In this document: positions 1 to 64,000 of the stretch, in pieces
Numbering within the stretch: position 1 is the first letter of the stretch
How the letters are laid out: the number at the start of each line of letters is the position of its first letter
DNA from: a virus
Virus record (IMG/VR): IMGVR_UViG_3300032249_000542
Coordinates: 96,001-160,000 of that record
Length of the DNA stretch: 64,000 nucleotides
Direction: 5' to 3' (one strand)
Translations under genes and position numbers: made by a program
The notes under the pieces: generated by a model
Databases searched by the model: none
What the model saw: only the letters and a program-made list of their open reading frames with translations
What the model was told of the DNA's origin: nothing

Positions 1-2
1 AT

Positions 3-1097
3 ACATCTTTAGCAGCTGGTGTAACAGTTGATATTTTTCAAAATAAATTAAGAATTTTCGAAACTGGTGGTAGTATTCGTGGTGCTTTTATTGACATAGC
101 TAATACTACTGCTAACGGAGTTGGTAGTGAAATAGTAAAGTATGATGCAAATAATTCATCTACTGGATTCCTCTCACTACCTAATGGAACAACAGCACAA
201 CGTCCCGCATCAACTGCTAACGGCGTTATGAGATACAACACTAGTAATAATGTAGTAGAAGTTTATATGCCTACTGCTGGATGGACAATTATTGCTTCTG
301 ATAGTCTTATTGTAGATTATTTAATAGTCGGTGGAGGTGGTGCTGGTGGTTCTGGTCACGCAGGAGGTGGAGGTGCTGGTGGTTATATATCTGGTTCATC
401 ATTAACAGTATATAAAGGTACATCTTATCCTGCTGTAGTTGGTGCTGGTGGAACAGGAGCTACTTATAACTCATCTGCTCCATCAGTCGGATCAAACACT
501 TCTATTTTTGGATATACTGCGATACGTGGTGGATACGGTGGAGGACAAAATCAACCGGGTATTGCAAAGGATGGTACATCAGGTGGTTCAGGTGGTGGCG
601 GTGGAAATACAACTAGTGGAGCTGGTGATGGTGGTGCAGGAACACCGGGACAAGGTTTCCCAGGTGGAATCGGTTCTGGTGGAAACTCATGGTCTGGTGC
701 TGGTGGAGGTGGTGCAAGTGCAGCTGGATCAAACAATCCAAATTCTAGTACCGGTGGTGCTGGAGGAGCCGGAATTGAATGGATTAATAGTGTTGCTTAC
801 GCTGGTGGTGGTGGCGGAGGTGGTGGAAGTCCAGCTGATGATACTGGTGGTGCTGGTGGATTTGGTGGAGGTGGTCCAGGAGTGGCGGGTGGATCACGAA
901 CTGCAACATCAGGAACAACCAATCGTGGAGGTGGAGGTGGAGGATCAAGAGATGGTCCCGCAGGAAATGGTGGTTCTGGTGTAATAATTGTTCGTTACCC
1001 TGGAACAACAGAAAGAGCTTCTGGTGGAACAATAACAACATCAGGCGGATATACATATCATACGTTTACAGGTTCAGGAACTTTTTTACCAACATAA
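3..1097 (+). CDS. Glycine-rich tail fibre/adhesin-like protein (5' partial)
   Basis: Frame is open from base 3 (TSLAAGVTVDIFQ...), upstream of the tracked ATG at 228. Has LPNGTTAQRP...RYN motif, GGGG-rich domain and C-terminal GGYTYHTFTGSGTF shared with three downstream paralogs. Confidence 0.7.
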   Translation, partial: TSLAAGVTVDIFQNKLRIFETGGSIRGAFIDIANTTANGVGSEIVKYDANNSSTGFLSLPNGTTAQRPASTANGVMRYNTSNNVVEVYMPTAGWTIIASDSLIVDYLIVGGGGAGGSGHAGGGGAGGYISGSSLTVYKGTSYPAVVGAGGTGATYNSSAPSVGSNTSIFGYTAIRGGYGGGQNQPGIAKDGTSGGSGGGGGNTTSGAGDGGAGTPGQGFPGGIGSGGNSWSGAGGGGASAAGSNNPNSSTGGAGGAGIEWINSVAYAGGGGGGGGSPADDTGGAGGFGGGGPGVAGGSRTATSGTTNRGGGGGGSRDGPAGNGGSGVIIVRYPGTTERASGGTITTSGGYTYHTFTGSGTFLPT

Positions 1098-1103
1098 AAG
1101 AAT

Positions 1104-4100
1104 ATGTCAAAAGCTTACGATAACGCAAAAGAATTAGAGTACATTAGTTTCGACTCTACAAATAATAAAATAAATTTCAGTATTGGAATTTCTACAAACA
1201 ATGCTCCTGTTGCTGCAAGTGTCTATGATGCAAACACAACATCTAATGGTTCCTTTACATTACCTGCGGGTAATACTGCATCACGTCCTGCTTCAGCTGC
1301 AAACGGTGCAATTCGTTTTAATACAACGATTGGTGCAGGAGAAATGTATTTTGAAAAGAGTGGATGGTCGACTTTTGTAGGTGAACCATTAATTACTAGT
1401 GTAAGTCCTGAAACATTTAACGGAACATCTGGAACAGCATTTGAGATTATAGGTGTACGATTTGACCAAGACGCACAGATTTATTTTGTAGCAGCTAACG
1501 GAACATCTTATCTTGCTGGATCAACAGCATTCTATTCTCCAACACGTATTGTTGCAACTACTCCTAGAACTTTTACTGTTGCATATGAACCATTGAGTGT
1601 TAAGATTGTTCAAAACTCTGGAACATATACAAAAGAAAATGCAATTGATTGCGGTGGAGTTCCTTCTTGGATTACTACTGCTGGAAATTTAGGTACTATC
1701 TTTGGTGCAAATACAGTTAATGTATATGTGTCTGCAACGGATCCAGATGGTAATGCAATCAGTTATTCTATTACATCTGGTTCATTACCATCAGGTTTAA
1801 CATTAACAAGTGCTAATGGATTGATTCAAGGATTGAATCCAGGAGTAACAACAAATACAACATACAACTTTACAATTACTGCAACGGATGCTGTTAATAA
1901 TACAGACCGTGCATTTAATTATGTCATTTTAAATCGTCCACCAGTTTGGAATACTGCTGCAACTTTATCGGACATTACTGACGATAACGTATCTTCTTAT
2001 GTAGCAAATACAACTGTCAATGCATACGACCCAGATGGTGGTTCAATATCTTATACATTAGCTAGTGGTTCATTACCAGCAGGTATGACATTCGTTACCG
2101 CTAATGGTGCGTTAGTAGGTCCGGTTACTCCAGTTGATTCTAACACTACAAGCACATTTACTGTTACTGCAACTGACGTTGGAAGTTTAACAAACACTAG
2201 AACATTTAGTTTAACAGTACAATCACCATTACCAGATGATAATTTTGCCAATACCGTATTATTACTACGTACAAATTCGGACACAGTAATTAAAGAATCA
2301 TCGACAAACAATTTACCAATAACTGTCCTTGCTGATTCTAGAGCATCTAATTTTAATCCATATAATACTTCATGGTCGGGTTATTTTGACGGATCAAGTT
2401 CTATTAGAACTGTTGCAAATCCAAATTTAGCTATTGGTACTGGAGATGTGACTGTTGAATTTTGGATGAACACATTTGATAATAGTGATAATGGAATTTT
2501 TGGAACAACAAATGAAGCTGCATGGAATGATAATTCTTGGTCATTTATTTATAGTGATAGTCAAATATCTTTATATAACGGTAATGTTGGTGGTGTTTTT
2601 TGGAGTATAGCAACAGGAACTTTACATGATGGTAATTGGCACCATATAGCAATCGTCAGAAGCAGTGGAACGTGGCAAGTGTTTGTTAATGGAGTATCTA
2701 AAGGTACAACCACAACACAAGGATCTAGAAGTTTAGGTAACAATACGTGGCGTTTTGCTGTTGGTTGTATTGAGCCAAGTAATGCGGACCTTAAATTCAC
2801 AGGTTATATTTCAAACTTTAGACTTAATAATACAGCCCTATATTCCTCAAACTTTACACCAAGCACAACACCATTAACTGCAATTACTGGAACAACATTA
2901 CTTACTTGCCAGTCAAATCGTTTTGTTGACAATAAGACTTCACCAACATCATTTACTGCTGGTAGTTTTCCACAAATTGTTGGACTAAGTCCATTTGCAG
3001 AAACAGATACATCAAATGGATCAATGTACTTTGACGGTACCGGAGATTATTTAACCATTCCAAATAATACGGCTTTTAGCTATAATAGCACATTTTCAGC
3101 TGAGTTATGGTACTACTCAACACATACTAGTTGTACAGATGTAATTCCTTTTTCGGGAAATGGTAATTGGGACTTTATTATTCCAGCTGCGACAACTGTT
3201 GCCTTTAGATGGTTTGTTCCAGGTTATGGTGACACAAACGCACATACGATGATACCAAGTAGTTGGAATCACATTGCAGTAGCGGTAAGTGGAGGAAGAC
3301 TATCTTTTTACCTTAACGGTACTAGAATGTATACTAATGATGCTGTATCATTTTCTCTTGGCGGAAGTGATCCTTCAAGAATAGGTTATGGTAGTAACAG
3401 TATAATGAAAGGTTATATATCAAATGTTCGTGTTACTAGAGGATCAACACCATATGATCCAACACAAACAACTATTACTGTACCAACTTCACCATTAACT
3501 ACAGTTTCTGGAACTACATTTTTAACTTTACAGAATCGTAAAGGACACAATAATCATGCATTTATTGACGAATCAAAAAGTAAATCTTTAATTACTCGTT
3601 TTGGTAATACAACACAAGGTACATTTACTCCGTTTAGTCAGACAGGGTGGAGTAATTATTTTACTTCCGCTGGACTTTCAATACCTTATGCCGATGCTTT
3701 GCAATTACAAAACACAAACTGGACTATTGAGAGTTATTTTAATCTGTCTAGTGCGTCAGCAGAATTTTGTGTTATGGGTGCATCAAACGGTGGTGGTGGC
3801 GTACCTAAATATTTTATGGGTGGGAACTGGAATACTTCGTTTGGTTATACAGCAAATAGAGCGACATTTTTTACTTACACCTCCGGAGGTAGTAGATTTA
3901 TAGACGTTCCATTCACTTGGGAAATTGGTCGATGGTATCACATGGCGGCTGTTTATACTCATTCAAACACAACTATCACTCTTTACATAAATGGTGTAAG
4001 TGTTGGAAGTATGGTTTTCGGTATAGATAATTGCACAGGAAATATACTAATTGGAAGAAACGGTGAAAATGGTGGGGTTATAAATGGTTATATATCTAAT

Positions 4101-5537
4101 TTTAGATATATCGTAGGAACATCACTTTACACGACTAACTTCACTCCAAGCATTACACCACTAACAGCAATTACCAATACACAAATTCTTACGTGTCAGT
4201 CAAATAGGTTTATAGATAATAGCGCAAGTAATCGTACAGTATCCGTAGCTACTGGATCTCCATCAGTCCAAGCCTTCAGTCCATTTGCTCCAAACACAGC
4301 ATACTCTGTTGCGAACACAGGAGGATCATTTTATAATCAAGCTGCTGGTGATGGCTTAAAGTTTCTTACATCAAATCATTCTTTTGGTATTAATGGGGAC
4401 TTTACAATAGAGATGTGGTACTATCCAACAGGACAAACTGGAGATTATAATTTACTTTGGGCTCTTACAAATAGCACTTCGGATGACAATCCATCAATAG
4501 GATTCTTTTTTAATTCCTCTTATAATTTATTCTGGTTAAATAATGGTGGAGGAGGAAACGGATTTGATGCCGGAACTGGTATTAATATAGTTCCTTTTCA
4601 ATGGACTCATATTGTAATCTCACGTTCAGGAGCAAACACTCGTTGTTGGACTAATGGCAAATTAAGAATTAGTAATTGGGGTGTTAGTGCTATTAATACT
4701 AGTAAAAGATTTTTATATGTTGGAATGGATCGTACCGCTTCAGTCACAACTCCCGGGTATACTTCAGGGTTTAGATTTGTAAACGGAAACGCATTATATT
4801 CTGGAGCAAGTGATTTCACACCACCGTCTGCACCACCTACCGCAGTTGCAAATACTGTCGCATTAATAAATGGAACTAATGCTGGAATTTATGATGGTAC
4901 TGGTAAAATCAATTTTAGAACAGTTGGTGATGCAAGGGCAAATACATCAAACGCTAAATTTGGTTTATCAAGTTTTTCAGCTGGAACAACAGTCGATACT
5001 GGAAGTTATCTATCGACAAATGACATTTACCTTCCAGAATTTGGTACTGGAAATTTTACGGTAGAAGCGTGGGTTAGATTAGACACCACAACATTTGACC
5101 ATACTGCTATTGGCCCAATAGTTAGTTATGGTAATGGTGGAGGAAATGGTCCGTTAGGAACATATTCTGCTTGGCAACTTGATATTTTAAATGGTGGAGC
5201 TGGTTTAAAATTCTACAGATATGATGGATCTGAAACTATACAAACTTTTTCTGGAACAATTAATGCAAATAGATGGTATCATGTTGCTATATGTAGATCA
5301 GGAACATCATTAAGAGCATTTATTGATGGAACTCAAATTGGATCAACAGCTACATCTAGTACAAATTATTCTAGAGTTAATGGAACAAATAGAATTTTGG
5401 TTGGTGTACAATCTGGTGGTGGTGGAAATGCTCAGTATTATAGATTCCCAGGATTAATTCAAGAACTTCGTGTTACTAAATCAGCACGTTACACAACAAA
5501 CTTTACACCAGAAACTAAAGCATTTCCAAACAAATAA
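1104..5537 (+). CDS. Large tail fibre/receptor-binding protein with Ig-like (He_PIG-type) repeats and several LamG/ConA-like lectin domains
   Basis: 1477 aa, T/S/N/G-rich; two ATDPDG/AYDPDG...GSLP.G repeats; repeated TxEFW/WxHIAxxR/NG/GYISNFR LamG-type motifs; repeated TCQSNRF.DN. Confidence 0.75.
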   Translation: MSKAYDNAKELEYISFDSTNNKINFSIGISTNNAPVAASVYDANTTSNGSFTLPAGNTASRPASAANGAIRFNTTIGAGEMYFEKSGWSTFVGEPLITSVSPETFNGTSGTAFEIIGVRFDQDAQIYFVAANGTSYLAGSTAFYSPTRIVATTPRTFTVAYEPLSVKIVQNSGTYTKENAIDCGGVPSWITTAGNLGTIFGANTVNVYVSATDPDGNAISYSITSGSLPSGLTLTSANGLIQGLNPGVTTNTTYNFTITATDAVNNTDRAFNYVILNRPPVWNTAATLSDITDDNVSSYVANTTVNAYDPDGGSISYTLASGSLPAGMTFVTANGALVGPVTPVDSNTTSTFTVTATDVGSLTNTRTFSLTVQSPLPDDNFANTVLLLRTNSDTVIKESSTNNLPITVLADSRASNFNPYNTSWSGYFDGSSSIRTVANPNLAIGTGDVTVEFWMNTFDNSDNGIFGTTNEAAWNDNSWSFIYSDSQISLYNGNVGGVFWSIATGTLHDGNWHHIAIVRSSGTWQVFVNGVSKGTTTTQGSRSLGNNTWRFAVGCIEPSNADLKFTGYISNFRLNNTALYSSNFTPSTTPLTAITGTTLLTCQSNRFVDNKTSPTSFTAGSFPQIVGLSPFAETDTSNGSMYFDGTGDYLTIPNNTAFSYNSTFSAELWYYSTHTSCTDVIPFSGNGNWDFIIPAATTVAFRWFVPGYGDTNAHTMIPSSWNHIAVAVSGGRLSFYLNGTRMYTNDAVSFSLGGSDPSRIGYGSNSIMKGYISNVRVTRGSTPYDPTQTTITVPTSPLTTVSGTTFLTLQNRKGHNNHAFIDESKSKSLITRFGNTTQGTFTPFSQTGWSNYFTSAGLSIPYADALQLQNTNWTIESYFNLSSASAEFCVMGASNGGGGVPKYFMGGNWNTSFGYTANRATFFTYTSGGSRFIDVPFTWEIGRWYHMAAVYTHSNTTITLYINGVSVGSMVFGIDNCTGNILIGRNGENGGVINGYISNFRYIVGTSLYTTNFTPSITPLTAITNTQILTCQSNRFIDNSASNRTVSVATGSPSVQAFSPFAPNTAYSVANTGGSFYNQAAGDGLKFLTSNHSFGINGDFTIEMWYYPTGQTGDYNLLWALTNSTSDDNPSIGFFFNSSYNLFWLNNGGGGNGFDAGTGINIVPFQWTHIVISRSGANTRCWTNGKLRISNWGVSAINTSKRFLYVGMDRTASVTTPGYTSGFRFVNGNALYSGASDFTPPSAPPTAVANTVALINGTNAGIYDGTGKINFRTVGDARANTSNAKFGLSSFSAGTTVDTGSYLSTNDIYLPEFGTGNFTVEAWVRLDTTTFDHTAIGPIVSYGNGGGNGPLGTYSAWQLDILNGGAGLKFYRYDGSETIQTFSGTINANRWYHVAICRSGTSLRAFIDGTQIGSTATSSTNYSRVNGTNRILVGVQSGGGGNAQYYRFPGLIQELRVTKSARYTTNFTPETKAFPNK

Positions 5538-5540
5538 ATA
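5534..5540 (+). promoter_or_regulatory. Putative gp55-dependent late promoter (ATAAATA)
   Basis: Matches the core of the T4 late -10 box TATAAATA; upstream of the SD (GGAG) of the 5583 ORF. Confidence 0.55.
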
Positions 5541-5582
5541 GAGTATAAAACAACATTTATATCTTAATAGGAGAAAATAGTA

Positions 5583-5948
5583 ATGGCACATTTTGCAAAA
5601 CTTGGTATTGATAACATAGTGCTAGAAGTATTGGTTGTCAATAATGTAGATACGATGACTCCACAAGGAGAAGAAAGAGAAGAAGTTGGTGTAGAGTTTC
5701 TTAAAAAATTAACAGGTCATGAGGTCTGGAAAAAAACTTCATATAACGGAAACATTCGTAAGAACTATGCAGGTATAGGTTATACGTATGACACTTCCCG
5801 TGATGCATTCATTCCACCTAAACCATATCCTTCATGGACATTAAACGAAACTACTTGTCTATGGAACGCACCTGTTGCATATCCAACAGACGATAAACAT
5901 TATATTTGGAATGAAGAAACTACCAGTTGGGTAGAAACAACTTACTAA
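5583..5948 (+). CDS. Small conserved tail-fibre-associated protein (possible assembly chaperone)
   Basis: MAHFAKL...TSYNGNIRKNYAGIGYTYD...DAFIPPKPYPSW, Trp-rich C-terminus; strong SD; lies within the fibre array. Confidence 0.6.
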   Translation: MAHFAKLGIDNIVLEVLVVNNVDTMTPQGEEREEVGVEFLKKLTGHEVWKKTSYNGNIRKNYAGIGYTYDTSRDAFIPPKPYPSWTLNETTCLWNAPVAYPTDDKHYIWNEETTSWVETTY

Positions 5949-5962
5949 TAAGTGTAAAATAA

Positions 5963-7327
5963 ATGGCATCTAAGGTCTATGACAATATAGTTGAATTAAG
6001 TAAAATTCAATATATTTCTGGTAATAATACTATAAACTTTATCGGTACTCCTATTAATAATGGAGCTGCTATTGTTGATGCAACCGCCGGTCTATATGCT
6101 AATGGTGCGTTTTTACAATCTAATTCATCATTTAGTACGGCAAACTCTGCGTCACTTTATGCCAACGGTTCTTTTGCACAAGCTAATGCTGCGTTTAATT
6201 CTGCAAACAATGTAGCACCACAAATACAACCTGCGTTTAGTACGGCAAATTCTGCGGCACTTTATGCTAATGCTGCATTTATAAAAGCAAACACACCATC
6301 GGATGTTGCAAACTCTGCGGCACTTTATGCTAACGGTGCTTTTGTAAAAGCAAATTCTGGAGCTCAGTATGATGCGAACTCAACATCAACTGGATATTTT
6401 TCAATGCCAATTGGAACAACAGCAGAACGTCCGGCTTCACCAATTGCAGGTTCAATCAGATACAATACTACATTAGGTAGAATAGAAGGATATACTGCCG
6501 GTGCCGGATGGCAAAATATTCTCTCAGATCAGTACACCATCCAATACTTAGTTGTTGCTGGTGGTGGTGCAGGTGGTGGAGGTAATAATGGTGAAGGTTC
6601 TGGTGGAGGTGGAGGTGCTGGAGGTTTAGTTCAGTCATCTTTAGTTGTTACTCCTGGAAATGAATATCCAATCGTTATTGGAGCCGGTGGTAGTAGTGGT
6701 CCAACTGGTGATGCTGGAAATGCTGGTGGAAACACAACTGCATTTTCTCAAACTGCTATTGGAGGTGGACGAGGATCACAGGGTCATGCTGCAGGTGGTC
6801 AGAATGCTACTAGTGGTGGATCAGGTGGTGGTGGTGGTGCTTTTGGTAATAGTTCTGGTGCTGGAACTCCTGGGCAAGGTAACCCTGGTGGTAATCCTGG
6901 AGCTCCTCCTGGTGGTTCAAGTGGAGGCGGCGGTGGTGGTGCAGGTGCTTCAGGTGGTGCTGGTTCAGGCGGTGGTGCAGGTGCTGGTGGTGTAGGACTT
7001 GAATGGCAATCACTTGGAACATTCTATGCTGGCGGCGGTGGTGGCGGAGGATGGAATGGAGGTCCTGGTGGAGCTGGCGGTAGCGGAGGTGGTGGTCAAG
7101 GTGGTGCTCCTAATGGTTCCGGACAAACTGGTGGTAGCCCAAACACCGGTGGAGGTGGTGGTGCTGGTGGAGAAAATCCAGCTAGCACTTCAGTAGGTGG
7201 TGCGGGTGGCTCAGGAATAGTCATCGTTCGTTATACGGGAACACAAAGAGGTAATGGTGGAACCATCAGTCAATCAGGTGGTTATACATATCATACGTTT
7301 ACAGGTTCAGGAACATTCACAGCTTAA
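5963..7327 (+). CDS. Glycine-rich tail fibre/adhesin-like protein
   Basis: ANxAF heptad-like stalk, PIGTTAERP...RYN motif, polyglycine domain, HTFTGSGTF C-terminus. Confidence 0.7.
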   Translation: MASKVYDNIVELSKIQYISGNNTINFIGTPINNGAAIVDATAGLYANGAFLQSNSSFSTANSASLYANGSFAQANAAFNSANNVAPQIQPAFSTANSAALYANAAFIKANTPSDVANSAALYANGAFVKANSGAQYDANSTSTGYFSMPIGTTAERPASPIAGSIRYNTTLGRIEGYTAGAGWQNILSDQYTIQYLVVAGGGAGGGGNNGEGSGGGGGAGGLVQSSLVVTPGNEYPIVIGAGGSSGPTGDAGNAGGNTTAFSQTAIGGGRGSQGHAAGGQNATSGGSGGGGGAFGNSSGAGTPGQGNPGGNPGAPPGGSSGGGGGGAGASGGAGSGGGAGAGGVGLEWQSLGTFYAGGGGGGGWNGGPGGAGGSGGGGQGGAPNGSGQTGGSPNTGGGGGAGGENPASTSVGGAGGSGIVIVRYTGTQRGNGGTISQSGGYTYHTFTGSGTFTA

Positions 7328-7334
7328 CTAAATA
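7328..7334 (+). promoter_or_regulatory. Putative late promoter (CTAAATA)
   Basis: CTAAATA variant also recurs upstream of gp18 and the 62028 ORF; very close to the 7340 start. Confidence 0.4.
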
Positions 7335-7339
7335 ACTAA

Positions 7340-9706
7340 ATGGCTACAGCAGGAAATACAGTAAATAAAATACAGAGGTTTTCGTATACTAATGCGAACA
7401 ACACAACTGTCTATAACACCGACTTAACTGTTAAGGGAAATCTTACAGTCGTTGGAGCATCCGTATATGCACAAACTGAAGTTGTTCTAGTTAAAGACAA
7501 CATCATAACACTTAATGCGGCGATTGGACAATCCGATACACCACTATTCAATGCAGGTATTGAAGTTGATCGTGGCAATCAACCAAACGTATCGTTGATA
7601 TGGAGTGAATCTAATCAAGCATGGCAATTTACCAATAACGGTTCAACATATGAATCTCTTGGTGGAGGTTCATCTGGTGTTTATGCCAATAGTGCATTTT
7701 TACAAGCAAACGGTGCATACGCTCATGCTAATGCAGCATTTATATCTGCGAACAATGTAGCACCTCAAGTACAACCTGCGTTTGATAAAGCTAATGCTGC
7801 ATACGCTCATGCTAATGCAGCATTTATATCTGCGAACAATGTAGCACCTCAAGTACAACCTGCGTTTGATAAAGCTAATGCTGCATATGCGTTTGCAAAT
7901 ACAACTACTGCATGGGGTACACGACAAGCATTCAAAGCTACTGCTGGACAAACAGTATTTTCTCCAGGGTCTGGTTATCTCTCAGGATACATCGACGTTT
8001 ATTATAACGGTATTAAACTATACGACACAGAAGATTATACTGCAACAGATGGTATTAATGTCACTCTTGCAAATCCTGCTACAGTAAATTCTATTATTGA
8101 GATTGTTGGATTTGGTGCAAACGTACCTGTTGCAAATATCTACGTTTTGAATTCAATGGCAAGTATTGTGAATCGTCAAACATTCTATGCGAATAGTGGA
8201 CAAACAACATTCACAGTAACAGGCGGATATCGTGTTGGGTATATTGATGTATACTACAACGGTATTAAAGTCAATATTCCAGAAGATGTAACAGCAGGAA
8301 ATGGTACAACGATTAGTTTTGTTACTTTAACTCCAACAGTAAATTCTATTATTGAAGTTGTTGGGTTGACTCCTAATGTTGCACTTGCAAATGCTATACC
8401 AATTACAGGTGGTACAATTTCCGGAGGATTAAATCTTGCAGGTAATGTAAACCCAACAACTGATAACACTTATTATTTGGGTTCGTCAACAAATCGTTGG
8501 CATAGTTTATTTGTTGGTCCAGGGTCAATTGATATTGGTGGATTAAAGTTAAGTAATGTTGGAGGAGTTCTTTCTATATCTTCTCCAGGGTCAGCACCAA
8601 CTCCAATCGCAGGAGAAGATAATTGGGTTCGTGCTCAAGCTAATGCATCTTTTTTACAATCCAATTCTGCATTTACATCTACCAATGCATCTTTTTTACA
8701 AGCTAATTCTGCATTTATATCATCTAATGCTGCGTTTAATAAAGCAAACTCTGGAGTCCAATACAATGCAAACTCATCAACTACTGGTTCGTTAGCTGTA
8801 CCAATTGGAACAACTGCTGAACGTCCTGCAAATCCACAATCAGGAATGCTTCGATATAATACAACAACCGCATCATTAGAATCATACATGCCTACCGTTG
8901 GGTGGAAAACAGTTACTTCAGATTCATTTACGGTTGAGATTTTAATTGTTGGTGGTGGTGCTTCAGGTGGATATTCTGGTGGTAACGGATACGAAGCTGG
9001 AGGTGGTGGTGCTGGTGGTTTACTATATTACGGAGCAGAAACTCCATTTACAGGAGCAGCTTTAGTATTAAATCCCGGAACATCTTATACTGTTACCATT
9101 GGTGCAGGAGGAGCTGGAACTAATAGCACTACTGCTAATGGAAGTAATAGTGCATTCCACACATATACAGCTGAGGGTGGCGGTTCTGGTGGTAACAACA
9201 ATAATAGTGCAGTAGGATATCCTGGAGCTTCTGGTGGTGGAGGACTACAAGCTAATGCAGGAGGTGCGGGTAAATCCGGACAAGGATACCCTGGAGGAAA
9301 TGGAACAGGTTCAAAAGCAGGTGGCGGAGGTGGTGCTGGTGGCCCTGGAGGAAATGGTGACAATCCAAATGTAGGTGGTGGACATGCTGCAGTATATGGC
9401 ATTTCTGGTACAAACATTCAGTATGCTGGTGGTGGTTCTGGCGGTAATGCAGCAAATACTACTACTCAAGGTGGAGGAGGTGTTGCTGGACCATCGGGAA
9501 CAAACCATGCTACTATTGCTAATAGAGGTTCTGGTGGTGGAGGTTCAAATCCTGGAGGACCAACTGGTTCAGGCGGTACAGGAAGTTCTGGTGTAGTTAT
9601 TCTTCGTTATCTAGGAACACAAAAAGCTTCAGGTGGTACTATAACTTCAATTGGTGGTTATACTGTACACACATTCACAGGTTCAGGAACATTCTCGGTT
9701 ACGTAA
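7340..9706 (+). CDS. Glycine-rich tail fibre protein with duplicated beta-domain and coiled stalk
   Basis: Two copies of RQ.F.A..GQT.F...GYIDVYYNGIK...TVNSIIE.VG; ANAAF repeats; Gly-rich C-terminal domain. Confidence 0.7.
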   Translation: MATAGNTVNKIQRFSYTNANNTTVYNTDLTVKGNLTVVGASVYAQTEVVLVKDNIITLNAAIGQSDTPLFNAGIEVDRGNQPNVSLIWSESNQAWQFTNNGSTYESLGGGSSGVYANSAFLQANGAYAHANAAFISANNVAPQVQPAFDKANAAYAHANAAFISANNVAPQVQPAFDKANAAYAFANTTTAWGTRQAFKATAGQTVFSPGSGYLSGYIDVYYNGIKLYDTEDYTATDGINVTLANPATVNSIIEIVGFGANVPVANIYVLNSMASIVNRQTFYANSGQTTFTVTGGYRVGYIDVYYNGIKVNIPEDVTAGNGTTISFVTLTPTVNSIIEVVGLTPNVALANAIPITGGTISGGLNLAGNVNPTTDNTYYLGSSTNRWHSLFVGPGSIDIGGLKLSNVGGVLSISSPGSAPTPIAGEDNWVRAQANASFLQSNSAFTSTNASFLQANSAFISSNAAFNKANSGVQYNANSSTTGSLAVPIGTTAERPANPQSGMLRYNTTTASLESYMPTVGWKTVTSDSFTVEILIVGGGASGGYSGGNGYEAGGGGAGGLLYYGAETPFTGAALVLNPGTSYTVTIGAGGAGTNSTTANGSNSAFHTYTAEGGGSGGNNNNSAVGYPGASGGGGLQANAGGAGKSGQGYPGGNGTGSKAGGGGGAGGPGGNGDNPNVGGGHAAVYGISGTNIQYAGGGSGGNAANTTTQGGGGVAGPSGTNHATIANRGSGGGGSNPGGPTGSGGTGSSGVVILRYLGTQKASGGTITSIGGYTVHTFTGSGTFSVT
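7714..7887 (+). repeat. Exact 84-bp in-frame tandem duplication (28 aa AYAHANAAFISANNVAPQVQPAFDKANA x2)
   Basis: Unit starts at 7714 and 7798; a third partial start at 7882; the copies are nucleotide-identical. Confidence 0.95.
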
Positions 9707-9711
9707 AAAAT

Positions 9712-10962
9712 ATGTCAAAAGCAGCTAATAACGCAACAGAACTAGATTACATAAACTATATTCCATCGAATAATAGTATAAACTTTACGGCTACAGTAAT
9801 TGGTAATGGTTCTCCTATTGCAGATGCAACGGCAGGAGATTATGCAAATTCATCATTCATAAAAGCGAATAGTGCATATACAAGTCAGAATACAACTGGA
9901 ACATATGCTAATGCTTCATACGCACAAGCAAACTCAGCGGCACTTTATGCTAACGGTGCGTTTATAAAAGCTAATTCTGCAGCACAATATGGTTCAAACA
10001 CTAGTACCACATCGGCACTTGCATTACCTTATGGAACAACTGCGGAACGTCCAGCAAGTCCTCAAGTTGGAATGCTCAGATACAACTCATCATTGAGTAG
10101 AGTAGAAGCATATCTTTCTGCAACTGGATGGGCAAGTGTTATTGCCGACACATATCAAATAGACTATTTGGTTGTTGGTGGTGGAGGTGGAGGAGGTTCT
10201 CGTCACGGAGGCGGTGGCGGTGCAGGTGGATTTAGAGCTGTTACAGGATTTCTTGTAACTGGAGGAACTGCATATCCCGTTACTGTTGGTGCAGGTGGTC
10301 CGGGAAATAGTGATGCTGGAACTGCAACTGTTGGTACAAGCGGTAGTGATTCTGTTTTCTCAACTGTAACATCACTTGGTGGAGGTGCAGGTGGAGGAAA
10401 CGCTGCTCCAGGTGGTTTGGTTGGTGGTTCAGGAGGTGGTGGTGGAGCAGGTAGTCCTGCTGGAGCTGCAACAGCAATAACTCCAGTTTTTGGAGAAACT
10501 ACAACTGTACAGGGTTATGCTGGTGGAAGTGGTGCAAGTCCGTTTAATCAAGATTATCTTGGTGGCGGTGGTGGTGGTGCAGGTGGAGTTGGACAAGTTG
10601 CCAATGGCGGAAAAGCAGGTGGTGCTGGTGCAACATCAGCAATAACTGGTTCAACTGTAACTTACGCTTGCGGTGGTGGTGGTGGTGCGTTCCAAGGACT
10701 GGGTGCTGGCGGTCCTGGTGGAGATGGTGGATCCAGTAACGTAAACGGCGGTAGAGGTCAAGGTAACAATGCAGGTAGTAACGGTACAGCATATACTGGA
10801 ACTGGTGGAGGCGGTGGTGGTTCTACGGGAGGATTCAATGGTGGATCAGGAGTAGTTATTATTCGTTACACAGGATCACAAAAAGGTTCAGGCGGTACTG
10901 TAACGTCATCGGGTGGTTATACGATACACACGTTTACAGGCACAGGAACATTCACAGCATAA
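9712..10962 (+). CDS. Glycine-rich tail fibre/adhesin-like protein
   Basis: Same architecture as the 5963 ORF; N-terminus resembles the 1104 and 5963 ORFs (MSKAxxNAxELxYI). Confidence 0.7.
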   Translation: MSKAANNATELDYINYIPSNNSINFTATVIGNGSPIADATAGDYANSSFIKANSAYTSQNTTGTYANASYAQANSAALYANGAFIKANSAAQYGSNTSTTSALALPYGTTAERPASPQVGMLRYNSSLSRVEAYLSATGWASVIADTYQIDYLVVGGGGGGGSRHGGGGGAGGFRAVTGFLVTGGTAYPVTVGAGGPGNSDAGTATVGTSGSDSVFSTVTSLGGGAGGGNAAPGGLVGGSGGGGGAGSPAGAATAITPVFGETTTVQGYAGGSGASPFNQDYLGGGGGGAGGVGQVANGGKAGGAGATSAITGSTVTYACGGGGGAFQGLGAGGPGGDGGSSNVNGGRGQGNNAGSNGTAYTGTGGGGGGSTGGFNGGSGVVIIRYTGSQKGSGGTVTSSGGYTIHTFTGTGTFTA

Positions 10963-10965
10963 ATA
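10959..10965 (+). promoter_or_regulatory. Putative late promoter (ATAAATA) for neck genes
   Basis: cATAAATAg directly upstream of gp13. Confidence 0.55.
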
Positions 10966-10972
10966 GACGACT

Positions 10973-11926
10973 ATGGCAAAACCAAGCAACCGCACAGATT
11001 TTAAAGATTACTGTTTAAGAAAACTAGGTTTTCCAGTAATTCAAATTAACGTAGATGACGATCAAGTAGAAGATCGCATTGACGAAGCACTTCAATTCTG
11101 GAATGACTATCACTATGATGGTACAGAAAAGACTTACTTCAAACATCGTATTCAACAGGCAGACATTGACCGTGGATGGATTTACTGTCCAGATTCGGTT
11201 ACATTCGTAACTGGTGTTATCCCTTTTGATGAATCTAATTCGTCAATCAATATGTTTGACCTTCGTTATCAATTACGTCTGCATGACCTCTATGACTTCA
11301 CATCGGTATCGTATGTGTCATATGAAATTACAATGCAACACATTCGTACATTAAATCTATTATTTTCTGGTACTCCACAATTTAGATTTAATCGTCATCA
11401 AAATAGATTACACTTAGACATCGACTGGACAAGAGACTTACAAGTTGGTCAGTATGTTGTTATGGAATGTTATCGTAGAATGAGTGCTGATGTAACAACA
11501 TTAACTGGTACAGCAACCGCCAATACTACATCAAATTTTGTAATAGGTACAGGTACATATTTTGATAAAGAAATATTAGAAAAAGATTTTGTTACTATTG
11601 GTACAGAAACAAAACAAATTATTACAATTATTTCTCCAACACAAATGATAGTGGATAGTCCATATAGTTCTAACACAAGTGGACTAACAATTGTTAAAGA
11701 AGGCGATACCGATGTTTGGAATGACCGTTTTCTAAAAAGATATGCGACTGCATTAATCAAACGTCAATGGGGAAACAATCTTAAAAAGTTTGGTGGAATA
11801 CAAATGCCTGGTGGAGTTGTATTAAATGGTAAAGAAATATACGACGAAGCTGAAGAAGAAATAGAAAAGTTAGAGGAAGATTTAATTAGTACAAATGTGT
11901 TACCAGGTGACATGTTTGTAGGATAA
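10973..11926 (+). CDS. gp13: Neck protein gp13
   Basis: YCLRKLGFPVIQINVDDDQVEDRIDEALQ and KRQWGNNLKKF.GIQMPGGV.LNG motifs; T4-like synteny. Confidence 0.93.
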   Translation: MAKPSNRTDFKDYCLRKLGFPVIQINVDDDQVEDRIDEALQFWNDYHYDGTEKTYFKHRIQQADIDRGWIYCPDSVTFVTGVIPFDESNSSINMFDLRYQLRLHDLYDFTSVSYVSYEITMQHIRTLNLLFSGTPQFRFNRHQNRLHLDIDWTRDLQVGQYVVMECYRRMSADVTTLTGTATANTTSNFVIGTGTYFDKEILEKDFVTIGTETKQIITIISPTQMIVDSPYSSNTSGLTIVKEGDTDVWNDRFLKRYATALIKRQWGNNLKKFGGIQMPGGVVLNGKEIYDEAEEEIEKLEEDLISTNVLPGDMFVG

Positions 11927-11932
11927 TGACGA

Positions 11933-12844
11933 ATGTCAACTAATTTTTATTTTAATAATTTTCCTAAAGATCACATAACCGAAGAACAACTTTTAGTTGA
12001 AGATTTGGTTATTGAGGCAATGCAAATCTATGGCATGGATGTTTTTTATCTTCCAAGAACTAGTCGTGATGTAGTAGATACAATCTATGGTGAGGACACA
12101 TTAAAACAATACATTAATGCCTACCCAATTGAAATGTATCTTGAGAATGTTACGGGTATGGAAGGTGAAGGAGACTTCATGTCCAAGTTTGGTCTTGAGA
12201 TTCGTGATGAGATGACCTTACTTGTTTCACGCCGCAGATTTAAATACTCAACAGGTGCATCTAATCTAATTCGTCCACGTGAAGGTGATTTAGTTTATGT
12301 ACCTTTATTACAAAACTTTTTTGAAATAACTTTTGTCGAACATGAAAACGATCAGGCAATGTTCTATACGTTAGGACGTGGTCGTGGTGGTAATGTTTAT
12401 GTGTATGCATTGAAGTTGAAACAGTTTGTATTCTCAGATGAAGTTGTTGATACTGGAGTTACAGAAGTTGATGAACAAGTGTTTGATTTGTATAGAAGAA
12501 CGAATGTTCCTTATGCTGAAACTGGTAATAATATTAGATACTTGTTAAATGAAATTGTTTATCAGGGAAGTAGTCTTGCAAATGCAAATGCACAGGGTAT
12601 AGTTCATTCAGTTAATACTACAGGTAACAATTATTTGGATCTTGTTCGTGTTCAAGGAAACTTTGCAAACGGAACTATTATAATTGGTGCGACAAGTAAT
12701 GCACGTTACTTAATGCTTGGAACTATAGACGACATGACACCATTTGATACACAAACAGAAGATTTGATTGATAACAATGCTATTGAGTTTGAATCAGATG
12801 ACATCATCGATTTTACTGAAGTTAATCCATTTGGTGAACCATAA
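11933..12844 (+). CDS. gp14: Neck/head-closure protein gp14
   Basis: YGMDVFYLPR, SKFGLEIRDE, RPREGDLVY, DFTEVNPFG; follows gp13. Confidence 0.93.
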   Translation: MSTNFYFNNFPKDHITEEQLLVEDLVIEAMQIYGMDVFYLPRTSRDVVDTIYGEDTLKQYINAYPIEMYLENVTGMEGEGDFMSKFGLEIRDEMTLLVSRRRFKYSTGASNLIRPREGDLVYVPLLQNFFEITFVEHENDQAMFYTLGRGRGGNVYVYALKLKQFVFSDEVVDTGVTEVDEQVFDLYRRTNVPYAETGNNIRYLLNEIVYQGSSLANANAQGIVHSVNTTGNNYLDLVRVQGNFANGTIIIGATSNARYLMLGTIDDMTPFDTQTEDLIDNNAIEFESDDIIDFTEVNPFGEP

Positions 12845-13617
12845 TGTTAGGTAATGCACACTTTTACAATCGTACCATTCGCAAAATTGTTATTGCAATG
12901 GGTACAGTTCTAAACGACATTCAATTAGTAAGATATACTAAGGATGGACTGACGGCAAAAGAAAAGTTTAAAGTACCTTTGTCGTATGGTGCCAAAGAGA
13001 AGTACATTGTTCGTATTAATTCAGATCCAACATTAACTAAATCAGTTGCTGTTGTAGTACCACGTATTTCATTTGAACTTACTGGTATGAGTTACGATTC
13101 ATCACGCAAACAACAAACAACATTGATGAATTGTTCTACTGGCACTAATACAACTTCAAAGACACAATATTTGCCAGTACCATATGACTTTACGTTTGAC
13201 GCTGCAATCTATGTGCGTAATACCGAAGATGGTACACAAATATTAGAACAGATTCTTCCATTCTTTACACCAGACTTTACTGTAACAGCAAAGTTGGTAC
13301 CTAGTTTAAATCGTTCATATGACTTACCTATTATTCTAAATTCAGTTTCAAATGAAGTAGATTATGAAGGAGACTTTATGACTACTCGTTTAATTATTTG
13401 GAACTTGACATTTACAGTTAAAGGTTACATATTCCCAGGAGTAAAAGACTCCAAGATTATTCGTGGTGCAAATACACGTATTGTTGATCTTGCAAACACA
13501 TCACAAGTTTACGTGAAAATTAATTCACAACCTAATCCTGCAAACACCGCTCCTGGTACTCCGGATGATGAGTTTGGATTTGCTGAAATTATAACTGAGG
13601 CTCCGTATGCATCATGA
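12844..13617 (+). CDS. gp15: Tail sheath stabiliser/terminator gp15
   Basis: FYNRTIRK, VPLSYGAKEK, QILEQILPFFTP; synteny. Confidence 0.93.
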   Translation: MLGNAHFYNRTIRKIVIAMGTVLNDIQLVRYTKDGLTAKEKFKVPLSYGAKEKYIVRINSDPTLTKSVAVVVPRISFELTGMSYDSSRKQQTTLMNCSTGTNTTSKTQYLPVPYDFTFDAAIYVRNTEDGTQILEQILPFFTPDFTVTAKLVPSLNRSYDLPIILNSVSNEVDYEGDFMTTRLIIWNLTFTVKGYIFPGVKDSKIIRGANTRIVDLANTSQVYVKINSQPNPANTAPGTPDDEFGFAEIITEAPYAS

Positions 13618-14018
13618 AAAAACTAGACCAAAACTTATCTGATGTTTTTGACATTGAACCACTAGATTCGGTCCAAGTAAGTCAAGAAATTGTTGCAATA
13701 AATAATCCAGTAGTTACAGATGATGCAGACTTTGCCAGAACAAATATTAGGGAACTAATTAATACTGGTAACTTTGCATTGAATAATCTTTTAACTGTTG
13801 CAAAAGAATCAGAAGCACCTAGGGCATATGAAGTTGCGGCAACTTTAATTAAGAATCTCTCAGACCTGAATAAAGATTTGATGGAGATTCAAAAACGCAA
13901 ACAAGACTTGACAGGTGAGAGTACAAAGAATAAAAATATAAATGTAGACAAGGCAGTCTTTGTTGGTTCTACTACCGAATTAGTTAAATTTTTAAAAAAT
14001 AATAAACAGGAAACCTAA
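13614..14018 (+). CDS. gp16: Terminase small subunit gp16
   Basis: SEAPRAYEVA and AVFVGSTTEL motifs. Confidence 0.92.
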   Translation: MKKLDQNLSDVFDIEPLDSVQVSQEIVAINNPVVTDDADFARTNIRELINTGNFALNNLLTVAKESEAPRAYEVAATLIKNLSDLNKDLMEIQKRKQDLTGESTKNKNINVDKAVFVGSTTELVKFLKNNKQET

Positions 14019-14455
14019 TGGAAACATTAATTCAACAATTACGTACTATCCTAGGTACAAATTTTGGTTTGTATTTTAAAGCACATTCATATCATTGGAA
14101 TGTTGAAGGACCACACTTTAGCGACTATCATGTATTTTTAGGAGCGTTATATAATGCAGTTTTCGCAAATACAGATTTGATTGCAGAAAAACTTCGTATG
14201 TTAGGTGTTTATGCACCTCCTTCATTGGCACGTATGTTAGAAAACTGTGATATAAGTACAGATGCAGTTACAATTCCAGATGCACGTATGATGTTTATGG
14301 AATTAAAAATAGACAACGACAGATTAATAACACATCTTCGTGCAGGTATTGCTGCAGCAGAAGGTGCAAACGAACCTGCGATTGGTAACTTTTTACAAGA
14401 CCTTTTGGATCAACATCAAAAACATGCATGGATGATTAGTAGTATTATAAAATAA
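14018..14455 (+). CDS. dps: Dps/ferritin-like DNA-protecting protein
   Basis: KAHSYHWNVEGPHF..YH, D.IAEKLRMLG, C-terminal H.KHAWMI; TAATG overlaps at both ends. Confidence 0.88.
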   Translation: METLIQQLRTILGTNFGLYFKAHSYHWNVEGPHFSDYHVFLGALYNAVFANTDLIAEKLRMLGVYAPPSLARMLENCDISTDAVTIPDARMMFMELKIDNDRLITHLRAGIAAAEGANEPAIGNFLQDLLDQHQKHAWMISSIIK

Positions 14456-16086
14456 TGAATGACGGATATCTTGGTAATGAACGATTAAAACGTGTAGGGA
14501 TAGAGTTATCCTATACCGAAGAGCAAGTATCAGAAATTTTAAAATGTACTGAAGATCCAGTATACTTTATTAAGACCTATGTCAAAATTGTAAACGTAGA
14601 CCACGGACTTGTTCCATTTAATATGTGGAACTTTCAAGAGGACATGGTTCGTGACTTTCACAGCAATCGTTTCTGCATCGCAAAGATGCCACGACAAGTT
14701 GGTAAGACAACAACTACAGTCGGATATATGTTATGGTGTGTACTTTTTCAAGAAGAATATACAGTAGGTATCCTTGCAAACAAAGGACAACTTGCACAAG
14801 ATATTCTTGGAAAGATACAGAAGGCATATGAATATCTTCCTATCTGGTTGCAACAAGGTATCATTACTTGGAACAAACGATCACTAGAACTTGAAAATGG
14901 TTCTAAGATATTTGCGTATGCAACATCAGCTGCAGGTGTTCGTGGTGGTACGTACAACTTAATCTTTCTTGATGAGTTTGCATTCGTTCCACATAACATG
15001 GCAACTGAATTCTTTACATCAACATATCCTGTTATCTCGTCTGGTAAAACGTCTAAAGTAATTATTGTTTCTACTCCTAACGGATTGAATCTATTCTACA
15101 AGATGTGGAAAGATGCGACAGAAGGACGTTCAAACTATAAGACGCTTGAAGTCCATTGGTCACAAGTTCCAGGGAGAGACTTTTTATGGAAAGAAGAAAC
15201 GATACGGAACACTTCTGAAGAACAGTTCCGACAAGAATTTGAAACAGAGTTTATTGGTTCAACGGCAACTCTTATCTCTGGTTCTAAACTTAAAACTCTG
15301 GCTTATTCAAATCCAGTTGAAAGTCAAGAAGGTCTGGATATCTTTGTTAGACCACAACCTGGGCGAATGTATATTGCATGTGTTGATCCATCCGAAGGTG
15401 TGGAACAAGATTATTCAACGATTAACGTATTAGATGTAACGGAGTCACCCTATGTACAAGTTGCAAAGTATCGCAGCAACAAAATACCACTACTATTTCT
15501 TCCTACAATCATCTACTCCTTGGCGAAAAAGTATAATGAAGCGTTTGTATTAATTGAGACAAACAGTATTGGTAAACAAGTTGTAGATATTATGCATTAC
15601 GATTTGGAATATGAGAACATTTATAAAGTAGAACATCATCACATCAAAGGTCAAAGTATCTCTGGTGGATTTAAACGTGCCGCATCATTTGGTGTTCGTA
15701 CAACTAAATCAGTTAAAAAGATTGGTTGTGCCAACTTAAAGACACTAGTGGAAAACGATAAGTTGATTATTCATGACTTTGACACTATTGCGGAAATGAA
15801 TACTTTCTCTCGATATCTGGATACTTATCGAGCAGAAGAAGGAAATAATGATGACTTAGTTATGGGCCTAGTTTTATTTTCATGGTTGGCAGCACAAAGT
15901 TACTTCCGTGAATCAACGAACATAGATGTTAGAAAGATTATGTTAGAAGAAAATAACATGTTAGTAGATGAAGATTTGACACCTGTTGGCATCATAGACA
16001 ACGGTTTACAACCCGAAGAATATGACGATGGACAGGACAAATGGCGTTATGCTGAAAAATTGGGGTATCCAACATCAAGTTTATAA
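14455..16086 (+). CDS. gp17: Terminase large subunit gp17
   Basis: Walker A PRQVGKTT, Walker B IFLDEFAF, STPNG, nuclease DDLVM. Confidence 0.97.
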   Translation: MNDGYLGNERLKRVGIELSYTEEQVSEILKCTEDPVYFIKTYVKIVNVDHGLVPFNMWNFQEDMVRDFHSNRFCIAKMPRQVGKTTTTVGYMLWCVLFQEEYTVGILANKGQLAQDILGKIQKAYEYLPIWLQQGIITWNKRSLELENGSKIFAYATSAAGVRGGTYNLIFLDEFAFVPHNMATEFFTSTYPVISSGKTSKVIIVSTPNGLNLFYKMWKDATEGRSNYKTLEVHWSQVPGRDFLWKEETIRNTSEEQFRQEFETEFIGSTATLISGSKLKTLAYSNPVESQEGLDIFVRPQPGRMYIACVDPSEGVEQDYSTINVLDVTESPYVQVAKYRSNKIPLLFLPTIIYSLAKKYNEAFVLIETNSIGKQVVDIMHYDLEYENIYKVEHHHIKGQSISGGFKRAASFGVRTTKSVKKIGCANLKTLVENDKLIIHDFDTIAEMNTFSRYLDTYRAEEGNNDDLVMGLVLFSWLAAQSYFRESTNIDVRKIMLEENNMLVDEDLTPVGIIDNGLQPEEYDDGQDKWRYAEKLGYPTSSL

Positions 16087-16090
16087 AACA

Positions 16091-16097
16091 CTAAATA
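16091..16097 (+). promoter_or_regulatory. Putative late promoter (CTAAATA) for gp18
   Basis: Intergenic; precedes AAGGAG SD. Confidence 0.6.
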
Positions 16098-16142
16098 GAC
16101 GATAAAGAAAAAATTTGATCCCTCAACTAAAGGAGAAATCCA

Positions 16143-18059
16143 ATGGCATTTAGAAATCCGCAGTCTGTTCAACTTTCAGCCGGCGTAAGCGTATCAGAAG
16201 TTGATCTGACTACTGTTATACCGTCTACTAGTACCTCTATTGGTGCTTTTGCCGGTCCGTTTTCTTGGGGCCCAGTTAATGAAGTGATTACTATATCTGA
16301 TGAAACTCGTCTTGCTGATCGTTTCGGTACTCCAACGTCCAGCAACTATGAATACTGGTTCTCTGCAGCAAACTTTTTAGCATACTCGAACTCATTACGT
16401 GTTGTTCGTTCTGCAAATACAACATCAACACTCAACGCTAGTGCAAATGGCGCAGGTATACTTATTGAGAATGACACAGACTATGACTTAAATCATTCCA
16501 CAGCAAATACACAAAACGGTCCATTTACTGCAAAATACGCAGGAGAGATTGGAAATTCATTAAAGATTTCTATCTGTCCTACTGCTGCTGCGTTTTCATC
16601 TAATCTAACATCAACAACAGGAGTAACATGTAACGCTACTTCTGCTGGAGCAACAACGATTGGTGTTACTGGTTCAGCAACAGCTAATCTAATAGTGGGA
16701 ACTCTAATTTCTTTTGACGGTGGAACATCTTATGTTCGTGTTGCTAACCTAACTGCTAACTCAATTGGTATAGGTTCAGCAGTCGGAACAGGTGGTATTG
16801 TTGTAGGTGCTCCACTTCTACGTAAGTGGGAATATGCAGATAACTTTGGTATTGCTCCAGGAACATCTGACTATGCTACTTCAGTTGGTGGACTTAATGA
16901 CGAAATGCACGTTATTGTTATTGACGAAGATGGTAAGTTTACTGGTGCAGCAAATACGATTGTAGAAAAATGGGCATTTGTATCTAAGGCATCTGATGCT
17001 AAATCAGCTGATGGTTCATCAAACTACTATAAAAATGTTATCAACGATAAATCAAGATATGTTTGGTGGTCAGGACATCAACCAGGTGGTACTAATTGGG
17101 GTACTGCTGCTGCAGGTTTAACATTCACACAAATTAATACCAACTTTACAGCATCCCTATCTGCTGGTGCAGATGGCACAATCGGTAATGCAGATATTAT
17201 TGCAGGTTATAATAAGTTTGCAAATCCTGATTCAGTAGATATTGGTCTAGTTATTTCTGGCCCAGGTAATCAAACAACAGTTACAAGCATGATTTCTTTA
17301 GTAGAAAATCGAGGAGATGCTGTATTATTCATCTCTCCAAATAAAGCAAATGCTGTAGACAACGCAGGAGATGAGGTAACTGATATTGTTGCATATCGTG
17401 ACAATCTAGCTTCATCATCATATGTTGTTATGGACTCTGCATGGAAATATCAGTACGATAAGTATAATGACGTATATCGTTGGGTACCATTAAATGGTGA
17501 CATCGCAGGTCTATGTGCTCGTACAGATTTAGAACGTGATCCTTGGTATTCTCCAGGTGGTTTCTCACGTGGTCAGATCCGTAACAGTATCAAACTAGCA
17601 TGGAATCCAACACAAACAGAACGTGATGATTTATATATTAAAGGTATAAATCCAGTTGTTACTTTCCCAGGTGAAGGTACAGTTCTATTTGGCGATAAGA
17701 CTATGTTAAGTAAGCCTTCGGCGTTTGATCGTATCAATGTTCGTAGACTATTCATTACACTAGAAAAAACTATTGCCCGTGCTTCAAGATCGTCATTGTT
17801 TGAATTCAATGACCAGTTTACAAGAGCTCAATTTGTTTCTATCGTAGAACCATTCTTGCGTGATGTGCAAGGTCGTCGTGGTATTACAGACTTCCGTGTA
17901 GTTTGTGACGAAACAAATAACACCGCAGAAGTAATTGATCGTAACGAATTCCGTGGTGATATCTATATCAAACCGGCACGTTCAATTAACTTTATCCAAC
18001 TAAACTTTGTTGCGGTTCGTACAGGCGTAAGCTTTGAAGAAATCGTTGGCAGATTCTAA
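16143..18059 (+). CDS. gp18: Tail sheath protein gp18
   Basis: GVSVSEVDLT, WYSPGGF.RG, FDRINVRRLF, IYIKPARSINFI.LNFVA. Confidence 0.97.
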   Translation: MAFRNPQSVQLSAGVSVSEVDLTTVIPSTSTSIGAFAGPFSWGPVNEVITISDETRLADRFGTPTSSNYEYWFSAANFLAYSNSLRVVRSANTTSTLNASANGAGILIENDTDYDLNHSTANTQNGPFTAKYAGEIGNSLKISICPTAAAFSSNLTSTTGVTCNATSAGATTIGVTGSATANLIVGTLISFDGGTSYVRVANLTANSIGIGSAVGTGGIVVGAPLLRKWEYADNFGIAPGTSDYATSVGGLNDEMHVIVIDEDGKFTGAANTIVEKWAFVSKASDAKSADGSSNYYKNVINDKSRYVWWSGHQPGGTNWGTAAAGLTFTQINTNFTASLSAGADGTIGNADIIAGYNKFANPDSVDIGLVISGPGNQTTVTSMISLVENRGDAVLFISPNKANAVDNAGDEVTDIVAYRDNLASSSYVVMDSAWKYQYDKYNDVYRWVPLNGDIAGLCARTDLERDPWYSPGGFSRGQIRNSIKLAWNPTQTERDDLYIKGINPVVTFPGEGTVLFGDKTMLSKPSAFDRINVRRLFITLEKTIARASRSSLFEFNDQFTRAQFVSIVEPFLRDVQGRRGITDFRVVCDETNNTAEVIDRNEFRGDIYIKPARSINFIQLNFVAVRTGVSFEEIVGRF

Positions 18060-18065
18060 TAAATA
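18059..18065 (+). promoter_or_regulatory. Putative late promoter (ATAAATA) for gp19
   Basis: Between the gp18 stop and the AGGAG SD of gp19. Confidence 0.6.
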
Positions 18066-18085
18066 AGAGAAACAGGAGAAACTAA

Positions 18086-18631
18086 ATGGCATTTTCAGTA
18101 AATGAATTCCGCTCTCAAATGCAAGGGGACGGAGCACGTCCTAATCTATTTGAAGTCGCTATGCCCTTCCCAACTTTTTCATTACCAGCGAACGCACAAA
18201 CTAAATTAACTTTTATGTGCAAGACGGCGCAGTTACCAGGTTCCACTATTGGTACTGTGCCTGTTCAATATTTTGGACGTGAATTAAAGTTTGCAGGTAA
18301 TAGAAGCTTTGCAGATTGGACAATTTCTATCATCAATGATGAAGATTTTGTTATTCGTAACGCATTCGAAAGATGGATGAATGGAATTAACAGTCACAAC
18401 TTAAACGTAAGAAACCCAGCAGCACTTTTGTTAAGTTCTTACACAGTTGATGCTGATGTTAAACAGTTTGGTAAACGTGGTAACGAATTAAAGAAATATA
18501 AATTCATCGGTGCTTTCCCAACAGATGTATCACCAATCGACGTTGATTGGGGTTCAAATGATGCAATTGAAGAATTTACAGTAACTCTATCATATCAATG
18601 GTGGGAATCCATTGAAGATGGCGTGGTCTAA
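18086..18631 (+). CDS. gp19: Tail tube protein gp19
   Basis: GARPNLFEV, GRELKFAGNRSFADWT, IEEFTVTLSYQWW. Confidence 0.96.
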   Translation: MAFSVNEFRSQMQGDGARPNLFEVAMPFPTFSLPANAQTKLTFMCKTAQLPGSTIGTVPVQYFGRELKFAGNRSFADWTISIINDEDFVIRNAFERWMNGINSHNLNVRNPAALLLSSYTVDADVKQFGKRGNELKKYKFIGAFPTDVSPIDVDWGSNDAIEEFTVTLSYQWWESIEDGVV

Positions 18632-18633
18632 AA

Positions 18634-18667
18634 GGGAGTAGGGGATTTTCCCCTATTCTCTCTTTTT
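18634..18667 (+). terminator. Intrinsic terminator after gp19
   Basis: GGGAGTAGGGGA-TTT-TCCCCTATTCTC 12-bp stem (two G-U pairs) followed by TCTTTTT. Confidence 0.75.
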
Positions 18668-18688
18668 ATAGAATGAGAGGTACCTAAA

Positions 18689-20305
18689 ATCGCAATCAAA
18701 CTTTTCGGATTCACCCTAGGTAAATCGGACATTGTTCAGGAACAACCACCTGAACAACCGTCGTTTACTCTACCTACTTCTGCGCTTGATGATGGTGCAG
18801 TCACAGTCACTTCCAATGCTTATTATGGAACATATGTTGATTTAGAAGGTTCTGTTCGTAATGAACTAGAACTCATTACACGTTATCGTGAAATGGCTAA
18901 TCATCCAGAATGTGAAATGGCAATTGATGAAATTGTTACAGAAGCAGTTTCATTTAATCCAACTGGAAGAATAATCAATATTGTCATGGACAATTTGAAA
19001 CAACCAGACACAATCAAGAAGAAAATTAGAGATGAGTTTGATAACGTCTTAACAATGTTAAACTTTAGTAATCTTGCTGATGATTTGTTTAAGCGTTGGT
19101 ATATTGACGGAAGAATCTATTACCATGTAGTTGTCAATGAAAAGGCACCTAAAGAAGGTATTCAAGAACTACGATATATTGATCCACGTAAGATTCGTAA
19201 AGTCAGAGAGATTGCAAAAGATCGTGATGCAAAGACTGGCACAATGATTATCAAATCTATTGCCGAATACTATGTGTATAATGATCGTGGTACATCAACA
19301 CAAACATACACCTCACAAGTAAATTCAGGTGTACGTATTGCACCAGAATCAGTTATCAATGTTAATTCTGGTTTAACAGACGCAAAGAATACGTTTGTTA
19401 TTTCTTATCTACATAAAGCAATTAAACCACTCAATCAACTTCGTATGGTTGAGGATGCAATCGTCATCTATCGTATTTCAAGAGCACCAGAACGCCGTGT
19501 ATTCTATATTGACGTAGGTAACTTACCTAAAGGTAAAGCAGAACAGTATCTACGTGACGTTATGGTTAAGTATCGTAACAAGATGGTTTATGATGCAAAC
19601 ACCGGTGAACTCCGTGATGATCGTAAACATATGTCAATGTTGGAAGATTTCTGGTTACCTCGTCGTGAAGGTGGTAAAGGTACAGAGATTACTACATTGC
19701 CTGCAGGACAAAACCTTGGTGAGTTAGAAGATGTAAAGTATTTCCAAAAGAAACTTTTACAATCACTTAACGTACCATATTCACGACTAGAACCACAACA
19801 AGGTGGAATGATTGGTCTAGGTCGTGTATCTGAAGTTACCCGTGATGAAATTAAGTTCACTAAGTTTATTCAAAGATTGCGTAACAAGTTCTGTCAAATA
19901 TTTGATAGAGCAATGGAGATGCAACTTGTACTAAAAGGTATTTGTACAAGAGAAGAATGGGCACAGTTTAAAGAGTTTATTCACTATGACTTTATCAAAG
20001 ATAATAATTATATCGAGATGCGTGATGCAGAAGTTCTCCGTGAAAGACTGAATCTTGCAATGCAGGTAGATCCATTTACTGGTAAATATTATTCACAGGA
20101 ATGGATTAAGAGAAATGTTCTACGTTTGACCGATGCTGAAATATCAGAGATGGACAAACAGATGCAAAAGGAACAAGCAGGACCTGTACTTGCACCTCCA
20201 CCTGAAACGCAGCCGGTTGATAATACACAAGATGATGCGTCTGCAACTACTGAGTCAGCTACTCCGCAACTTGATGCGGAAGTAGATAAATACTCACTCA
20301 AATAA
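18689..20305 (+). CDS. gp20: Portal protein gp20; probable non-canonical ATC start at 18689
   Basis: WYIDGRIYYH, EDAIVIYRISRAPERRVFYIDVGNLPK, EDFWLPRREGGKGTEI. The portal-like N-terminus (M)AIKLFGFTLG lies in frame 68 codons upstream of the tracked ATG at 18893, after SD GAGAGG. Confidence 0.93.
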   Translation: MAIKLFGFTLGKSDIVQEQPPEQPSFTLPTSALDDGAVTVTSNAYYGTYVDLEGSVRNELELITRYREMANHPECEMAIDEIVTEAVSFNPTGRIINIVMDNLKQPDTIKKKIRDEFDNVLTMLNFSNLADDLFKRWYIDGRIYYHVVVNEKAPKEGIQELRYIDPRKIRKVREIAKDRDAKTGTMIIKSIAEYYVYNDRGTSTQTYTSQVNSGVRIAPESVINVNSGLTDAKNTFVISYLHKAIKPLNQLRMVEDAIVIYRISRAPERRVFYIDVGNLPKGKAEQYLRDVMVKYRNKMVYDANTGELRDDRKHMSMLEDFWLPRREGGKGTEITTLPAGQNLGELEDVKYFQKKLLQSLNVPYSRLEPQQGGMIGLGRVSEVTRDEIKFTKFIQRLRNKFCQIFDRAMEMQLVLKGICTREEWAQFKEFIHYDFIKDNNYIEMRDAEVLRERLNLAMQVDPFTGKYYSQEWIKRNVLRLTDAEISEMDKQMQKEQAGPVLAPPPETQPVDNTQDDASATTESATPQLDAEVDKYSLK

Positions 20306-20326
20306 ATACATGTTAAGGAGTCTTAA

Positions 20327-20518
20327 ATGGACATAAGAAATTTTATAGATTTAGTTGGTTCAAATCAAAATGCAGAAGCTAAAGATGCATTAGACGAAAT
20401 TCTATCAGGTAAAGCTTTTGAAGCACTAGAAGGTCGTAAACAAGAAATAGCTAGTTCCTTATATTCTAGTGAACAATCAGAAGTTTCTAATGAGGAACCT
20501 GAAACGGAAGAAGAATGA
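20327..20518 (+). CDS. Small acidic prohead core protein (gp67-like)
   Basis: 63 aa, acidic tail, directly after portal; ATAAATA at 20302-20308 and AAGGAG SD. Confidence 0.65.
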   Translation: MDIRNFIDLVGSNQNAEAKDALDEILSGKAFEALEGRKQEIASSLYSSEQSEVSNEEPETEEE

Positions 20519-21288
20519 AATCGTTATTAGAGTTTAAATCTATTACCGAAGAAGAAAAGGCAGACTACTCTAAGTTTGATGCCTTGATCCGTGCTGGACT
20601 TGCAAACAAAGCACAGGTTCAACGTATTCATAAAATCTTAGATAAGATGGGTGAAGAACGTCCAGTATTTAACAATGCTGATCGTGCCATCATGCAAAAC
20701 CTATTCACTAAAATGGTAGATTTAATCTCTAATAATAAACAGATTTTTACACAAGCACGCCGTGCTGTGCGTGAAGAAATAGAAGAAGGTGTAATTGCAA
20801 CATCCGATTACAAGATTGGTACAGATGGTCGTAAAGTAAAAGCACATCGTATTCAAGTTGGTAAACGTGATGAACCAGAAGATCAAAAGATTATGGAAGA
20901 ACCTTTGGCAATAAAGGATCCTCCTAATGTTCTTCTACTAAAAAGAATTACGACTAGACTGTTTCCTGACGGAACAAGAGTTGCATTATATTATAACAAA
21001 TTATTAGATAAGCATTTTACCATACCATATGGTCCTGGTATTAATGCACCATTGCAAGCTGAAGAATTACAAATGTCGGCATTTGATTCTTTACAGATGG
21101 TTCTTGCAAATGGAGAAGATACAGAAATTTCATTTGGTAATGAATACCGTATAGTAAGTTTAGTTGAGGCACAGTCGTTAATACGTCTATATCATAATTT
21201 AAGTGAAGAAAACAAACAACGAATGATTAATCAGTTAGATAATCCAGAGATGTTTGACAAATTTACCGATTATGCATTAAAACAATGA
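20515..21288 (+). CDS. Hypothetical head-associated protein
   Basis: In the head operon; N-terminus MKSLLEFKSITEE resembles a capsid-targeting/gp21-cleaved leader; DPPNVLLLKR...FPDG.RVALY. Confidence 0.55.
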   Translation: MKSLLEFKSITEEEKADYSKFDALIRAGLANKAQVQRIHKILDKMGEERPVFNNADRAIMQNLFTKMVDLISNNKQIFTQARRAVREEIEEGVIATSDYKIGTDGRKVKAHRIQVGKRDEPEDQKIMEEPLAIKDPPNVLLLKRITTRLFPDGTRVALYYNKLLDKHFTIPYGPGINAPLQAEELQMSAFDSLQMVLANGEDTEISFGNEYRIVSLVEAQSLIRLYHNLSEENKQRMINQLDNPEMFDKFTDYALKQ

Positions 21289-21710
21289 ACCTTATAAATG
21301 CATTACTAAGTAATGATGTAATTAAATTTAAAGAACTGGTTTATGAGCAGTTAAGTATTATTGCTGCTCGTAAACTAGAAGAAGAAAAAAAAGAAATTGC
21401 TTCTGCTCAATTTGAAGTAGAGTTAGAAGAAGGAAACATTGTTACTTCTGGACGTGTTCAAAGAATACGCCGTCGTATTAGAAGAAATAAAAAAGGTAGA
21501 ATTACAGTACAACGTAATGTACGTAGGTCTGCTATTAAAGGTTATAGACTTTCTGGTGGTACCGTAAGACGCATTCCTGTTCAACAGAAAATGCACAAGG
21601 CCAGAATGTTAAAAAGGTATTGGAAAACTAAAGGTCGTTCAAAATTAAAACGTACCTTAATGAAAAGAAAAATGTCTTTGAATAGACGCAAATCAATGGG
21701 GATAAAATAA
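21285..21710 (+). CDS. Prohead core-like protein with acidic N-half and very basic Arg/Lys C-half
   Basis: Position between portal and protease; C-terminal RRRIRRNKK...KRKMSLNRRK. Confidence 0.6.
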   Translation: MNLINALLSNDVIKFKELVYEQLSIIAARKLEEEKKEIASAQFEVELEEGNIVTSGRVQRIRRRIRRNKKGRITVQRNVRRSAIKGYRLSGGTVRRIPVQQKMHKARMLKRYWKTKGRSKLKRTLMKRKMSLNRRKSMGIK

Positions 21711-21711
21711 A

Positions 21712-22074
21712 ATGCCATTAGAGATTACCAACTCGTTAAGAAATCATTCTATTGCAAGGGCTACTGGTCCAGGAACATATACGATTGCTCTTAACGATCT
21801 AAGAAAAAATACAACAACCGAAGTTGTTAATACGGCTGATATTAAAAGAATAGTTTGGTCAACAAATGCTAGCATTACTATTGTACGTAATAGTGTAGAA
21901 CTTGCATCTTTACATACTGCTGGTGAAATGCGTTTTGATGACTGGAATCACAGTCTTGCAAATAACAATGGTTCAAGCATTGTAATTACTATTGTAACTG
22001 GTGGAACAATTGTTTTAGAGTTATCTAAACAAGCATCGTTTAATGTGGATCCAGTAACAGGAGTAACACTATAA
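21712..22074 (+). CDS. Hypothetical virion protein
   Basis: Beta-rich 120-aa ORF coupled (TAATG) to gp21. Confidence 0.55.
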   Translation: MPLEITNSLRNHSIARATGPGTYTIALNDLRKNTTTEVVNTADIKRIVWSTNASITIVRNSVELASLHTAGEMRFDDWNHSLANNNGSSIVITIVTGGTIVLELSKQASFNVDPVTGVTL

Positions 22075-22724
22075 TGAAACTAATTACCGAACAAATTGAG
22101 AACGTAAAATATCTCACAGAAAAAACTGAAGATGGTAAAAAGAAGTTGTACATTGAAGGTACATTCTTAGTGGGTGATGCAGTTAATAAAAATAACCGCA
22201 TGTACAAGATGGACACCCTACGCAATGAAGTTAAAAGATATGACGAAGAATATATTAAGACCAATCGTGCATTAGGTGAACTTGGTCACCCAGATACTCC
22301 TTCTTTGAATCTAGAGAGAGTGTCACATAAAATTGTTTCTTTAGCAGAAGATGGTAACACATTCTATGGCAAAGCAATGATTCTAGACACACCATACGGT
22401 CAGATCGTCAAAAACTTTATTGACTCTGGTGTTAATCTAGGAGTATCATCCCGTGCTATGGGTTCTGTTACCATGACTAAAGAAGGATATAATCTGGTAC
22501 AAGATGATTTAAGGCTTGCAACTGCAGCCGATATTGTTGCAGATCCATCTGCTCCAGGCGCATTTATCAACGGCATTATGGAAAATAAAGAGTGGTTGTT
22601 TGTCGAGGGACGTTTTGTGGAAATGGATATTGATAACGCCAAAAGACAGATCAAACAGGCATCTAAACAACAAATAGAACATGTAGCTCTGAATCTATTT
22701 GAAAATTTTCTCAGAAAACTTTAA
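22074..22724 (+). CDS. gp21: Prohead protease gp21
   Basis: ALGELGHP, LGVSSRAMGS, DIVADPSAPGAF. Confidence 0.96.
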   Translation: MKLITEQIENVKYLTEKTEDGKKKLYIEGTFLVGDAVNKNNRMYKMDTLRNEVKRYDEEYIKTNRALGELGHPDTPSLNLERVSHKIVSLAEDGNTFYGKAMILDTPYGQIVKNFIDSGVNLGVSSRAMGSVTMTKEGYNLVQDDLRLATAADIVADPSAPGAFINGIMENKEWLFVEGRFVEMDIDNAKRQIKQASKQQIEHVALNLFENFLRKL

Positions 22725-22727
22725 TTT

Positions 22728-22735
22728 TATAAATA
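22728..22735 (+). promoter_or_regulatory. T4-type late promoter TATAAATA for gp22/gp23
   Basis: Perfect T4 late consensus in the intergenic gap. Confidence 0.8.
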
Positions 22736-22760
22736 TTCAATCATAAAAGGAGATCCTTAA

Positions 22761-23828
22761 ATGGCAACCAACAAATTACTAGAAGCAGCTGCTGATATTC
22801 TTGCCGGAAGCAAGAAGTCTGCCCCAGCTATGCCGACAGCAAAACTTTCAGGTACAGAAATGGACTTGGGCGGACCAACACCACAAAATGGCAAACCAGA
22901 CGACGATTCGAATAAAATCGATTCGACTAAGGGTGCTAAGTCTGCAACTGCTCCAACAACAAAACCATCTGCTGCATCTTCGGATACTCAGAACCATCCA
23001 CAAGGTGGAACTAAGACAATGAAGGAAGATGACGAACAAGACGAAGAATTAATTGCTGAAAAAATGCATGACGAAGAAAAGAAAGAAATGATGAAGAAGA
23101 AAATGAAAGAGGACGTTAATGCTCTTTTCTCTGACGATTCTACCATTTCCGAAGAATTCAAATTTAAAGCAGCTACAATTTTTGAAGCACGTATTAATGA
23201 TCGTATTCAACAAATTGAAGAAGAAGTAGAAGTTAGATATGCTTCTATGTTCGAAGAAGCTGTAGAAGAAATCAAAAATGATTTGACGACTAAAGTAAAT
23301 GACTACCTAGAGTATGTTGTTGAACAATGGTTGGCAGATAACGAAATCGCAATTGAATCCGGTTTACGTTCAGAAATTACTGAAGAATTTATCGCAGGAC
23401 TACGTAATCTATTTGCAGAACATTACATCGATGTTCCAGAAGATAAAGTTGACCTAGTAGATGAACTAGCAGGACAAGTTGAACAACTGGAAGACAAACT
23501 TAACGAAGAAATGCAATATGGCATTGAGTTAAGAAAAGCTTTAATTGAATCAACTAAAAATGAAATCGTTCACAATGTGTGTGATGGTTTAACGGCAACT
23601 CAAGTTGAAAAGATCAGATCACTCGCAGAGAGTGTAGAATTCTCCACAGAGGAAGAATACACAGAGAAACTTGAAACAATCCGTGAAAACTATTTCCCAT
23701 CAGGAATTAGAAAAGCTGATGTAACACATTTGCAAGAACAATATGAAGATGCTGACAACGAAAAGAAAGTCATTCATGACCCTTACGTTGCAATGGTATC
23801 CCAAGCAATTTCAAAAACAAAAATTTAA
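22761..23828 (+). CDS. gp22: Prohead scaffolding core protein gp22
   Basis: KAATIFEA, YLEYVVEQW, LFAEHYIDVPEDKVD, TIRENYF; acidic coiled coil. Confidence 0.95.
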   Translation: MATNKLLEAAADILAGSKKSAPAMPTAKLSGTEMDLGGPTPQNGKPDDDSNKIDSTKGAKSATAPTTKPSAASSDTQNHPQGGTKTMKEDDEQDEELIAEKMHDEEKKEMMKKKMKEDVNALFSDDSTISEEFKFKAATIFEARINDRIQQIEEEVEVRYASMFEEAVEEIKNDLTTKVNDYLEYVVEQWLADNEIAIESGLRSEITEEFIAGLRNLFAEHYIDVPEDKVDLVDELAGQVEQLEDKLNEEMQYGIELRKALIESTKNEIVHNVCDGLTATQVEKIRSLAESVEFSTEEEYTEKLETIRENYFPSGIRKADVTHLQEQYEDADNEKKVIHDPYVAMVSQAISKTKI

Positions 23829-23846
23829 ATAAACAAGGAGACTTAT

Positions 23847-25187
23847 ATGTATTTGTCAGAAGGCCTACAAACCAAATGGGAATCGGTGCTTAATCACCCA
23901 GAACTCCCAGCAATTAAAGATCCATACCGTAAAGCAGTTACGGCTTTGATTCTAGAAAACCAAGTTCAATCGATGCAAAAGGAAGGTCAAATCCTTACCG
24001 AAGCATCACCAACTAACTCTGCTGGTACAGGTGGTTTTGGTGGTGGCGCTACTGCAACAGGTCCTGTTGCTGGTTTCGACCCAATCATCATTTCTTTGGT
24101 TCGTCGTTCACTACCTAACCTAATCGCTTATGACGTTTGCGGCGTTCAGCCAATGACTGGTCCTACAGGATTAATTTTTGCAATGCGTACACGTTTTGGT
24201 ACACAATCAGGAGACGAAGCATTCTATAACGAAGCTAATACTCGTCACTCTGGTGCTGAATCCGCTGTTGCAACAACTTATGCACTACAAGCTGATACAG
24301 CTGCATCAGACAACGTATTCGCAAACACAATTCTTGCAGGTCCTTCAATGGCTACAGCATCTGCTGAAGCTCTTGGTACTTCAGGTGCAGTTGCATTTGA
24401 AGAAATGGCATTCTCAATCGAGAAAGTTACTGTAACTGCTAAGACCCGTGCTCTAAAAGCAGAATACTCAATGGAACTTGCACAAGACTTGAAAGCAGTT
24501 CATGGTCTAGACGCAGAAACAGAATTGGCTAACATCCTTTCTTCTGAAATTCTTGCTGAAATCAACCGTGAAGTTGTTCGTACAATTTACACAGTTGCAA
24601 AAACTGGCGCACAAATTGGTACAACTACTGCTGGTACATTCAATCTTGACACCGACTCAAACGGTCGTTGGATGGTTGAAAAGATCAAAGGTCTAGCATT
24701 CCAAATCGAACGTGAAGCTAACTTCATCGCTAAGACAACTCGTCGTGGAAAAGGTAACATGGTTATCTGTTCTTCAGACGTAGCTTCTGCTCTAGCAATG
24801 GCTGGTATTCTTGACTATCAATCAGCATTGCAAGGTCAAGTATCATTGACAGTTGATGATACTGGTAACACATATGCTGGTACATTGTTCGGTCGTATGA
24901 AAGTGTACATCGATCCATACTTCCCAACTGGCTCTTCAACCGAGTTCGCTGTTGTTGGTTACAAAGGTTCGAATGCTTATGACGCTGGTATCTTCTACTG
25001 CCCATACGTTCCTCTACAAATGGTTCGTGCAGTTGATACAGGTTCCTTCCAACCAAAAATTGGTTTCAAGACTCGTTACGGAATGGTTGCAAACCCATTC
25101 GCAGAGGGTACAACCCAAGGTTCAGGAAACTTGAATCGTCAATCGAACTTCTACTATCGTGCAATCAAGATCGCAAACTTGATGTAA
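23847..25187 (+). CDS. gp23: Major capsid protein gp23
   Basis: GVQPMTGPTGLIFAMR, RALKAEYSMELAQDLKAVHGLDAE, FQPKIGFKTRYG; likely gp21 cleavage at ILTE/A. Confidence 0.98.
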   Translation: MYLSEGLQTKWESVLNHPELPAIKDPYRKAVTALILENQVQSMQKEGQILTEASPTNSAGTGGFGGGATATGPVAGFDPIIISLVRRSLPNLIAYDVCGVQPMTGPTGLIFAMRTRFGTQSGDEAFYNEANTRHSGAESAVATTYALQADTAASDNVFANTILAGPSMATASAEALGTSGAVAFEEMAFSIEKVTVTAKTRALKAEYSMELAQDLKAVHGLDAETELANILSSEILAEINREVVRTIYTVAKTGAQIGTTTAGTFNLDTDSNGRWMVEKIKGLAFQIEREANFIAKTTRRGKGNMVICSSDVASALAMAGILDYQSALQGQVSLTVDDTGNTYAGTLFGRMKVYIDPYFPTGSSTEFAVVGYKGSNAYDAGIFYCPYVPLQMVRAVDTGSFQPKIGFKTRYGMVANPFAEGTTQGSGNLNRQSNFYYRAIKIANLM

Positions 25188-25225
25188 TCAGTAGACAAAA
25201 CATAATAATAACTATAAGATGTTTT

Positions 25226-25253
25226 AGAGGGATCTTCGGATCCCTCTTTTTTT
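25226..25253 (+). terminator. Intrinsic terminator with cUUCGg tetraloop after gp23
   Basis: AGAGGGATC-TTCG-GATCCCTCT followed by a T-run. Confidence 0.92.
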
Positions 25254-25301
25254 CGCACATAAATATATGCATCAGTTTCACTCAACCATAGAACATAACA
25301 T

Positions 25302-25829
25302 ATGAGTTCAAGTTTAATAGGCGGAGAAGGTACGTCATTCTTACATGGGAATAAGTTTCAATTAAACTTTGCCCGTGTACCATATCTTCAATATTTCTGT
25401 CAAGCAGTCAATCTCCCAGGGATATCTCTTGGTGAGATACAAAGGAACACCCCTTTTGTTGACATCTATTCTCCAGGTGAAAAGGCAATCTATGATATAT
25501 TGAATGTAACTTTTATTGTTGATGAGAATTTAAAGTCTTGGTGGGAAATACATGACTGGATTCGTGCAATGACATTCCCAACTACCTTTGAAGAATATAA
25601 AGGTTTAAACCAACTATCACCTCTTGCAGATAAAGACTTTCCGCAATTCTCTGACGCACATTTAAGTATTTTAACAACGGCAAACAATCCAAACTATCGT
25701 GTTAAGTTTGTGGATTGTTTCCCAATATCATTATCGTCTATAATGTTTTCCGCAATGGATACTCCAGACAATATCATTACTGCCGATGCATCATTCAGAT
25801 TTTCTTATTTTAATATTGACAAAATGTAA
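25302..25829 (+). CDS. gp3: Tail completion/tube terminator gp3
   Basis: YFCQAVNLPGISLG, FIVDENL...EIHDW, FPISLS; ATAAATA at 25259-25265 upstream. Confidence 0.88.
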   Translation: MSSSLIGGEGTSFLHGNKFQLNFARVPYLQYFCQAVNLPGISLGEIQRNTPFVDIYSPGEKAIYDILNVTFIVDENLKSWWEIHDWIRAMTFPTTFEEYKGLNQLSPLADKDFPQFSDAHLSILTTANNPNYRVKFVDCFPISLSSIMFSAMDTPDNIITADASFRFSYFNIDKM

Positions 25830-25844
25830 CAAATAGTATATACT
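25816..25844 (+). promoter_or_regulatory. sigma70-like promoter for uvsY
   Basis: TTGACA-17 nt-TATACT. Confidence 0.75.
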
Positions 25845-25865
25845 CTCCACATAGGAGATTACTTT

Positions 25866-26300
25866 ATGAAACAACTTGATGAACTATTAGAAATGTGGCG
25901 CAAAGACTGTGACATTGATCGCACAGAACCAGGTAAAGCACTTCTAGACATACCCAAACTACACAGTAAATATTTGACTATTCTTTCCAAACATAGAATG
26001 TTAGGGAAGGATGCTGAGTTTCAACTTAACCGTTGGAAGAAAACTAAATGGGAATATTATACTGGTAAGTTAGATGATGATGACTTGAAGAAGTATGGTT
26101 GGGAACCATTTCCATATACTCTCAAATCTGATCTTAATACATACTTAGATGCAGATGAAGATATTGCAAAGTACAAAGCAAAAAAATTAATACATGATGA
26201 AGTTGTAGATGTCTGTACATTCATTCTTAAAGAGTTAAACTCTCGCACATATCAATTACGTGACTTTATAACATGGGAAAGATTTATTCAAGGTGTCTAA
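25866..26300 (+). CDS. uvsY: Recombination mediator UvsY
   Basis: IPKLHSKYL, WEYYTGK, YLDADED; gp3-uvsY-uvsW synteny. Confidence 0.9.
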   Translation: MKQLDELLEMWRKDCDIDRTEPGKALLDIPKLHSKYLTILSKHRMLGKDAEFQLNRWKKTKWEYYTGKLDDDDLKKYGWEPFPYTLKSDLNTYLDADEDIAKYKAKKLIHDEVVDVCTFILKELNSRTYQLRDFITWERFIQGV

Positions 26301-27756
26301 TATAATTCTCCACAAGCGTAACGAAGCATTCATACATTTTGAATGTGACCGTGGTACAGCACAAGAGTTAAGTGATTACTTTACTTTTTTTGTCCCAGGT
26401 TATCAGTTCATGCCTGCATTTAAAAATAGAATCTGGGATGGGAAGGTACGACTTGCAGACCTTCGTAACTTTACCATCTATCATGGACTAGTACCTTACA
26501 TTCAACAATTCTGTGAAGAAAGAGATTATGAATTAACAATTGATCCTAAAGTTAATTCTACAATAAATTACTCTGCGATAGAAGCAAAAGAATTTATTGA
26601 TACGTTAAATCTACCGTATGAAATTCGTGACTATCAATTAAAATCATTTATACAAGCAGTAAGAAACAAACGTATAATGATTCTCTCACCTACTGCATCT
26701 GGCAAATCACTTATCCTTTACATGATACTTCGGCATCTACAACACACAGATCATCAAAAAGGTTTGTTGATTGTACCAACCACATCGTTGGTAGAACAGA
26801 TGTATAAAGACTTTGAAGATTATGGATTTGATTCAGATCAATATTGTCACCGTCAATATTCTGGTAAAGAAAAACATTCAGATAAATTTTTAACGATTAC
26901 TACGTGGCAATCTATCTACAAGAATCCTAAAGAATATTTTGAACAGTTTGATTTTGTATTAGGTGATGAGGCACATCAATTTAAAGCAAAGTCATTAACC
27001 ACAATTATGTCTGGTCTAGAAAATGCATCGTATCGTATTGGATGTACAGGAACACTAGATGGAGCGCAGACACACAAGTTAGTATTAGAAGGATTGTTTG
27101 GTCCTGTATATAAATTTGTGACTACTGCGGAACTGATTGAACAAGGTCACCTAGCAGAATTTAAAATTAAATGTTTGATACTTGAATACCCAGAAGAAGT
27201 TAGGAAGATGGCAAAGGGTTGGGACTATCAATCTGAGATCGAATATATAGTTAAGAACCCGAAAAGAAATGAGTTTATTCGTAATCTAGCACTCTCACTT
27301 GAAGGTAACACTCTCATACTATTCCAGTTCGTTGAAAAACACGGAAAGGATTTGTATGCATCAATTAAAGAACACTCAAAAAATAGACAGGTGTTCTTTG
27401 TCTATGGCGGAACAGATGTTGAGATCCGTGAATCTGTACGCTCCATTACTGAAAAAGAAAACGATGCAATTATTGTCGCATCCTACGGCACTTTTAGTAC
27501 AGGTATCAACATTCGCAATCTTCATAATATTGTTTTTGCATCTCCTAGTAAGTCAAGAGTACGTAACTTACAATCTATTGGTAGAGGATTAAGAATAGGA
27601 GATAATAAAGAATCAGCAACTTTGTTTGATATTGCAGATGATTTTCGTATTGGTAAATATACCAACTACACCTTGCATCATTTCATAGAACGTGTTAAAA
27701 TATACGATGAAGAAAAGTTCAAATATAAGTTTTATAACATAGAGATAAAAAAATGA
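26293..27756 (+). CDS. uvsW: SF2 helicase UvsW
   Basis: SPTASGKS, DEAH, TGT, QSIGRGLR. Confidence 0.96.
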   Translation: MSNIILHKRNEAFIHFECDRGTAQELSDYFTFFVPGYQFMPAFKNRIWDGKVRLADLRNFTIYHGLVPYIQQFCEERDYELTIDPKVNSTINYSAIEAKEFIDTLNLPYEIRDYQLKSFIQAVRNKRIMILSPTASGKSLILYMILRHLQHTDHQKGLLIVPTTSLVEQMYKDFEDYGFDSDQYCHRQYSGKEKHSDKFLTITTWQSIYKNPKEYFEQFDFVLGDEAHQFKAKSLTTIMSGLENASYRIGCTGTLDGAQTHKLVLEGLFGPVYKFVTTAELIEQGHLAEFKIKCLILEYPEEVRKMAKGWDYQSEIEYIVKNPKRNEFIRNLALSLEGNTLILFQFVEKHGKDLYASIKEHSKNRQVFFVYGGTDVEIRESVRSITEKENDAIIVASYGTFSTGINIRNLHNIVFASPSKSRVRNLQSIGRGLRIGDNKESATLFDIADDFRIGKYTNYTLHHFIERVKIYDEEKFKYKFYNIEIKK

Positions 27757-28166
27757 CTATTAAAATAATCCGTATGCAATCAGGTGAAGATATATTAGCT
27801 GATGTTCATCATGAACCGAATCATGTTAAGATAGACAATCCTATGCGTTTAGTATTTCGTAGATTACCTACTGGTCAAACGATGATGTTGTTAGCACCAT
27901 GGTTACCAAATGAATTAGTAGAAGAAGATTATGCAACTATATCTAATAGTGATATCCTAACTATATTTAATCCTAAGATGAAGTTAGTTGAATATTACAA
28001 TAAGATGGTAGAAATTCAGATGAAAAGAAAACAAGAGTTTGGAAAGGTAATCGATGAATACTTACAAGATGAAATGGATGATGTAGATAACCTTGAAGAA
28101 CCAGATGAATTAACAGCAGAGATATTAGAAGCATTGAATGATGTCACTAGAGATAAACTTCATTAA
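27753..28166 (+). CDS. Conserved T4-like hypothetical protein between uvsW and gp55
   Basis: KIIRMQSGEDILA beta-rich N-terminus, acidic tail ending in LH. Confidence 0.6.
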   Translation: MTIKIIRMQSGEDILADVHHEPNHVKIDNPMRLVFRRLPTGQTMMLLAPWLPNELVEEDYATISNSDILTIFNPKMKLVEYYNKMVEIQMKRKQEFGKVIDEYLQDEMDDVDNLEEPDELTAEILEALNDVTRDKLH

Positions 28167-28176
28167 TCACACAACC

Positions 28177-28204
28177 ATTATACAACAAATTTTAAAAAAG
28201 TCAA
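28177..28204 (-). promoter_or_regulatory. Antisense sigma70-like promoter upstream of gp55
   Basis: Minus strand reads TTGACT-16 nt-TATAAT in the intergenic gap. Confidence 0.55.
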
Positions 28205-28224
28205 GTACAATCTAAGGCAATCAT

Positions 28225-28764
28225 ATGGCGAACGCAAAACATTATGTAAATAACACAGACTTCCTGAATGCTCTTATAGAGTATAAAGCTAAATGTGATG
28301 AGGCAAAGGCAAACAATAAACCAGATCCACAAATTCCGAATTACATTGGAGAATGTTTTCTAAAGATCGGTGAACACTTGTCTAGAAAACCAAACTTTAT
28401 ATCTTATTCTTTCCGAGATGAGATGATTGCCGACGGTATTGAAAATTGTTTAATGTATTTCAGAAACTTTGATCCTGATAAATCAAAGAATCCATTTGCA
28501 TACTTTACTCAGATTATTTACTATGCATTCTTGCGAAGGATTATGAAAGAGAAGAAACAGCTATATGTGAAGTATAAAGCAACAGAACAGTTTGGTATTC
28601 TGGATGAAGCAGAAATGTTTGAAGATGAGAACGGTAACTATAAACAGTTCGAGATGTATGAAAATATATCTGAATTCATTCAAACATTTGAGGAAAACAA
28701 GAAGAAGAAAAAGGCAAAAGTGATAAAAGGAGTTGACAACTTCATAGAAAATGATATAGAATAA
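28225..28764 (+). CDS. gp55: Late-transcription sigma factor gp55
   Basis: HYVNN, YIGECFLKI, NPFAYFTQIIYYAFLRRI.KEK. Confidence 0.96.
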   Translation: MANAKHYVNNTDFLNALIEYKAKCDEAKANNKPDPQIPNYIGECFLKIGEHLSRKPNFISYSFRDEMIADGIENCLMYFRNFDPDKSKNPFAYFTQIIYYAFLRRIMKEKKQLYVKYKATEQFGILDEAEMFEDENGNYKQFEMYENISEFIQTFEENKKKKKAKVIKGVDNFIENDIE

Positions 28765-28768
28765 GATT

Positions 28769-29839
28769 ATGAAAATTGCGATTCTTGGTGACACGCATCA
28801 CGGTATGCGTGGTGACTCTTTAGACTTTCATAGATACTATGAGAAGTTTTATTCTGAAATATTCTTTCCATACCTCAAAGAGAATGGAATTGATACTGTA
28901 TTTCAATTAGGTGATTTATTTGACCGCAGGAAGTTTATTAACTTCAACTCTCTTTATTTGGTACGTAAGTATTTCTTTGAAGCACTTAGAGAACATAATA
29001 TACAGTTTCATACGTTACTTGGTAATCATGATGTTGCATTTAAAAATACACTAGAGGTAAACTCCTCTCAACTACTATTAAACGAATATGGTAACATTAC
29101 TGTATACGATTCTTTTACTACACTTAACTTTGACGGCATTGATGTTGATGTGGTACCTTGGATATGTGATGATAACCAAGTTGAAATCTTTGATAAAGTA
29201 AAAGAATCAAAATCACAAATTTGTTTCGGTCATTTTGAAATCGCAGGATTCGAAATGGATCGTGGTAATGTTTGTCATGAGGGTATTGACAAATCACAAT
29301 TATCCAAGTATGATGTAGTATTATCTGGTCACTTTCATCACAAATCAGATGATGGACATATCTTTTATGTTGGTACACCTGGAGAGATGACATGGTCCGA
29401 TTATAATGATCCTCGTGGATTCCATATCTTTGATACCTCTACAAGAGAATCTACATTCATTCAAAATCCATACAGTATGTTTTATAAAATAACATACGAT
29501 GATACCAAACAAGATTTTGAATATTGGAAACAACACGACTACACACAATACAAAGAAACCTATATAAAAGTAGTAGTATTAAACAAACAAAATCCATTTA
29601 TGTTTGACACCGTTATTGATAACTTATATAAATGTGGAGTGTCAGACCTTTCAATCGTTGAAGATTTTTCTGAAATAACTTTTGACCAAGATCAAGAAAT
29701 TATAGATCAAGCAGAAGATACTATGACTATTCTTTCTAAGTATATTGATGGGTTAACATTAAATGTTGAATCAGAAAAACTTAAAACACTAATGCGTGAA
29801 CTATATGTTGAAGCATTGAACTTGGAGAAAATAGAATGA
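28769..29839 (+). CDS. gp47: Recombination endonuclease subunit gp47 (Mre11/SbcD-like)
   Basis: GDTH, LGDLFD, GNHD, GHFH metallophosphoesterase motifs; TTGACA-18-TAGAAT at 28733-28762 upstream. Confidence 0.95.
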   Translation: MKIAILGDTHHGMRGDSLDFHRYYEKFYSEIFFPYLKENGIDTVFQLGDLFDRRKFINFNSLYLVRKYFFEALREHNIQFHTLLGNHDVAFKNTLEVNSSQLLLNEYGNITVYDSFTTLNFDGIDVDVVPWICDDNQVEIFDKVKESKSQICFGHFEIAGFEMDRGNVCHEGIDKSQLSKYDVVLSGHFHHKSDDGHIFYVGTPGEMTWSDYNDPRGFHIFDTSTRESTFIQNPYSMFYKITYDDTKQDFEYWKQHDYTQYKETYIKVVVLNKQNPFMFDTVIDNLYKCGVSDLSIVEDFSEITFDQDQEIIDQAEDTMTILSKYIDGLTLNVESEKLKTLMRELYVEALNLEKIE

Positions 29840-30468
29840 GTAGATCGATTTATCTATTCCCTAAAGAAAGAATGGGAGTGACTTATCCTTATGTATTTTG
29901 GGATGGACTTTTTACTGATGAAGAACTTGATAGAGTAAAAGATTATTGTCGTGGTCTTGAATTGGCAACTGGAACTACAGTTGGAAAAGATGGAGAACAG
30001 GATGATAAAAATGAAGCAAGAAAATCTGATATCGCATGGGCTAACCCAGGTGACGATAACATGTGGATATTTGACAGACTTTCATGGGTAACTGAAAAAA
30101 TCAATGATAGATTCTATGAATTTAATCTGAATGGATTTTCTGTTTTTCAATACACAGTTTATGACGGTAAGAAAAAACAAAAGTATGATTATCACATGGA
30201 TACAATCCTAGGTACAGATAAACCGGTTGACATGGCAGAAACAAGAAAGTTGTCTATGTCATTGATACTTTCCGACCCTAAAGATTATGAGGGTGGAGAG
30301 TTTTATATTCAAAGTGGATCACCTGAACAAGAAAAATTATTAAAGATGGAACAACTTAAAGGTCGTGTACTAGCCTTCCCATCATTTATGATTCATGGTG
30401 TTGCACCAGTAACTAAAGGTAAAAGAGAATCTATAGTCGTATGGGTTGAAGGACCTAAGTTTAAATAA
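29836..30468 (+). CDS. 2OG-Fe(II) oxygenase (prolyl-hydroxylase/PKHD-like)
   Basis: YHMD, RKLSMSL, YEGGEF, FPSF..HGVAPVTKGKRESIV. Confidence 0.9.
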   Translation: MSRSIYLFPKERMGVTYPYVFWDGLFTDEELDRVKDYCRGLELATGTTVGKDGEQDDKNEARKSDIAWANPGDDNMWIFDRLSWVTEKINDRFYEFNLNGFSVFQYTVYDGKKKQKYDYHMDTILGTDKPVDMAETRKLSMSLILSDPKDYEGGEFYIQSGSPEQEKLLKMEQLKGRVLAFPSFMIHGVAPVTKGKRESIVVWVEGPKFK

Positions 30469-32174
30469 TGATATTTTTCCGTAATGTACGTTGGAAGAAT
30501 CTTCTTTCAACGGGAAACTATTTCACAGAAATAAAGTTAGATAGTACATCCAATACTTTGATAGTTGGCAATAACGGATCAGGCAAATCAACAATGCTTG
30601 ATGCGTTATGCTTTGCATTGTTTGGTAAAGCATTTCGTAGTATCAATAAACCAAACCTTGTCAATTCTATCAACGGAAAAGATTGTGTGGTTGAAGTTGA
30701 GTTTGATGCTGCAAATAAATCATACAAAGTTGTTCGTGGTATTAAACCCAACGTATTCGAAATCTATCAAGATGGAATACTACTCAATCAAGATTCTGCC
30801 GCAAGAGACTATCAAGAATTTCTAGAGAAGTTCATTCTCAAACTAAACTATAAATCGTTTACACAAATTGTTATTCTTGGTTCTGCATCATTCACACCGT
30901 TCATGCAGTTGTCTGCATCTGACCGTCGTGCAATCATTGAGGATTTGTTAGATATTCAAATATTTTCTTCAATGAATGGTGTTGTTAAAGAAAGAATGTC
31001 TGGTAACAAAGATTTTATTCAATCAACAAAGAATGATCTTGAAGTTACAAAGAAAATCTACGATGTCAAGAAGAAACATCACGATGAACTTCAACAAGAT
31101 AAACAAGCAAAGGTAAACGAATATGAGAGTGAGATACAAAGTTGCAGAGAAACCATTGGCACCCTTTGTGGAGAAATTGACGACTTGGGGAGAACGCAAA
31201 GCACACTTGCCGAAGTCTGCTCGCAAATTCCTGAAAATGAAAAGAAGATTGCTTCGCTTAAAAAAATTGAATCCAAAATTGAAAGCAAGATATCCCAAGT
31301 GGGAACAGATAGAGAATTCTATGAACACAATGCTGATTGCCCAACGTGTAGGCAGGCCATTACCTTGGAGTCTAAGGAACGGCACATGGGCGATCTACTA
31401 TCAAAACAACAGGAACTTGATAGTGGTCTAACAGAACTTCAAGGAAAAATAACAGAGCATGAAACTCTGTTGGCATCTCTGCGTTCCGATGAACAGAAGC
31501 TTCATACTGTACGAATAGAACTTGCTACCAAACAAACTGGCAAAGCCGGACTAGAAGCATCAATTGTAAAATTAGAAAAGAAGATTACAGATTTACAAAA
31601 CACACAACACACACAAGACGGAAGCGAATTAAAAGAACTACAGGACACCTATGAATCTTTACAAGGTCAATTAAAAGAGTTGTTGGATGAGAAGTCTTAT
31701 TATGAAGCTGCCGCAATACTATTAAAAGATTCTGGTATTAAAACCAAAATCATCAAACAATATTTACCAATTATAAACAAGTTGGTAAACAAATACTTGG
31801 CATCATTGGATTTCTTTGTTAATTTTACGCTTGACGAATCGTTCAAGGAAGTGATAAAATCTAGACATAGAGATGATTTTAGTTACCACAATTTCTCGGA
31901 AGGTGAAAAACAACGTATCGATATGGCATTGATGTTGACATGGAGAGCGGTTGCTAAACTAAAGAACTCTGCAAATACTAACCTATTATTATTAGATGAA
32001 GTGTTTGATTCGAGTTTAGATACTGGTGGTACAGAAGAATTGATGAAAATTTTACACATGTTGGATGATGTTAATCTATATGTCATTAGTCATAAAGGTG
32101 ATATTCTACATGATAAGTTTGCCAATGTTATTAAATTTGATAAAGTAAAAAACTTCTCAAGGATGGTGAAATGA
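30468..32174 (+). CDS. gp46: Recombination ATPase gp46 (Rad50/SbcC-like)
   Basis: GNNGSGKST, zinc hook CPTC, FSEGEKQRID, LLDEVFD. Confidence 0.96.
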   Translation: MIFFRNVRWKNLLSTGNYFTEIKLDSTSNTLIVGNNGSGKSTMLDALCFALFGKAFRSINKPNLVNSINGKDCVVEVEFDAANKSYKVVRGIKPNVFEIYQDGILLNQDSAARDYQEFLEKFILKLNYKSFTQIVILGSASFTPFMQLSASDRRAIIEDLLDIQIFSSMNGVVKERMSGNKDFIQSTKNDLEVTKKIYDVKKKHHDELQQDKQAKVNEYESEIQSCRETIGTLCGEIDDLGRTQSTLAEVCSQIPENEKKIASLKKIESKIESKISQVGTDREFYEHNADCPTCRQAITLESKERHMGDLLSKQQELDSGLTELQGKITEHETLLASLRSDEQKLHTVRIELATKQTGKAGLEASIVKLEKKITDLQNTQHTQDGSELKELQDTYESLQGQLKELLDEKSYYEAAAILLKDSGIKTKIIKQYLPIINKLVNKYLASLDFFVNFTLDESFKEVIKSRHRDDFSYHNFSEGEKQRIDMALMLTWRAVAKLKNSANTNLLLLDEVFDSSLDTGGTEELMKILHMLDDVNLYVISHKGDILHDKFANVIKFDKVKNFSRMVK

Positions 32175-32347
32175 TAGAAATAAGTGGACACATGGATAAA
32201 GATCGCAAAGCGATTGTATCTTTGGACGAAGAAACAAGAAAATATATTGTGACATGTACAGATGGTTTTGGTGCAAGATATACCTCAGACTTTTTAACTT
32301 TACATGCAGCAGAGAACTTTGCTGAAGATTGGGTGCTACAGAAATGA
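32171..32347 (+). CDS. Small hypothetical protein (58 aa, not in ORF track)
   Basis: MIEISGHMDKDRKAIV...AAENFAEDWVLQK; overlaps the gp46 stop and def start (ATGA). Confidence 0.7.
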   Translation: MIEISGHMDKDRKAIVSLDEETRKYIVTCTDGFGARYTSDFLTLHAAENFAEDWVLQK

Positions 32348-32958
32348 GTGAAATGATTAGTATTAATACCGAAGAAGGTATTACGTCATCTGTCAAAGAT
32401 ACAGAATTAGATGTACTTCCAGTTTATCCAGATGCATTCCCAATGCTTCAAGAAAAGGTTCCTGAGTATAAAGATGCATTACCTAGTGGAACTATGACTG
32501 TTCTAGTCAAACGATTGAAGATGACAATGAAAGCATACAACGGTTTAGGATTGTCTGCAAATCAATGTGGAGTCTTTGAACGAGTTTTTGTAATGCGTAT
32601 GCAAGATAGAAATGAAATAAAAAATGTTGCATGTATCAATCCAAAAATTATTGATGAATCTGATGAAATCATAAGAGATAAAGAAGGTTGTCTTTCATAC
32701 CCAGGAATGTTTCTTACAGTACCTAGATCACAATGGATTACTGCTTCATGGTATGATGAGAACGGTGAAGGTTATGAAGCAAGACTTGATGGCATACAAG
32801 CAAGAGTATTTGCACATGAACTAGATCATCTAAACGGTGTTAAGATGACTGACTATGTTGGTCCTGTTGCAGTTAAGATGGCAAGAGATAAACAAGCAAA
32901 GTTGATGAAAAAAATTAAGCGACAAATGAAAAACGGAAAACTCCAAAACCCTATATAA
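32344..32958 (+). CDS. def: Peptide deformylase
   Basis: GLGLSANQ, EGCLS and HELDHLNG motifs; ATG at 32344 preferred over the tracked TTG. Confidence 0.93.
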   Translation: MSEMISINTEEGITSSVKDTELDVLPVYPDAFPMLQEKVPEYKDALPSGTMTVLVKRLKMTMKAYNGLGLSANQCGVFERVFVMRMQDRNEIKNVACINPKIIDESDEIIRDKEGCLSYPGMFLTVPRSQWITASWYDENGEGYEARLDGIQARVFAHELDHLNGVKMTDYVGPVAVKMARDKQAKLMKKIKRQMKNGKLQNPI

Positions 32959-32962
32959 TATT

Positions 32963-34144
32963 ATGAAATACAAACCATACACACTTGCAGATATGAATGC
33001 TGCATCTGAACAAAATCTATTTACTGTCATCAGTACCTTTGCAGGTGCAGGTGGATCATCTACTGGATATAAACTTGCCGGTGGTAAAGTGCTTGTGTCT
33101 AACGAATTCGTTGACCATGCATATGAATCATACAAGTTAAATCATCCCGGGACAGTTGTATTGACTGGTGACATTAAAGAGATTGAAGGTTCTCGGTTTT
33201 TAGATGCTGCGAATCTATCTCCAGGTGAATTGGATATCTTTGATGGTTCTCCACCATGTACTCACTTTTCTATGTCAGGCAAACGTGAGAAGTCATGGGA
33301 TAAAGAAAAGAACTATCATGGACATAAACAGTTTCAGATTGAGAAACTAACTTTGGAAATGATTCGTATTGCAAAAGATTTACGACCAAAGACTATTGTT
33401 ATTGAAAATGTGAAAGCATTATCATCAGGTAAGGCAATCAATTATTTAAATTCATTCAAATACGAGTTAGAAAAAATTGGTTATAAGTGTATATCACATA
33501 TTCTAAATGCATCACACTTTGGTGTACCTCAAGGACGTGAAAGAACATTTATCATCGGTGTTCGTAATGATGTTGCAGAGAAACTTGGTATTGAAGATTA
33601 TAATTTATTTCAAACATTGTATCCTGAACCATCAGGAAAGAAGTTGTCACTACTAGGTGCGTTTGATGGATTAGATGATGATCCTAACTATGCAATCGAA
33701 TGTCAGAATGAAAGAGATAAACTTGCAAAAGGAAACATTGTTGTACGTGAAGTATTAAAGAAGATACCACACAATCCACATAGACAAATGCAGTTCTGTA
33801 ACTTTTTAAAAGATGTTGCAAAAGAAAACTCAGACATACCTAAACTTGCAAAGTTTAAAGATAAAGAATCGTACTTCAACTATTTCAGGTGTTCATGGGA
33901 TGTACCATCTCCGACAATTACAGGAAGATGTCACTCTTACTTTCATCCATCTGAGGACAGATGTTTCACTTTGAAAGAATTGATGCGTATCATGAGTTTG
34001 CCTGATGACTTCAAGTTTGCTCCAGGTAGTGAAGAAGCAATGGAAGAACGTATTGGATTAATGGTTGCACCTAAAGTCATGCAAGCTATATCATCTAATC
34101 TTTACAACAAAATACTTAAACCTTATAAAGAGATGCAGCAATGA
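32963..34144 (+). CDS. DNA cytosine-C5 methyltransferase
   Basis: Motif I FAGAGG, IV DGSPPC, VI ENV, VIII PQGRER, IX-X ELMRIMSLPDDF...IGLMV. Confidence 0.92.
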   Translation: MKYKPYTLADMNAASEQNLFTVISTFAGAGGSSTGYKLAGGKVLVSNEFVDHAYESYKLNHPGTVVLTGDIKEIEGSRFLDAANLSPGELDIFDGSPPCTHFSMSGKREKSWDKEKNYHGHKQFQIEKLTLEMIRIAKDLRPKTIVIENVKALSSGKAINYLNSFKYELEKIGYKCISHILNASHFGVPQGRERTFIIGVRNDVAEKLGIEDYNLFQTLYPEPSGKKLSLLGAFDGLDDDPNYAIECQNERDKLAKGNIVVREVLKKIPHNPHRQMQFCNFLKDVAKENSDIPKLAKFKDKESYFNYFRCSWDVPSPTITGRCHSYFHPSEDRCFTLKELMRIMSLPDDFKFAPGSEEAMEERIGLMVAPKVMQAISSNLYNKILKPYKEMQQ

Positions 34145-35064
34145 AAGAGTTTTTTATAGACACCGACCTTGGCTTCGATGAAGCGCAAAAGTTTCATGGT
34201 CGTGTTCCTACAGAAGATGATTATGATTTAGTTGTTGATGCCGATGAAGTTGATGATGACTTTCGTGTATGGGGTCCTGCAAATATGTTCGGCGAAAGAG
34301 AACTACTTGCAGGTGTAGCACGTAAAGTATTTCCAAAAGATGTTTACGATGATTGTGTAAAGACAATGATGGAAATAAATCACACTTCCGATCTACGTAC
34401 TGCACAAGCAGGACCATGGGATCCTGACGAACTACTTAAAAAGTTTGGATGGGTAGAAGGTGAACACTATAAGTTCAAAGGTAAGACAAGAAACGCATTG
34501 ATACGTAAAAAGAAAGATGGTACATGGGATACTGTCGCAAGAGGTAAAGCAATTCATAGTGTTCTACTTGGATACAAGAAGGGTAGATTTACTGGAGAAG
34601 TAGAATTAGATGCATGGTCAAAGAAGAATCCAGAAAAACAAAAAGTATTCTTTGACATGAACTTCTATGCTGCAAAATCATACAACTTCATTGCACCAAA
34701 AGAATATACTAATCAAGTAATGTTTGCAGACAAGTATATTAAAAAAGAAAATAGATTGAATGATACAATCTTTACTACAATGTCAGCAAATAAATATACT
34801 GAGAACGATACATCCATGATGGGTTATCATATCGATGCAGGTGATTTGAACTCAAGTCTAACATGCATATCTGTATTTAAAGTTGGTGATTTCAAAGGTG
34901 CATACTTTATTCTACCACAACATCGTGTAGCAATATCAGTTGGTGATGGTGATGTATTTGTTGGTGACAGTCGTAAACAACATGGTGTAAGCGAACTTGA
35001 AGGACCAGGGACTAGATTATCTTGTGTCTCTTATTGTGATACTAGGATGGCGAATGTTAAATAA
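34141..35064 (+). CDS. TET/JBP-like 2OG-Fe(II) 5-methylpyrimidine dioxygenase
   Basis: FTTMSAN, HxD (YHIDAGD), distal H (QHGVSEL), R (RLSCVSY); directly downstream of the C5-MTase. Confidence 0.8.
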   Translation: MKEFFIDTDLGFDEAQKFHGRVPTEDDYDLVVDADEVDDDFRVWGPANMFGERELLAGVARKVFPKDVYDDCVKTMMEINHTSDLRTAQAGPWDPDELLKKFGWVEGEHYKFKGKTRNALIRKKKDGTWDTVARGKAIHSVLLGYKKGRFTGEVELDAWSKKNPEKQKVFFDMNFYAAKSYNFIAPKEYTNQVMFADKYIKKENRLNDTIFTTMSANKYTENDTSMMGYHIDAGDLNSSLTCISVFKVGDFKGAYFILPQHRVAISVGDGDVFVGDSRKQHGVSELEGPGTRLSCVSYCDTRMANVK

Positions 35065-35854
35065 TTTCTTTATACCAACATATAAAAGACATGATGCACA
35101 AATAACTTTTAGTAATCTACCAAAGTCTTGGCAAGATAGAACATTCTTAGTTGTACAACGTGACGAACGACATTTATATAATGACTATCCGCACATTGTG
35201 TTACCTGATGATATAACTAAGGTGCCAGAGAAACGTGAGTGGATTGCAAAACAAAATCTTGACAAACGATTTGGTGTCTTTGATGATGACTTGAAGTTCT
35301 TTAAAACCAAAATGATTAATGATGATTATGAAAAGTCAAAAATCAAAATGGAAGATAAAGATTTTGATGACCTAGAAGAATTATTGTGTGGTTGGATGGA
35401 TGAAGGTATTGTGTTTTGTGGTATGGATGTAACATCTAACATACCTGATCGTGAAAAAGAATACAAAGAGATTACTAGACAATGGTCTAACTTTTTCTTT
35501 GATGGTCCGAACTTTCCTGCGAATGAATTGGATTGGACTAGTATACGATATGCAGAAGATTTTCATGTTACCCTACAGTTATTTAAGATGGGGTATAAGA
35601 ATCGTCTAAGTAATAGGTATAGAGTTGACCCAGGACCTGTTCAATCAGGCGGTGGATTAACTGATGAAAGAACTATACAAGCACATAATGAATCTATGCA
35701 AAAACTTGCTTTAGCACACCCAGGACTAGTTGCGTTATATGAAAAAGAAACTACCGCTGGTGAGTGGAAAAATACTGCAAAAGTAGCAGCAAATATCTCA
35801 TGGAAGAAAGCATTTAAAGATGCCAATTCGACAACACTAGAAAGTTTCTTTTAA
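35054..35854 (+). CDS. TET-associated GT-A glycosyltransferase
   Basis: FIPTYKR, FDDDL (DxD), AEDFHVTLQL, SGGG; ATG at 35054 overlaps the dioxygenase end. Confidence 0.78.
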   Translation: MLNNFFIPTYKRHDAQITFSNLPKSWQDRTFLVVQRDERHLYNDYPHIVLPDDITKVPEKREWIAKQNLDKRFGVFDDDLKFFKTKMINDDYEKSKIKMEDKDFDDLEELLCGWMDEGIVFCGMDVTSNIPDREKEYKEITRQWSNFFFDGPNFPANELDWTSIRYAEDFHVTLQLFKMGYKNRLSNRYRVDPGPVQSGGGLTDERTIQAHNESMQKLALAHPGLVALYEKETTAGEWKNTAKVAANISWKKAFKDANSTTLESFF

Positions 35855-35863
35855 GACAACTGC

Positions 35864-35892
35864 TTGACATAAAGCGGGTTACCATGTATAAT
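35864..35892 (+). promoter_or_regulatory. Consensus sigma70 early promoter
   Basis: TTGACA-17 nt-TATAAT. Confidence 0.9.
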
Positions 35893-35927
35893 GTAATTTA
35901 AGTTGGTAAATCAAGAAAGGAAACCCA

Positions 35928-36119
35928 ATGTCAATTTGGCAACAAATGTCTAAAGAGGAAGAAATGCATTTTCACACCTCGGTAAATGATGTTATTTCTG
36001 CATTTAAATACCACGGTATGCCAGCCGTACTAGATGAAGTATTCAAGGATGCGGCAATTCGGCAACAATTCTATACATACTTGACAAATACAGCAAAATC
36101 TGTTAATATATCAGTCTAA
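35928..36119 (+). CDS. Small early hypothetical protein
   Basis: 63 aa, AAGG SD, directly behind a consensus promoter. Confidence 0.7.
   Translation: MSIWQQMSKEEEMHFHTSVNDVISAFKYHGMPAVLDEVFKDAAIRQQFYTYLTNTAKSVNISV
36081..36109 (+). promoter_or_regulatory. sigma70 early promoter (extended -10)
   Basis: TTGACA-17 nt-TAATAT with TGn. Confidence 0.7.
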
Positions 36120-36138
36120 ATCAATTTTAGGAACTAAA

Positions 36139-38385
36139 ATGCAGATTACCGCTGAAAGTAAATCACAGCTTGCTAAACTAATGGCAAGCGAAAATCTAAC
36201 GGTGCAACACCGTAAAACCTCAACCGCATATTTTCTACCTAAAGAGCGTGTCCTCGTATGTCCTATCTGGCAAGATATGGCAGGTGACCTTTATGACCTT
36301 TGCATGGGTCATGAGGTTGGTCATGCTTTATATACTCCTGTCGAAGGTTGGCATAATGCTGCTTCGAACAAAGGCAAGAACTATAAGCACTTCCTGAACA
36401 TTGTGGAAGATGCCCGTATCGAGAAAAAAATCAAACGTAAATACCCAGGGTTAACTCGCCAGTTTTCTAGTGCATATAAAAAACTAGTTGACCGTGATTT
36501 CTTTGGTATCGAAAAACGTATAGCACCTTTAACATTTATTGACCGCATCAATCTTGAAACAAAGGTTGGTCAATATATTAATACTGAATTTCAAAACGAA
36601 ATTGAAAAGCAATTACTTGCTGAAGTAAATGCTCTGGAAACATGGGATGATGTTGTTCGTGTTACAGATAAAATCTGGGAATACTCAAAATCCGAACAAC
36701 AAGAATTGATGGAAGAATGGTATAAGAGTAATCCATCATATCCTGTTGGTGATGATGGTGAGGACCTTGATGATGATTCGTCAGAATTTGGTGATGCTGA
36801 TTTTGATTCTGATGAATTCGATGAAGGCGATTTTGCTGAAGGTGGTCAATCCGATAAATCTGAAAACCAAGAAGATGATGATGGTTCTGGTGAGTATGAG
36901 GATATCAAAGATAGTACACCATCTGAATCCGACAAAGGTTTTCAACCTCGTGCTGAAACCGATGAAAATTATCGCCGTAATGAATTAAGTCTTTTGGATG
37001 AATCATCTAAAGAATATGTTTACGTGAGTGTTCCATCAAAAATTAATCTAAATCAAATCATTACACCTGCAAAGCGTGTACATGAATTGATGATGGAATT
37101 CTACACACACTATTATAATGGAAATGTAGAAAGTATAACAAACACATACCTTAACGATTTCAAACAAAAGAATGATCGTTACATATCATTACTTGCAAAA
37201 GAATTTGAAATGCGTAAGGCAGCATCTAAGTTTTCCAAAGCAAAAATATCTGAGACTGGTGATATTGATATTAATAAAATTTACAAGTATCAAATCGATG
37301 ATACCATCTTTAAAAAGATGATGCGAGTACCTAAAGGTAAATCACACGGTCTGGTTTTGTTGTTAGACAAATCTGGTTCTATGTCAGATAATATGGCAGC
37401 ATCGGTTGAACAAATTTTGGTGCTTGCATCATTCTGCCGCAAAGTGAGTATTCCATTTGTAGTCTATGGTTTTGGTAATTCTATGGACGCACGTAAGATA
37501 GATTTTCCTAATGAAAACTGTTATACCAACGAATGGTTACAAAGTCAGTTCAGCCAAAACACCGGAGAAGTTTTTTTGAAACCAGTATTCCTTCGTGAGT
37601 ATCTGAATTCAAACATGGGTGCTGCTGAGTTTCAAAAGTCTTTCAAAAGTCTTTTGTTGTTTAAGAGTTCATTTGTATCTTCAGGTAGATATGGTAGATT
37701 GCCGTATCCTCCAAGTGAATCATTATCTAATACACCTTTGACAGAATCTATTTTTGCATTAAAAGAAGTAATTGTAGAATTCCGTAAAAAGTATAACTTG
37801 GATATTGTGAATACGGTTGTTGTGCATGACGGTGATGCTGATGCAGTTCGTCACCAACATGCAGATGGTAGACACCAAATGATTGCACCAGAGAATACTA
37901 ATTGTTTCTTGGTTGACCGTAAAAACAAATTTCAAGTAAAGATTGATAATTGTCACAACGGTATGCGTGCTGCATCTATGAAATGGTTGACTAAAATAAC
38001 TGGTGCAAAAATTCATGGTTTCTTTATTACAGAATCTAACCTGCGCCAATTACGTTTGTCAATTGAAACTAAGTATGAAACCGACGAACTCAAAGAAATT
38101 TTGAAAATTCAAGATCGTTGGGAACAGAACAGAAAGTTGCAAGAGTATTCTGACAAGTATGCTAAACTTTTGAGAAAGCAAAAATTGTTGGAATGTGAAA
38201 GAGATGGGTATGGTAATTTCTTCCTTATCCCAGGCGGTGATGATTTGAAAGTTGCCGACGAAAGTTTGAATGTAAACGGTAAGATTACAACAAGTAAACT
38301 TACCAACGCATTCATGAAAATGAACAAGTCTCGGAAGATTAATCGGGTACTTGTATCTAAGTTTATTGGTGGGATAGCGGTATAA
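36139..38385 (+). CDS. CobT-like protein: N-terminal HExxH metallopeptidase-like domain, acidic linker, VWA domain
   Basis: HEVGH and NIVEDARIE; D/E-rich linker; MIDAS-like LLDKSGSM, TP, HDGD. Confidence 0.8.
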   Translation: MQITAESKSQLAKLMASENLTVQHRKTSTAYFLPKERVLVCPIWQDMAGDLYDLCMGHEVGHALYTPVEGWHNAASNKGKNYKHFLNIVEDARIEKKIKRKYPGLTRQFSSAYKKLVDRDFFGIEKRIAPLTFIDRINLETKVGQYINTEFQNEIEKQLLAEVNALETWDDVVRVTDKIWEYSKSEQQELMEEWYKSNPSYPVGDDGEDLDDDSSEFGDADFDSDEFDEGDFAEGGQSDKSENQEDDDGSGEYEDIKDSTPSESDKGFQPRAETDENYRRNELSLLDESSKEYVYVSVPSKINLNQIITPAKRVHELMMEFYTHYYNGNVESITNTYLNDFKQKNDRYISLLAKEFEMRKAASKFSKAKISETGDIDINKIYKYQIDDTIFKKMMRVPKGKSHGLVLLLDKSGSMSDNMAASVEQILVLASFCRKVSIPFVVYGFGNSMDARKIDFPNENCYTNEWLQSQFSQNTGEVFLKPVFLREYLNSNMGAAEFQKSFKSLLLFKSSFVSSGRYGRLPYPPSESLSNTPLTESIFALKEVIVEFRKKYNLDIVNTVVVHDGDADAVRHQHADGRHQMIAPENTNCFLVDRKNKFQVKIDNCHNGMRAASMKWLTKITGAKIHGFFITESNLRQLRLSIETKYETDELKEILKIQDRWEQNRKLQEYSDKYAKLLRKQKLLECERDGYGNFFLIPGGDDLKVADESLNVNGKITTSKLTNAFMKMNKSRKINRVLVSKFIGGIAV

Positions 38386-38397
38386 TTCAAATATCGC

Positions 38398-38426
38398 TTG
38401 ACATATATCCCGTATTGTGTTATTAT
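38398..38426 (+). promoter_or_regulatory. sigma70 early promoter (extended -10)
   Basis: TTGACA-17 nt-TATTAT with TGn. Confidence 0.75.
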
Positions 38427-38456
38427 AGTTGTTCATTGTGATTAGGAGTTTATATT

Positions 38457-39629
38457 ATGGCAAGTCGTTCAGAGAGTCGTCAGAAGTTTTTGAATGCTGT
38501 TATCGCACTCGGTAAAACCGAAGTGACCCGTCCAGAAGTTTTCGCAATCGCTGAAAATATTGGAATCCCAGTACCTCAATGGTTTTTAAAAGAAGATGAA
38601 TATCGTGCAGGTCGTGGTTTATATCGTGTACCACAATTAACTGCAAAAGTTTTAGCAATGCCTATTAAGGAAGAGCCTGTAATGGAAACTAAGTCTGGTC
38701 ACCGTATCACCAATGTTACTACTGACCTTGAGACTGAGGACCTAGTACCTAAGGTTCATCCAAACTATGTTCCTTTCGGAAACTTTGATGATATCCTGAA
38801 TATCGTTAAGTCAAATACTTTTTATCCCGTATTCATCACAGGTCAATCTGGTAATGGTAAAACCATGTCAGTTGAACAGGCTTGTGCAAAAGCAAAACGT
38901 AAATTCGTTTGCGTATCAATGACACCTGATACCGATGAATCTGATTTGCTTGGTAACTACGTTTTGATTAACGGTCAGATGGAATGGCGTGACGGTCCTG
39001 TTACCGTTGCAGCACGACAAGGTGCTGTATTGTGTATCGATGAAATTGACTACGGTGCAAACAATCTTGCATCATTGCAACGTGTCCTCGAAGGCAAACC
39101 ATTCTTGTTGAAGAAAAAGAATGAACTAGTTGCACCTGCTCCTGGGTTTACTGTTATAGCAACTGCTAATACCAAGGGTAAAGGTTCAGAGGATGGTCGT
39201 TACATGTACACCAACGTACTAAACGAAGCGTTCCTTGAGCGTTTCATTAATACGATGGAACAAGATTGGCCAACAACTATGATCGAACGCAAGATCATCA
39301 AGAAAGAACTTGCTTCGGTTGGTCGTAGCGATGATGAGTTTGCAGAGAAACTTGTTACTTGGGCAGATGTTATTCGTAAAACATTTGCAGAAGGCGGTGT
39401 TGACGAAGTGATTTCTACTCGCCGTTTAGTACACATTACTCGCACCTTTGGTGTGTTCGGTAACAAGATGAAGGCAATCGAATTGTGCTTGAATCGTTTT
39501 GACATTGATACCAAAACATCTTTCTTAGACTTGTACACTAAGGTTGATGCAGGTGCTAATACCGAAACTATCTTGGCACAAACTCAGGAAGAAACAACAC
39601 CTGAAACAACTACAGATATACCTTTCTAA
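38457..39629 (+). CDS. cobS: CobS/MoxR-like AAA+ ATPase
   Basis: GQSGNGKT, CIDEID, ATANTKGKG, NEAFLERF, ISTRRL. Confidence 0.88.
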   Translation: MASRSESRQKFLNAVIALGKTEVTRPEVFAIAENIGIPVPQWFLKEDEYRAGRGLYRVPQLTAKVLAMPIKEEPVMETKSGHRITNVTTDLETEDLVPKVHPNYVPFGNFDDILNIVKSNTFYPVFITGQSGNGKTMSVEQACAKAKRKFVCVSMTPDTDESDLLGNYVLINGQMEWRDGPVTVAARQGAVLCIDEIDYGANNLASLQRVLEGKPFLLKKKNELVAPAPGFTVIATANTKGKGSEDGRYMYTNVLNEAFLERFINTMEQDWPTTMIERKIIKKELASVGRSDDEFAEKLVTWADVIRKTFAEGGVDEVISTRRLVHITRTFGVFGNKMKAIELCLNRFDIDTKTSFLDLYTKVDAGANTETILAQTQEETTPETTTDIPF

Positions 39630-39643
39630 TCAACATGATTACC

Positions 39644-39672
39644 AGAGAGAGTATTGACTTACTCTCTCTTTT
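39644..39672 (+). terminator. Intrinsic terminator whose loop is a -35 hexamer
   Basis: AGAGAGAGTA-TTGACT-TACTCTCTCT followed by TT. Confidence 0.7.
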
Positions 39673-39682
39673 GTAGTATGAT
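39654..39682 (+). promoter_or_regulatory. sigma70 promoter for the HTH gene
   Basis: TTGACT-17 nt-TATGAT. Confidence 0.75.
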
Positions 39683-39688
39683 GTACAT

Positions 39689-39732
39689 ATTGCAGAGAAA
39701 GACTGCCTCTGTGATGTTTCTAAAGCGCAGTC
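39689..39732 (+). promoter_or_regulatory. Predicted H-type RNA pseudoknot in 5' UTR
   Basis: Stem 1 ATTGCAGAG (39689-97) / CTCTGTGAT (39707-15); loop GACTGC (39701-06) complementary to GCAGTC (39727-32). Confidence 0.6.
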
Positions 39733-39752
39733 ATATTTTATGGAGTTTTTGA

Positions 39753-40028
39753 ATGAAGTCAGCTAAACAAAAAGTGCTTGCATATCTTTCTAAAGAAGAT
39801 GGTTACAACACACTAACACCAAACAAAATGCAATCACTCTACGGTATTGCAAATCCATCAGCAACCATCAATGAGTTGCGTAACGATGGTCATGCGATCT
39901 ATTTCAATAGCCGCATCAACAGCAACGGCGAGAAAGTTTCTTTCTACCGTTTAGGCACACCTACTAAGCGTATCGTTGCTGCAGGTATTGCTGCTATTCG
40001 TGCCCAAGGCGAACGTGCTTTTGCCTAA
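39753..40028 (+). CDS. Small winged-HTH nucleic-acid-binding protein
   Basis: KQKVLAYL...YGIANPSATINELRNDGHAI...YRLGTP pattern; GGAG SD. Confidence 0.7.
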   Translation: MKSAKQKVLAYLSKEDGYNTLTPNKMQSLYGIANPSATINELRNDGHAIYFNSRINSNGEKVSFYRLGTPTKRIVAAGIAAIRAQGERAFA

Positions 40029-40047
40029 TTTCTAGGCGAAAAATCTG

Positions 40048-40088
40048 GAGAGTGGAGATATATAATAGTGTCTCCCTCTCTTTTTTTT
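40048..40088 (+). terminator. Intrinsic terminator with TATAAT-containing loop
   Basis: GAGAG(T)GGAGATAT-ATAATA-GTGTCTCC-CTCTC plus T8. Confidence 0.75.
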
Positions 40089-40099
40089 ATGGATAAACT

Positions 40100-40894
40100 A
40101 TGGAAATACAAGTAAAAATAGATGAATTGAGAAAAAATAAACTGTTTGTTGCAACCCCAATGTATGGTGGTATGGCAAATGGCTTGTATGTCAAGTCCAG
40201 TCTTGATCTACAGGCAGTCATGTCAAGATACGGAGTTGAAACTAAGTTTTCTTTCCTATTCAATGAATCACTAATCACACGAGCAAGAAATTATCTAGTA
40301 GATGAATTCCTCCGCTCTGAATGCACACACTTACTCTTTATCGATTCTGATATTCATTATGATCCACGTGACGTTATCGCATTGATGGCACTTGATAAAG
40401 ATGTTATTGGTGCTCCTTACCCTAAGAAGTCAATCAACTGGGGTAACATTGCAAGCGCAGCTCGCAAGCATCCAAACCTTGATCCCAAAGAACTTGAAAC
40501 CCTTGTTGGTGAATATGTTTTCAATGTGGTTAAAGGTACATCACAATTTCAAGTTACAGAACCACTTGAAGTGATGGAAATTGGTACAGGGTTCATGATG
40601 GTAAAACGTGAGGTATTCGGAAAGTATGCGGAAGCATATCCAGAGTATCGTTACAAACCAGATCATGTTGGTCAAGCAAACTTTGATGGTTCAAGATACA
40701 TTCATGCGTATTTTGATACAGTCATTGATCCTGAATCTGAGCGTTACTTGTCAGAGGATTACATGTTCTGTCAATGGTGGCGTAAAATCGGTGGACAGAT
40801 TTATCTTTGTCCATGGATGAAAACGCAACACATCGGTACCTATGCTTTCTCTGGCAATATGCCAAAGGTAGCGGAACTAACTGGTAAACTGTAA
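40100..40894 (+). CDS. GT-A-fold glycosyltransferase-like protein
   Basis: FVATPMYGG, ESLITRARN, LFIDSDI (DxD), GTGFMMV, LSEDYMFC. Confidence 0.75.
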   Translation: MEIQVKIDELRKNKLFVATPMYGGMANGLYVKSSLDLQAVMSRYGVETKFSFLFNESLITRARNYLVDEFLRSECTHLLFIDSDIHYDPRDVIALMALDKDVIGAPYPKKSINWGNIASAARKHPNLDPKELETLVGEYVFNVVKGTSQFQVTEPLEVMEIGTGFMMVKREVFGKYAEAYPEYRYKPDHVGQANFDGSRYIHAYFDTVIDPESERYLSEDYMFCQWWRKIGGQIYLCPWMKTQHIGTYAFSGNMPKVAELTGKL

Positions 40895-41238
40895 TGGAAC
40901 AGATTGGCCGTAAGTTTGATGGTGAGAAACTAGAGTATGGTTTATTGCCACCGCTTGCATTAAAGGCCACGGTTGACGTATTGACGTTTGGTGCTCAGAA
41001 GTATGAACGAGGTAATTGGAAGTACGTTTCTGAATCCAAACGAAGATATTTTGATGCATTGCATCGGCACATATGGGAATGGAAAGAAGGTGAACAACTA
41101 GATCCTGAATCTGGTAAACATCATCTAGCTCATGCCATATGTTGCTTGATGTTTTTGTATGAACATGATATACTCTATTCTATTGATGACAATTTTAATA
41201 ATGAGGCAAAAAATGAAGCTATCCAAAGAAACAGTTGA
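40894..41238 (+). CDS. dATP/dGTP diphosphohydrolase N-terminal-domain-like protein (DUF5664-type)
   Basis: GRKFDGEK, VLTFGAQKY...NW, DPESGKHHLAHAICCL. Confidence 0.75.
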   Translation: MEQIGRKFDGEKLEYGLLPPLALKATVDVLTFGAQKYERGNWKYVSESKRRYFDALHRHIWEWKEGEQLDPESGKHHLAHAICCLMFLYEHDILYSIDDNFNNEAKNEAIQRNS

Positions 41239-41893
41239 GATTCTTAAAAACTACGGTGCTATCAATCAAGGTATGTACTTCCGTCAAGGTAAGTTTTTAA
41301 AGACTGTCAACTCCCACAAAAACATTCTAACAAGCGCACAGATTGACGAGGATATTCCAGTTAATTTTGGTGTGTATGATATCAACAACTTCCTAAGTGT
41401 TATATCACTTGACGAATCACCAGAGTTTGAATTCAGTTCAAATGATGTTAAGATTAAGTGTAAAGGTGGTCGTAGCATCATCAAGTATGGATTCTGCCAA
41501 CCAGACTTAATTGTTTGTGCTCCAGAAAAAGACTTGGTAATGCCAGATCCAGAAATTCAATTCAATCTTTCACAAGATGACTTGAAGTGGATTCTACGTA
41601 GTGCAAGTGTATTATCTACACCGCAAGTTGTTGTTGAATCTGATGGTGCAGATATAAATGTTACTGCAACCGATCTTTCTAATGACGCTACTAATGTCAA
41701 CACACTAAGAGTTGGTGACGGTAACGGTAGTGCATACAAAATGATTTTCAAGGCTGAGTTCCTTGAGAAACTTATGTCTGGTAATTACGAAGTGAAGATT
41801 TCTTCTAAAGGTATCTCACATTTCAAAAACACTGGCCGTAAGATTGAATACTGGATTACTACTGAAACTGGTAGTAAATTTTCTGCATCCTAA
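41213..41893 (+). CDS. gp45: Sliding clamp gp45
   Basis: MKLSKETVEILKNY..IN, FGVYDINNFL, YEVKISSKGISHF, YWI..E; ATG at 41213 after GAGG. Confidence 0.93.
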   Translation: MKLSKETVEILKNYGAINQGMYFRQGKFLKTVNSHKNILTSAQIDEDIPVNFGVYDINNFLSVISLDESPEFEFSSNDVKIKCKGGRSIIKYGFCQPDLIVCAPEKDLVMPDPEIQFNLSQDDLKWILRSASVLSTPQVVVESDGADINVTATDLSNDATNVNTLRVGDGNGSAYKMIFKAEFLEKLMSGNYEVKISSKGISHFKNTGRKIEYWITTETGSKFSAS

Positions 41894-41908
41894 TAGGACA
41901 TTTATATT

Positions 41909-42076
41909 ATGAAACAATTCTTTACTCCTAAAGAAGAATACATTGCTGTTCTCCAAACAGAAATGGAAACATTGTTGCGTTATTACTTTAATCCAAATAA
42001 AGAAGGTACAGGACACTACAACACAGCAGCAAGTGTCCTGTCCGAAAGAATTAAAGAATTACAAGCGCAAGTTTAA
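41909..42076 (+). CDS. Small hypothetical protein (55 aa, not in ORF track)
   Basis: MKQFFTPKEEYIAVLQ...EGTGHYNTAASVLSERIKELQAQV; AGGA SD; fills the gp45-gp44 gap. Confidence 0.7.
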   Translation: MKQFFTPKEEYIAVLQTEMETLLRYYFNPNKEGTGHYNTAASVLSERIKELQAQV

Positions 42077-42101
42077 ATTATGATTTTTGTGAAAGGTTCT
42101 A

Positions 42102-43034
42102 ATGGAACATATATTATGGACAGAGAAGTATCGTCCTCAAACGATAGAAAACTGTATCCTACCAGAACGATTGAAAAAACCATTTCAGGAATACGTCAAT
42201 CAAAAGACTATTCCGAATCTTCTATTGAGTGGTGGCCCAGGAGTCGGAAAGACAACTGTAGCCAAAGCAATGTGCAACGAGATAGGATGCGATTATCTAG
42301 TAATCAATGGTTCTGACGAATCTGGTATTGATACATTCCGCACTAAAATAAAGCACTACGCTTCTTCTATGTCATTTGATGGTAATCGTAAGGTTATCAT
42401 CATTGACGAAGCGGATTATCTAAATCCTAATTCTACACAACCTGCTCTGCGTAATGCGATTGAAGAATTCGCAGGAAACTGCTCATTCATCTTTACTTGT
42501 AATTTCAAGAATCGTATTATTGATCCACTTCATTCACGGTGTGCTGTGATTGAGTTTGGTATGAAGAACGGTGAGAAAGAAAAGATGGCTTCGCAGTTTT
42601 TCAAGCGAATTCAGGAGATTTTGCAAAGTGAAAAAATCGAGTTTGATAAGGCAGTTGTTGCCGAGTTAGTCAAGAAACACTTTCCAGACTTCCGTCGTGT
42701 CGTTAATGAACTGCAAAGGTATTCAAAGTTTGGTGAGATCAATCAAGGTATCCTTGCACAGATATCATCAACAAAAATTTCTGACATTGTAAAACACATT
42801 TCTGCAAAAGACTTTGGTTCCATTCGTAAATGGGCAGCGACAGAAGATATCGATCCTACTACAGTTTTCAGAATGATTTACGATAACATGTATGATATAT
42901 TGAAACCAAATTCAATTCCAAAAGCAGTTTGTATTCTTGCTGACTATCAGTACAAGAATGCTTTTGTTGCTGATCCTGAAATCAATATGGTTGCATGTTT
43001 GACTGAACTGATGGTTGAATGTGAATTTCAATAA
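42102..43034 (+). CDS. gp44: Clamp loader large subunit gp44
   Basis: WTEKYRP, GPGVGKTT, IIDEAD, SRC. Confidence 0.96.
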   Translation: MEHILWTEKYRPQTIENCILPERLKKPFQEYVNQKTIPNLLLSGGPGVGKTTVAKAMCNEIGCDYLVINGSDESGIDTFRTKIKHYASSMSFDGNRKVIIIDEADYLNPNSTQPALRNAIEEFAGNCSFIFTCNFKNRIIDPLHSRCAVIEFGMKNGEKEKMASQFFKRIQEILQSEKIEFDKAVVAELVKKHFPDFRRVVNELQRYSKFGEINQGILAQISSTKISDIVKHISAKDFGSIRKWAATEDIDPTTVFRMIYDNMYDILKPNSIPKAVCILADYQYKNAFVADPEINMVACLTELMVECEFQ

Positions 43035-43420
43035 TGAGTAACCCTTTTGATTATGTTAAAGAAATTCTTCAAGGCAAGAAGAATATCATAAAAGATGCAG
43101 AGTCAGAAAAAGACTATGTTCCATATCTGGTCAACCGTAGTATTTCGTATCATTATGATTGTGTCATGTGGGCAAATGAGATGAATATTCGTTCATCTGC
43201 TGACAAAAAGATGCAATTTGACTTTTTACTAAATACTGTACGGTCAACGAAAAGACCATTTGCTAAGTGGATTAAGCGTGAATCAAGTGACGATATAGAA
43301 TGTTTGAAGTTACTTTATGGATATTCCAATCAAAAAGCCCTTGAAGCTCTACGCCTACTTAGTGATGAACAAATCCAAGAACTAAAAGAAAAAACTCGAA
43401 AGGGTGGATTAAGGAAATGA
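43034..43420 (+). CDS. gp62: Clamp loader small subunit gp62
   Basis: YVPYLVNR, ANEMN, QFDFLLN, YGYSNQKA; synteny. Confidence 0.92.
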   Translation: MSNPFDYVKEILQGKKNIIKDAESEKDYVPYLVNRSISYHYDCVMWANEMNIRSSADKKMQFDFLLNTVRSTKRPFAKWIKRESSDDIECLKLLYGYSNQKALEALRLLSDEQIQELKEKTRKGGLRK

Positions 43421-43421
43421 T

Positions 43422-43826
43422 ATGGCTGATATTTCTAAGTTTGTTGAAGTCGAACTAGGTGAAGAAGATGACTTTCTGAAGGTACGTGAAACTCTAACAA
43501 GAATTGGTGTTTCATCACGCAAGGAAAGAATCCTCTATCAATCTTGTCACATTTTACACAAACAAGGTAGATATTATATAGTACACTTTAAAGAACTTTT
43601 TGCATTAGATGGCAAACCATCTAATATTTCAGAGAACGATATTCAACGTAGAAATACGATTGCAAATCTTTTGGAACAATGGGGATTAGTGAAGATTATG
43701 AATTCACAAGTTGTCAAAGATAACATGGCACCTATCCATCAGATTAAAATTATATCATTTAAAGATAAAGACGATTGGGACTTAGTAACTAAATATAATA
43801 TAGGTAAGAAGAAATCTGATTACTAA
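43422..43826 (+). CDS. regA: Translational repressor RegA
   Basis: DDFLKVRETLTRIG, LYQSCHILHKQGRYYIVHFKELFALDG. Confidence 0.96.
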   Translation: MADISKFVEVELGEEDDFLKVRETLTRIGVSSRKERILYQSCHILHKQGRYYIVHFKELFALDGKPSNISENDIQRRNTIANLLEQWGLVKIMNSQVVKDNMAPIHQIKIISFKDKDDWDLVTKYNIGKKKSDY

Positions 43827-43840
43827 AATGGTGATTAATC

Positions 43841-44023
43841 ATGCACAAAGCGAAAGTAAATCCAACGAAGTTGGTAAACAAATATACTAAAGAAGAAGTA
43901 TATACTAGAAATTACGATGATGTGATTAGAGAAGGAGCTAACGAATTCGTTCGTGTCTTTACTCAATCAAATCCTCAAAGAACTTATCTTGTCAATCGCA
44001 CAGCGTTTGAGATTGCCAAGTAA
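43841..44023 (+). CDS. Small hypothetical protein
   Basis: 60 aa, GGTG SD, fills the gap after regA. Confidence 0.6.
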   Translation: MHKAKVNPTKLVNKYTKEEVYTRNYDDVIREGANEFVRVFTQSNPQRTYLVNRTAFEIAK

Positions 44024-44025
44024 GT

Positions 44026-44079
44026 CGTGATGCCTTCGGGGTCACGTATTTTAACTTGCTTAATAAGGAGAGTAACATG
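44026..44079 (+). promoter_or_regulatory. ROSE-like RNA thermometer leader of hsp20
   Basis: cUUCGg hairpin at 44026-46, then CTTGCTT-AAT-AAGGAG, where UUGCU pairs with the SD with a bulged G. Confidence 0.65.
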
Positions 44080-44547
44080 GTAGGACGCATTTCATTTGGA
44101 CCTTTGTTCCATCAAACACTTGGCTTTGAAAACTTTATTCGTGATGTTGAGAAAATGCTTGACAATGAAGTTAAACCTTCAACATTTCCACCACATAACA
44201 TCATCAAAGCAGATGAGAACAAATATGTGGTAGAACTTGCTGTTGCAGGTTTTGCAAAAGACGAAATCGATATCTCACTACAAGATGGTAACCTAACCAT
44301 CAAGGGTGACAAGAAAGATAAAGATGAATCCAATTATCTATATCGTGGTATCGGCACTCGCTCTTTTACCAAAGTCATTACAATCGCAGACACCATTGAA
44401 GTAAAGGGTGCTGAGATCAAAGATGGTATTCTACGTGTTGGACTTGAGAACATCATTCCAGAACACAAGAAACCACGCAAGATTGAAATCAGCAATGAAC
44501 TAAAAGAGTTTAAGCCACAACTTCTACAAGAAAAAGTTGCAGCATAA
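44077..44547 (+). CDS. hsp20: Small heat-shock protein Hsp20 (IbpA-like)
   Basis: FPPHNII, ELAVAGF, YLYRGIGTRSF, GILRVGL..IIPE.KKPRKIEI. Confidence 0.93.
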   Translation: MVGRISFGPLFHQTLGFENFIRDVEKMLDNEVKPSTFPPHNIIKADENKYVVELAVAGFAKDEIDISLQDGNLTIKGDKKDKDESNYLYRGIGTRSFTKVITIADTIEVKGAEIKDGILRVGLENIIPEHKKPRKIEISNELKEFKPQLLQEKVAA

Positions 44548-44550
44548 ACG

Positions 44551-44572
44551 GTGGGGCTTCATGCCCCACTTT
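44551..44572 (+). terminator. Hairpin/terminator after hsp20
   Basis: GTGGGGC-TTCAT-GCCCCAC-TTT. Confidence 0.65.
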
Positions 44573-44586
44573 CTGAAAGATATATT

Positions 44587-44769
44587 ATGAAAAAATCAAA
44601 CAGTCAATACAAAATGCCTAAAGAGACTAAGCGTTTGCTTATGGGAATGTCAGGCGATCACAAAAGTAATTATCGCAAAGCAACAATACAAGCAGATGTT
44701 CAACCTAAATTAGACTTCATGTTTAGAGACAAGAAGAAAAATAAAGGTGAGTCTAAAAATGAAGAATAA
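44587..44769 (+). CDS. Small basic hypothetical protein
   Basis: ATG at 44587 (MKKSNSQYKMPKETKRLL...). Confidence 0.55.
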   Translation: MKKSNSQYKMPKETKRLLMGMSGDHKSNYRKATIQADVQPKLDFMFRDKKKNKGESKNEE

Positions 44770-45196
44770 ATTTGTAAATGCACACATGAAGGTTGCAGAA
44801 ACTTATGCTCAACTTTCTAGTGCTAGACGATTACAAGTTGGTTGTGTTATAGTAAAGAATGACACTATCATTGGTATCGGTTACAACGGTATGCCTTCTG
44901 GTTGGGATAACAAATGTGAGGATGATGTTTATGTGGATGATATGCATGTAAAACTAGTCACTAAACCAGAAGTGATTCATGCAGAGGCAAATGCACTTGC
45001 AAAGGTAACCCGCTCAACTAATTCTTCAGAAGGTGCTTCCATATTTGTTACACATGCTCCTTGCATGGATTGTGCAAAACAAATCTATCAAGCGGGAATT
45101 TCGGAAGTGATTTTTAAACATCTCAACTTAAAAAACAATGATGGGATAGACTTTTTAACAAAATGCAATATTCCAATTCGCCAATATGAACCCTAA
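44759..45196 (+). CDS. cd: dCMP deaminase
   Basis: GYNG, HAEANA, PCMDC. Confidence 0.92.
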   Translation: MKNKFVNAHMKVAETYAQLSSARRLQVGCVIVKNDTIIGIGYNGMPSGWDNKCEDDVYVDDMHVKLVTKPEVIHAEANALAKVTRSTNSSEGASIFVTHAPCMDCAKQIYQAGISEVIFKHLNLKNNDGIDFLTKCNIPIRQYEP

Positions 45197-45311
45197 TGAT
45201 GTTATTCGTTTGTTGACAAGAATTCTTCCATGGATACCAAGTATTAACGACGGAATTCGAAATGAGATACAACAAATAATTGACCAACTTAAAGCACAAC
45301 AACGCCAATAA
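45186..45311 (+). CDS. Small hypothetical protein (41 aa, not in ORF track)
   Basis: MNPNDVIRLLTRILPWIP...IIDQLKAQQRQ; fills the gap. Confidence 0.45.
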   Translation: MNPNDVIRLLTRILPWIPSINDGIRNEIQQIIDQLKAQQRQ

Positions 45312-45333
45312 TTTATTAACTGAGGAAAAATAT

Positions 45334-45558
45334 ATGAACATTCGTGAGCTCGCAAAAAACATCGCATCACAAAAGAACGCACCTAAGGCATACAAGTATG
45401 ACTTGTTCCTTCGTGACTTTGACAACAAGGTAGAGTTGTTGGGTCTTGTTGATGACCCAACGTATGATATGAAAGACTTTGTTGGAAGGGAAATGTTATT
45501 CCCTCGCAAGTGGGTAACCCTAAGAGTTTTAGATGCTGATATGAAGGTGGCAGTATAA
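45334..45558 (+). CDS. Hypothetical protein
   Basis: ATG at 45334 after GAGG SD. Confidence 0.65.
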   Translation: MNIRELAKNIASQKNAPKAYKYDLFLRDFDNKVELLGLVDDPTYDMKDFVGREMLFPRKWVTLRVLDADMKVAV

Positions 45559-45857
45559 TGATAAAACTACTCACACTAAAAACAAATCATACCCTAATGG
45601 GGAATGTTGAAGATTTACCAGAATTTAATTATGTGACTATTAAAGAACCTGTACAGGTGGTACAGATTCCACCACGTGCGGCAAACGATACTGGAAGTAT
45701 TGCTTTTTCTCCATTTTTAGATTATACTAATGAATTCAGAAGTGGAATACAGATTATAAAAAATGATATTCTAACCACTACTACGCCTATACTTGAATTA
45801 GAAAATCAGTATAACTCTATCTTCGGATCCGGAATACAAATTGCAAAAACACTTTAA
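45558..45857 (+). CDS. Conserved T4-like hypothetical protein upstream of gp43
   Basis: IKLLTLK, YNSIFGSGI; TAATG coupling on both sides. Confidence 0.65.
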   Translation: MIKLLTLKTNHTLMGNVEDLPEFNYVTIKEPVQVVQIPPRAANDTGSIAFSPFLDYTNEFRSGIQIIKNDILTTTTPILELENQYNSIFGSGIQIAKTL

Positions 45858-48388
45858 TGAGTAAATACTACACAAACATAACGGTATATGGTCCTCATAT
45901 ACTTTATCGAGGTGTAAAGAATGGTAGGCGCATAAAAGAGAAAATCAACTATGCGCCTACTCTCTTTTTACCTGCCAAGAAAAAGACCGACTACAAAACT
46001 CTGTTCGGTGAATATCTAGAACCCATGCAGTTTTCCAATATTAGAGAGGCAAGGGACTTTGTTAAACGATATGAATCCGTAGAGAATTTTAAAGTCTATG
46101 GTAATGATCGTTACGCATATGCATTTATCGCAGACAACCACAAAGGTTTGATTGATTGGAATATGGATGAACTATCAATTGTAATCATCGATATTGAGGT
46201 TGGTTCTGAGAATGGTTTCCCTGATCCTTACAAAGCATCCGAACCAATTACTGCAATTGCTGTTCGTCAATTGAACGGTGGCACTACTGTTTATGGTTGT
46301 GGTCACTATGATAATAACGATGAAACTGTTAGTTATGTTCGATGCCAAGATGAAATTGATCTATGTAAGAAATTTCTAAATGATTGGCAACACAACTATC
46401 CTGATGTGATAACTGGTTGGAATACTGAAGGATTTGATATTCCTTATCTGATTAATCGTTTCACTAAACTATTTGGTGAGAAGGAAGCACGTAAGTTATC
46501 TCCATGGGAAGTAATCAATGAGAGGGTTTACAATTTCAAAGGTTCAGAGAAGAAGTCTTATGATATCTTTGGTATTGGTCAACTAGATTATATTGAACTA
46601 TACAAATGGTATGCGCCTAATGGTAAGTCACAAGATTCATACAAGTTGGACAACATCGCAAGTGTAGAACTTGGTGAGAACAAACTATCCTATGATGAAT
46701 ATGATACCCTTCATCAATTGTACAGATTAAACTATCAGAAGTTTATTGAGTATAACATCAAAGACGTTGAACTGATTCTGAAACTAGAAGAAAAGTTAAA
46801 GTTGATTCAGTTGGCATTGACTATGGCATATGATACCAAGTGTAACTATGCTGATGTCTTTGCACAAACTCGCATGTGGGATGCATTGATTTACAATCAT
46901 CTACTAGAACAAAAGATCATCGTACCACCAAAAGAAGTTTCACATAAAGGTGAAGCATTTGAAGGTGCGTATGTTAAAGAACCACAAGTTGGTAATCACG
47001 ATTGGGTTGCATCGTTTGACTTGAATTCTCTGTATCCACACTTGATTCAAATGTACAACATATCTCCTGAGACGTTGATTCCTGTATCAGAACATACAGA
47101 AGAAATGCGTAAGGTAATACATGATGGTGTAACCGTAGATAAACTGTTAGAAATGAAAGTTGACACTTCAAAGATATCGAATGTCATCCTAACACCTAAT
47201 GCTCAATACTTCCGTAAAGGTGTACAAGGATTCTTGCCAAAGATGATGGAAGAAATGTATGAGGATCGTAAGAAGTTTAAGAAGTTAATGCTCAAGGCTG
47301 AACAAGAGTATGAAAATGAAACTGATGTAACTAAGAAAAAAGAACTAGAGAATTTAATCTCAAGATATAACAATCTACAACTTGCAAAGAAATTATCTTT
47401 GAACTCTGCTTATGGTGCATTGGGTTCACAGTATTTTCGATTCTTTGATTTGCGAATGGCACTAGCAGTAACCATGTCGGGTCAACTAGCAATCCAGTGG
47501 ATTGAAAGTAAACTTAATACCTACATGAATGATATTTTAAAAACGAAAAAAGATTATGTTATTGCTTCAGATACGGATTCGATATATCTCAACCTTGGCC
47601 CACTTGTACGCAAAGTCTATAAAGAAGAAACGGATCCTAACAAAATTATCACCTTCATGGATCGTGTCTGTGAAGATAAGATACAACCGTACATTAATAA
47701 GAGTTATCAAGAACTTGCTGATTACATCCACGCCTACGCACAAAAAATGCAAATGAAACGTGAAGCACTTGCAAGTAAAGGTATATGGACTGCAAAGAAA
47801 CGATACATCCTCAATGTGTATAACAATGAAGGTGTACAGTATGCAGAACCGCAGATGAAGGTTAAAGGTCTAGAGATGATTAAATCTTCTACACCTTATG
47901 CTATTCGTGAAAAGATGAAGGAGATGGTTAAACTTGTAATGAATGGTACAGAGAGTGACGTACAAGACTTTATTGCGAAATTCCGAGAAGAATTTAAATC
48001 CTTACCAGTCGAAGATATATCGTTCCCACGTGGAGTGAATAATCTTGCTGAGTATCGTGATTCTGTTGGTATATACAAGAAAGGTACACCTATTCATGTA
48101 AAGGGTGCGTTACTATATAATCATTTCTTAAAACAAAAGAATCTAACAAACAGTTACCCATTGATACAAGAAGGTGAGAAATTAAAGTTCACCTATCTAA
48201 AATCACCGAATCCAATAAAGGATACAGTCATATCTTTTCCGACAAGACTCCCGAAAGAGTTTGACTTGCAGAAGTATATCGACTATAATATTCAATTCGA
48301 GAAGGCTTTTATTGAACCAGTTTCGGTTATTCTAACCTGTATGGGATGGGAGTCTGAAAAATCTAATTCGTTGGAGAGTTTCTTCTAA
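45857..48388 (+). CDS. gp43: Family B DNA polymerase gp43
   Basis: Exo DIEV; SFDLNSLYP, KLSLNSAYG, SDTDS; uninterrupted. Confidence 0.98.
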   Translation: MSKYYTNITVYGPHILYRGVKNGRRIKEKINYAPTLFLPAKKKTDYKTLFGEYLEPMQFSNIREARDFVKRYESVENFKVYGNDRYAYAFIADNHKGLIDWNMDELSIVIIDIEVGSENGFPDPYKASEPITAIAVRQLNGGTTVYGCGHYDNNDETVSYVRCQDEIDLCKKFLNDWQHNYPDVITGWNTEGFDIPYLINRFTKLFGEKEARKLSPWEVINERVYNFKGSEKKSYDIFGIGQLDYIELYKWYAPNGKSQDSYKLDNIASVELGENKLSYDEYDTLHQLYRLNYQKFIEYNIKDVELILKLEEKLKLIQLALTMAYDTKCNYADVFAQTRMWDALIYNHLLEQKIIVPPKEVSHKGEAFEGAYVKEPQVGNHDWVASFDLNSLYPHLIQMYNISPETLIPVSEHTEEMRKVIHDGVTVDKLLEMKVDTSKISNVILTPNAQYFRKGVQGFLPKMMEEMYEDRKKFKKLMLKAEQEYENETDVTKKKELENLISRYNNLQLAKKLSLNSAYGALGSQYFRFFDLRMALAVTMSGQLAIQWIESKLNTYMNDILKTKKDYVIASDTDSIYLNLGPLVRKVYKEETDPNKIITFMDRVCEDKIQPYINKSYQELADYIHAYAQKMQMKREALASKGIWTAKKRYILNVYNNEGVQYAEPQMKVKGLEMIKSSTPYAIREKMKEMVKLVMNGTESDVQDFIAKFREEFKSLPVEDISFPRGVNNLAEYRDSVGIYKKGTPIHVKGALLYNHFLKQKNLTNSYPLIQEGEKLKFTYLKSPNPIKDTVISFPTRLPKEFDLQKYIDYNIQFEKAFIEPVSVILTCMGWESEKSNSLESFF

Positions 48389-49275
48389 TGTTACAATCGT
48401 TATTTCCATTCTTAACTGCTATTGCTTTGTCTGCTGTTGCAGCATACTATTCAGTCATTGGTCTTGCACAGATATTCCCAGGTTCATACTGGCCGATTAT
48501 TATCATGGGTTCGGTACTTGAGATGGCTAAGTTGGTAACAGTATCTTGGTTATATAACAATTGGAATGTTACAACACGATGGATGCGTTATTACTTTTTA
48601 ATCGCTGTTCTTTTACTCATGGGTATTACATCCATGGGTATCTTTGGCTATCTGTCAAAAGCACACATCGAACATTCAACAAGTTTATCTCCATTGATTG
48701 AGAAGGAATTTATTTATGATGAGAAGATTAAAGTCCAAAAAGAGACCATCGAAGCTAATCGCAAAAATCTTTTACAGTTGGATGCGGCTGTCGACCAAGT
48801 CATGGCACGCTCGACGGACGAAAGGGGGGCTGAGAGGTCGAACCAAATCCGCAAAGCCCAACAGAAGGAGCGTCTACGAGCGGCTGATGAGATTGCTAGG
48901 GCGCAGACCGAAATACAGAAAATTACGGAAGAAAAGTCTCCTATCTCCTTGGAAATCAAAAAGGCTGAATCAGACTTGGGGCCTATAAAATATGTTGCTG
49001 AAGTAGTTTATGAAACGCAAGATCGTGACCTTATAGATAAAGCAGTAAGACTAGTAATCTTTATCATCATTGTAGTGTTCGATCCATTGGCAGTATTGTT
49101 ATTGATTGCTGCCAATCAAACATACCGTAAGAGTATCAAAGATAAAAAGCAAAAGGTAAAGGTTCGTAAGTCTATTGACGTTCCTCCAGTAGCTAGTGTA
49201 GAATCATTCATAGACGAAAAAAATACAGTAATATCTAAAGACAAAATTGCAAACATGACCGGAGAATTTAAATGA
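48388..49275 (+). CDS. Membrane protein with hydrophobic helices flanking a coiled coil
   Basis: Three N-terminal hydrophobic segments, coiled coil, GPIKYVAE, VFDPLAVLLLIAA. Confidence 0.7.
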   Translation: MLQSLFPFLTAIALSAVAAYYSVIGLAQIFPGSYWPIIIMGSVLEMAKLVTVSWLYNNWNVTTRWMRYYFLIAVLLLMGITSMGIFGYLSKAHIEHSTSLSPLIEKEFIYDEKIKVQKETIEANRKNLLQLDAAVDQVMARSTDERGAERSNQIRKAQQKERLRAADEIARAQTEIQKITEEKSPISLEIKKAESDLGPIKYVAEVVYETQDRDLIDKAVRLVIFIIIVVFDPLAVLLLIAANQTYRKSIKDKKQKVKVRKSIDVPPVASVESFIDEKNTVISKDKIANMTGEFK

Positions 49276-50336
49276 GTGGCATACTTGATAAGTTAAAGAA
49301 AAATTCAACAATCGCACAGACAGCGATTCTATCTAAATCAACACTATTTGGTAACAAGGATATGATTCAAACATCCGTACCAATGATTAATGTTGCATTG
49401 TCTGGAAGTCTTGAAGGAGGATTGACTCCTGGTATTACTGTACTCGCAGGTCCATCTAAACATTTTAAAACTGCATTTGCATTATTGATGGCAGCATCAT
49501 ATCAAGCAAAGTATCCTGATTCAGTTGTTCTATTCTATGATTCAGAGTTTGGTTCACCGCAAGCATACTTTGAAACATTTGGTATCAACATGGATCGTGT
49601 ATTGCATACACCTATTACTGATATTGAAGAACTGAAACATGACTTGATGAATCAAGCAGCACAGATTGAAAAAGGTGAGAAAGTAATTATCGTTATTGAT
49701 TCTATTGGTAATCTTGCATCAAAGAAAGAGATTGACGATACGATGGAAGGTAAGTCTGTTGCAGACATGACCCGTGCTAAACAATTGAAATCTTTGTTTA
49801 GAATGATTACACCACATCTGGCACTCAAAGATATTCCAATGGTTGTTGTTAATCACACATACATGGAAATTGGAATGTTCCCTAAGGCAATCGTTTCAGG
49901 TGGTACTGGTATTGTTTATTCAGCAGATACAATCTGGATTCTTGGTCGTCAACAAGAAAAGACCGGAACAGAACTTACTGGATACAACTTCATCATCAAT
50001 GTTGAGAAGTCACGATTCGTTAAAGAGAAATCAAAGATTCCTATCACAGTATCATTTGAAGGTGGTATCCAAAAGTATTCTGGTTTGATGGATATTGCAC
50101 TTGAAGGTAACTTTGTAAGTAAACCATCGAATGGTTGGTATGCAAAGGTAGACCAAGATACTGGTGAGATTGGTGAGAAACATAGATTCTCTGATACACA
50201 AACAAAAGGATTCTGGGAAGATATACTTGAGAGTGAAAAATTTAAAGAATTCGTAAGGAGACGATATGAGATTGCCTATGGAAACATTATGGGAGAAACT
50301 CCAGTTCTGGAACAAGAAGAAACCGAAGATGCTTAA
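49272..50336 (+). CDS. uvsX: RecA-like recombinase UvsX
   Basis: AGPSKHFKT, FYDSEFG, IDSIGNLASKKE, DMTRAK; TTGACG-18-TAGAAT at 49175-49204 upstream. Confidence 0.95.
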   Translation: MSGILDKLKKNSTIAQTAILSKSTLFGNKDMIQTSVPMINVALSGSLEGGLTPGITVLAGPSKHFKTAFALLMAASYQAKYPDSVVLFYDSEFGSPQAYFETFGINMDRVLHTPITDIEELKHDLMNQAAQIEKGEKVIIVIDSIGNLASKKEIDDTMEGKSVADMTRAKQLKSLFRMITPHLALKDIPMVVVNHTYMEIGMFPKAIVSGGTGIVYSADTIWILGRQQEKTGTELTGYNFIINVEKSRFVKEKSKIPITVSFEGGIQKYSGLMDIALEGNFVSKPSNGWYAKVDQDTGEIGEKHRFSDTQTKGFWEDILESEKFKEFVRRRYEIAYGNIMGETPVLEQEETEDA

Positions 50337-50643
50337 AGAAGGCGAAGATTATATCTTTTTTGATTCCGATGACAAATCAATTACTGGAATCGCACTCACT
50401 AAAGGTAAGTACGAAGGTGTACTGTATCACTATCATAAGGCAAAGATAGTTGAAGAAGGTGAACTCGCAAGGTTACAATTCGGGTTCACCATCATCGACC
50501 CAGGACAACATGATATTGATGTATTGACAAATGACGAAGAATTCTCTACAATAATGGGAGACATTCTAACAACTATACTACTGGCAAAAGCAGAAAATGA
50601 AAAAACTGGAAACGACGATCCTGAGGAATTTATTCTACAATGA
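50329..50643 (+). CDS. gp40-like protein between uvsX and gp41
   Basis: Position matches T4 uvsX-40-41; ATG at 50329. Confidence 0.55.
   Translation: MLKEGEDYIFFDSDDKSITGIALTKGKYEGVLYHYHKAKIVEEGELARLQFGFTIIDPGQHDIDVLTNDEEFSTIMGDILTTILLAKAENEKTGNDDPEEFILQ
50524..50552 (+). promoter_or_regulatory. sigma70-like promoter for gp41
   Basis: TTGACA-17 nt-TACAAT inside the upstream gene. Confidence 0.6.
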
Positions 50644-51973
50644 GGAATTTACTCGCAAGACTTTGCCTTTCATAAAAGAAGAATACTTTACCGACAAAAC
50701 AGAAAAGATTTTATTCAAAGAAATCAATTCATTTGTAAACGAATATAACAATCTACCAACGTATGAATCCGTCGTTATTAATTTGTCGGATTCTAAATCA
50801 ATTACCGAACAAGATTTAAGGCTAACCACAGAACTACTTGACACCATCAAAGAAGAAAAGGATGTGTCAGTAGAACTGAGGTGGTTGACTGAACAAACTG
50901 AAAAGTTTTGTCAGGATCGTGCTATATACAATGCGATCATGGAATCTGTTCAAATCCTAGATAGTAGTACAAAAGCAAAAGGTGAGATACCAAAGTTATT
51001 GAGTGATGCACTAGGTGTATCATTTGATTCAAACATTGGTCATGACTATATTAATGATTCTGAAAACCGATTTGACTTCTATCATCGTAAAGAAGAAAAG
51101 ATTAGATTTGACCTTGACCTATTCAATAAGATCACCAAGGGTGGATTGCCTGCAAAGACTTTGAACATTGCATTGGCAGGTACAGGTGTTGGTAAATCTT
51201 TGTTTATGTGTCACGTTGCTGCTTCTTGTTTATCGCAAGGAAAGAATGTGTTGTATATCACGATGGAGATGGCAGAAGAAAAGATTGCAGAACGTATTGA
51301 TGCGAATCTATTGAACATCGACATATCCGAACTACATGCAATCAGTAAAGCAGATTATGAGAGAAAAATCGACATACTGAAAGCAAAGACAGATGGCAAA
51401 CTTATCATCAAAGAGTTTCCAACTGCATCTGCATCTGCACTCCACTTCCGTGCATTGTTGAGTGATTTGCAATTAAAAAAGAACTTCAGACCAGATATGA
51501 TATTCATCGACTATCTTAATATCTGTGCCTCTGCAAGAATCAAACCAGGGTCTAATGTAAATTCATATAGTTACATTAAATCTATTGCAGAAGAACTCCG
51601 TGGACTTGCAGTAGAACAAAATGTTGCAATCGTATCTGCTACACAAACAACAAGGTCAGGGTTCACAAGTTCTGACCCTGGACTTGAAGATACTTCAGAA
51701 TCATTTGGTCTACCTGCAACTGCTGATTTTATGTTTGCATTGATTAGTACAGAGGAACTAGAACAACTTGGTCAGATCATGGTGAAGCAATTGAAGAATC
51801 GATACAACGATCCTAACTTATATAAACGATTCGTTCTTGGTATTGATCGTGCAAAGATGAGATTGTATGATGCTGAACAGTCTGCACAGATTGATATTGT
51901 AGATTCAGGTGCTCCTAGTATTCCAAGTAAACCAAATAAATTTAGTAGAAACTTTGAGGGGATTAAGGTATGA
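50597..51973 (+). CDS. gp41: Replicative helicase gp41 (DnaB-like)
   Basis: AGTGVGKS, IFIDYLNIC, SATQTTRSG, SESFGLPATAD, KQLKNRY. Confidence 0.96.
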   Translation: MKKLETTILRNLFYNEEFTRKTLPFIKEEYFTDKTEKILFKEINSFVNEYNNLPTYESVVINLSDSKSITEQDLRLTTELLDTIKEEKDVSVELRWLTEQTEKFCQDRAIYNAIMESVQILDSSTKAKGEIPKLLSDALGVSFDSNIGHDYINDSENRFDFYHRKEEKIRFDLDLFNKITKGGLPAKTLNIALAGTGVGKSLFMCHVAASCLSQGKNVLYITMEMAEEKIAERIDANLLNIDISELHAISKADYERKIDILKAKTDGKLIIKEFPTASASALHFRALLSDLQLKKNFRPDMIFIDYLNICASARIKPGSNVNSYSYIKSIAEELRGLAVEQNVAIVSATQTTRSGFTSSDPGLEDTSESFGLPATADFMFALISTEELEQLGQIMVKQLKNRYNDPNLYKRFVLGIDRAKMRLYDAEQSAQIDIVDSGAPSIPSKPNKFSRNFEGIKV

Positions 51974-52224
51974 GTGATAACGTATTTTCTTTTGCACAAG
52001 TTGAAAGCAAACACAAGGAAGCAGAAAAACAAAACCTATTGGATACAGTCGAAGAAGTTCGAAAGAAAATCGAAGATGGTGAAATCACAGAACTTGTTTT
52101 TTCTTGCTTAACTACAGATGGTGACGTTGATATCAATGCATCAGTAAAAAATAGATTAAGTGCAATCGCATTATTAGAAGCAGGTAAGATGATACTTTTT
52201 AGAGATGTTAATTCAGAAGAATGA
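51970..52224 (+). CDS. Hypothetical protein
   Basis: 84 aa, overlaps both neighbours (ATGA). Confidence 0.6.
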   Translation: MSDNVFSFAQVESKHKEAEKQNLLDTVEEVRKKIEDGEITELVFSCLTTDGDVDINASVKNRLSAIALLEAGKMILFRDVNSEE

Positions 52225-53336
52225 ATTTGACTAAAGAACAGGCACTAGTGTGTGCCAAGATGTTCTCTGATTATTTCGATAAACATGCAAATGTCGAAGA
52301 ATACATGAGAGAACAGAAATTGAATTCTATGAATGATAGACCAGTTACTCTACCTGGGATGGGACCAGAAGATGACTTGTTCTCTGATTTTGCTATGCAT
52401 CCAAATAACATGGAATTTAAAGTGGTGGAGATATCTTCAGATAAATGGGATAACTATATCTCAATTATTTCATCACATTCTAATATGACTAGTATCCCTG
52501 GTAGAAATATTAAGTTTGCAGTCAAAGAAGTCAAGAGTGATAAGTGGGTTGGATTCATTCGTTTGGCATCACCTATGATGAATATGAAACCACGTAATGA
52601 TATGTTGGGTGGTGCTTTTATATCTGATCCTGTAACTGCAAAATCATTTAATAATTCTGCAATCATGGGGTTTGTTATCGTACCTGCACAACCATTTGGA
52701 TTTAATTATCTTGGTGGTAAACTACTTGCGGCAATATGTTGTTCACATTTTGTCAGAGAACGTGTAAATGAAAAGTATGGTATGAATTTGTGTTTGTTTG
52801 AAACTACAAGTCTATATGGTAGTTCTAAAACAGTCTCACAGTATGATGGTATGAAACCATACATTCGTTATAAAGGTTTGACTGAATCTAATTTCATTCC
52901 CATGATGCACGGTAAACCATATGATGACCTGATTAATTATGTTGAAGGATTGATTGGTGTGTTTGTTGCACCAGACGCATCGTCCAGAAAATTGACAATG
53001 CAGACTAAAATCATTTCAATGATAAAGGCAACATTGAAAGGTGAACCAGAATATCAGTCCTTTACAAAAACTCTGGATAACGCACTCAATCTGATGGAAA
53101 AGAAACGATACTATATTTCTGACTATGGATTCAGTAACATGGAAGATGTTGCTATGGGACGTACTACAGAACTGATTCCAAACAAAGAAAACTACGACAA
53201 GTTTCATCTTGAAAACATTATAGAATGGTGGCGTAAGAAGGCTGTTAATAGATATGAAACTCTGAAGTCCGAGAATAGAATACGGACTGAACAAGAAGTC
53301 TGGACAAGTGGGAAAGATATTGACATAATTCGGTGA
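52221..53336 (+). CDS. DUF4338/DruA-like conserved phage protein
   Basis: SIPGR, GFIRLASP, PFGFNYLGGKLLA, ETTSLYG...SQYDG motifs. Confidence 0.6.
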   Translation: MNLTKEQALVCAKMFSDYFDKHANVEEYMREQKLNSMNDRPVTLPGMGPEDDLFSDFAMHPNNMEFKVVEISSDKWDNYISIISSHSNMTSIPGRNIKFAVKEVKSDKWVGFIRLASPMMNMKPRNDMLGGAFISDPVTAKSFNNSAIMGFVIVPAQPFGFNYLGGKLLAAICCSHFVRERVNEKYGMNLCLFETTSLYGSSKTVSQYDGMKPYIRYKGLTESNFIPMMHGKPYDDLINYVEGLIGVFVAPDASSRKLTMQTKIISMIKATLKGEPEYQSFTKTLDNALNLMEKKRYYISDYGFSNMEDVAMGRTTELIPNKENYDKFHLENIIEWWRKKAVNRYETLKSENRIRTEQEVWTSGKDIDIIR

Positions 53337-53353
53337 TCGTGGTAATATAAATA
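53320..53353 (+). promoter_or_regulatory. Overlapping sigma70 and late promoters
   Basis: TTGACA-17 nt-TAATAT (with TGn) overlapping TATAAATA at 53346-53353. Confidence 0.7.
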
Positions 53354-53377
53354 CTCCAATAACCATGGAGTTTTTTA

Positions 53378-54460
53378 ATGGCTTACACATTTTTTCCAAA
53401 GTCTGCAACTGAGATAAAAACGACTTTAAAGGGAGATTCAAAAAAAATTGATGATATTGTAAAATTATATCTTTTTTTGAGTAAGAAATTTCCTAAAACT
53501 GAAGCGCCAATTAATATTGATCCGGATTCAATTTCTAAAGTCAATATTTCCCGTGACCTTCAAAAAACTGTAAACTTAGCTAATATTAAAGCACAATCAA
53601 AAGCAAGTTCTATTACAATAAAATTTGGTTCAGGTTCTTCTGGTGGACGTGGTGTTAAGAATAAAGGTAATGCTTATGAAGGAGAACTAGCTAATGCCAT
53701 AAGACAATGGTGGAGTGGTGAACTTCCAGATGATCCAGATTTATTAGATCCGATTGAAAAGATTTGTAATATATACGATTTAGAAAAATGGTCAACATTA
53801 GATGTTGTTGAAGTTGGTGAATTGAATAACAAACGTCCTTTCATTTATTCTCCACAAGTTTTAATTTCATCACAGATTCCAGTTACTAATAATAACTTAG
53901 GACCAATTGTTACTGATATTACACTTCAATCTGGAAGAAAAAAAGAATACCTTAGTCTTAAAACTGGAGGAACTGTAACATTTTTCAATTCTGGTATTAA
54001 AAAAGTTTTGACTCCACAAGAAATTAAATCCGGTCAAATAACAAATTTAAATGGATTAAAAATACTTGATATGTTCAATATTGATAATCATATATTCTGC
54101 GACATTTTTAATGGCAACTTGAAAGAGTCCATTGTGGTTGATGTTTGGAAAACAATGTCAGTTAAACAGAAAAGTCAATTAAAAATATTTTTAAAATCTG
54201 GAATTGGACATGGATATACTATTGTACATAAACTAACAAATAAAACTAAAGTTTATGTTGTAGATGAAAAATATATGAATGAAGCTGCAACTCCAAAATC
54301 ATGTACAATTTATTACGGAGGAAAATCCGGTACAGGTAAACGTATTGATATGGAAATTGAAACAGGTCACTATACACTTAAACTAAACATCCGTGACACA
54401 CAAGGTGGAGATGGTTATCCAACCCGTATGATGTGTGATTATTCATACCTAAAAGAGTAA
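53378..54460 (+). CDS. Putative PD-(D/E)xK-like nuclease
   Basis: GNAYE...TDITL...YLSLK spacing; Lys-rich and AT-rich gene. Confidence 0.45.
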   Translation: MAYTFFPKSATEIKTTLKGDSKKIDDIVKLYLFLSKKFPKTEAPINIDPDSISKVNISRDLQKTVNLANIKAQSKASSITIKFGSGSSGGRGVKNKGNAYEGELANAIRQWWSGELPDDPDLLDPIEKICNIYDLEKWSTLDVVEVGELNNKRPFIYSPQVLISSQIPVTNNNLGPIVTDITLQSGRKKEYLSLKTGGTVTFFNSGIKKVLTPQEIKSGQITNLNGLKILDMFNIDNHIFCDIFNGNLKESIVVDVWKTMSVKQKSQLKIFLKSGIGHGYTIVHKLTNKTKVYVVDEKYMNEAATPKSCTIYYGGKSGTGKRIDMEIETGHYTLKLNIRDTQGGDGYPTRMMCDYSYLKE

Positions 54461-54463
54461 AAA

Positions 54464-55690
54464 ATGAAATTTAATCAATTCATAACAGAAGCAAAAGAAG
54501 ATAAGAATGTTCATCTAGAACATATTGAAGATGAAATCATTAATCGTGGTGTTGCAGGTGCTCGTGATGCAGTAAACTTCTTGCGTTCATTACGTGACAT
54601 GCTTGCAGGTCACTCACAATCTAAAGTAAACGTAACAACAAAGTGGGATGGTGCTCCTGCAATCTTTGCTGGCATCAATCCAGAAAATGGAAAGTTCTTT
54701 GTTGGCACTAAATCTGTATTCAATAAAAGTGCAAAACTAAACTACACCGATGAAGATATCGATGTGAATCACCCAGGTGAAGGTTTAAATGATAAACTAA
54801 AAGTCGCACTTGCCTTCCTTCCTAAACTTGGAATCAAAGGTGTACTGCAAGGTGACATGATGTTTGCAAAAGGCGACATACAAGAAAAAACAATTGATGG
54901 TGAAAATTACATAACATTCCAACCAAACACAATTGTTTATGCAGTCCCAGCAGAATCTAAACTCGCAAAGATTATGTTGGCAGCACAACTTGGTGTTGTA
55001 TTCCATACTGCATACATAGGTAAGACACTTGAAACAATGAAAGCGTCATTTAACATTGACATCGGACATCTACAAACAACAAAAGATGTTTGGTTTCGTG
55101 ACGCATCTTTCACCGATGCATCTGGTTCTGTAACATTTACAATCGAAGAAACAAAAGCAATTACAACTATTCTATCAGATGCAGGTAGATCATTGGCAAC
55201 TATTAATCCAATGACATTAAACAGAATTTCTGCAAGTGACGTTTATTCCACATATATCAAAACATTTAATAATACAAAGATTCGTGAAGGTAAGAAGATT
55301 ACTAACACAAGAGAACATACTAGAGAATTGTTGGCGTGGATAGAAGCAAAACTAAACAAAGCGATACAAGAATCAAAAAGAGATGACACCAAACAAAAAA
55401 GAATCACAGAGAAAAATGAGATAATGCGTTTCTTTCGTGGTTCTGCAAATGATATCGTTTCGATGCTTGACTTTATGAACCATTTGGTGGATGCAAAACT
55501 AATGATAGTTCGCAAGTTAGAATCTATCCGTTCGATAGGTACATTCATTCGCACAGACGATGGTTACAGAGTAACTGCACCAGAAGGGTTCGTAGCAGTA
55601 GATAGATTACAAGGTAATGCAGTCAAGTTAATTGATAGACTTGAATTTGCACATGCCAACTTTAATGCAGCAAAGAACTGGAGCAAGTAA
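54464..55690 (+). CDS. Ligase-superfamily nucleotidyltransferase-like protein (DUF6267-type) with capsid-targeting-like leader
   Basis: HLEHIED; KWDG (motif I), LQGD (III), EGFV (IV), VKLIDR (V); N-terminus MKFNQFITE. Confidence 0.6.
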   Translation: MKFNQFITEAKEDKNVHLEHIEDEIINRGVAGARDAVNFLRSLRDMLAGHSQSKVNVTTKWDGAPAIFAGINPENGKFFVGTKSVFNKSAKLNYTDEDIDVNHPGEGLNDKLKVALAFLPKLGIKGVLQGDMMFAKGDIQEKTIDGENYITFQPNTIVYAVPAESKLAKIMLAAQLGVVFHTAYIGKTLETMKASFNIDIGHLQTTKDVWFRDASFTDASGSVTFTIEETKAITTILSDAGRSLATINPMTLNRISASDVYSTYIKTFNNTKIREGKKITNTREHTRELLAWIEAKLNKAIQESKRDDTKQKRITEKNEIMRFFRGSANDIVSMLDFMNHLVDAKLMIVRKLESIRSIGTFIRTDDGYRVTAPEGFVAVDRLQGNAVKLIDRLEFAHANFNAAKNWSK

Positions 55691-55962
55691 TGTCATACGA
55701 TATAAACAAAATCATGGCAGAATATGGTGAAGAAGATTTTGGATTCACCGCAGTTGATGAAGCAGAATATGAAGCGGTAATAGCAGAGAAAAATGAAACG
55801 GTAGAAGAATACAAAGCAAGATTAACTCAGGTAGAAAAGATTATTATGCCTTTTCTAACCAATCTTTTAAAATCACAAGCACAACCTTACATTCATTGGC
55901 CCAATCGTGGTCCTATCATTGAGAAACAAATACAAAAGATCCTGACATTAACAAGAGGATAA
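55690..55962 (+). CDS. Conserved small phage protein
   Basis: DFGFTAVDE...PFLTNL...YIHWPNR. Confidence 0.6.
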   Translation: MSYDINKIMAEYGEEDFGFTAVDEAEYEAVIAEKNETVEEYKARLTQVEKIIMPFLTNLLKSQAQPYIHWPNRGPIIEKQIQKILTLTRG

Positions 55963-55970
55963 TAACAATA

Positions 55971-56714
55971 ATGCAATCATTTGATAGTTTCCTGTACGAA
56001 TCAAAAAGTAAAGACCTTGGTGGCTTGACAATCTTTGATATTGATGATACACTATTTCATACAACAGCACAGATTGCTGTAATGAAAGACGGTAAAAAGA
56101 TAAAAGATTTAACTAACCAAGAGTACAACACCTATAAGTTAAAACAAGGTGAGTCTTACGATTACTCACAGTTTAGAGATTCGAAAAAGTTTAAAGAAGA
56201 ATCTAAACCAATCGAGCGTATGTTGACAAAGGCAAAAGTTATTCTACGTAATGCTGAGTCAAATCCAAAAAGTAGAGTAATCATTGTAACTGCAAGAAGT
56301 GATTTCAATGATAAAGAAACTTTTCTTTCTACATTCAAAGACCATGGACTAGATATAGATAAGATTCGTGTTGAACGTGCTGGTAAGTTGGCAGGAAGTG
56401 TATCTGATCCTGCGACAGCAAAAGCAATCATCATCTATAACTATCTAAAGACTGGCCAGTTTGGTCGTGTTAGGTTGTTTGATGATAGTATGGCAAACCT
56501 AAGAGCATTTTTGAAATTGAAACAACACTTCAAAGATGTTACGTTTGAAGCATACTTTGCAAAACCAAATGGATCAATACAAACAATAAAAGAAGAACAA
56601 GAGTTTGTTTCAAAGGCAGGTGCTGGTGAATGGGGTAGACCAGAACTTAGAGACAAATATGTTAAAGATACTCCTGGTCAAAGTAAGAAACTATATAAGA
56701 AGTATACGAATTAA
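55971..56714 (+). CDS. HAD-superfamily phosphatase (Pnkp phosphatase-like) with capsid-targeting-like leader
   Basis: FDIDDT, VTAR, K, LFDDS; N-terminus MQSFDSFLYE; C-terminal GEWG...Y...TPGQ tag. Confidence 0.72.
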   Translation: MQSFDSFLYESKSKDLGGLTIFDIDDTLFHTTAQIAVMKDGKKIKDLTNQEYNTYKLKQGESYDYSQFRDSKKFKEESKPIERMLTKAKVILRNAESNPKSRVIIVTARSDFNDKETFLSTFKDHGLDIDKIRVERAGKLAGSVSDPATAKAIIIYNYLKTGQFGRVRLFDDSMANLRAFLKLKQHFKDVTFEAYFAKPNGSIQTIKEEQEFVSKAGAGEWGRPELRDKYVKDTPGQSKKLYKKYTN

Positions 56715-56733
56715 TTTTTAATATGGAGTGTTG

Positions 56734-57579
56734 ATGGATGATTTAATTATTGGATGTTCAACCAACTATGATTGGTCCAAGATAAAGTATTGGATTAACT
56801 CAGTCAATCAAAGTGGTTTCAAAGGCAAGAAAGTCATGATTCTTATGAATTGTGATGTTGAAACTGCTACTAAAGTTTTAAAAGCAGGATTTGAAATAAT
56901 TTCATTTGGAACTGATGCGATGGGTAATCTCACGCATCAAAGTCCATTCATGGTTCATGTGGAACGATTCTTGCATATCTATAATTATTTGAAAGATAAT
57001 GAGTTTAGGTACGTTATAACTACGGATGTTAAGGATGTTATATTTCAAAAGAATCCATCTGAATGGTTAGAAGAATGGTTAGGAAATGAGTCCTTCGATG
57101 ATGATTTAGTATTCTCATCTGAGAGTATATTATATAAAAATGAACCATGGGGTGATAACAATCTAATGGAAACATTTGGTCCATACATTCATAACATATT
57201 CAAAGAGAATGAGATTTATAATGTTGGTGTTCTTGCTGGCCGTGGTTATGCGATGCGAGACTTAGTATTGAATATCTTCTTGGCATGTGTTGGTAAACCA
57301 ATTAAGATTTGTGACCAATCAACATTCAACTTCCTAATATCACAACATCCGTATCTGAAAACATCCAAGTATGCAAAATCAGAAGATGGTTGGGCATGTC
57401 AGTTAGGTACAACTGTTGATCCAAGTAAAATAAACGAATTCAAACCATTCTTACTTGAACCATCACCAATAATGCAAGATGGTAAAGTCGTTACATCAAC
57501 AGGAAAAGAATTTTCAATTGTTCACCAGTATGATAGAGTACCTGAGTGGAAAAATATTATAGAGGCAAAATATGAGTGA
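56734..57579 (+). CDS. Putative glycosyltransferase (GT-A-like)
   Basis: ERF, TTDVKDVIFQKNP, NVGVLAG, DQSTFN, HQYDR. Confidence 0.6.
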   Translation: MDDLIIGCSTNYDWSKIKYWINSVNQSGFKGKKVMILMNCDVETATKVLKAGFEIISFGTDAMGNLTHQSPFMVHVERFLHIYNYLKDNEFRYVITTDVKDVIFQKNPSEWLEEWLGNESFDDDLVFSSESILYKNEPWGDNNLMETFGPYIHNIFKENEIYNVGVLAGRGYAMRDLVLNIFLACVGKPIKICDQSTFNFLISQHPYLKTSKYAKSEDGWACQLGTTVDPSKINEFKPFLLEPSPIMQDGKVVTSTGKEFSIVHQYDRVPEWKNIIEAKYE

Positions 57580-58147
57580 TACATTTACAATAGACACCGT
57601 AGCACAAGCATTTGGTGGACAACAGCAACAACCACAATTTAAACCTGCGGGATATCATTTTGTTGAGTTTATGAAACAAATGGAAAATCCTGTGGTATTA
57701 GAGATTGGGTGTGACATTGGAGACACATCACAACTACTATTGGACTGCAATGAAAGTTTAAAATTGTATGTCATTGATCCATACGATGATTATGTTGATT
57801 GGAATGGTAACAACCTAAACGAAAGACAAAAACTTTACGAACAAGCAAGAGAACGATTTGCACCATATGGTGATAGATTCAAACTGTATCGTTTGACATC
57901 CGATGATGCCGCAGATGAATTTGAAAAAGACTTCTTTGATTTAATATTCATCGATGGATTGCATACGTATGAACAACTAACAAAAGATTGTGCGAACTAT
58001 TACTCTAAACTAAAAACTGGTGGAATATTTGCTGGACATGATTACACAGTCATTGAAGGTGTTAATCGTGCAGTTAATGAGTTTGCTGCGAAGCAAGAAA
58101 AAGAAATTCATCAAGGTGATTGTGATACATGGTTCTGGATCAAATGA
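57572..58147 (+). CDS. Class I SAM-dependent methyltransferase (Methyltransf_24-like)
   Basis: LEIGCDIG, IDPY, DLIFIDGLHTY, GGIFAGHDY. Confidence 0.85.
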   Translation: MSDTFTIDTVAQAFGGQQQQPQFKPAGYHFVEFMKQMENPVVLEIGCDIGDTSQLLLDCNESLKLYVIDPYDDYVDWNGNNLNERQKLYEQARERFAPYGDRFKLYRLTSDDAADEFEKDFFDLIFIDGLHTYEQLTKDCANYYSKLKTGGIFAGHDYTVIEGVNRAVNEFAAKQEKEIHQGDCDTWFWIK

Positions 58148-58833
58148 GAAACTGTATAGTTTTTTCTGGTCAGTTCCGTACTCTACGTGATACACTTCCA
58201 AGCATTAAAGAGTTTATTAGTGTTAATGCATTGGATGTGTATTGCCAACTATGGGGTGACAATCCAGATGAGAAACGATTTATACTAGACCATCTAAAAC
58301 CAAAAGACTATTGGTTTGATAAGTATACAGCACACAAAGATGTGTTTGATGGTATAGAAACTAGAGTTCGTGCAACGCATCCAAAGAATGCTCCTAACGA
58401 TAAGATTGCTGGTAATGCATCAATGAACTATGCTAGAAAGATGGCATATAATTTGGTAAAAGAAAAGTATGATAACATTATCTATTGCAGATACGACATA
58501 GAGTTTGTTCAACAATTTTTGGTAGAACAACAACCAGATGTTATTCTAACTCCTTTAGAAGAATCATACAATCTTATCTCCGATATATTTGCAATCATAC
58601 CAACGCAATATGCAAAGTCATATTTTCTTTATGATGAATATGAAAGATTACATTCAACACAATTTGAACCAGAGTTTGTAGATTGGTTGCGTGATATTAA
58701 AAAGTATGGTGATGATAATATCAACATACATATGTTTGAGAGATACTGTCCTCATATGATGTTGTTACGTAATCTATTTACAGACAAAACTCCATTTGTA
58801 ACAATGGACATACCCGTGAGATTAAAACGATGA
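58144..58833 (+). CDS. Putative glycosyltransferase-like protein
   Basis: IVFSGQFR, DVYCQLW, YCRYD, SDIFA; paralog of the next gene. Confidence 0.5.
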   Translation: MRNCIVFSGQFRTLRDTLPSIKEFISVNALDVYCQLWGDNPDEKRFILDHLKPKDYWFDKYTAHKDVFDGIETRVRATHPKNAPNDKIAGNASMNYARKMAYNLVKEKYDNIIYCRYDIEFVQQFLVEQQPDVILTPLEESYNLISDIFAIIPTQYAKSYFLYDEYERLHSTQFEPEFVDWLRDIKKYGDDNINIHMFERYCPHMMLLRNLFTDKTPFVTMDIPVRLKR

Positions 58834-59546
58834 AAATTGCACTATGTCTATCTGGTCAAGCCAGATCATTCAAACAAGGATTCGAATATTACAAAAAGAA
58901 TCTACTAGACCATTATGATGTTGATGTATTCATTCACACATGGGAGTTTGATGAATGGAAAGAATACGTAGACTTATATAATCCTGTAGAATTTAAAATG
59001 GATCAATCGGTTACTGTAGATTATGGTAAGACGATTGATGAGATGTATATAAGAACTCCTAACAAAGAAAAGTTTCCACCACGTTTCACGTATGCGATGT
59101 TACATTCTATGGATACATGTGCTACTATGTTGTCAAAGCATGTATTCACCGCACACAAGAATTATGATTGGGTAATTCGTTCTAGAAGTGATTATGCATT
59201 GAATGTAAAGATTTCATTTGCAGAACTAGATAATTCAAAACTATACATTCCTAACTGTCGCATGGTACCAGAACGTGACTTTGGTAATGACCAGTTTGCA
59301 TTTTCATCTCTTAAAAATATGTTGAAGTATATGTCAACATATAGAATGATGGATCACTATTATACTGACCTTAATGCAACATACATTGGTGAAAATCTGA
59401 TGCAAGCAAATTTACATCAGCACAGTTTACATGGAGAAAATCTTGTCTACGTTGACATGAATAATCCATTCCCGCCTGGAAAACATAATGGAACTTGGCA
59501 CTCCCTCATTCGTGATGACTATGAACAATGGACGGAAAAATCTTAA
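58830..59546 (+). CDS. Putative glycosyltransferase-like protein
   Basis: IALCLSGQAR, DVFIHTW, IRSRSD, NDQFAF. Confidence 0.55.
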   Translation: MKIALCLSGQARSFKQGFEYYKKNLLDHYDVDVFIHTWEFDEWKEYVDLYNPVEFKMDQSVTVDYGKTIDEMYIRTPNKEKFPPRFTYAMLHSMDTCATMLSKHVFTAHKNYDWVIRSRSDYALNVKISFAELDNSKLYIPNCRMVPERDFGNDQFAFSSLKNMLKYMSTYRMMDHYYTDLNATYIGENLMQANLHQHSLHGENLVYVDMNNPFPPGKHNGTWHSLIRDDYEQWTEKS

Positions 59547-60277
59547 AAGAATTAAAAGGTCATTCAGGAAATAAAATCTATCTATTAGAATCAGACAATC
59601 AATTCATTGTACACAAGTCTGGTGATGTAAAAAGAAACGTAGAGAGATTGCAAGATTTGTTTCGTGAATTCTATGATGTACCTTTTATATTAAATACTGA
59701 CGGTGAGACTTTTATGGATATGGAATATATTCATGGTCTCGATATGAAAGAGTATTTAAAAATGAATACCATCAATAAACTTGCTGGGTTCATCATTGAA
59801 ACACTTAATAACTTTGCAAAAAGTTCGGTACTGTATGACTATACTGGTGTGTACCATCAAAAGTTGGATTGGGTAGACTCTGCAACAGACCTACCTTTTT
59901 CCAAAGATGAGTTGATTACTCGATTACCTAAACAACTTCCACGATCACAATATCATGGTGACTTTACCTTAGAAAATTTGATGTTTTCTGAAGATAAGTT
60001 TATAATGATAGATGCAGTCACGATTGAATATGATTCCTACATATTTGACATTGCAAAACTTCGGCAAGATTTAGAATGTAAATGGTTCCTAAGAGACGAT
60101 ACGCTTAAACTAGACGTTAAGTTAAGAAATCTACAGGACAAAGTATTAGAAAGATTCCCACTTGCAAAGAATGATTATATTTTGATTCTCATGTTGTTGC
60201 GAGTATATCGTCACACACAACCCGGTGATAGTAACCATCAATTTATTATGAAAGAGATTAACAGATTATGGAAATAA
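59528..60277 (+). CDS. APH/choline-kinase-like phosphotransferase
   Basis: GHSG, MEYIHG, HGDFTLEN, MID, DIAKLRQD. Confidence 0.8.
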   Translation: MDGKILKELKGHSGNKIYLLESDNQFIVHKSGDVKRNVERLQDLFREFYDVPFILNTDGETFMDMEYIHGLDMKEYLKMNTINKLAGFIIETLNNFAKSSVLYDYTGVYHQKLDWVDSATDLPFSKDELITRLPKQLPRSQYHGDFTLENLMFSEDKFIMIDAVTIEYDSYIFDIAKLRQDLECKWFLRDDTLKLDVKLRNLQDKVLERFPLAKNDYILILMLLRVYRHTQPGDSNHQFIMKEINRLWK

Positions 60278-61293
60278 TTGTACCTGCGGCAGGAGCATCT
60301 ACTAGATTCCCTGACATGAAACCAAAGTATTTGTTGTATGACTATGGTCATAAGATGATGATACAAAGAGCATTAGAACCATATCAGGGTCACAACATTA
60401 CGATTGGTATTCTCAAAGATCATGATGCTCACCATTCTGCATCTGATTATTTGAAACATGAATTCAAAGACACAGCAAAAATTTGTATCATGGACAAGAT
60501 GACAAAAGGTCCTGCTGATACAGTCTATCAAATAATCAAGAGTTCAAATATTGATCCTGATGCAGAACTATTGATTAAAGATTGTGATAGTTTCTTTGAC
60601 CATGAAATGTCAGAGGGTAATTATATTTGCGTATCAAACATTGCACAACATGAAGTATTAAAAAAACTATCTTCCAAGAGTTTTGTTATTGCGAACGAAC
60701 AAGGTATCATTACAGATATCATTGAGAAGAATGTGGTGTCAGATACATTCTGCGTTGGTGGTTATAAATTCTCAAGTGTTAGATTGTTCTGTGAAGCATT
60801 TGAAGAACTAAAATTGCATAGTGAAATATTTGTTTCAGATGTCATTCAACGATGCTTGCACAAAGGTGAAATCTTTACAGAAAAATTAGTATCAAACTAC
60901 ATTGACGTTGGTACTGCACAAGATTGGTTTGAATACAACGACAGACCAGTAATCTTTTGTGATATAGATGGTACACTAATTGAATCACAAGGTCGTGTTG
61001 GTGGTAAGAGTTTTGACTCACCAATCGTACCAATGCGAAAAACTCTAGATAAACTTTTAGAATATCAAAAGAATGGAGCACAGTTTGTATTCACAACAGC
61101 AAGACCAAAAGATGTAGAAGGAATAACTCATAGTATGTTAGGGTCACTTGGATTCCGTAACTTCGAATTGATTATGGGACTACAGAACTCAAGACGCATA
61201 TTAATTAATGACTTCAACAATTCAAATCCATATCCTCGTGCTACTGCAATTAATGTAGAGAGAGACAAAGACCAAGTGGCGAATTATCTATGA
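60268..61293 (+). CDS. Sugar-phosphate nucleotidyltransferase fused to HAD phosphatase
   Basis: PAAGASTRF...PK, GPADT, DCD, DVGT; then CDIDGTL, TTAR. Confidence 0.8.
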   Translation: MEIIVPAAGASTRFPDMKPKYLLYDYGHKMMIQRALEPYQGHNITIGILKDHDAHHSASDYLKHEFKDTAKICIMDKMTKGPADTVYQIIKSSNIDPDAELLIKDCDSFFDHEMSEGNYICVSNIAQHEVLKKLSSKSFVIANEQGIITDIIEKNVVSDTFCVGGYKFSSVRLFCEAFEELKLHSEIFVSDVIQRCLHKGEIFTEKLVSNYIDVGTAQDWFEYNDRPVIFCDIDGTLIESQGRVGGKSFDSPIVPMRKTLDKLLEYQKNGAQFVFTTARPKDVEGITHSMLGSLGFRNFELIMGLQNSRRILINDFNNSNPYPRATAINVERDKDQVANYL

Positions 61294-61985
61294 AACCAAA
61301 TAGACCTTTATTCATTATAACATCAGCACTCAGACCAACGATGGGTGTGTTCTCATTCAAAGAACGATACGACCAAACGATAAAAACTATTAAATCCATT
61401 AGAAGTAAATGTCCTAATGCATACATTCTATTTGCAGATGCATCTATTGGTGATGTTCCTGCTGTTGAATTTATGATTATATCCAAGATGGTTAACTTCT
61501 TTATGAAAATGAATGAGAAGTATAACCGAGATGTTATAGAGTTGAGTAAAGCAAAGTTGAAAAGTCAAGCTGAGACTGCATTACTGTATCACATACTTGT
61601 AATGATGAAACGTGATCCTAATCTACAGAAAGCATTGTATTCAACCAATCGCATATTCAAGATTAGTGGTAGATTAGAATTGGATATGGACTTTGATCTT
61701 AAAGAATATGACGAATTGTTTGGAAAGTATGTGTTCAGAAAACGTATTCCAACATGGATGAATCCACCTAAAGTGAGTGATTTATTCGTCACCAGATTGT
61801 ACTCTTTCTGTCCATCCCTTATCGATGACTATATTGGTGTACTGCAACGCAACTTTCAAATGTTAAATGACGTTGACACAGAACATGCACATTTTGCGAA
61901 TATTGACCCAAAATACTTGGTAGAATTCGAAAAAGTTCATTGTAAAGGGCAAGTTGCATCTACCGGAGAGTGGCACTACGATTAA
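61290..61985 (+). CDS. Hypothetical glycosyltransferase-like protein
   Basis: FIITSA, ERYDQT..TIKSI, FKISGR; coupled to the glycan cluster. Confidence 0.45.
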   Translation: MKPNRPLFIITSALRPTMGVFSFKERYDQTIKTIKSIRSKCPNAYILFADASIGDVPAVEFMIISKMVNFFMKMNEKYNRDVIELSKAKLKSQAETALLYHILVMMKRDPNLQKALYSTNRIFKISGRLELDMDFDLKEYDELFGKYVFRKRIPTWMNPPKVSDLFVTRLYSFCPSLIDDYIGVLQRNFQMLNDVDTEHAHFANIDPKYLVEFEKVHCKGQVASTGEWHYD

Positions 61986-61991
61986 AAAAGA

Positions 61992-61998
61992 CTAAATA
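61992..61998 (+). promoter_or_regulatory. Putative late promoter (CTAAATA)
   Basis: Intergenic; precedes GGAG SD. Confidence 0.55.
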
Positions 61999-62027
61999 GA
62001 AAGTCAACTGCTGTAGAGGCGGAGAAA

Positions 62028-63611
62028 ATGAACTTTATAGACTTTCTAACTGAACAAACCGAAAAACACGCTGTCCTTGCATTTGGGAGAATGAACCCAA
62101 TTACTTCCGGACATCAAACGCTTATCAATAAAGTTAAAGATGTTGCACAAGACTATGGTGCATCACATCATATAGTTCTGTCCCACACTACAGACCCTAA
62201 CAAGAATCCTCTTACTGGCACACAGAAACTAAAGCACGCTAAACGTGCATTTCCTAAGACTAATTTCTCAGTCTCAACTCCAGAACATCCTACATTTCTT
62301 CAACAAGCAGCTAAGTTACACCAACAAGGTGTGACACATCTACACATGGTAGGTGGTTCTGATCGTGTTGAAGAATTTCATAATCTATTGCACAAGTACA
62401 ATGGTAAGAAAAAAGGTTCATTGTTTAACTTCAAAGATATACAAGTACATTCTGCTGGTGAACGTGATCCAGATGCAGAAGGTGTAACTGGTATGTCAGC
62501 ATCTAAGATGCGTGAACATGCAAGTAAAAACAATTACAAAGAATTCAGAAAGGGTACACCTTCAACGATGGCTGACGAACATGCTAAAGATTTATACAAC
62601 GATGTTCGTAAAGGCATGGGAATTAAAGAAGATATTAACTTTGGTTTTGAAATGTTACTTACCGAAGGTGTACATGATAAAGGTATATTCAAAGCAGTAT
62701 TCTTAGCAGGTGGTCCTGGTTCTGGTAAAGATTATGTGTTAAGTAATACATTAGATGGTCAGGGATTAACAGAAATTAATTCCGACAAGGCACTAGAGTA
62801 TTTGATGGATAAGAATCAACTCGACAAAAGAATGCCTAAGAATGAAAAAGATAAGAGAGATATCATTCGTGGTCGTGCAAAATCAATTACAGATATTCGT
62901 GAACGATTAGCATTGGAAGGACGTAACGGTCTTATCATCAATGGTACGGGTGATGATTATGAGAAGATTGCAAGTATCAAAGAAAAACTTGAAGCACTAG
63001 GTTACGAAACAAAAATGATTATGGTTAATACTGCCGATGAAGTTTCCCGTGACAGAAATGTTGAACGTGGAAAACTTGGTGGACGTACAGTACCAGAAGA
63101 TGTTCGTAAACAGAAATGGGATTCGGTTCAAGCATCAAGAGCACAGTTAGCAGAACTATTTAAGAGTAACTATGTTGAGTTTGATAATTCAACAGATTTG
63201 AGAAATGCTGATGATGCAACAAGAAAAGCAAAACAAGATGAAATGGACGAAATCTTCAAAGATATTCAGAAATTTGTATCTAAACCCCCAAAGAACGATG
63301 TTGCAAAAGAATGGGTAGCATCTGAATTAGATAAAAAAGATAGTACACCATTGATGAGAGCAAATGAAGCAATGCCACATACAGAATCTGGTGCTGCTGA
63401 AAAAGCAAGAGAGATGGGATTAGATTATTATGGATTTGGACGTTACGGTAAAGATGGCACAGTATTGTATCGTTCGGTACATGATAAACTAGTTGATATG
63501 CGTAAGAGTGGTGCAAAAGAATCTACCAGTTCTTCAAGTTCGTCTAAACCAAAACCAAGAACTAAAACACCTGAACCTATTGAAGTTGATTACGAAAAAG
63601 ATCCACAATGA
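62028..63611 (+). CDS. HxGH-type cytidylyltransferase-like domain fused to P-loop (zeta/AAA_33-like) kinase
   Basis: FGRMNPITSGH, VGGSDR, SAGERDPDAEG.GMSASKMR; AGGPGSGKD, INSD, R...R lid. Confidence 0.78.
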   Translation: MNFIDFLTEQTEKHAVLAFGRMNPITSGHQTLINKVKDVAQDYGASHHIVLSHTTDPNKNPLTGTQKLKHAKRAFPKTNFSVSTPEHPTFLQQAAKLHQQGVTHLHMVGGSDRVEEFHNLLHKYNGKKKGSLFNFKDIQVHSAGERDPDAEGVTGMSASKMREHASKNNYKEFRKGTPSTMADEHAKDLYNDVRKGMGIKEDINFGFEMLLTEGVHDKGIFKAVFLAGGPGSGKDYVLSNTLDGQGLTEINSDKALEYLMDKNQLDKRMPKNEKDKRDIIRGRAKSITDIRERLALEGRNGLIINGTGDDYEKIASIKEKLEALGYETKMIMVNTADEVSRDRNVERGKLGGRTVPEDVRKQKWDSVQASRAQLAELFKSNYVEFDNSTDLRNADDATRKAKQDEMDEIFKDIQKFVSKPPKNDVAKEWVASELDKKDSTPLMRANEAMPHTESGAAEKAREMGLDYYGFGRYGKDGTVLYRSVHDKLVDMRKSGAKESTSSSSSSKPKPRTKTPEPIEVDYEKDPQ

Positions 63612-63814
63612 AAAATTTAAAACAACACATCAGCGATTTACACGGTAAATCCTTAAAACACGGAATTACAGGTCATGAATTCACTCTAAAAAAAGATGGA
63701 CCTAATGAGTATGATATTTACAAAGGTAATAAGTTCATAGGTTCCATTAATGGTAAAAGTGAAGAAGCCGTTTTACATGTCCTACAGCAAAAAGGATATG
63801 AAATCAATGACTAA
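63608..63814 (+). CDS. Hypothetical protein
   Basis: 68 aa, ATGA overlap. Confidence 0.55.
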   Translation: MKNLKQHISDLHGKSLKHGITGHEFTLKKDGPNEYDIYKGNKFIGSINGKSEEAVLHVLQQKGYEIND

Positions 63815-64000
63815 CTTATTCTTAGAACAGTATAATTTAATTACAGAAAAACAAGCTGGGGCTGCAACGTCTAGTGCTAATGCATTGGCAACACATAGAT
63901 CAAATGTGAACGAATATTTGTTGGCTCAAGAATTAGCAAAAATAGCAGGTCATAAAGATATTCGTCCGGGTGAGTCAGAAGAAGAAAAACGACAAGCTAA
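63807..64000 (+). CDS. Hypothetical protein (3' partial)
   Basis: MTNLFLEQYNLITEKQAG..., open to the window end; AAGGA upstream. Confidence 0.55.
   Translation, partial: MTNLFLEQYNLITEKQAGAATSSANALATHRSNVNEYLLAQELAKIAGHKDIRPGESEEEKRQA

Follow-up and report, generated by a model that had tools for sequence, protein, structure and literature searches.

Mullaney and Black reportedly described, in 1996, internal proteins of phage T4 that bear a capsid targeting sequence. In the T4 proteins IPI, IPII, IPIII and Alt the sequence is removed by the gp21 protease (PMC9026906, PMC3012670), where the aromatic residues at positions 4 and 7 direct targeting and the aliphatic residue at position 8 and Glu-10 direct processing (PMC9026906). 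According to the accessible part of the survey by Iyer et al. 2017 (PMC5512222), the so-called polyvalent proteins consist of several enzymes in one chain, believed to be packaged and to enter the cell along with the DNA for an early contest with the host; they load via MuF/portal fusion, whereas the enzymes considered here would load via a capsid targeting sequence. That part of the survey makes no mention of cyanophages, zeta-like kinases or polynucleotide kinase. Heal-and-seal repair of nucleic-acid ends is represented by T4 Pnkp with the ligases Rnl1 and Rnl2, by fungal Trl1 (ligase-kinase-CPD) and by bacterial Pnkp-Hen1. Finally, cytidylyltransferase- or NMNAT-like proteins have been found by mass spectrometry in purified virions of cyanophages (S-CREM2 gp154, S-SZBM1 140, S-SCSM1 ORF91 and S-CBWM1), and NMNAT-like proteins are known from virions of further cyanophages as well. 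The portions of these virion papers that were available to us take them for enzymes of NAD or of the cell wall, and mention neither a leader or T4-like targeting signal nor a tie to the adjoining gene of the family DUF6267.

We have analysed a stretch of 64,000 nt (the window) from the complete genome (169,777 bp, ~169.8 kb) of a T4-like phage that belongs to an aquatic Kyanoviridae-like branch of this group. One of its proteins has a nucleotidyltransferase domain homologous to that of the cyanophage virion proteins, and those of S-CREM2 and S-SZBM1 start with the same leader as found here. Our leading reading, to which we assign a probability of about 0.55, is that three genes of the window encode enzyme cargo that would be loaded into the head for work on nucleic-acid ends. 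The three reading frames proposed in a first-pass annotation (54464, 55971 and 62028) were all recovered as described, and are given here with their surroundings.

53346..53353, plus strand: late-promoter-like TATAAATA, 31 nt upstream of ORF 53378 (motif-level)
54464..55690, plus strand: DUF6267 protein, 408 aa, with a predicted ligase-superfamily (covalent nucleotidyltransferase) fold
54464..54490, plus strand: leader (residues 1-9, the last three ITE) of the DUF6267 protein
55690..55962, plus strand: acidic ORF of 90 aa between the ligase-like and HAD genes
55971..56714, plus strand: predicted HAD phosphatase of 247 aa; residues 1-10 form a leader, and all four HAD motifs are present
61992..61998, plus strand: late-promoter-like CTAAATA, 36 nt upstream of 62028
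62028..63611, plus strand: predicted nucleotidyltransferase-kinase, 527 aa

The 90-aa ORF is without the leader and a family search gave no match. As for the late-promoter motifs that had been proposed at 53346 and 61992, the former is indeed TATAAATA, whereas the latter reads CTAAATA and is not the full motif. The copy at 53346 is a candidate driver that could serve the tightly packed run 53378-54464-55690-55971. Exact copies of TATAAATA number three in the 64,000-nt window versus 6.1 expected, and NTAAATA precedes the sheath, tube, scaffold and capsid genes, and likewise 53378 and 62028, by 12-52 nt.

All three proteins start with a leader of the pattern M-x(1-2)-F-x-x-F-[IL]-x-E, which ends in ITE in 54464, LYE in 55971 and LTE in 62028, and when the complete 169,777-bp genome was scanned in six frames, this leader turned up at these three gene starts only. 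Once called near-identical, the leaders are better described as similar: all three keep the aromatic-4, aromatic-7, aliphatic-8 and Glu-10 spacing of the T4 tag, where the leader of 55971 follows the tag position for position and those of 54464 and 62028 have one residue fewer ahead of the first aromatic. As a control, T4's own tag was recovered twice in T4. Homologues of the 62028 protein retain the leader in 119/120 cases, HAD homologues in 94/120 and related DUF6267 ORFs in 60/80. Moreover, within 80 related loci the strict pattern occurs at 110 of 1298 ORF starts versus 4 of 6358 internal Met positions, an enrichment of approximately 135-fold, and chance is thereby excluded.

A gp21-type protease and the scaffolding core are both present in this genome. 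The gene for the scaffold protein, which has an LLE↓A site, is adjacent to that for the capsid protein.

22074..22724, plus strand: gp21-type prohead protease (Peptidase_S77, E 7e-37), the expected remover of the leaders
23847..25187, plus strand: major capsid protein; ILTE↓A at residues 50-54 is a probable site of maturation and matches the leader ends

By analogy with T4, the leaders would be cleaved after Glu. Published virion proteomes provide a further line of evidence, as leader-bearing homologues or analogues appear in three of them, including those of S-CREM2 and S-SZBM1, and comprise such unrelated functions as a SAM hydrolase and an APH-like kinase. S-CREM2 has six leader genes (gp6, gp13, gp14, gp136, gp154 and gp175, the last of 55 aa), and all except gp175 were found in its CsCl-purified virion, as compared to 52/219 genes overall (5/6; hypergeometric P 0.003). 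In S-SZBM1 the leader-bearing protein 140 was detected in the virion and the adjoining DUF6267 gene (141), which has no leader, is missing from the list; no DUF6267 protein has so far been reported from any virion. The authors of the proteome papers themselves caution that enzymes present in abundance may be carried along when virions are purified. Thus, the suggestion that the leader resembles a T4-type capsid targeting sequence is borne out by the mapped positions, the gp21-type protease, the capsid site and the homologues in virions of other phages. It is likely, by this analogy, that the three enzymes are packaged in the phage head, and since they bear a T4-type tag they would probably be injected with the DNA. 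As with the T4 internal proteins, the tag is conserved, the cargo varies and the tagged genes are clustered. The T4 cargo, however, consists of small basic proteins or a restriction inhibitor, whereas here it would consist of large enzymes, for which packaging and cleavage in this phage are predicted. If true, the capsid-targeting signal of T4 is at work in abundant aquatic T4-like phages, so that injected proteins could be predicted from sequence alone, and the recurrence of cytidylyltransferase-like, kinase and SAM-hydrolase proteins in purified cyanophage particles would be explained.

The motifs that had pointed to the ligase superfamily in the DUF6267 protein are real and near-invariant among 111 family representatives. 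They comprise K60-W-D62-G63, Q129-G130-D131, E374-G375-x-V377 and K388; conservation reaches at least 90% for K60-x-D62-G63, D131, E374-G375-x-V377 and K388, which follow one another in the order expected of motifs I, III, IV and V and are candidates for these. The structural model (pLDDT 91.9) shows the nucleotidyltransferase-domain fold. Unlike known ligases, the protein has a helical insertion of 127 residues (227-353), and a search of Pfam down to E 0.1 gave no ligase family; there was no PDB sequence match with the single protein or with a profile, and hhalign versus T4 Rnl2 gave a probability of 0.1. We consider it a putative, divergent ligase-superfamily nucleotidyltransferase. PF01068, PF09414, PF01653 and PF09511 have no match in the genome and the DUF6267 protein is its only ligase candidate, as it is in several such genomes, which would provide a function-level lead for a family of more than 2,700 representative clusters on which a literature search found no published study.

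The DxDxT signature noted earlier in 55971 proved genuine (D23/D25/T27) and is invariant in 40 homologues; T107, K151, D171 and D172 are invariant as well and motifs I-IV are intact, so that the protein is predicted to be an intact HAD phosphatase. It matches phrog_415 weakly (E 4e-4), and some of its homologues weakly match Acid_phosphat_B and DUF2608. In 62028 the P-loop GPGSGK was confirmed at residues 229-234. A HIGH-motif (TxGH) nucleotidyltransferase domain that the first-pass annotation had missed is part of the same protein, which is divided as follows.

62028..62627, plus strand: leader (residues 1-9) and HIGH-motif nucleotidyltransferase domain (T26-x-G28-H29)
62628..62669, plus strand: disordered linker, in which F207 stands ahead of an invariant L211-x-E213↓G214
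62670..63347, plus strand: P-loop kinase domain of the PNK / zeta-toxin / PSTK group
63390..63497, plus strand: small conserved beta module GL-x-Y-x-GFG-x-Y, common to virion kinases of S-CREM2 and S-CRM01

The linker (residues 201-214) has a pLDDT <50 and its motif columns are invariant in 40 homologues, which suggests a second leader-like or protease-site-like motif. The kinase scores above the cut-off for AAA_33 and aligns over its whole length with residues 3-144 of T4 Pnkp (BLASTP, 26% identity, pairwise E 2e-4). The alignment includes the P-loop GPGSGK, INSD versus INRD (the catalytic Asp, D253 opposite Asp35) and the RNxxRG lid, RNVERG versus RNSKRG, where R343/R347 stand by eye opposite R122/R126. 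In Foldseek the best target-normalised TM, 0.70, was obtained with the polynucleotide kinase of C. thermocellum.

In the leading reading, the tag would bind the prohead scaffolding core as in T4 IPI-III, and a gp21-type protease would cut the leaders after [IL]-x-E, with a probable second cut in 62028 at the invariant LxE↓G between the two enzyme domains. The mature enzymes would stay with the DNA and be ejected into the cell, where from the first moment of infection the kinase could phosphorylate 5'-OH ends, the phosphatase remove 3'-phosphates and the ligase seal. If true, the injected ligase, kinase and phosphatase would forestall host nucleases in a way that is new. Like T4 with its Pnkp and Rnl1/Rnl2, the phage combines a ligase-fold enzyme, a Pnkp-alignable kinase and a phosphatase. 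The T4 enzymes, however, are cytoplasmic and lack the capsid targeting sequence, and the HAD protein here is encoded separately and shows no similarity to the T4 Pnkp phosphatase in BLASTP, nor a PNK3P match. We put forward heal-and-seal end repair by the set only tentatively, at less than even odds. The original proposal of one RNA/DNA heal-and-seal pathway is hypothetical: the HAD gene accompanies DUF6267 in only 5/37 related loci, and in structure the kinase resembles zeta toxin, PSTK and AvrRxo1 no less than it does polynucleotide kinase. The kinase is found within 10 kb of DUF6267 in 17/37 loci. DUF6267 also occurs fused to the nucleotidyltransferase and to the kinase (phrog_455), and the kinase-DUF6267 fusions (P0179) are reminiscent of fungal Trl1. 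Possible, though doubtful, is the wider idea that DUF6267 is an unrecognised polynucleotide ligase family (with an Rnl-like core, a helical insertion and no OB domain), which would be the missing ligase of Kyanoviridae-type T4-like phages, preloaded by means of the tag in many lineages together with the nucleotidyltransferase-kinase. No earlier phage would then be known to bring strand-joining enzymes into the cell along with its genome, and the puzzling 'metabolic' enzymes of cyanophage virion proteomes would be accounted for.

The cargo reading has to be weighed against views in which the leader has little or no part in packaging. The shared N-terminus might be a translation-start or folding feature without a sorting role, on unrelated cytoplasmic enzymes made early or late; the promoter motifs are short indeed and the evidence for packaging in this phage is indirect. 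We consider this very improbable, as the leader codons differ at synonymous sites among the three genes, so that selection acts on the peptide, the leader segment is disordered in the models of both 54464 (residues 1-11, pLDDT <50) and 62028, the same tag occurs on many unrelated families clustered around DUF6267, and the tag predicts virion presence in S-CREM2. DUF6267 could also chiefly be a replicative or recombinational nick-sealing ligase that replaces T4 gp30, with replication accessories as neighbours and a leader that is secondary or docks to the replisome. Nick sealing in duplexes is known for enzymes of the Rnl2 and Rnl5 types, and the leader shares the hydrophobic i, i+3, i+4 spacing with the C-terminal clamp motif SLESFF of the polymerase. 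Moreover, the DUF6267 gene directly follows those for DNA polymerase, UvsX and the gp41 helicase, both here and in S-PM2, S-CRM01, S-SZBM1 and Melnitz, and T4 has only PF01068 of the two families PF01068 and DUF6267, this genome, Melnitz, S-PM2 and S-SZBM1 only DUF6267. Leaderless versions are common and include homologues at 81% identity, hence packaging is optional for the DUF6267 enzyme. However, S-CRM01 carries both a PF01068 ligase and DUF6267, a host ligase could serve replication, and a replisome-docking motif would not explain the leader-bearing SAM hydrolase and APH-like kinase in virions. Moreover, the last residues of the leader form the protease motif [IL]xE, which is also seen at the capsid site. 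We regard a mainly replicative role as quite unlikely, and such a role would in any case be compatible with packaging.

A different function for packaged enzymes is the salvage of cofactors. Here 62028 would be NadR-like (NMN adenylyltransferase plus ribosylnicotinamide kinase) or a PPAT and dephospho-CoA-kinase pair, and the HAD protein would belong to the nucleotidases of class B/C acid-phosphatase type. Together they would restore NAD+ or a related dinucleotide at an early stage, e.g. in response to defences that deplete NAD+, and DUF6267 would consume the cofactor or act independently. In fact, Foldseek with the whole 62028 protein ranks NadR first (E 4e-6 to 6e-5), with both domains aligned over 420-449 columns, and NadR (PDB 6gyf, 1lw7) has the same order of a HIGH nucleotidyltransferase and a P-loop kinase in one chain. 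Source annotations of homologues (NMNAT, NadR-like, dephospho-CoA kinase) and the literature, in its available portions, that reads the virion protein as NMNAT point the same way, as do the matches of HAD homologues to Acid_phosphat_B (15/40) and 5'-nucleotidase (2/40). Fusions of DUF6267 to the nucleotidyltransferase would suit an enzyme coupled to cofactor supply. Nevertheless, none of the curated NadR, NMNAT and CoaD/CoaE models reached its cut-off on 62028 (the generic cyt_tran_rel gave 22 bits vs 27.7), identity to the structural matches is 9-17% (approximately 12% for NadR), and the kinase sequence aligns with T4 Pnkp, not with NadR. NadR also lacks the leader, the internal protease site and the C-terminal GFG module. 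Cofactor salvage is unlikely in our view.

The HIGH nucleotidyltransferase, for which the repair model has no role, is the most constant companion of DUF6267, by linkage or by fusion, unlike the situation in the known heal-and-seal systems: it is present within 10 kb of DUF6267 in 29/37 loci and its fusions to DUF6267 are frequent. In relatives of 62028 the chain also includes PAP2, ATP-grasp, DUF5824 and DUF6321 modules, which is reminiscent of the polyvalent proteins.

Three genes of this phage start with the same type of short leader, and the evidence from the genome and its relatives points to packaging of their products in the virion, a reading to which we assign a probability of about 0.75. 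The record is complete (169,777 bp, with direct terminal repeats), the plus strand carries all long ORFs of the window (bases 96,001-160,000), and the phage, a T4-like myovirus, belongs to the aquatic Kyanoviridae-like branch. The main features are:

22074, plus strand: Peptidase_S77 protease of a T4-type head module, followed by scaffold and major capsid protein
45857, plus strand: family-B polymerase of the replication module, with the clamp motif SLESFF at its C-terminus
54464-55690, plus strand: DUF6267 protein, leader MKFNQFITE
55971-56714, plus strand: HAD protein, leader MQSFDSFLYE
62028-63611, plus strand: nucleotidyltransferase-kinase, leader MNFIDFLTE

Among isolates, the 54464 protein has its best match in Methylophilales phage Melnitz (49% identity), whose DUF6267 protein also carries the leader; next come Pelagibacter phage HTVC008M and then hundreds of cyanophages. 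A megablast comparison with 50,697 phage records returned no DNA-level relatives of the region. Between the HAD gene and the nucleotidyltransferase-kinase gene lies a seven-gene sugar or glycan cluster (56728-61985; GT-like proteins, a Methyltransf_24 protein, an APH-like kinase and an NTP-transferase + HAD fusion); a comparable cluster is absent among the DUF6267-neighbouring genes of Melnitz and S-SZBM1. The replication module also encodes a 371-aa protein (52221-53336) that matches Pfam DruA (Druantia defence; E 1e-9) and the phage protein family phrog_19197.

The three ORFs and their leaders are as the first-pass annotation had described them, and scanning the genome in all six frames showed the pattern at these gene starts only. 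The leader is present in 119 of 120 homologues of the 62028 protein, in 94 of 120 HAD homologues (upstream start calls account for most exceptions) and in 60 of 80 DUF6267 genes on related viral contigs, with F-x-x-[FY]-[LI]-x-E as the family-wide core. Moreover, on the contigs of related DUF6267 loci the strict pattern marks 110 of 1298 ORF starts versus 4 of 6358 internal Met positions. At the DNA level the three leaders differ at synonymous sites, and the segment is disordered in both structure models. ORF 53378, which lies just upstream and follows a TATAAATA motif, was a candidate for a fourth member; it was rejected because the leader is missing from it and from its five homologues.

T4 uses the tag MKTYQEFIAE to bring IPII and IPIII into the prohead, and mutational mapping has assigned targeting to residues 4 and 7 and processing to residues 8 and 10 (PMC9026906). 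The three leaders keep the aromatic, aromatic, aliphatic and Glu residues at T4 spacing; a control scan of the T4 genome recovered the T4 tag twice. A protease of the matching type (gp21-type, Peptidase_S77) is encoded in the same genome. The probable maturation sites of the capsid protein (ILTE/A, the stroke marking the cut) and the scaffold (LLE/A) imply that the leader ends resemble the phage's own cleavage sites. A 257-aa ORF of the head module (20515-21288) has a related start motif, a hydrophobic pair followed by ITE, and its product may be a prohead core protein cut by the same protease. Two small ORFs, at 63608-63814 and at 65747 (past the window end), have weaker leader-like N-termini with Asp in place of the final Glu; in T4, Asp at this position permits targeting and blocks cleavage.

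Published proteomes of CsCl-purified virions of relatives are in line with packaging. The S-CREM2 genome, scanned whole for annotated genes that start with the leader, yielded gp6 (SAM hydrolase, MKDFDSFLEE), gp13, gp14 (APH-like kinase), gp136, gp154 (cytidylyltransferase, MKNFSSFLTE) and gp175 (55 aa). The first five are in the virion proteome, versus 52 of 219 genes overall (hypergeometric P 0.003; PMC10665884). The S-SZBM1 report (PMC9146016) has cytidylyltransferase 140 (leader MRFRQFIIE) detected in virions and its virion list lacks the adjoining, leaderless DUF6267 gene 141. In addition, NMNAT-like proteins are reported in S-SCSM1 and S-CBWM1 virions, and one of the four leader-bearing genes in the DUF6267 neighbourhood of S-CRM01 encodes a kinase reported in virions (cited through PMC10665884). 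The proteome authors caution that abundant enzymes might co-purify with virions. A targeting leader goes unmentioned in the text examined of the S-CREM2, S-SZBM1, S-SCSM1 and S-CBWM1 virion papers, and a full-text literature search turned up none connecting cyanophages with a capsid targeting sequence. The packaging proposed in the first-pass annotation is well supported, though indirectly, by the leader, the protease, the cleavage-site match and the virion proteomes of relatives.

Two further observations concern these virions. S-CREM2 gp12 (7704-10313 of its locus, L007) and its homologue S-CRM01 g128 (9424-9975 of L004) have a leader-like motif about 17 residues past the annotated start; since gp12 is listed in the virion proteome, either the annotated start is wrong or the tag can act from an internal position. 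A module of about 40 residues with the core GL-x-Y-x-GFG-x-[YW], encoded at 63390-63497 in the 62028 protein, also directly follows the leaders of S-CREM2 gp14 and S-CRM01 g130, both virion-reported kinases.

Late expression of the tagged genes is plausible from their upstream motifs. NTAAATA occurs at 12-52 nt from the starts of the sheath, tube, scaffold and capsid genes, on their upstream side, and it also precedes 62028 and 53378, the first gene of the run that holds 54464 and 55971. Exact TATAAATA, however, is rarer in the window than expected (3 observed versus 6.1). As for the unity of the system, fusions join DUF6267 to the HIGH nucleotidyltransferase, with either partner first, and also to the kinase; phrog_455 spans DUF6267 and the HIGH nucleotidyltransferase. 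Of 37 related DUF6267 loci whose downstream flank measures 4 kb or more, 29 have the HIGH nucleotidyltransferase, 17 the kinase and 5 the HAD, and 4 have the complete set of three. These counts make the predicted ligase-fold DUF6267 and the HIGH nucleotidyltransferase the core pair, to which the kinase is often and the HAD sometimes added. DUF6267 is surrounded by many unrelated leader-bearing ORFs, including nucleotidase-like HADs and paralogous families, a build-up reminiscent of the variable internal-protein loci in T-even phages.

The 54464 protein belongs to Pfam DUF6267 (E 3e-116), a family of 2,733 representative clusters at 50% identity for which the literature gave no full-text match. 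Its AlphaFold model, built with 110 diverse relatives, has pLDDT 91.9 and pTM 0.88. The near-invariant K60-x-D62-G63, D131, E374-G375-x-V377 and K388 occur in the order expected for ligase motifs I, III, IV and V, with a 127-residue helical insertion among them; two invariant His residues form a pair close to the N-terminus. Foldseek of the model returned nothing significant, the top match being a DNA ligase (E 0.2). Sequence and profile searches of the PDB gave chance matches only and hhalign of the profile to T4 Rnl2 no relation, so that none of the sequence methods applied, Pfam included, linked the protein to a ligase family. The ligase fold is supported at the structural level, and we class the protein as ligase-fold without placing it in any named ligase family. 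Short DUF6267 proteins (about 295 aa) in S-CREM2 (58890-59777) and S-SCSM1 (221406-222290, where profile positions of about 207-311 are missing) lack the helical insertion, which is therefore dispensable for the core fold. The N-terminal extensions (about 110-130 residues) of some DUF6267 proteins had no Pfam match and no ESM Atlas lead.

All HAD motifs of the 55971 protein are invariant, which makes an active phosphatase, as had been proposed, very likely. Its nearest families are DUF2608 and the class B acid phosphatases; sequence and profile searches of the PDB found nothing, and the ESM Atlas only viral hypothetical and HAD-IIIB-like clusters. In the 62028 protein the P-loop of the annotated kinase was confirmed; the nucleotidyltransferase domain had been missed.

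What the enzymes would do together is less clear, and the originally proposed heal-and-seal pathway, in which the kinase phosphorylates 5'-OH, the phosphatase removes 3'-phosphate and the ligase seals, is one of three live readings, tentative and with the odds somewhat against it. The kinase (residues 215-440) aligns with the whole T4 Pnkp kinase domain (BLASTP, 26% identity, pairwise E 2e-4) with P-loop, general-base Asp and RNxxRG lid lined up, although the residue opposite Asp85 is non-acidic; the 55971 protein shows no similarity to the T4 Pnkp phosphatase. A NadR-like cofactor pathway is rather unlikely. Foldseek of the 62028 protein ranked two-domain NadR first (E 4e-6) and gave the best target-normalised TM (0.70) to C. 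thermocellum polynucleotide kinase, and for the kinase there is a near-tie of zeta toxin (14.8), PSTK (14.5), C. thermocellum polynucleotide kinase (14.4) and AvrRxo1 (13.8).

DUF6267 is the sole ligase candidate of this genome, the complete sequence of which had no match to the ligase models PF01068, PF09414, PF01653 and PF09511. T4 has PF01068 and no DUF6267, the reverse holds for Melnitz, S-PM2 and S-SZBM1, and S-CRM01 has both. A mainly replicative role of DUF6267 seems quite improbable to us; a replicative ligase role and packaging are compatible.

The disordered interdomain linker of the 62028 protein contains an invariant F-x-x-L-L-x-E/G, a second leader-like site, which suggests that two separate enzymes may arise from the protein by cleavage within the head. 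Its homologues are mostly 700-850 aa long, and their last 250 residues or so are here encoded in an ORF of their own, which continues beyond the end of the window (63750 to 65750, 666 aa, with this domain at its end), the module being split by about 1.4 kb of extra sequence. Relatives carry added PAP2, ATP-grasp, DUF5824 and DUF6321 modules; at five of the related loci (L072, L084, L087, L090 and L092) the HIGH nucleotidyltransferase is fused to a PAP2 phosphatase, to DUF5824, or to a RimK-type ATP-grasp with Zn_protease, in chains of up to 1214 aa.
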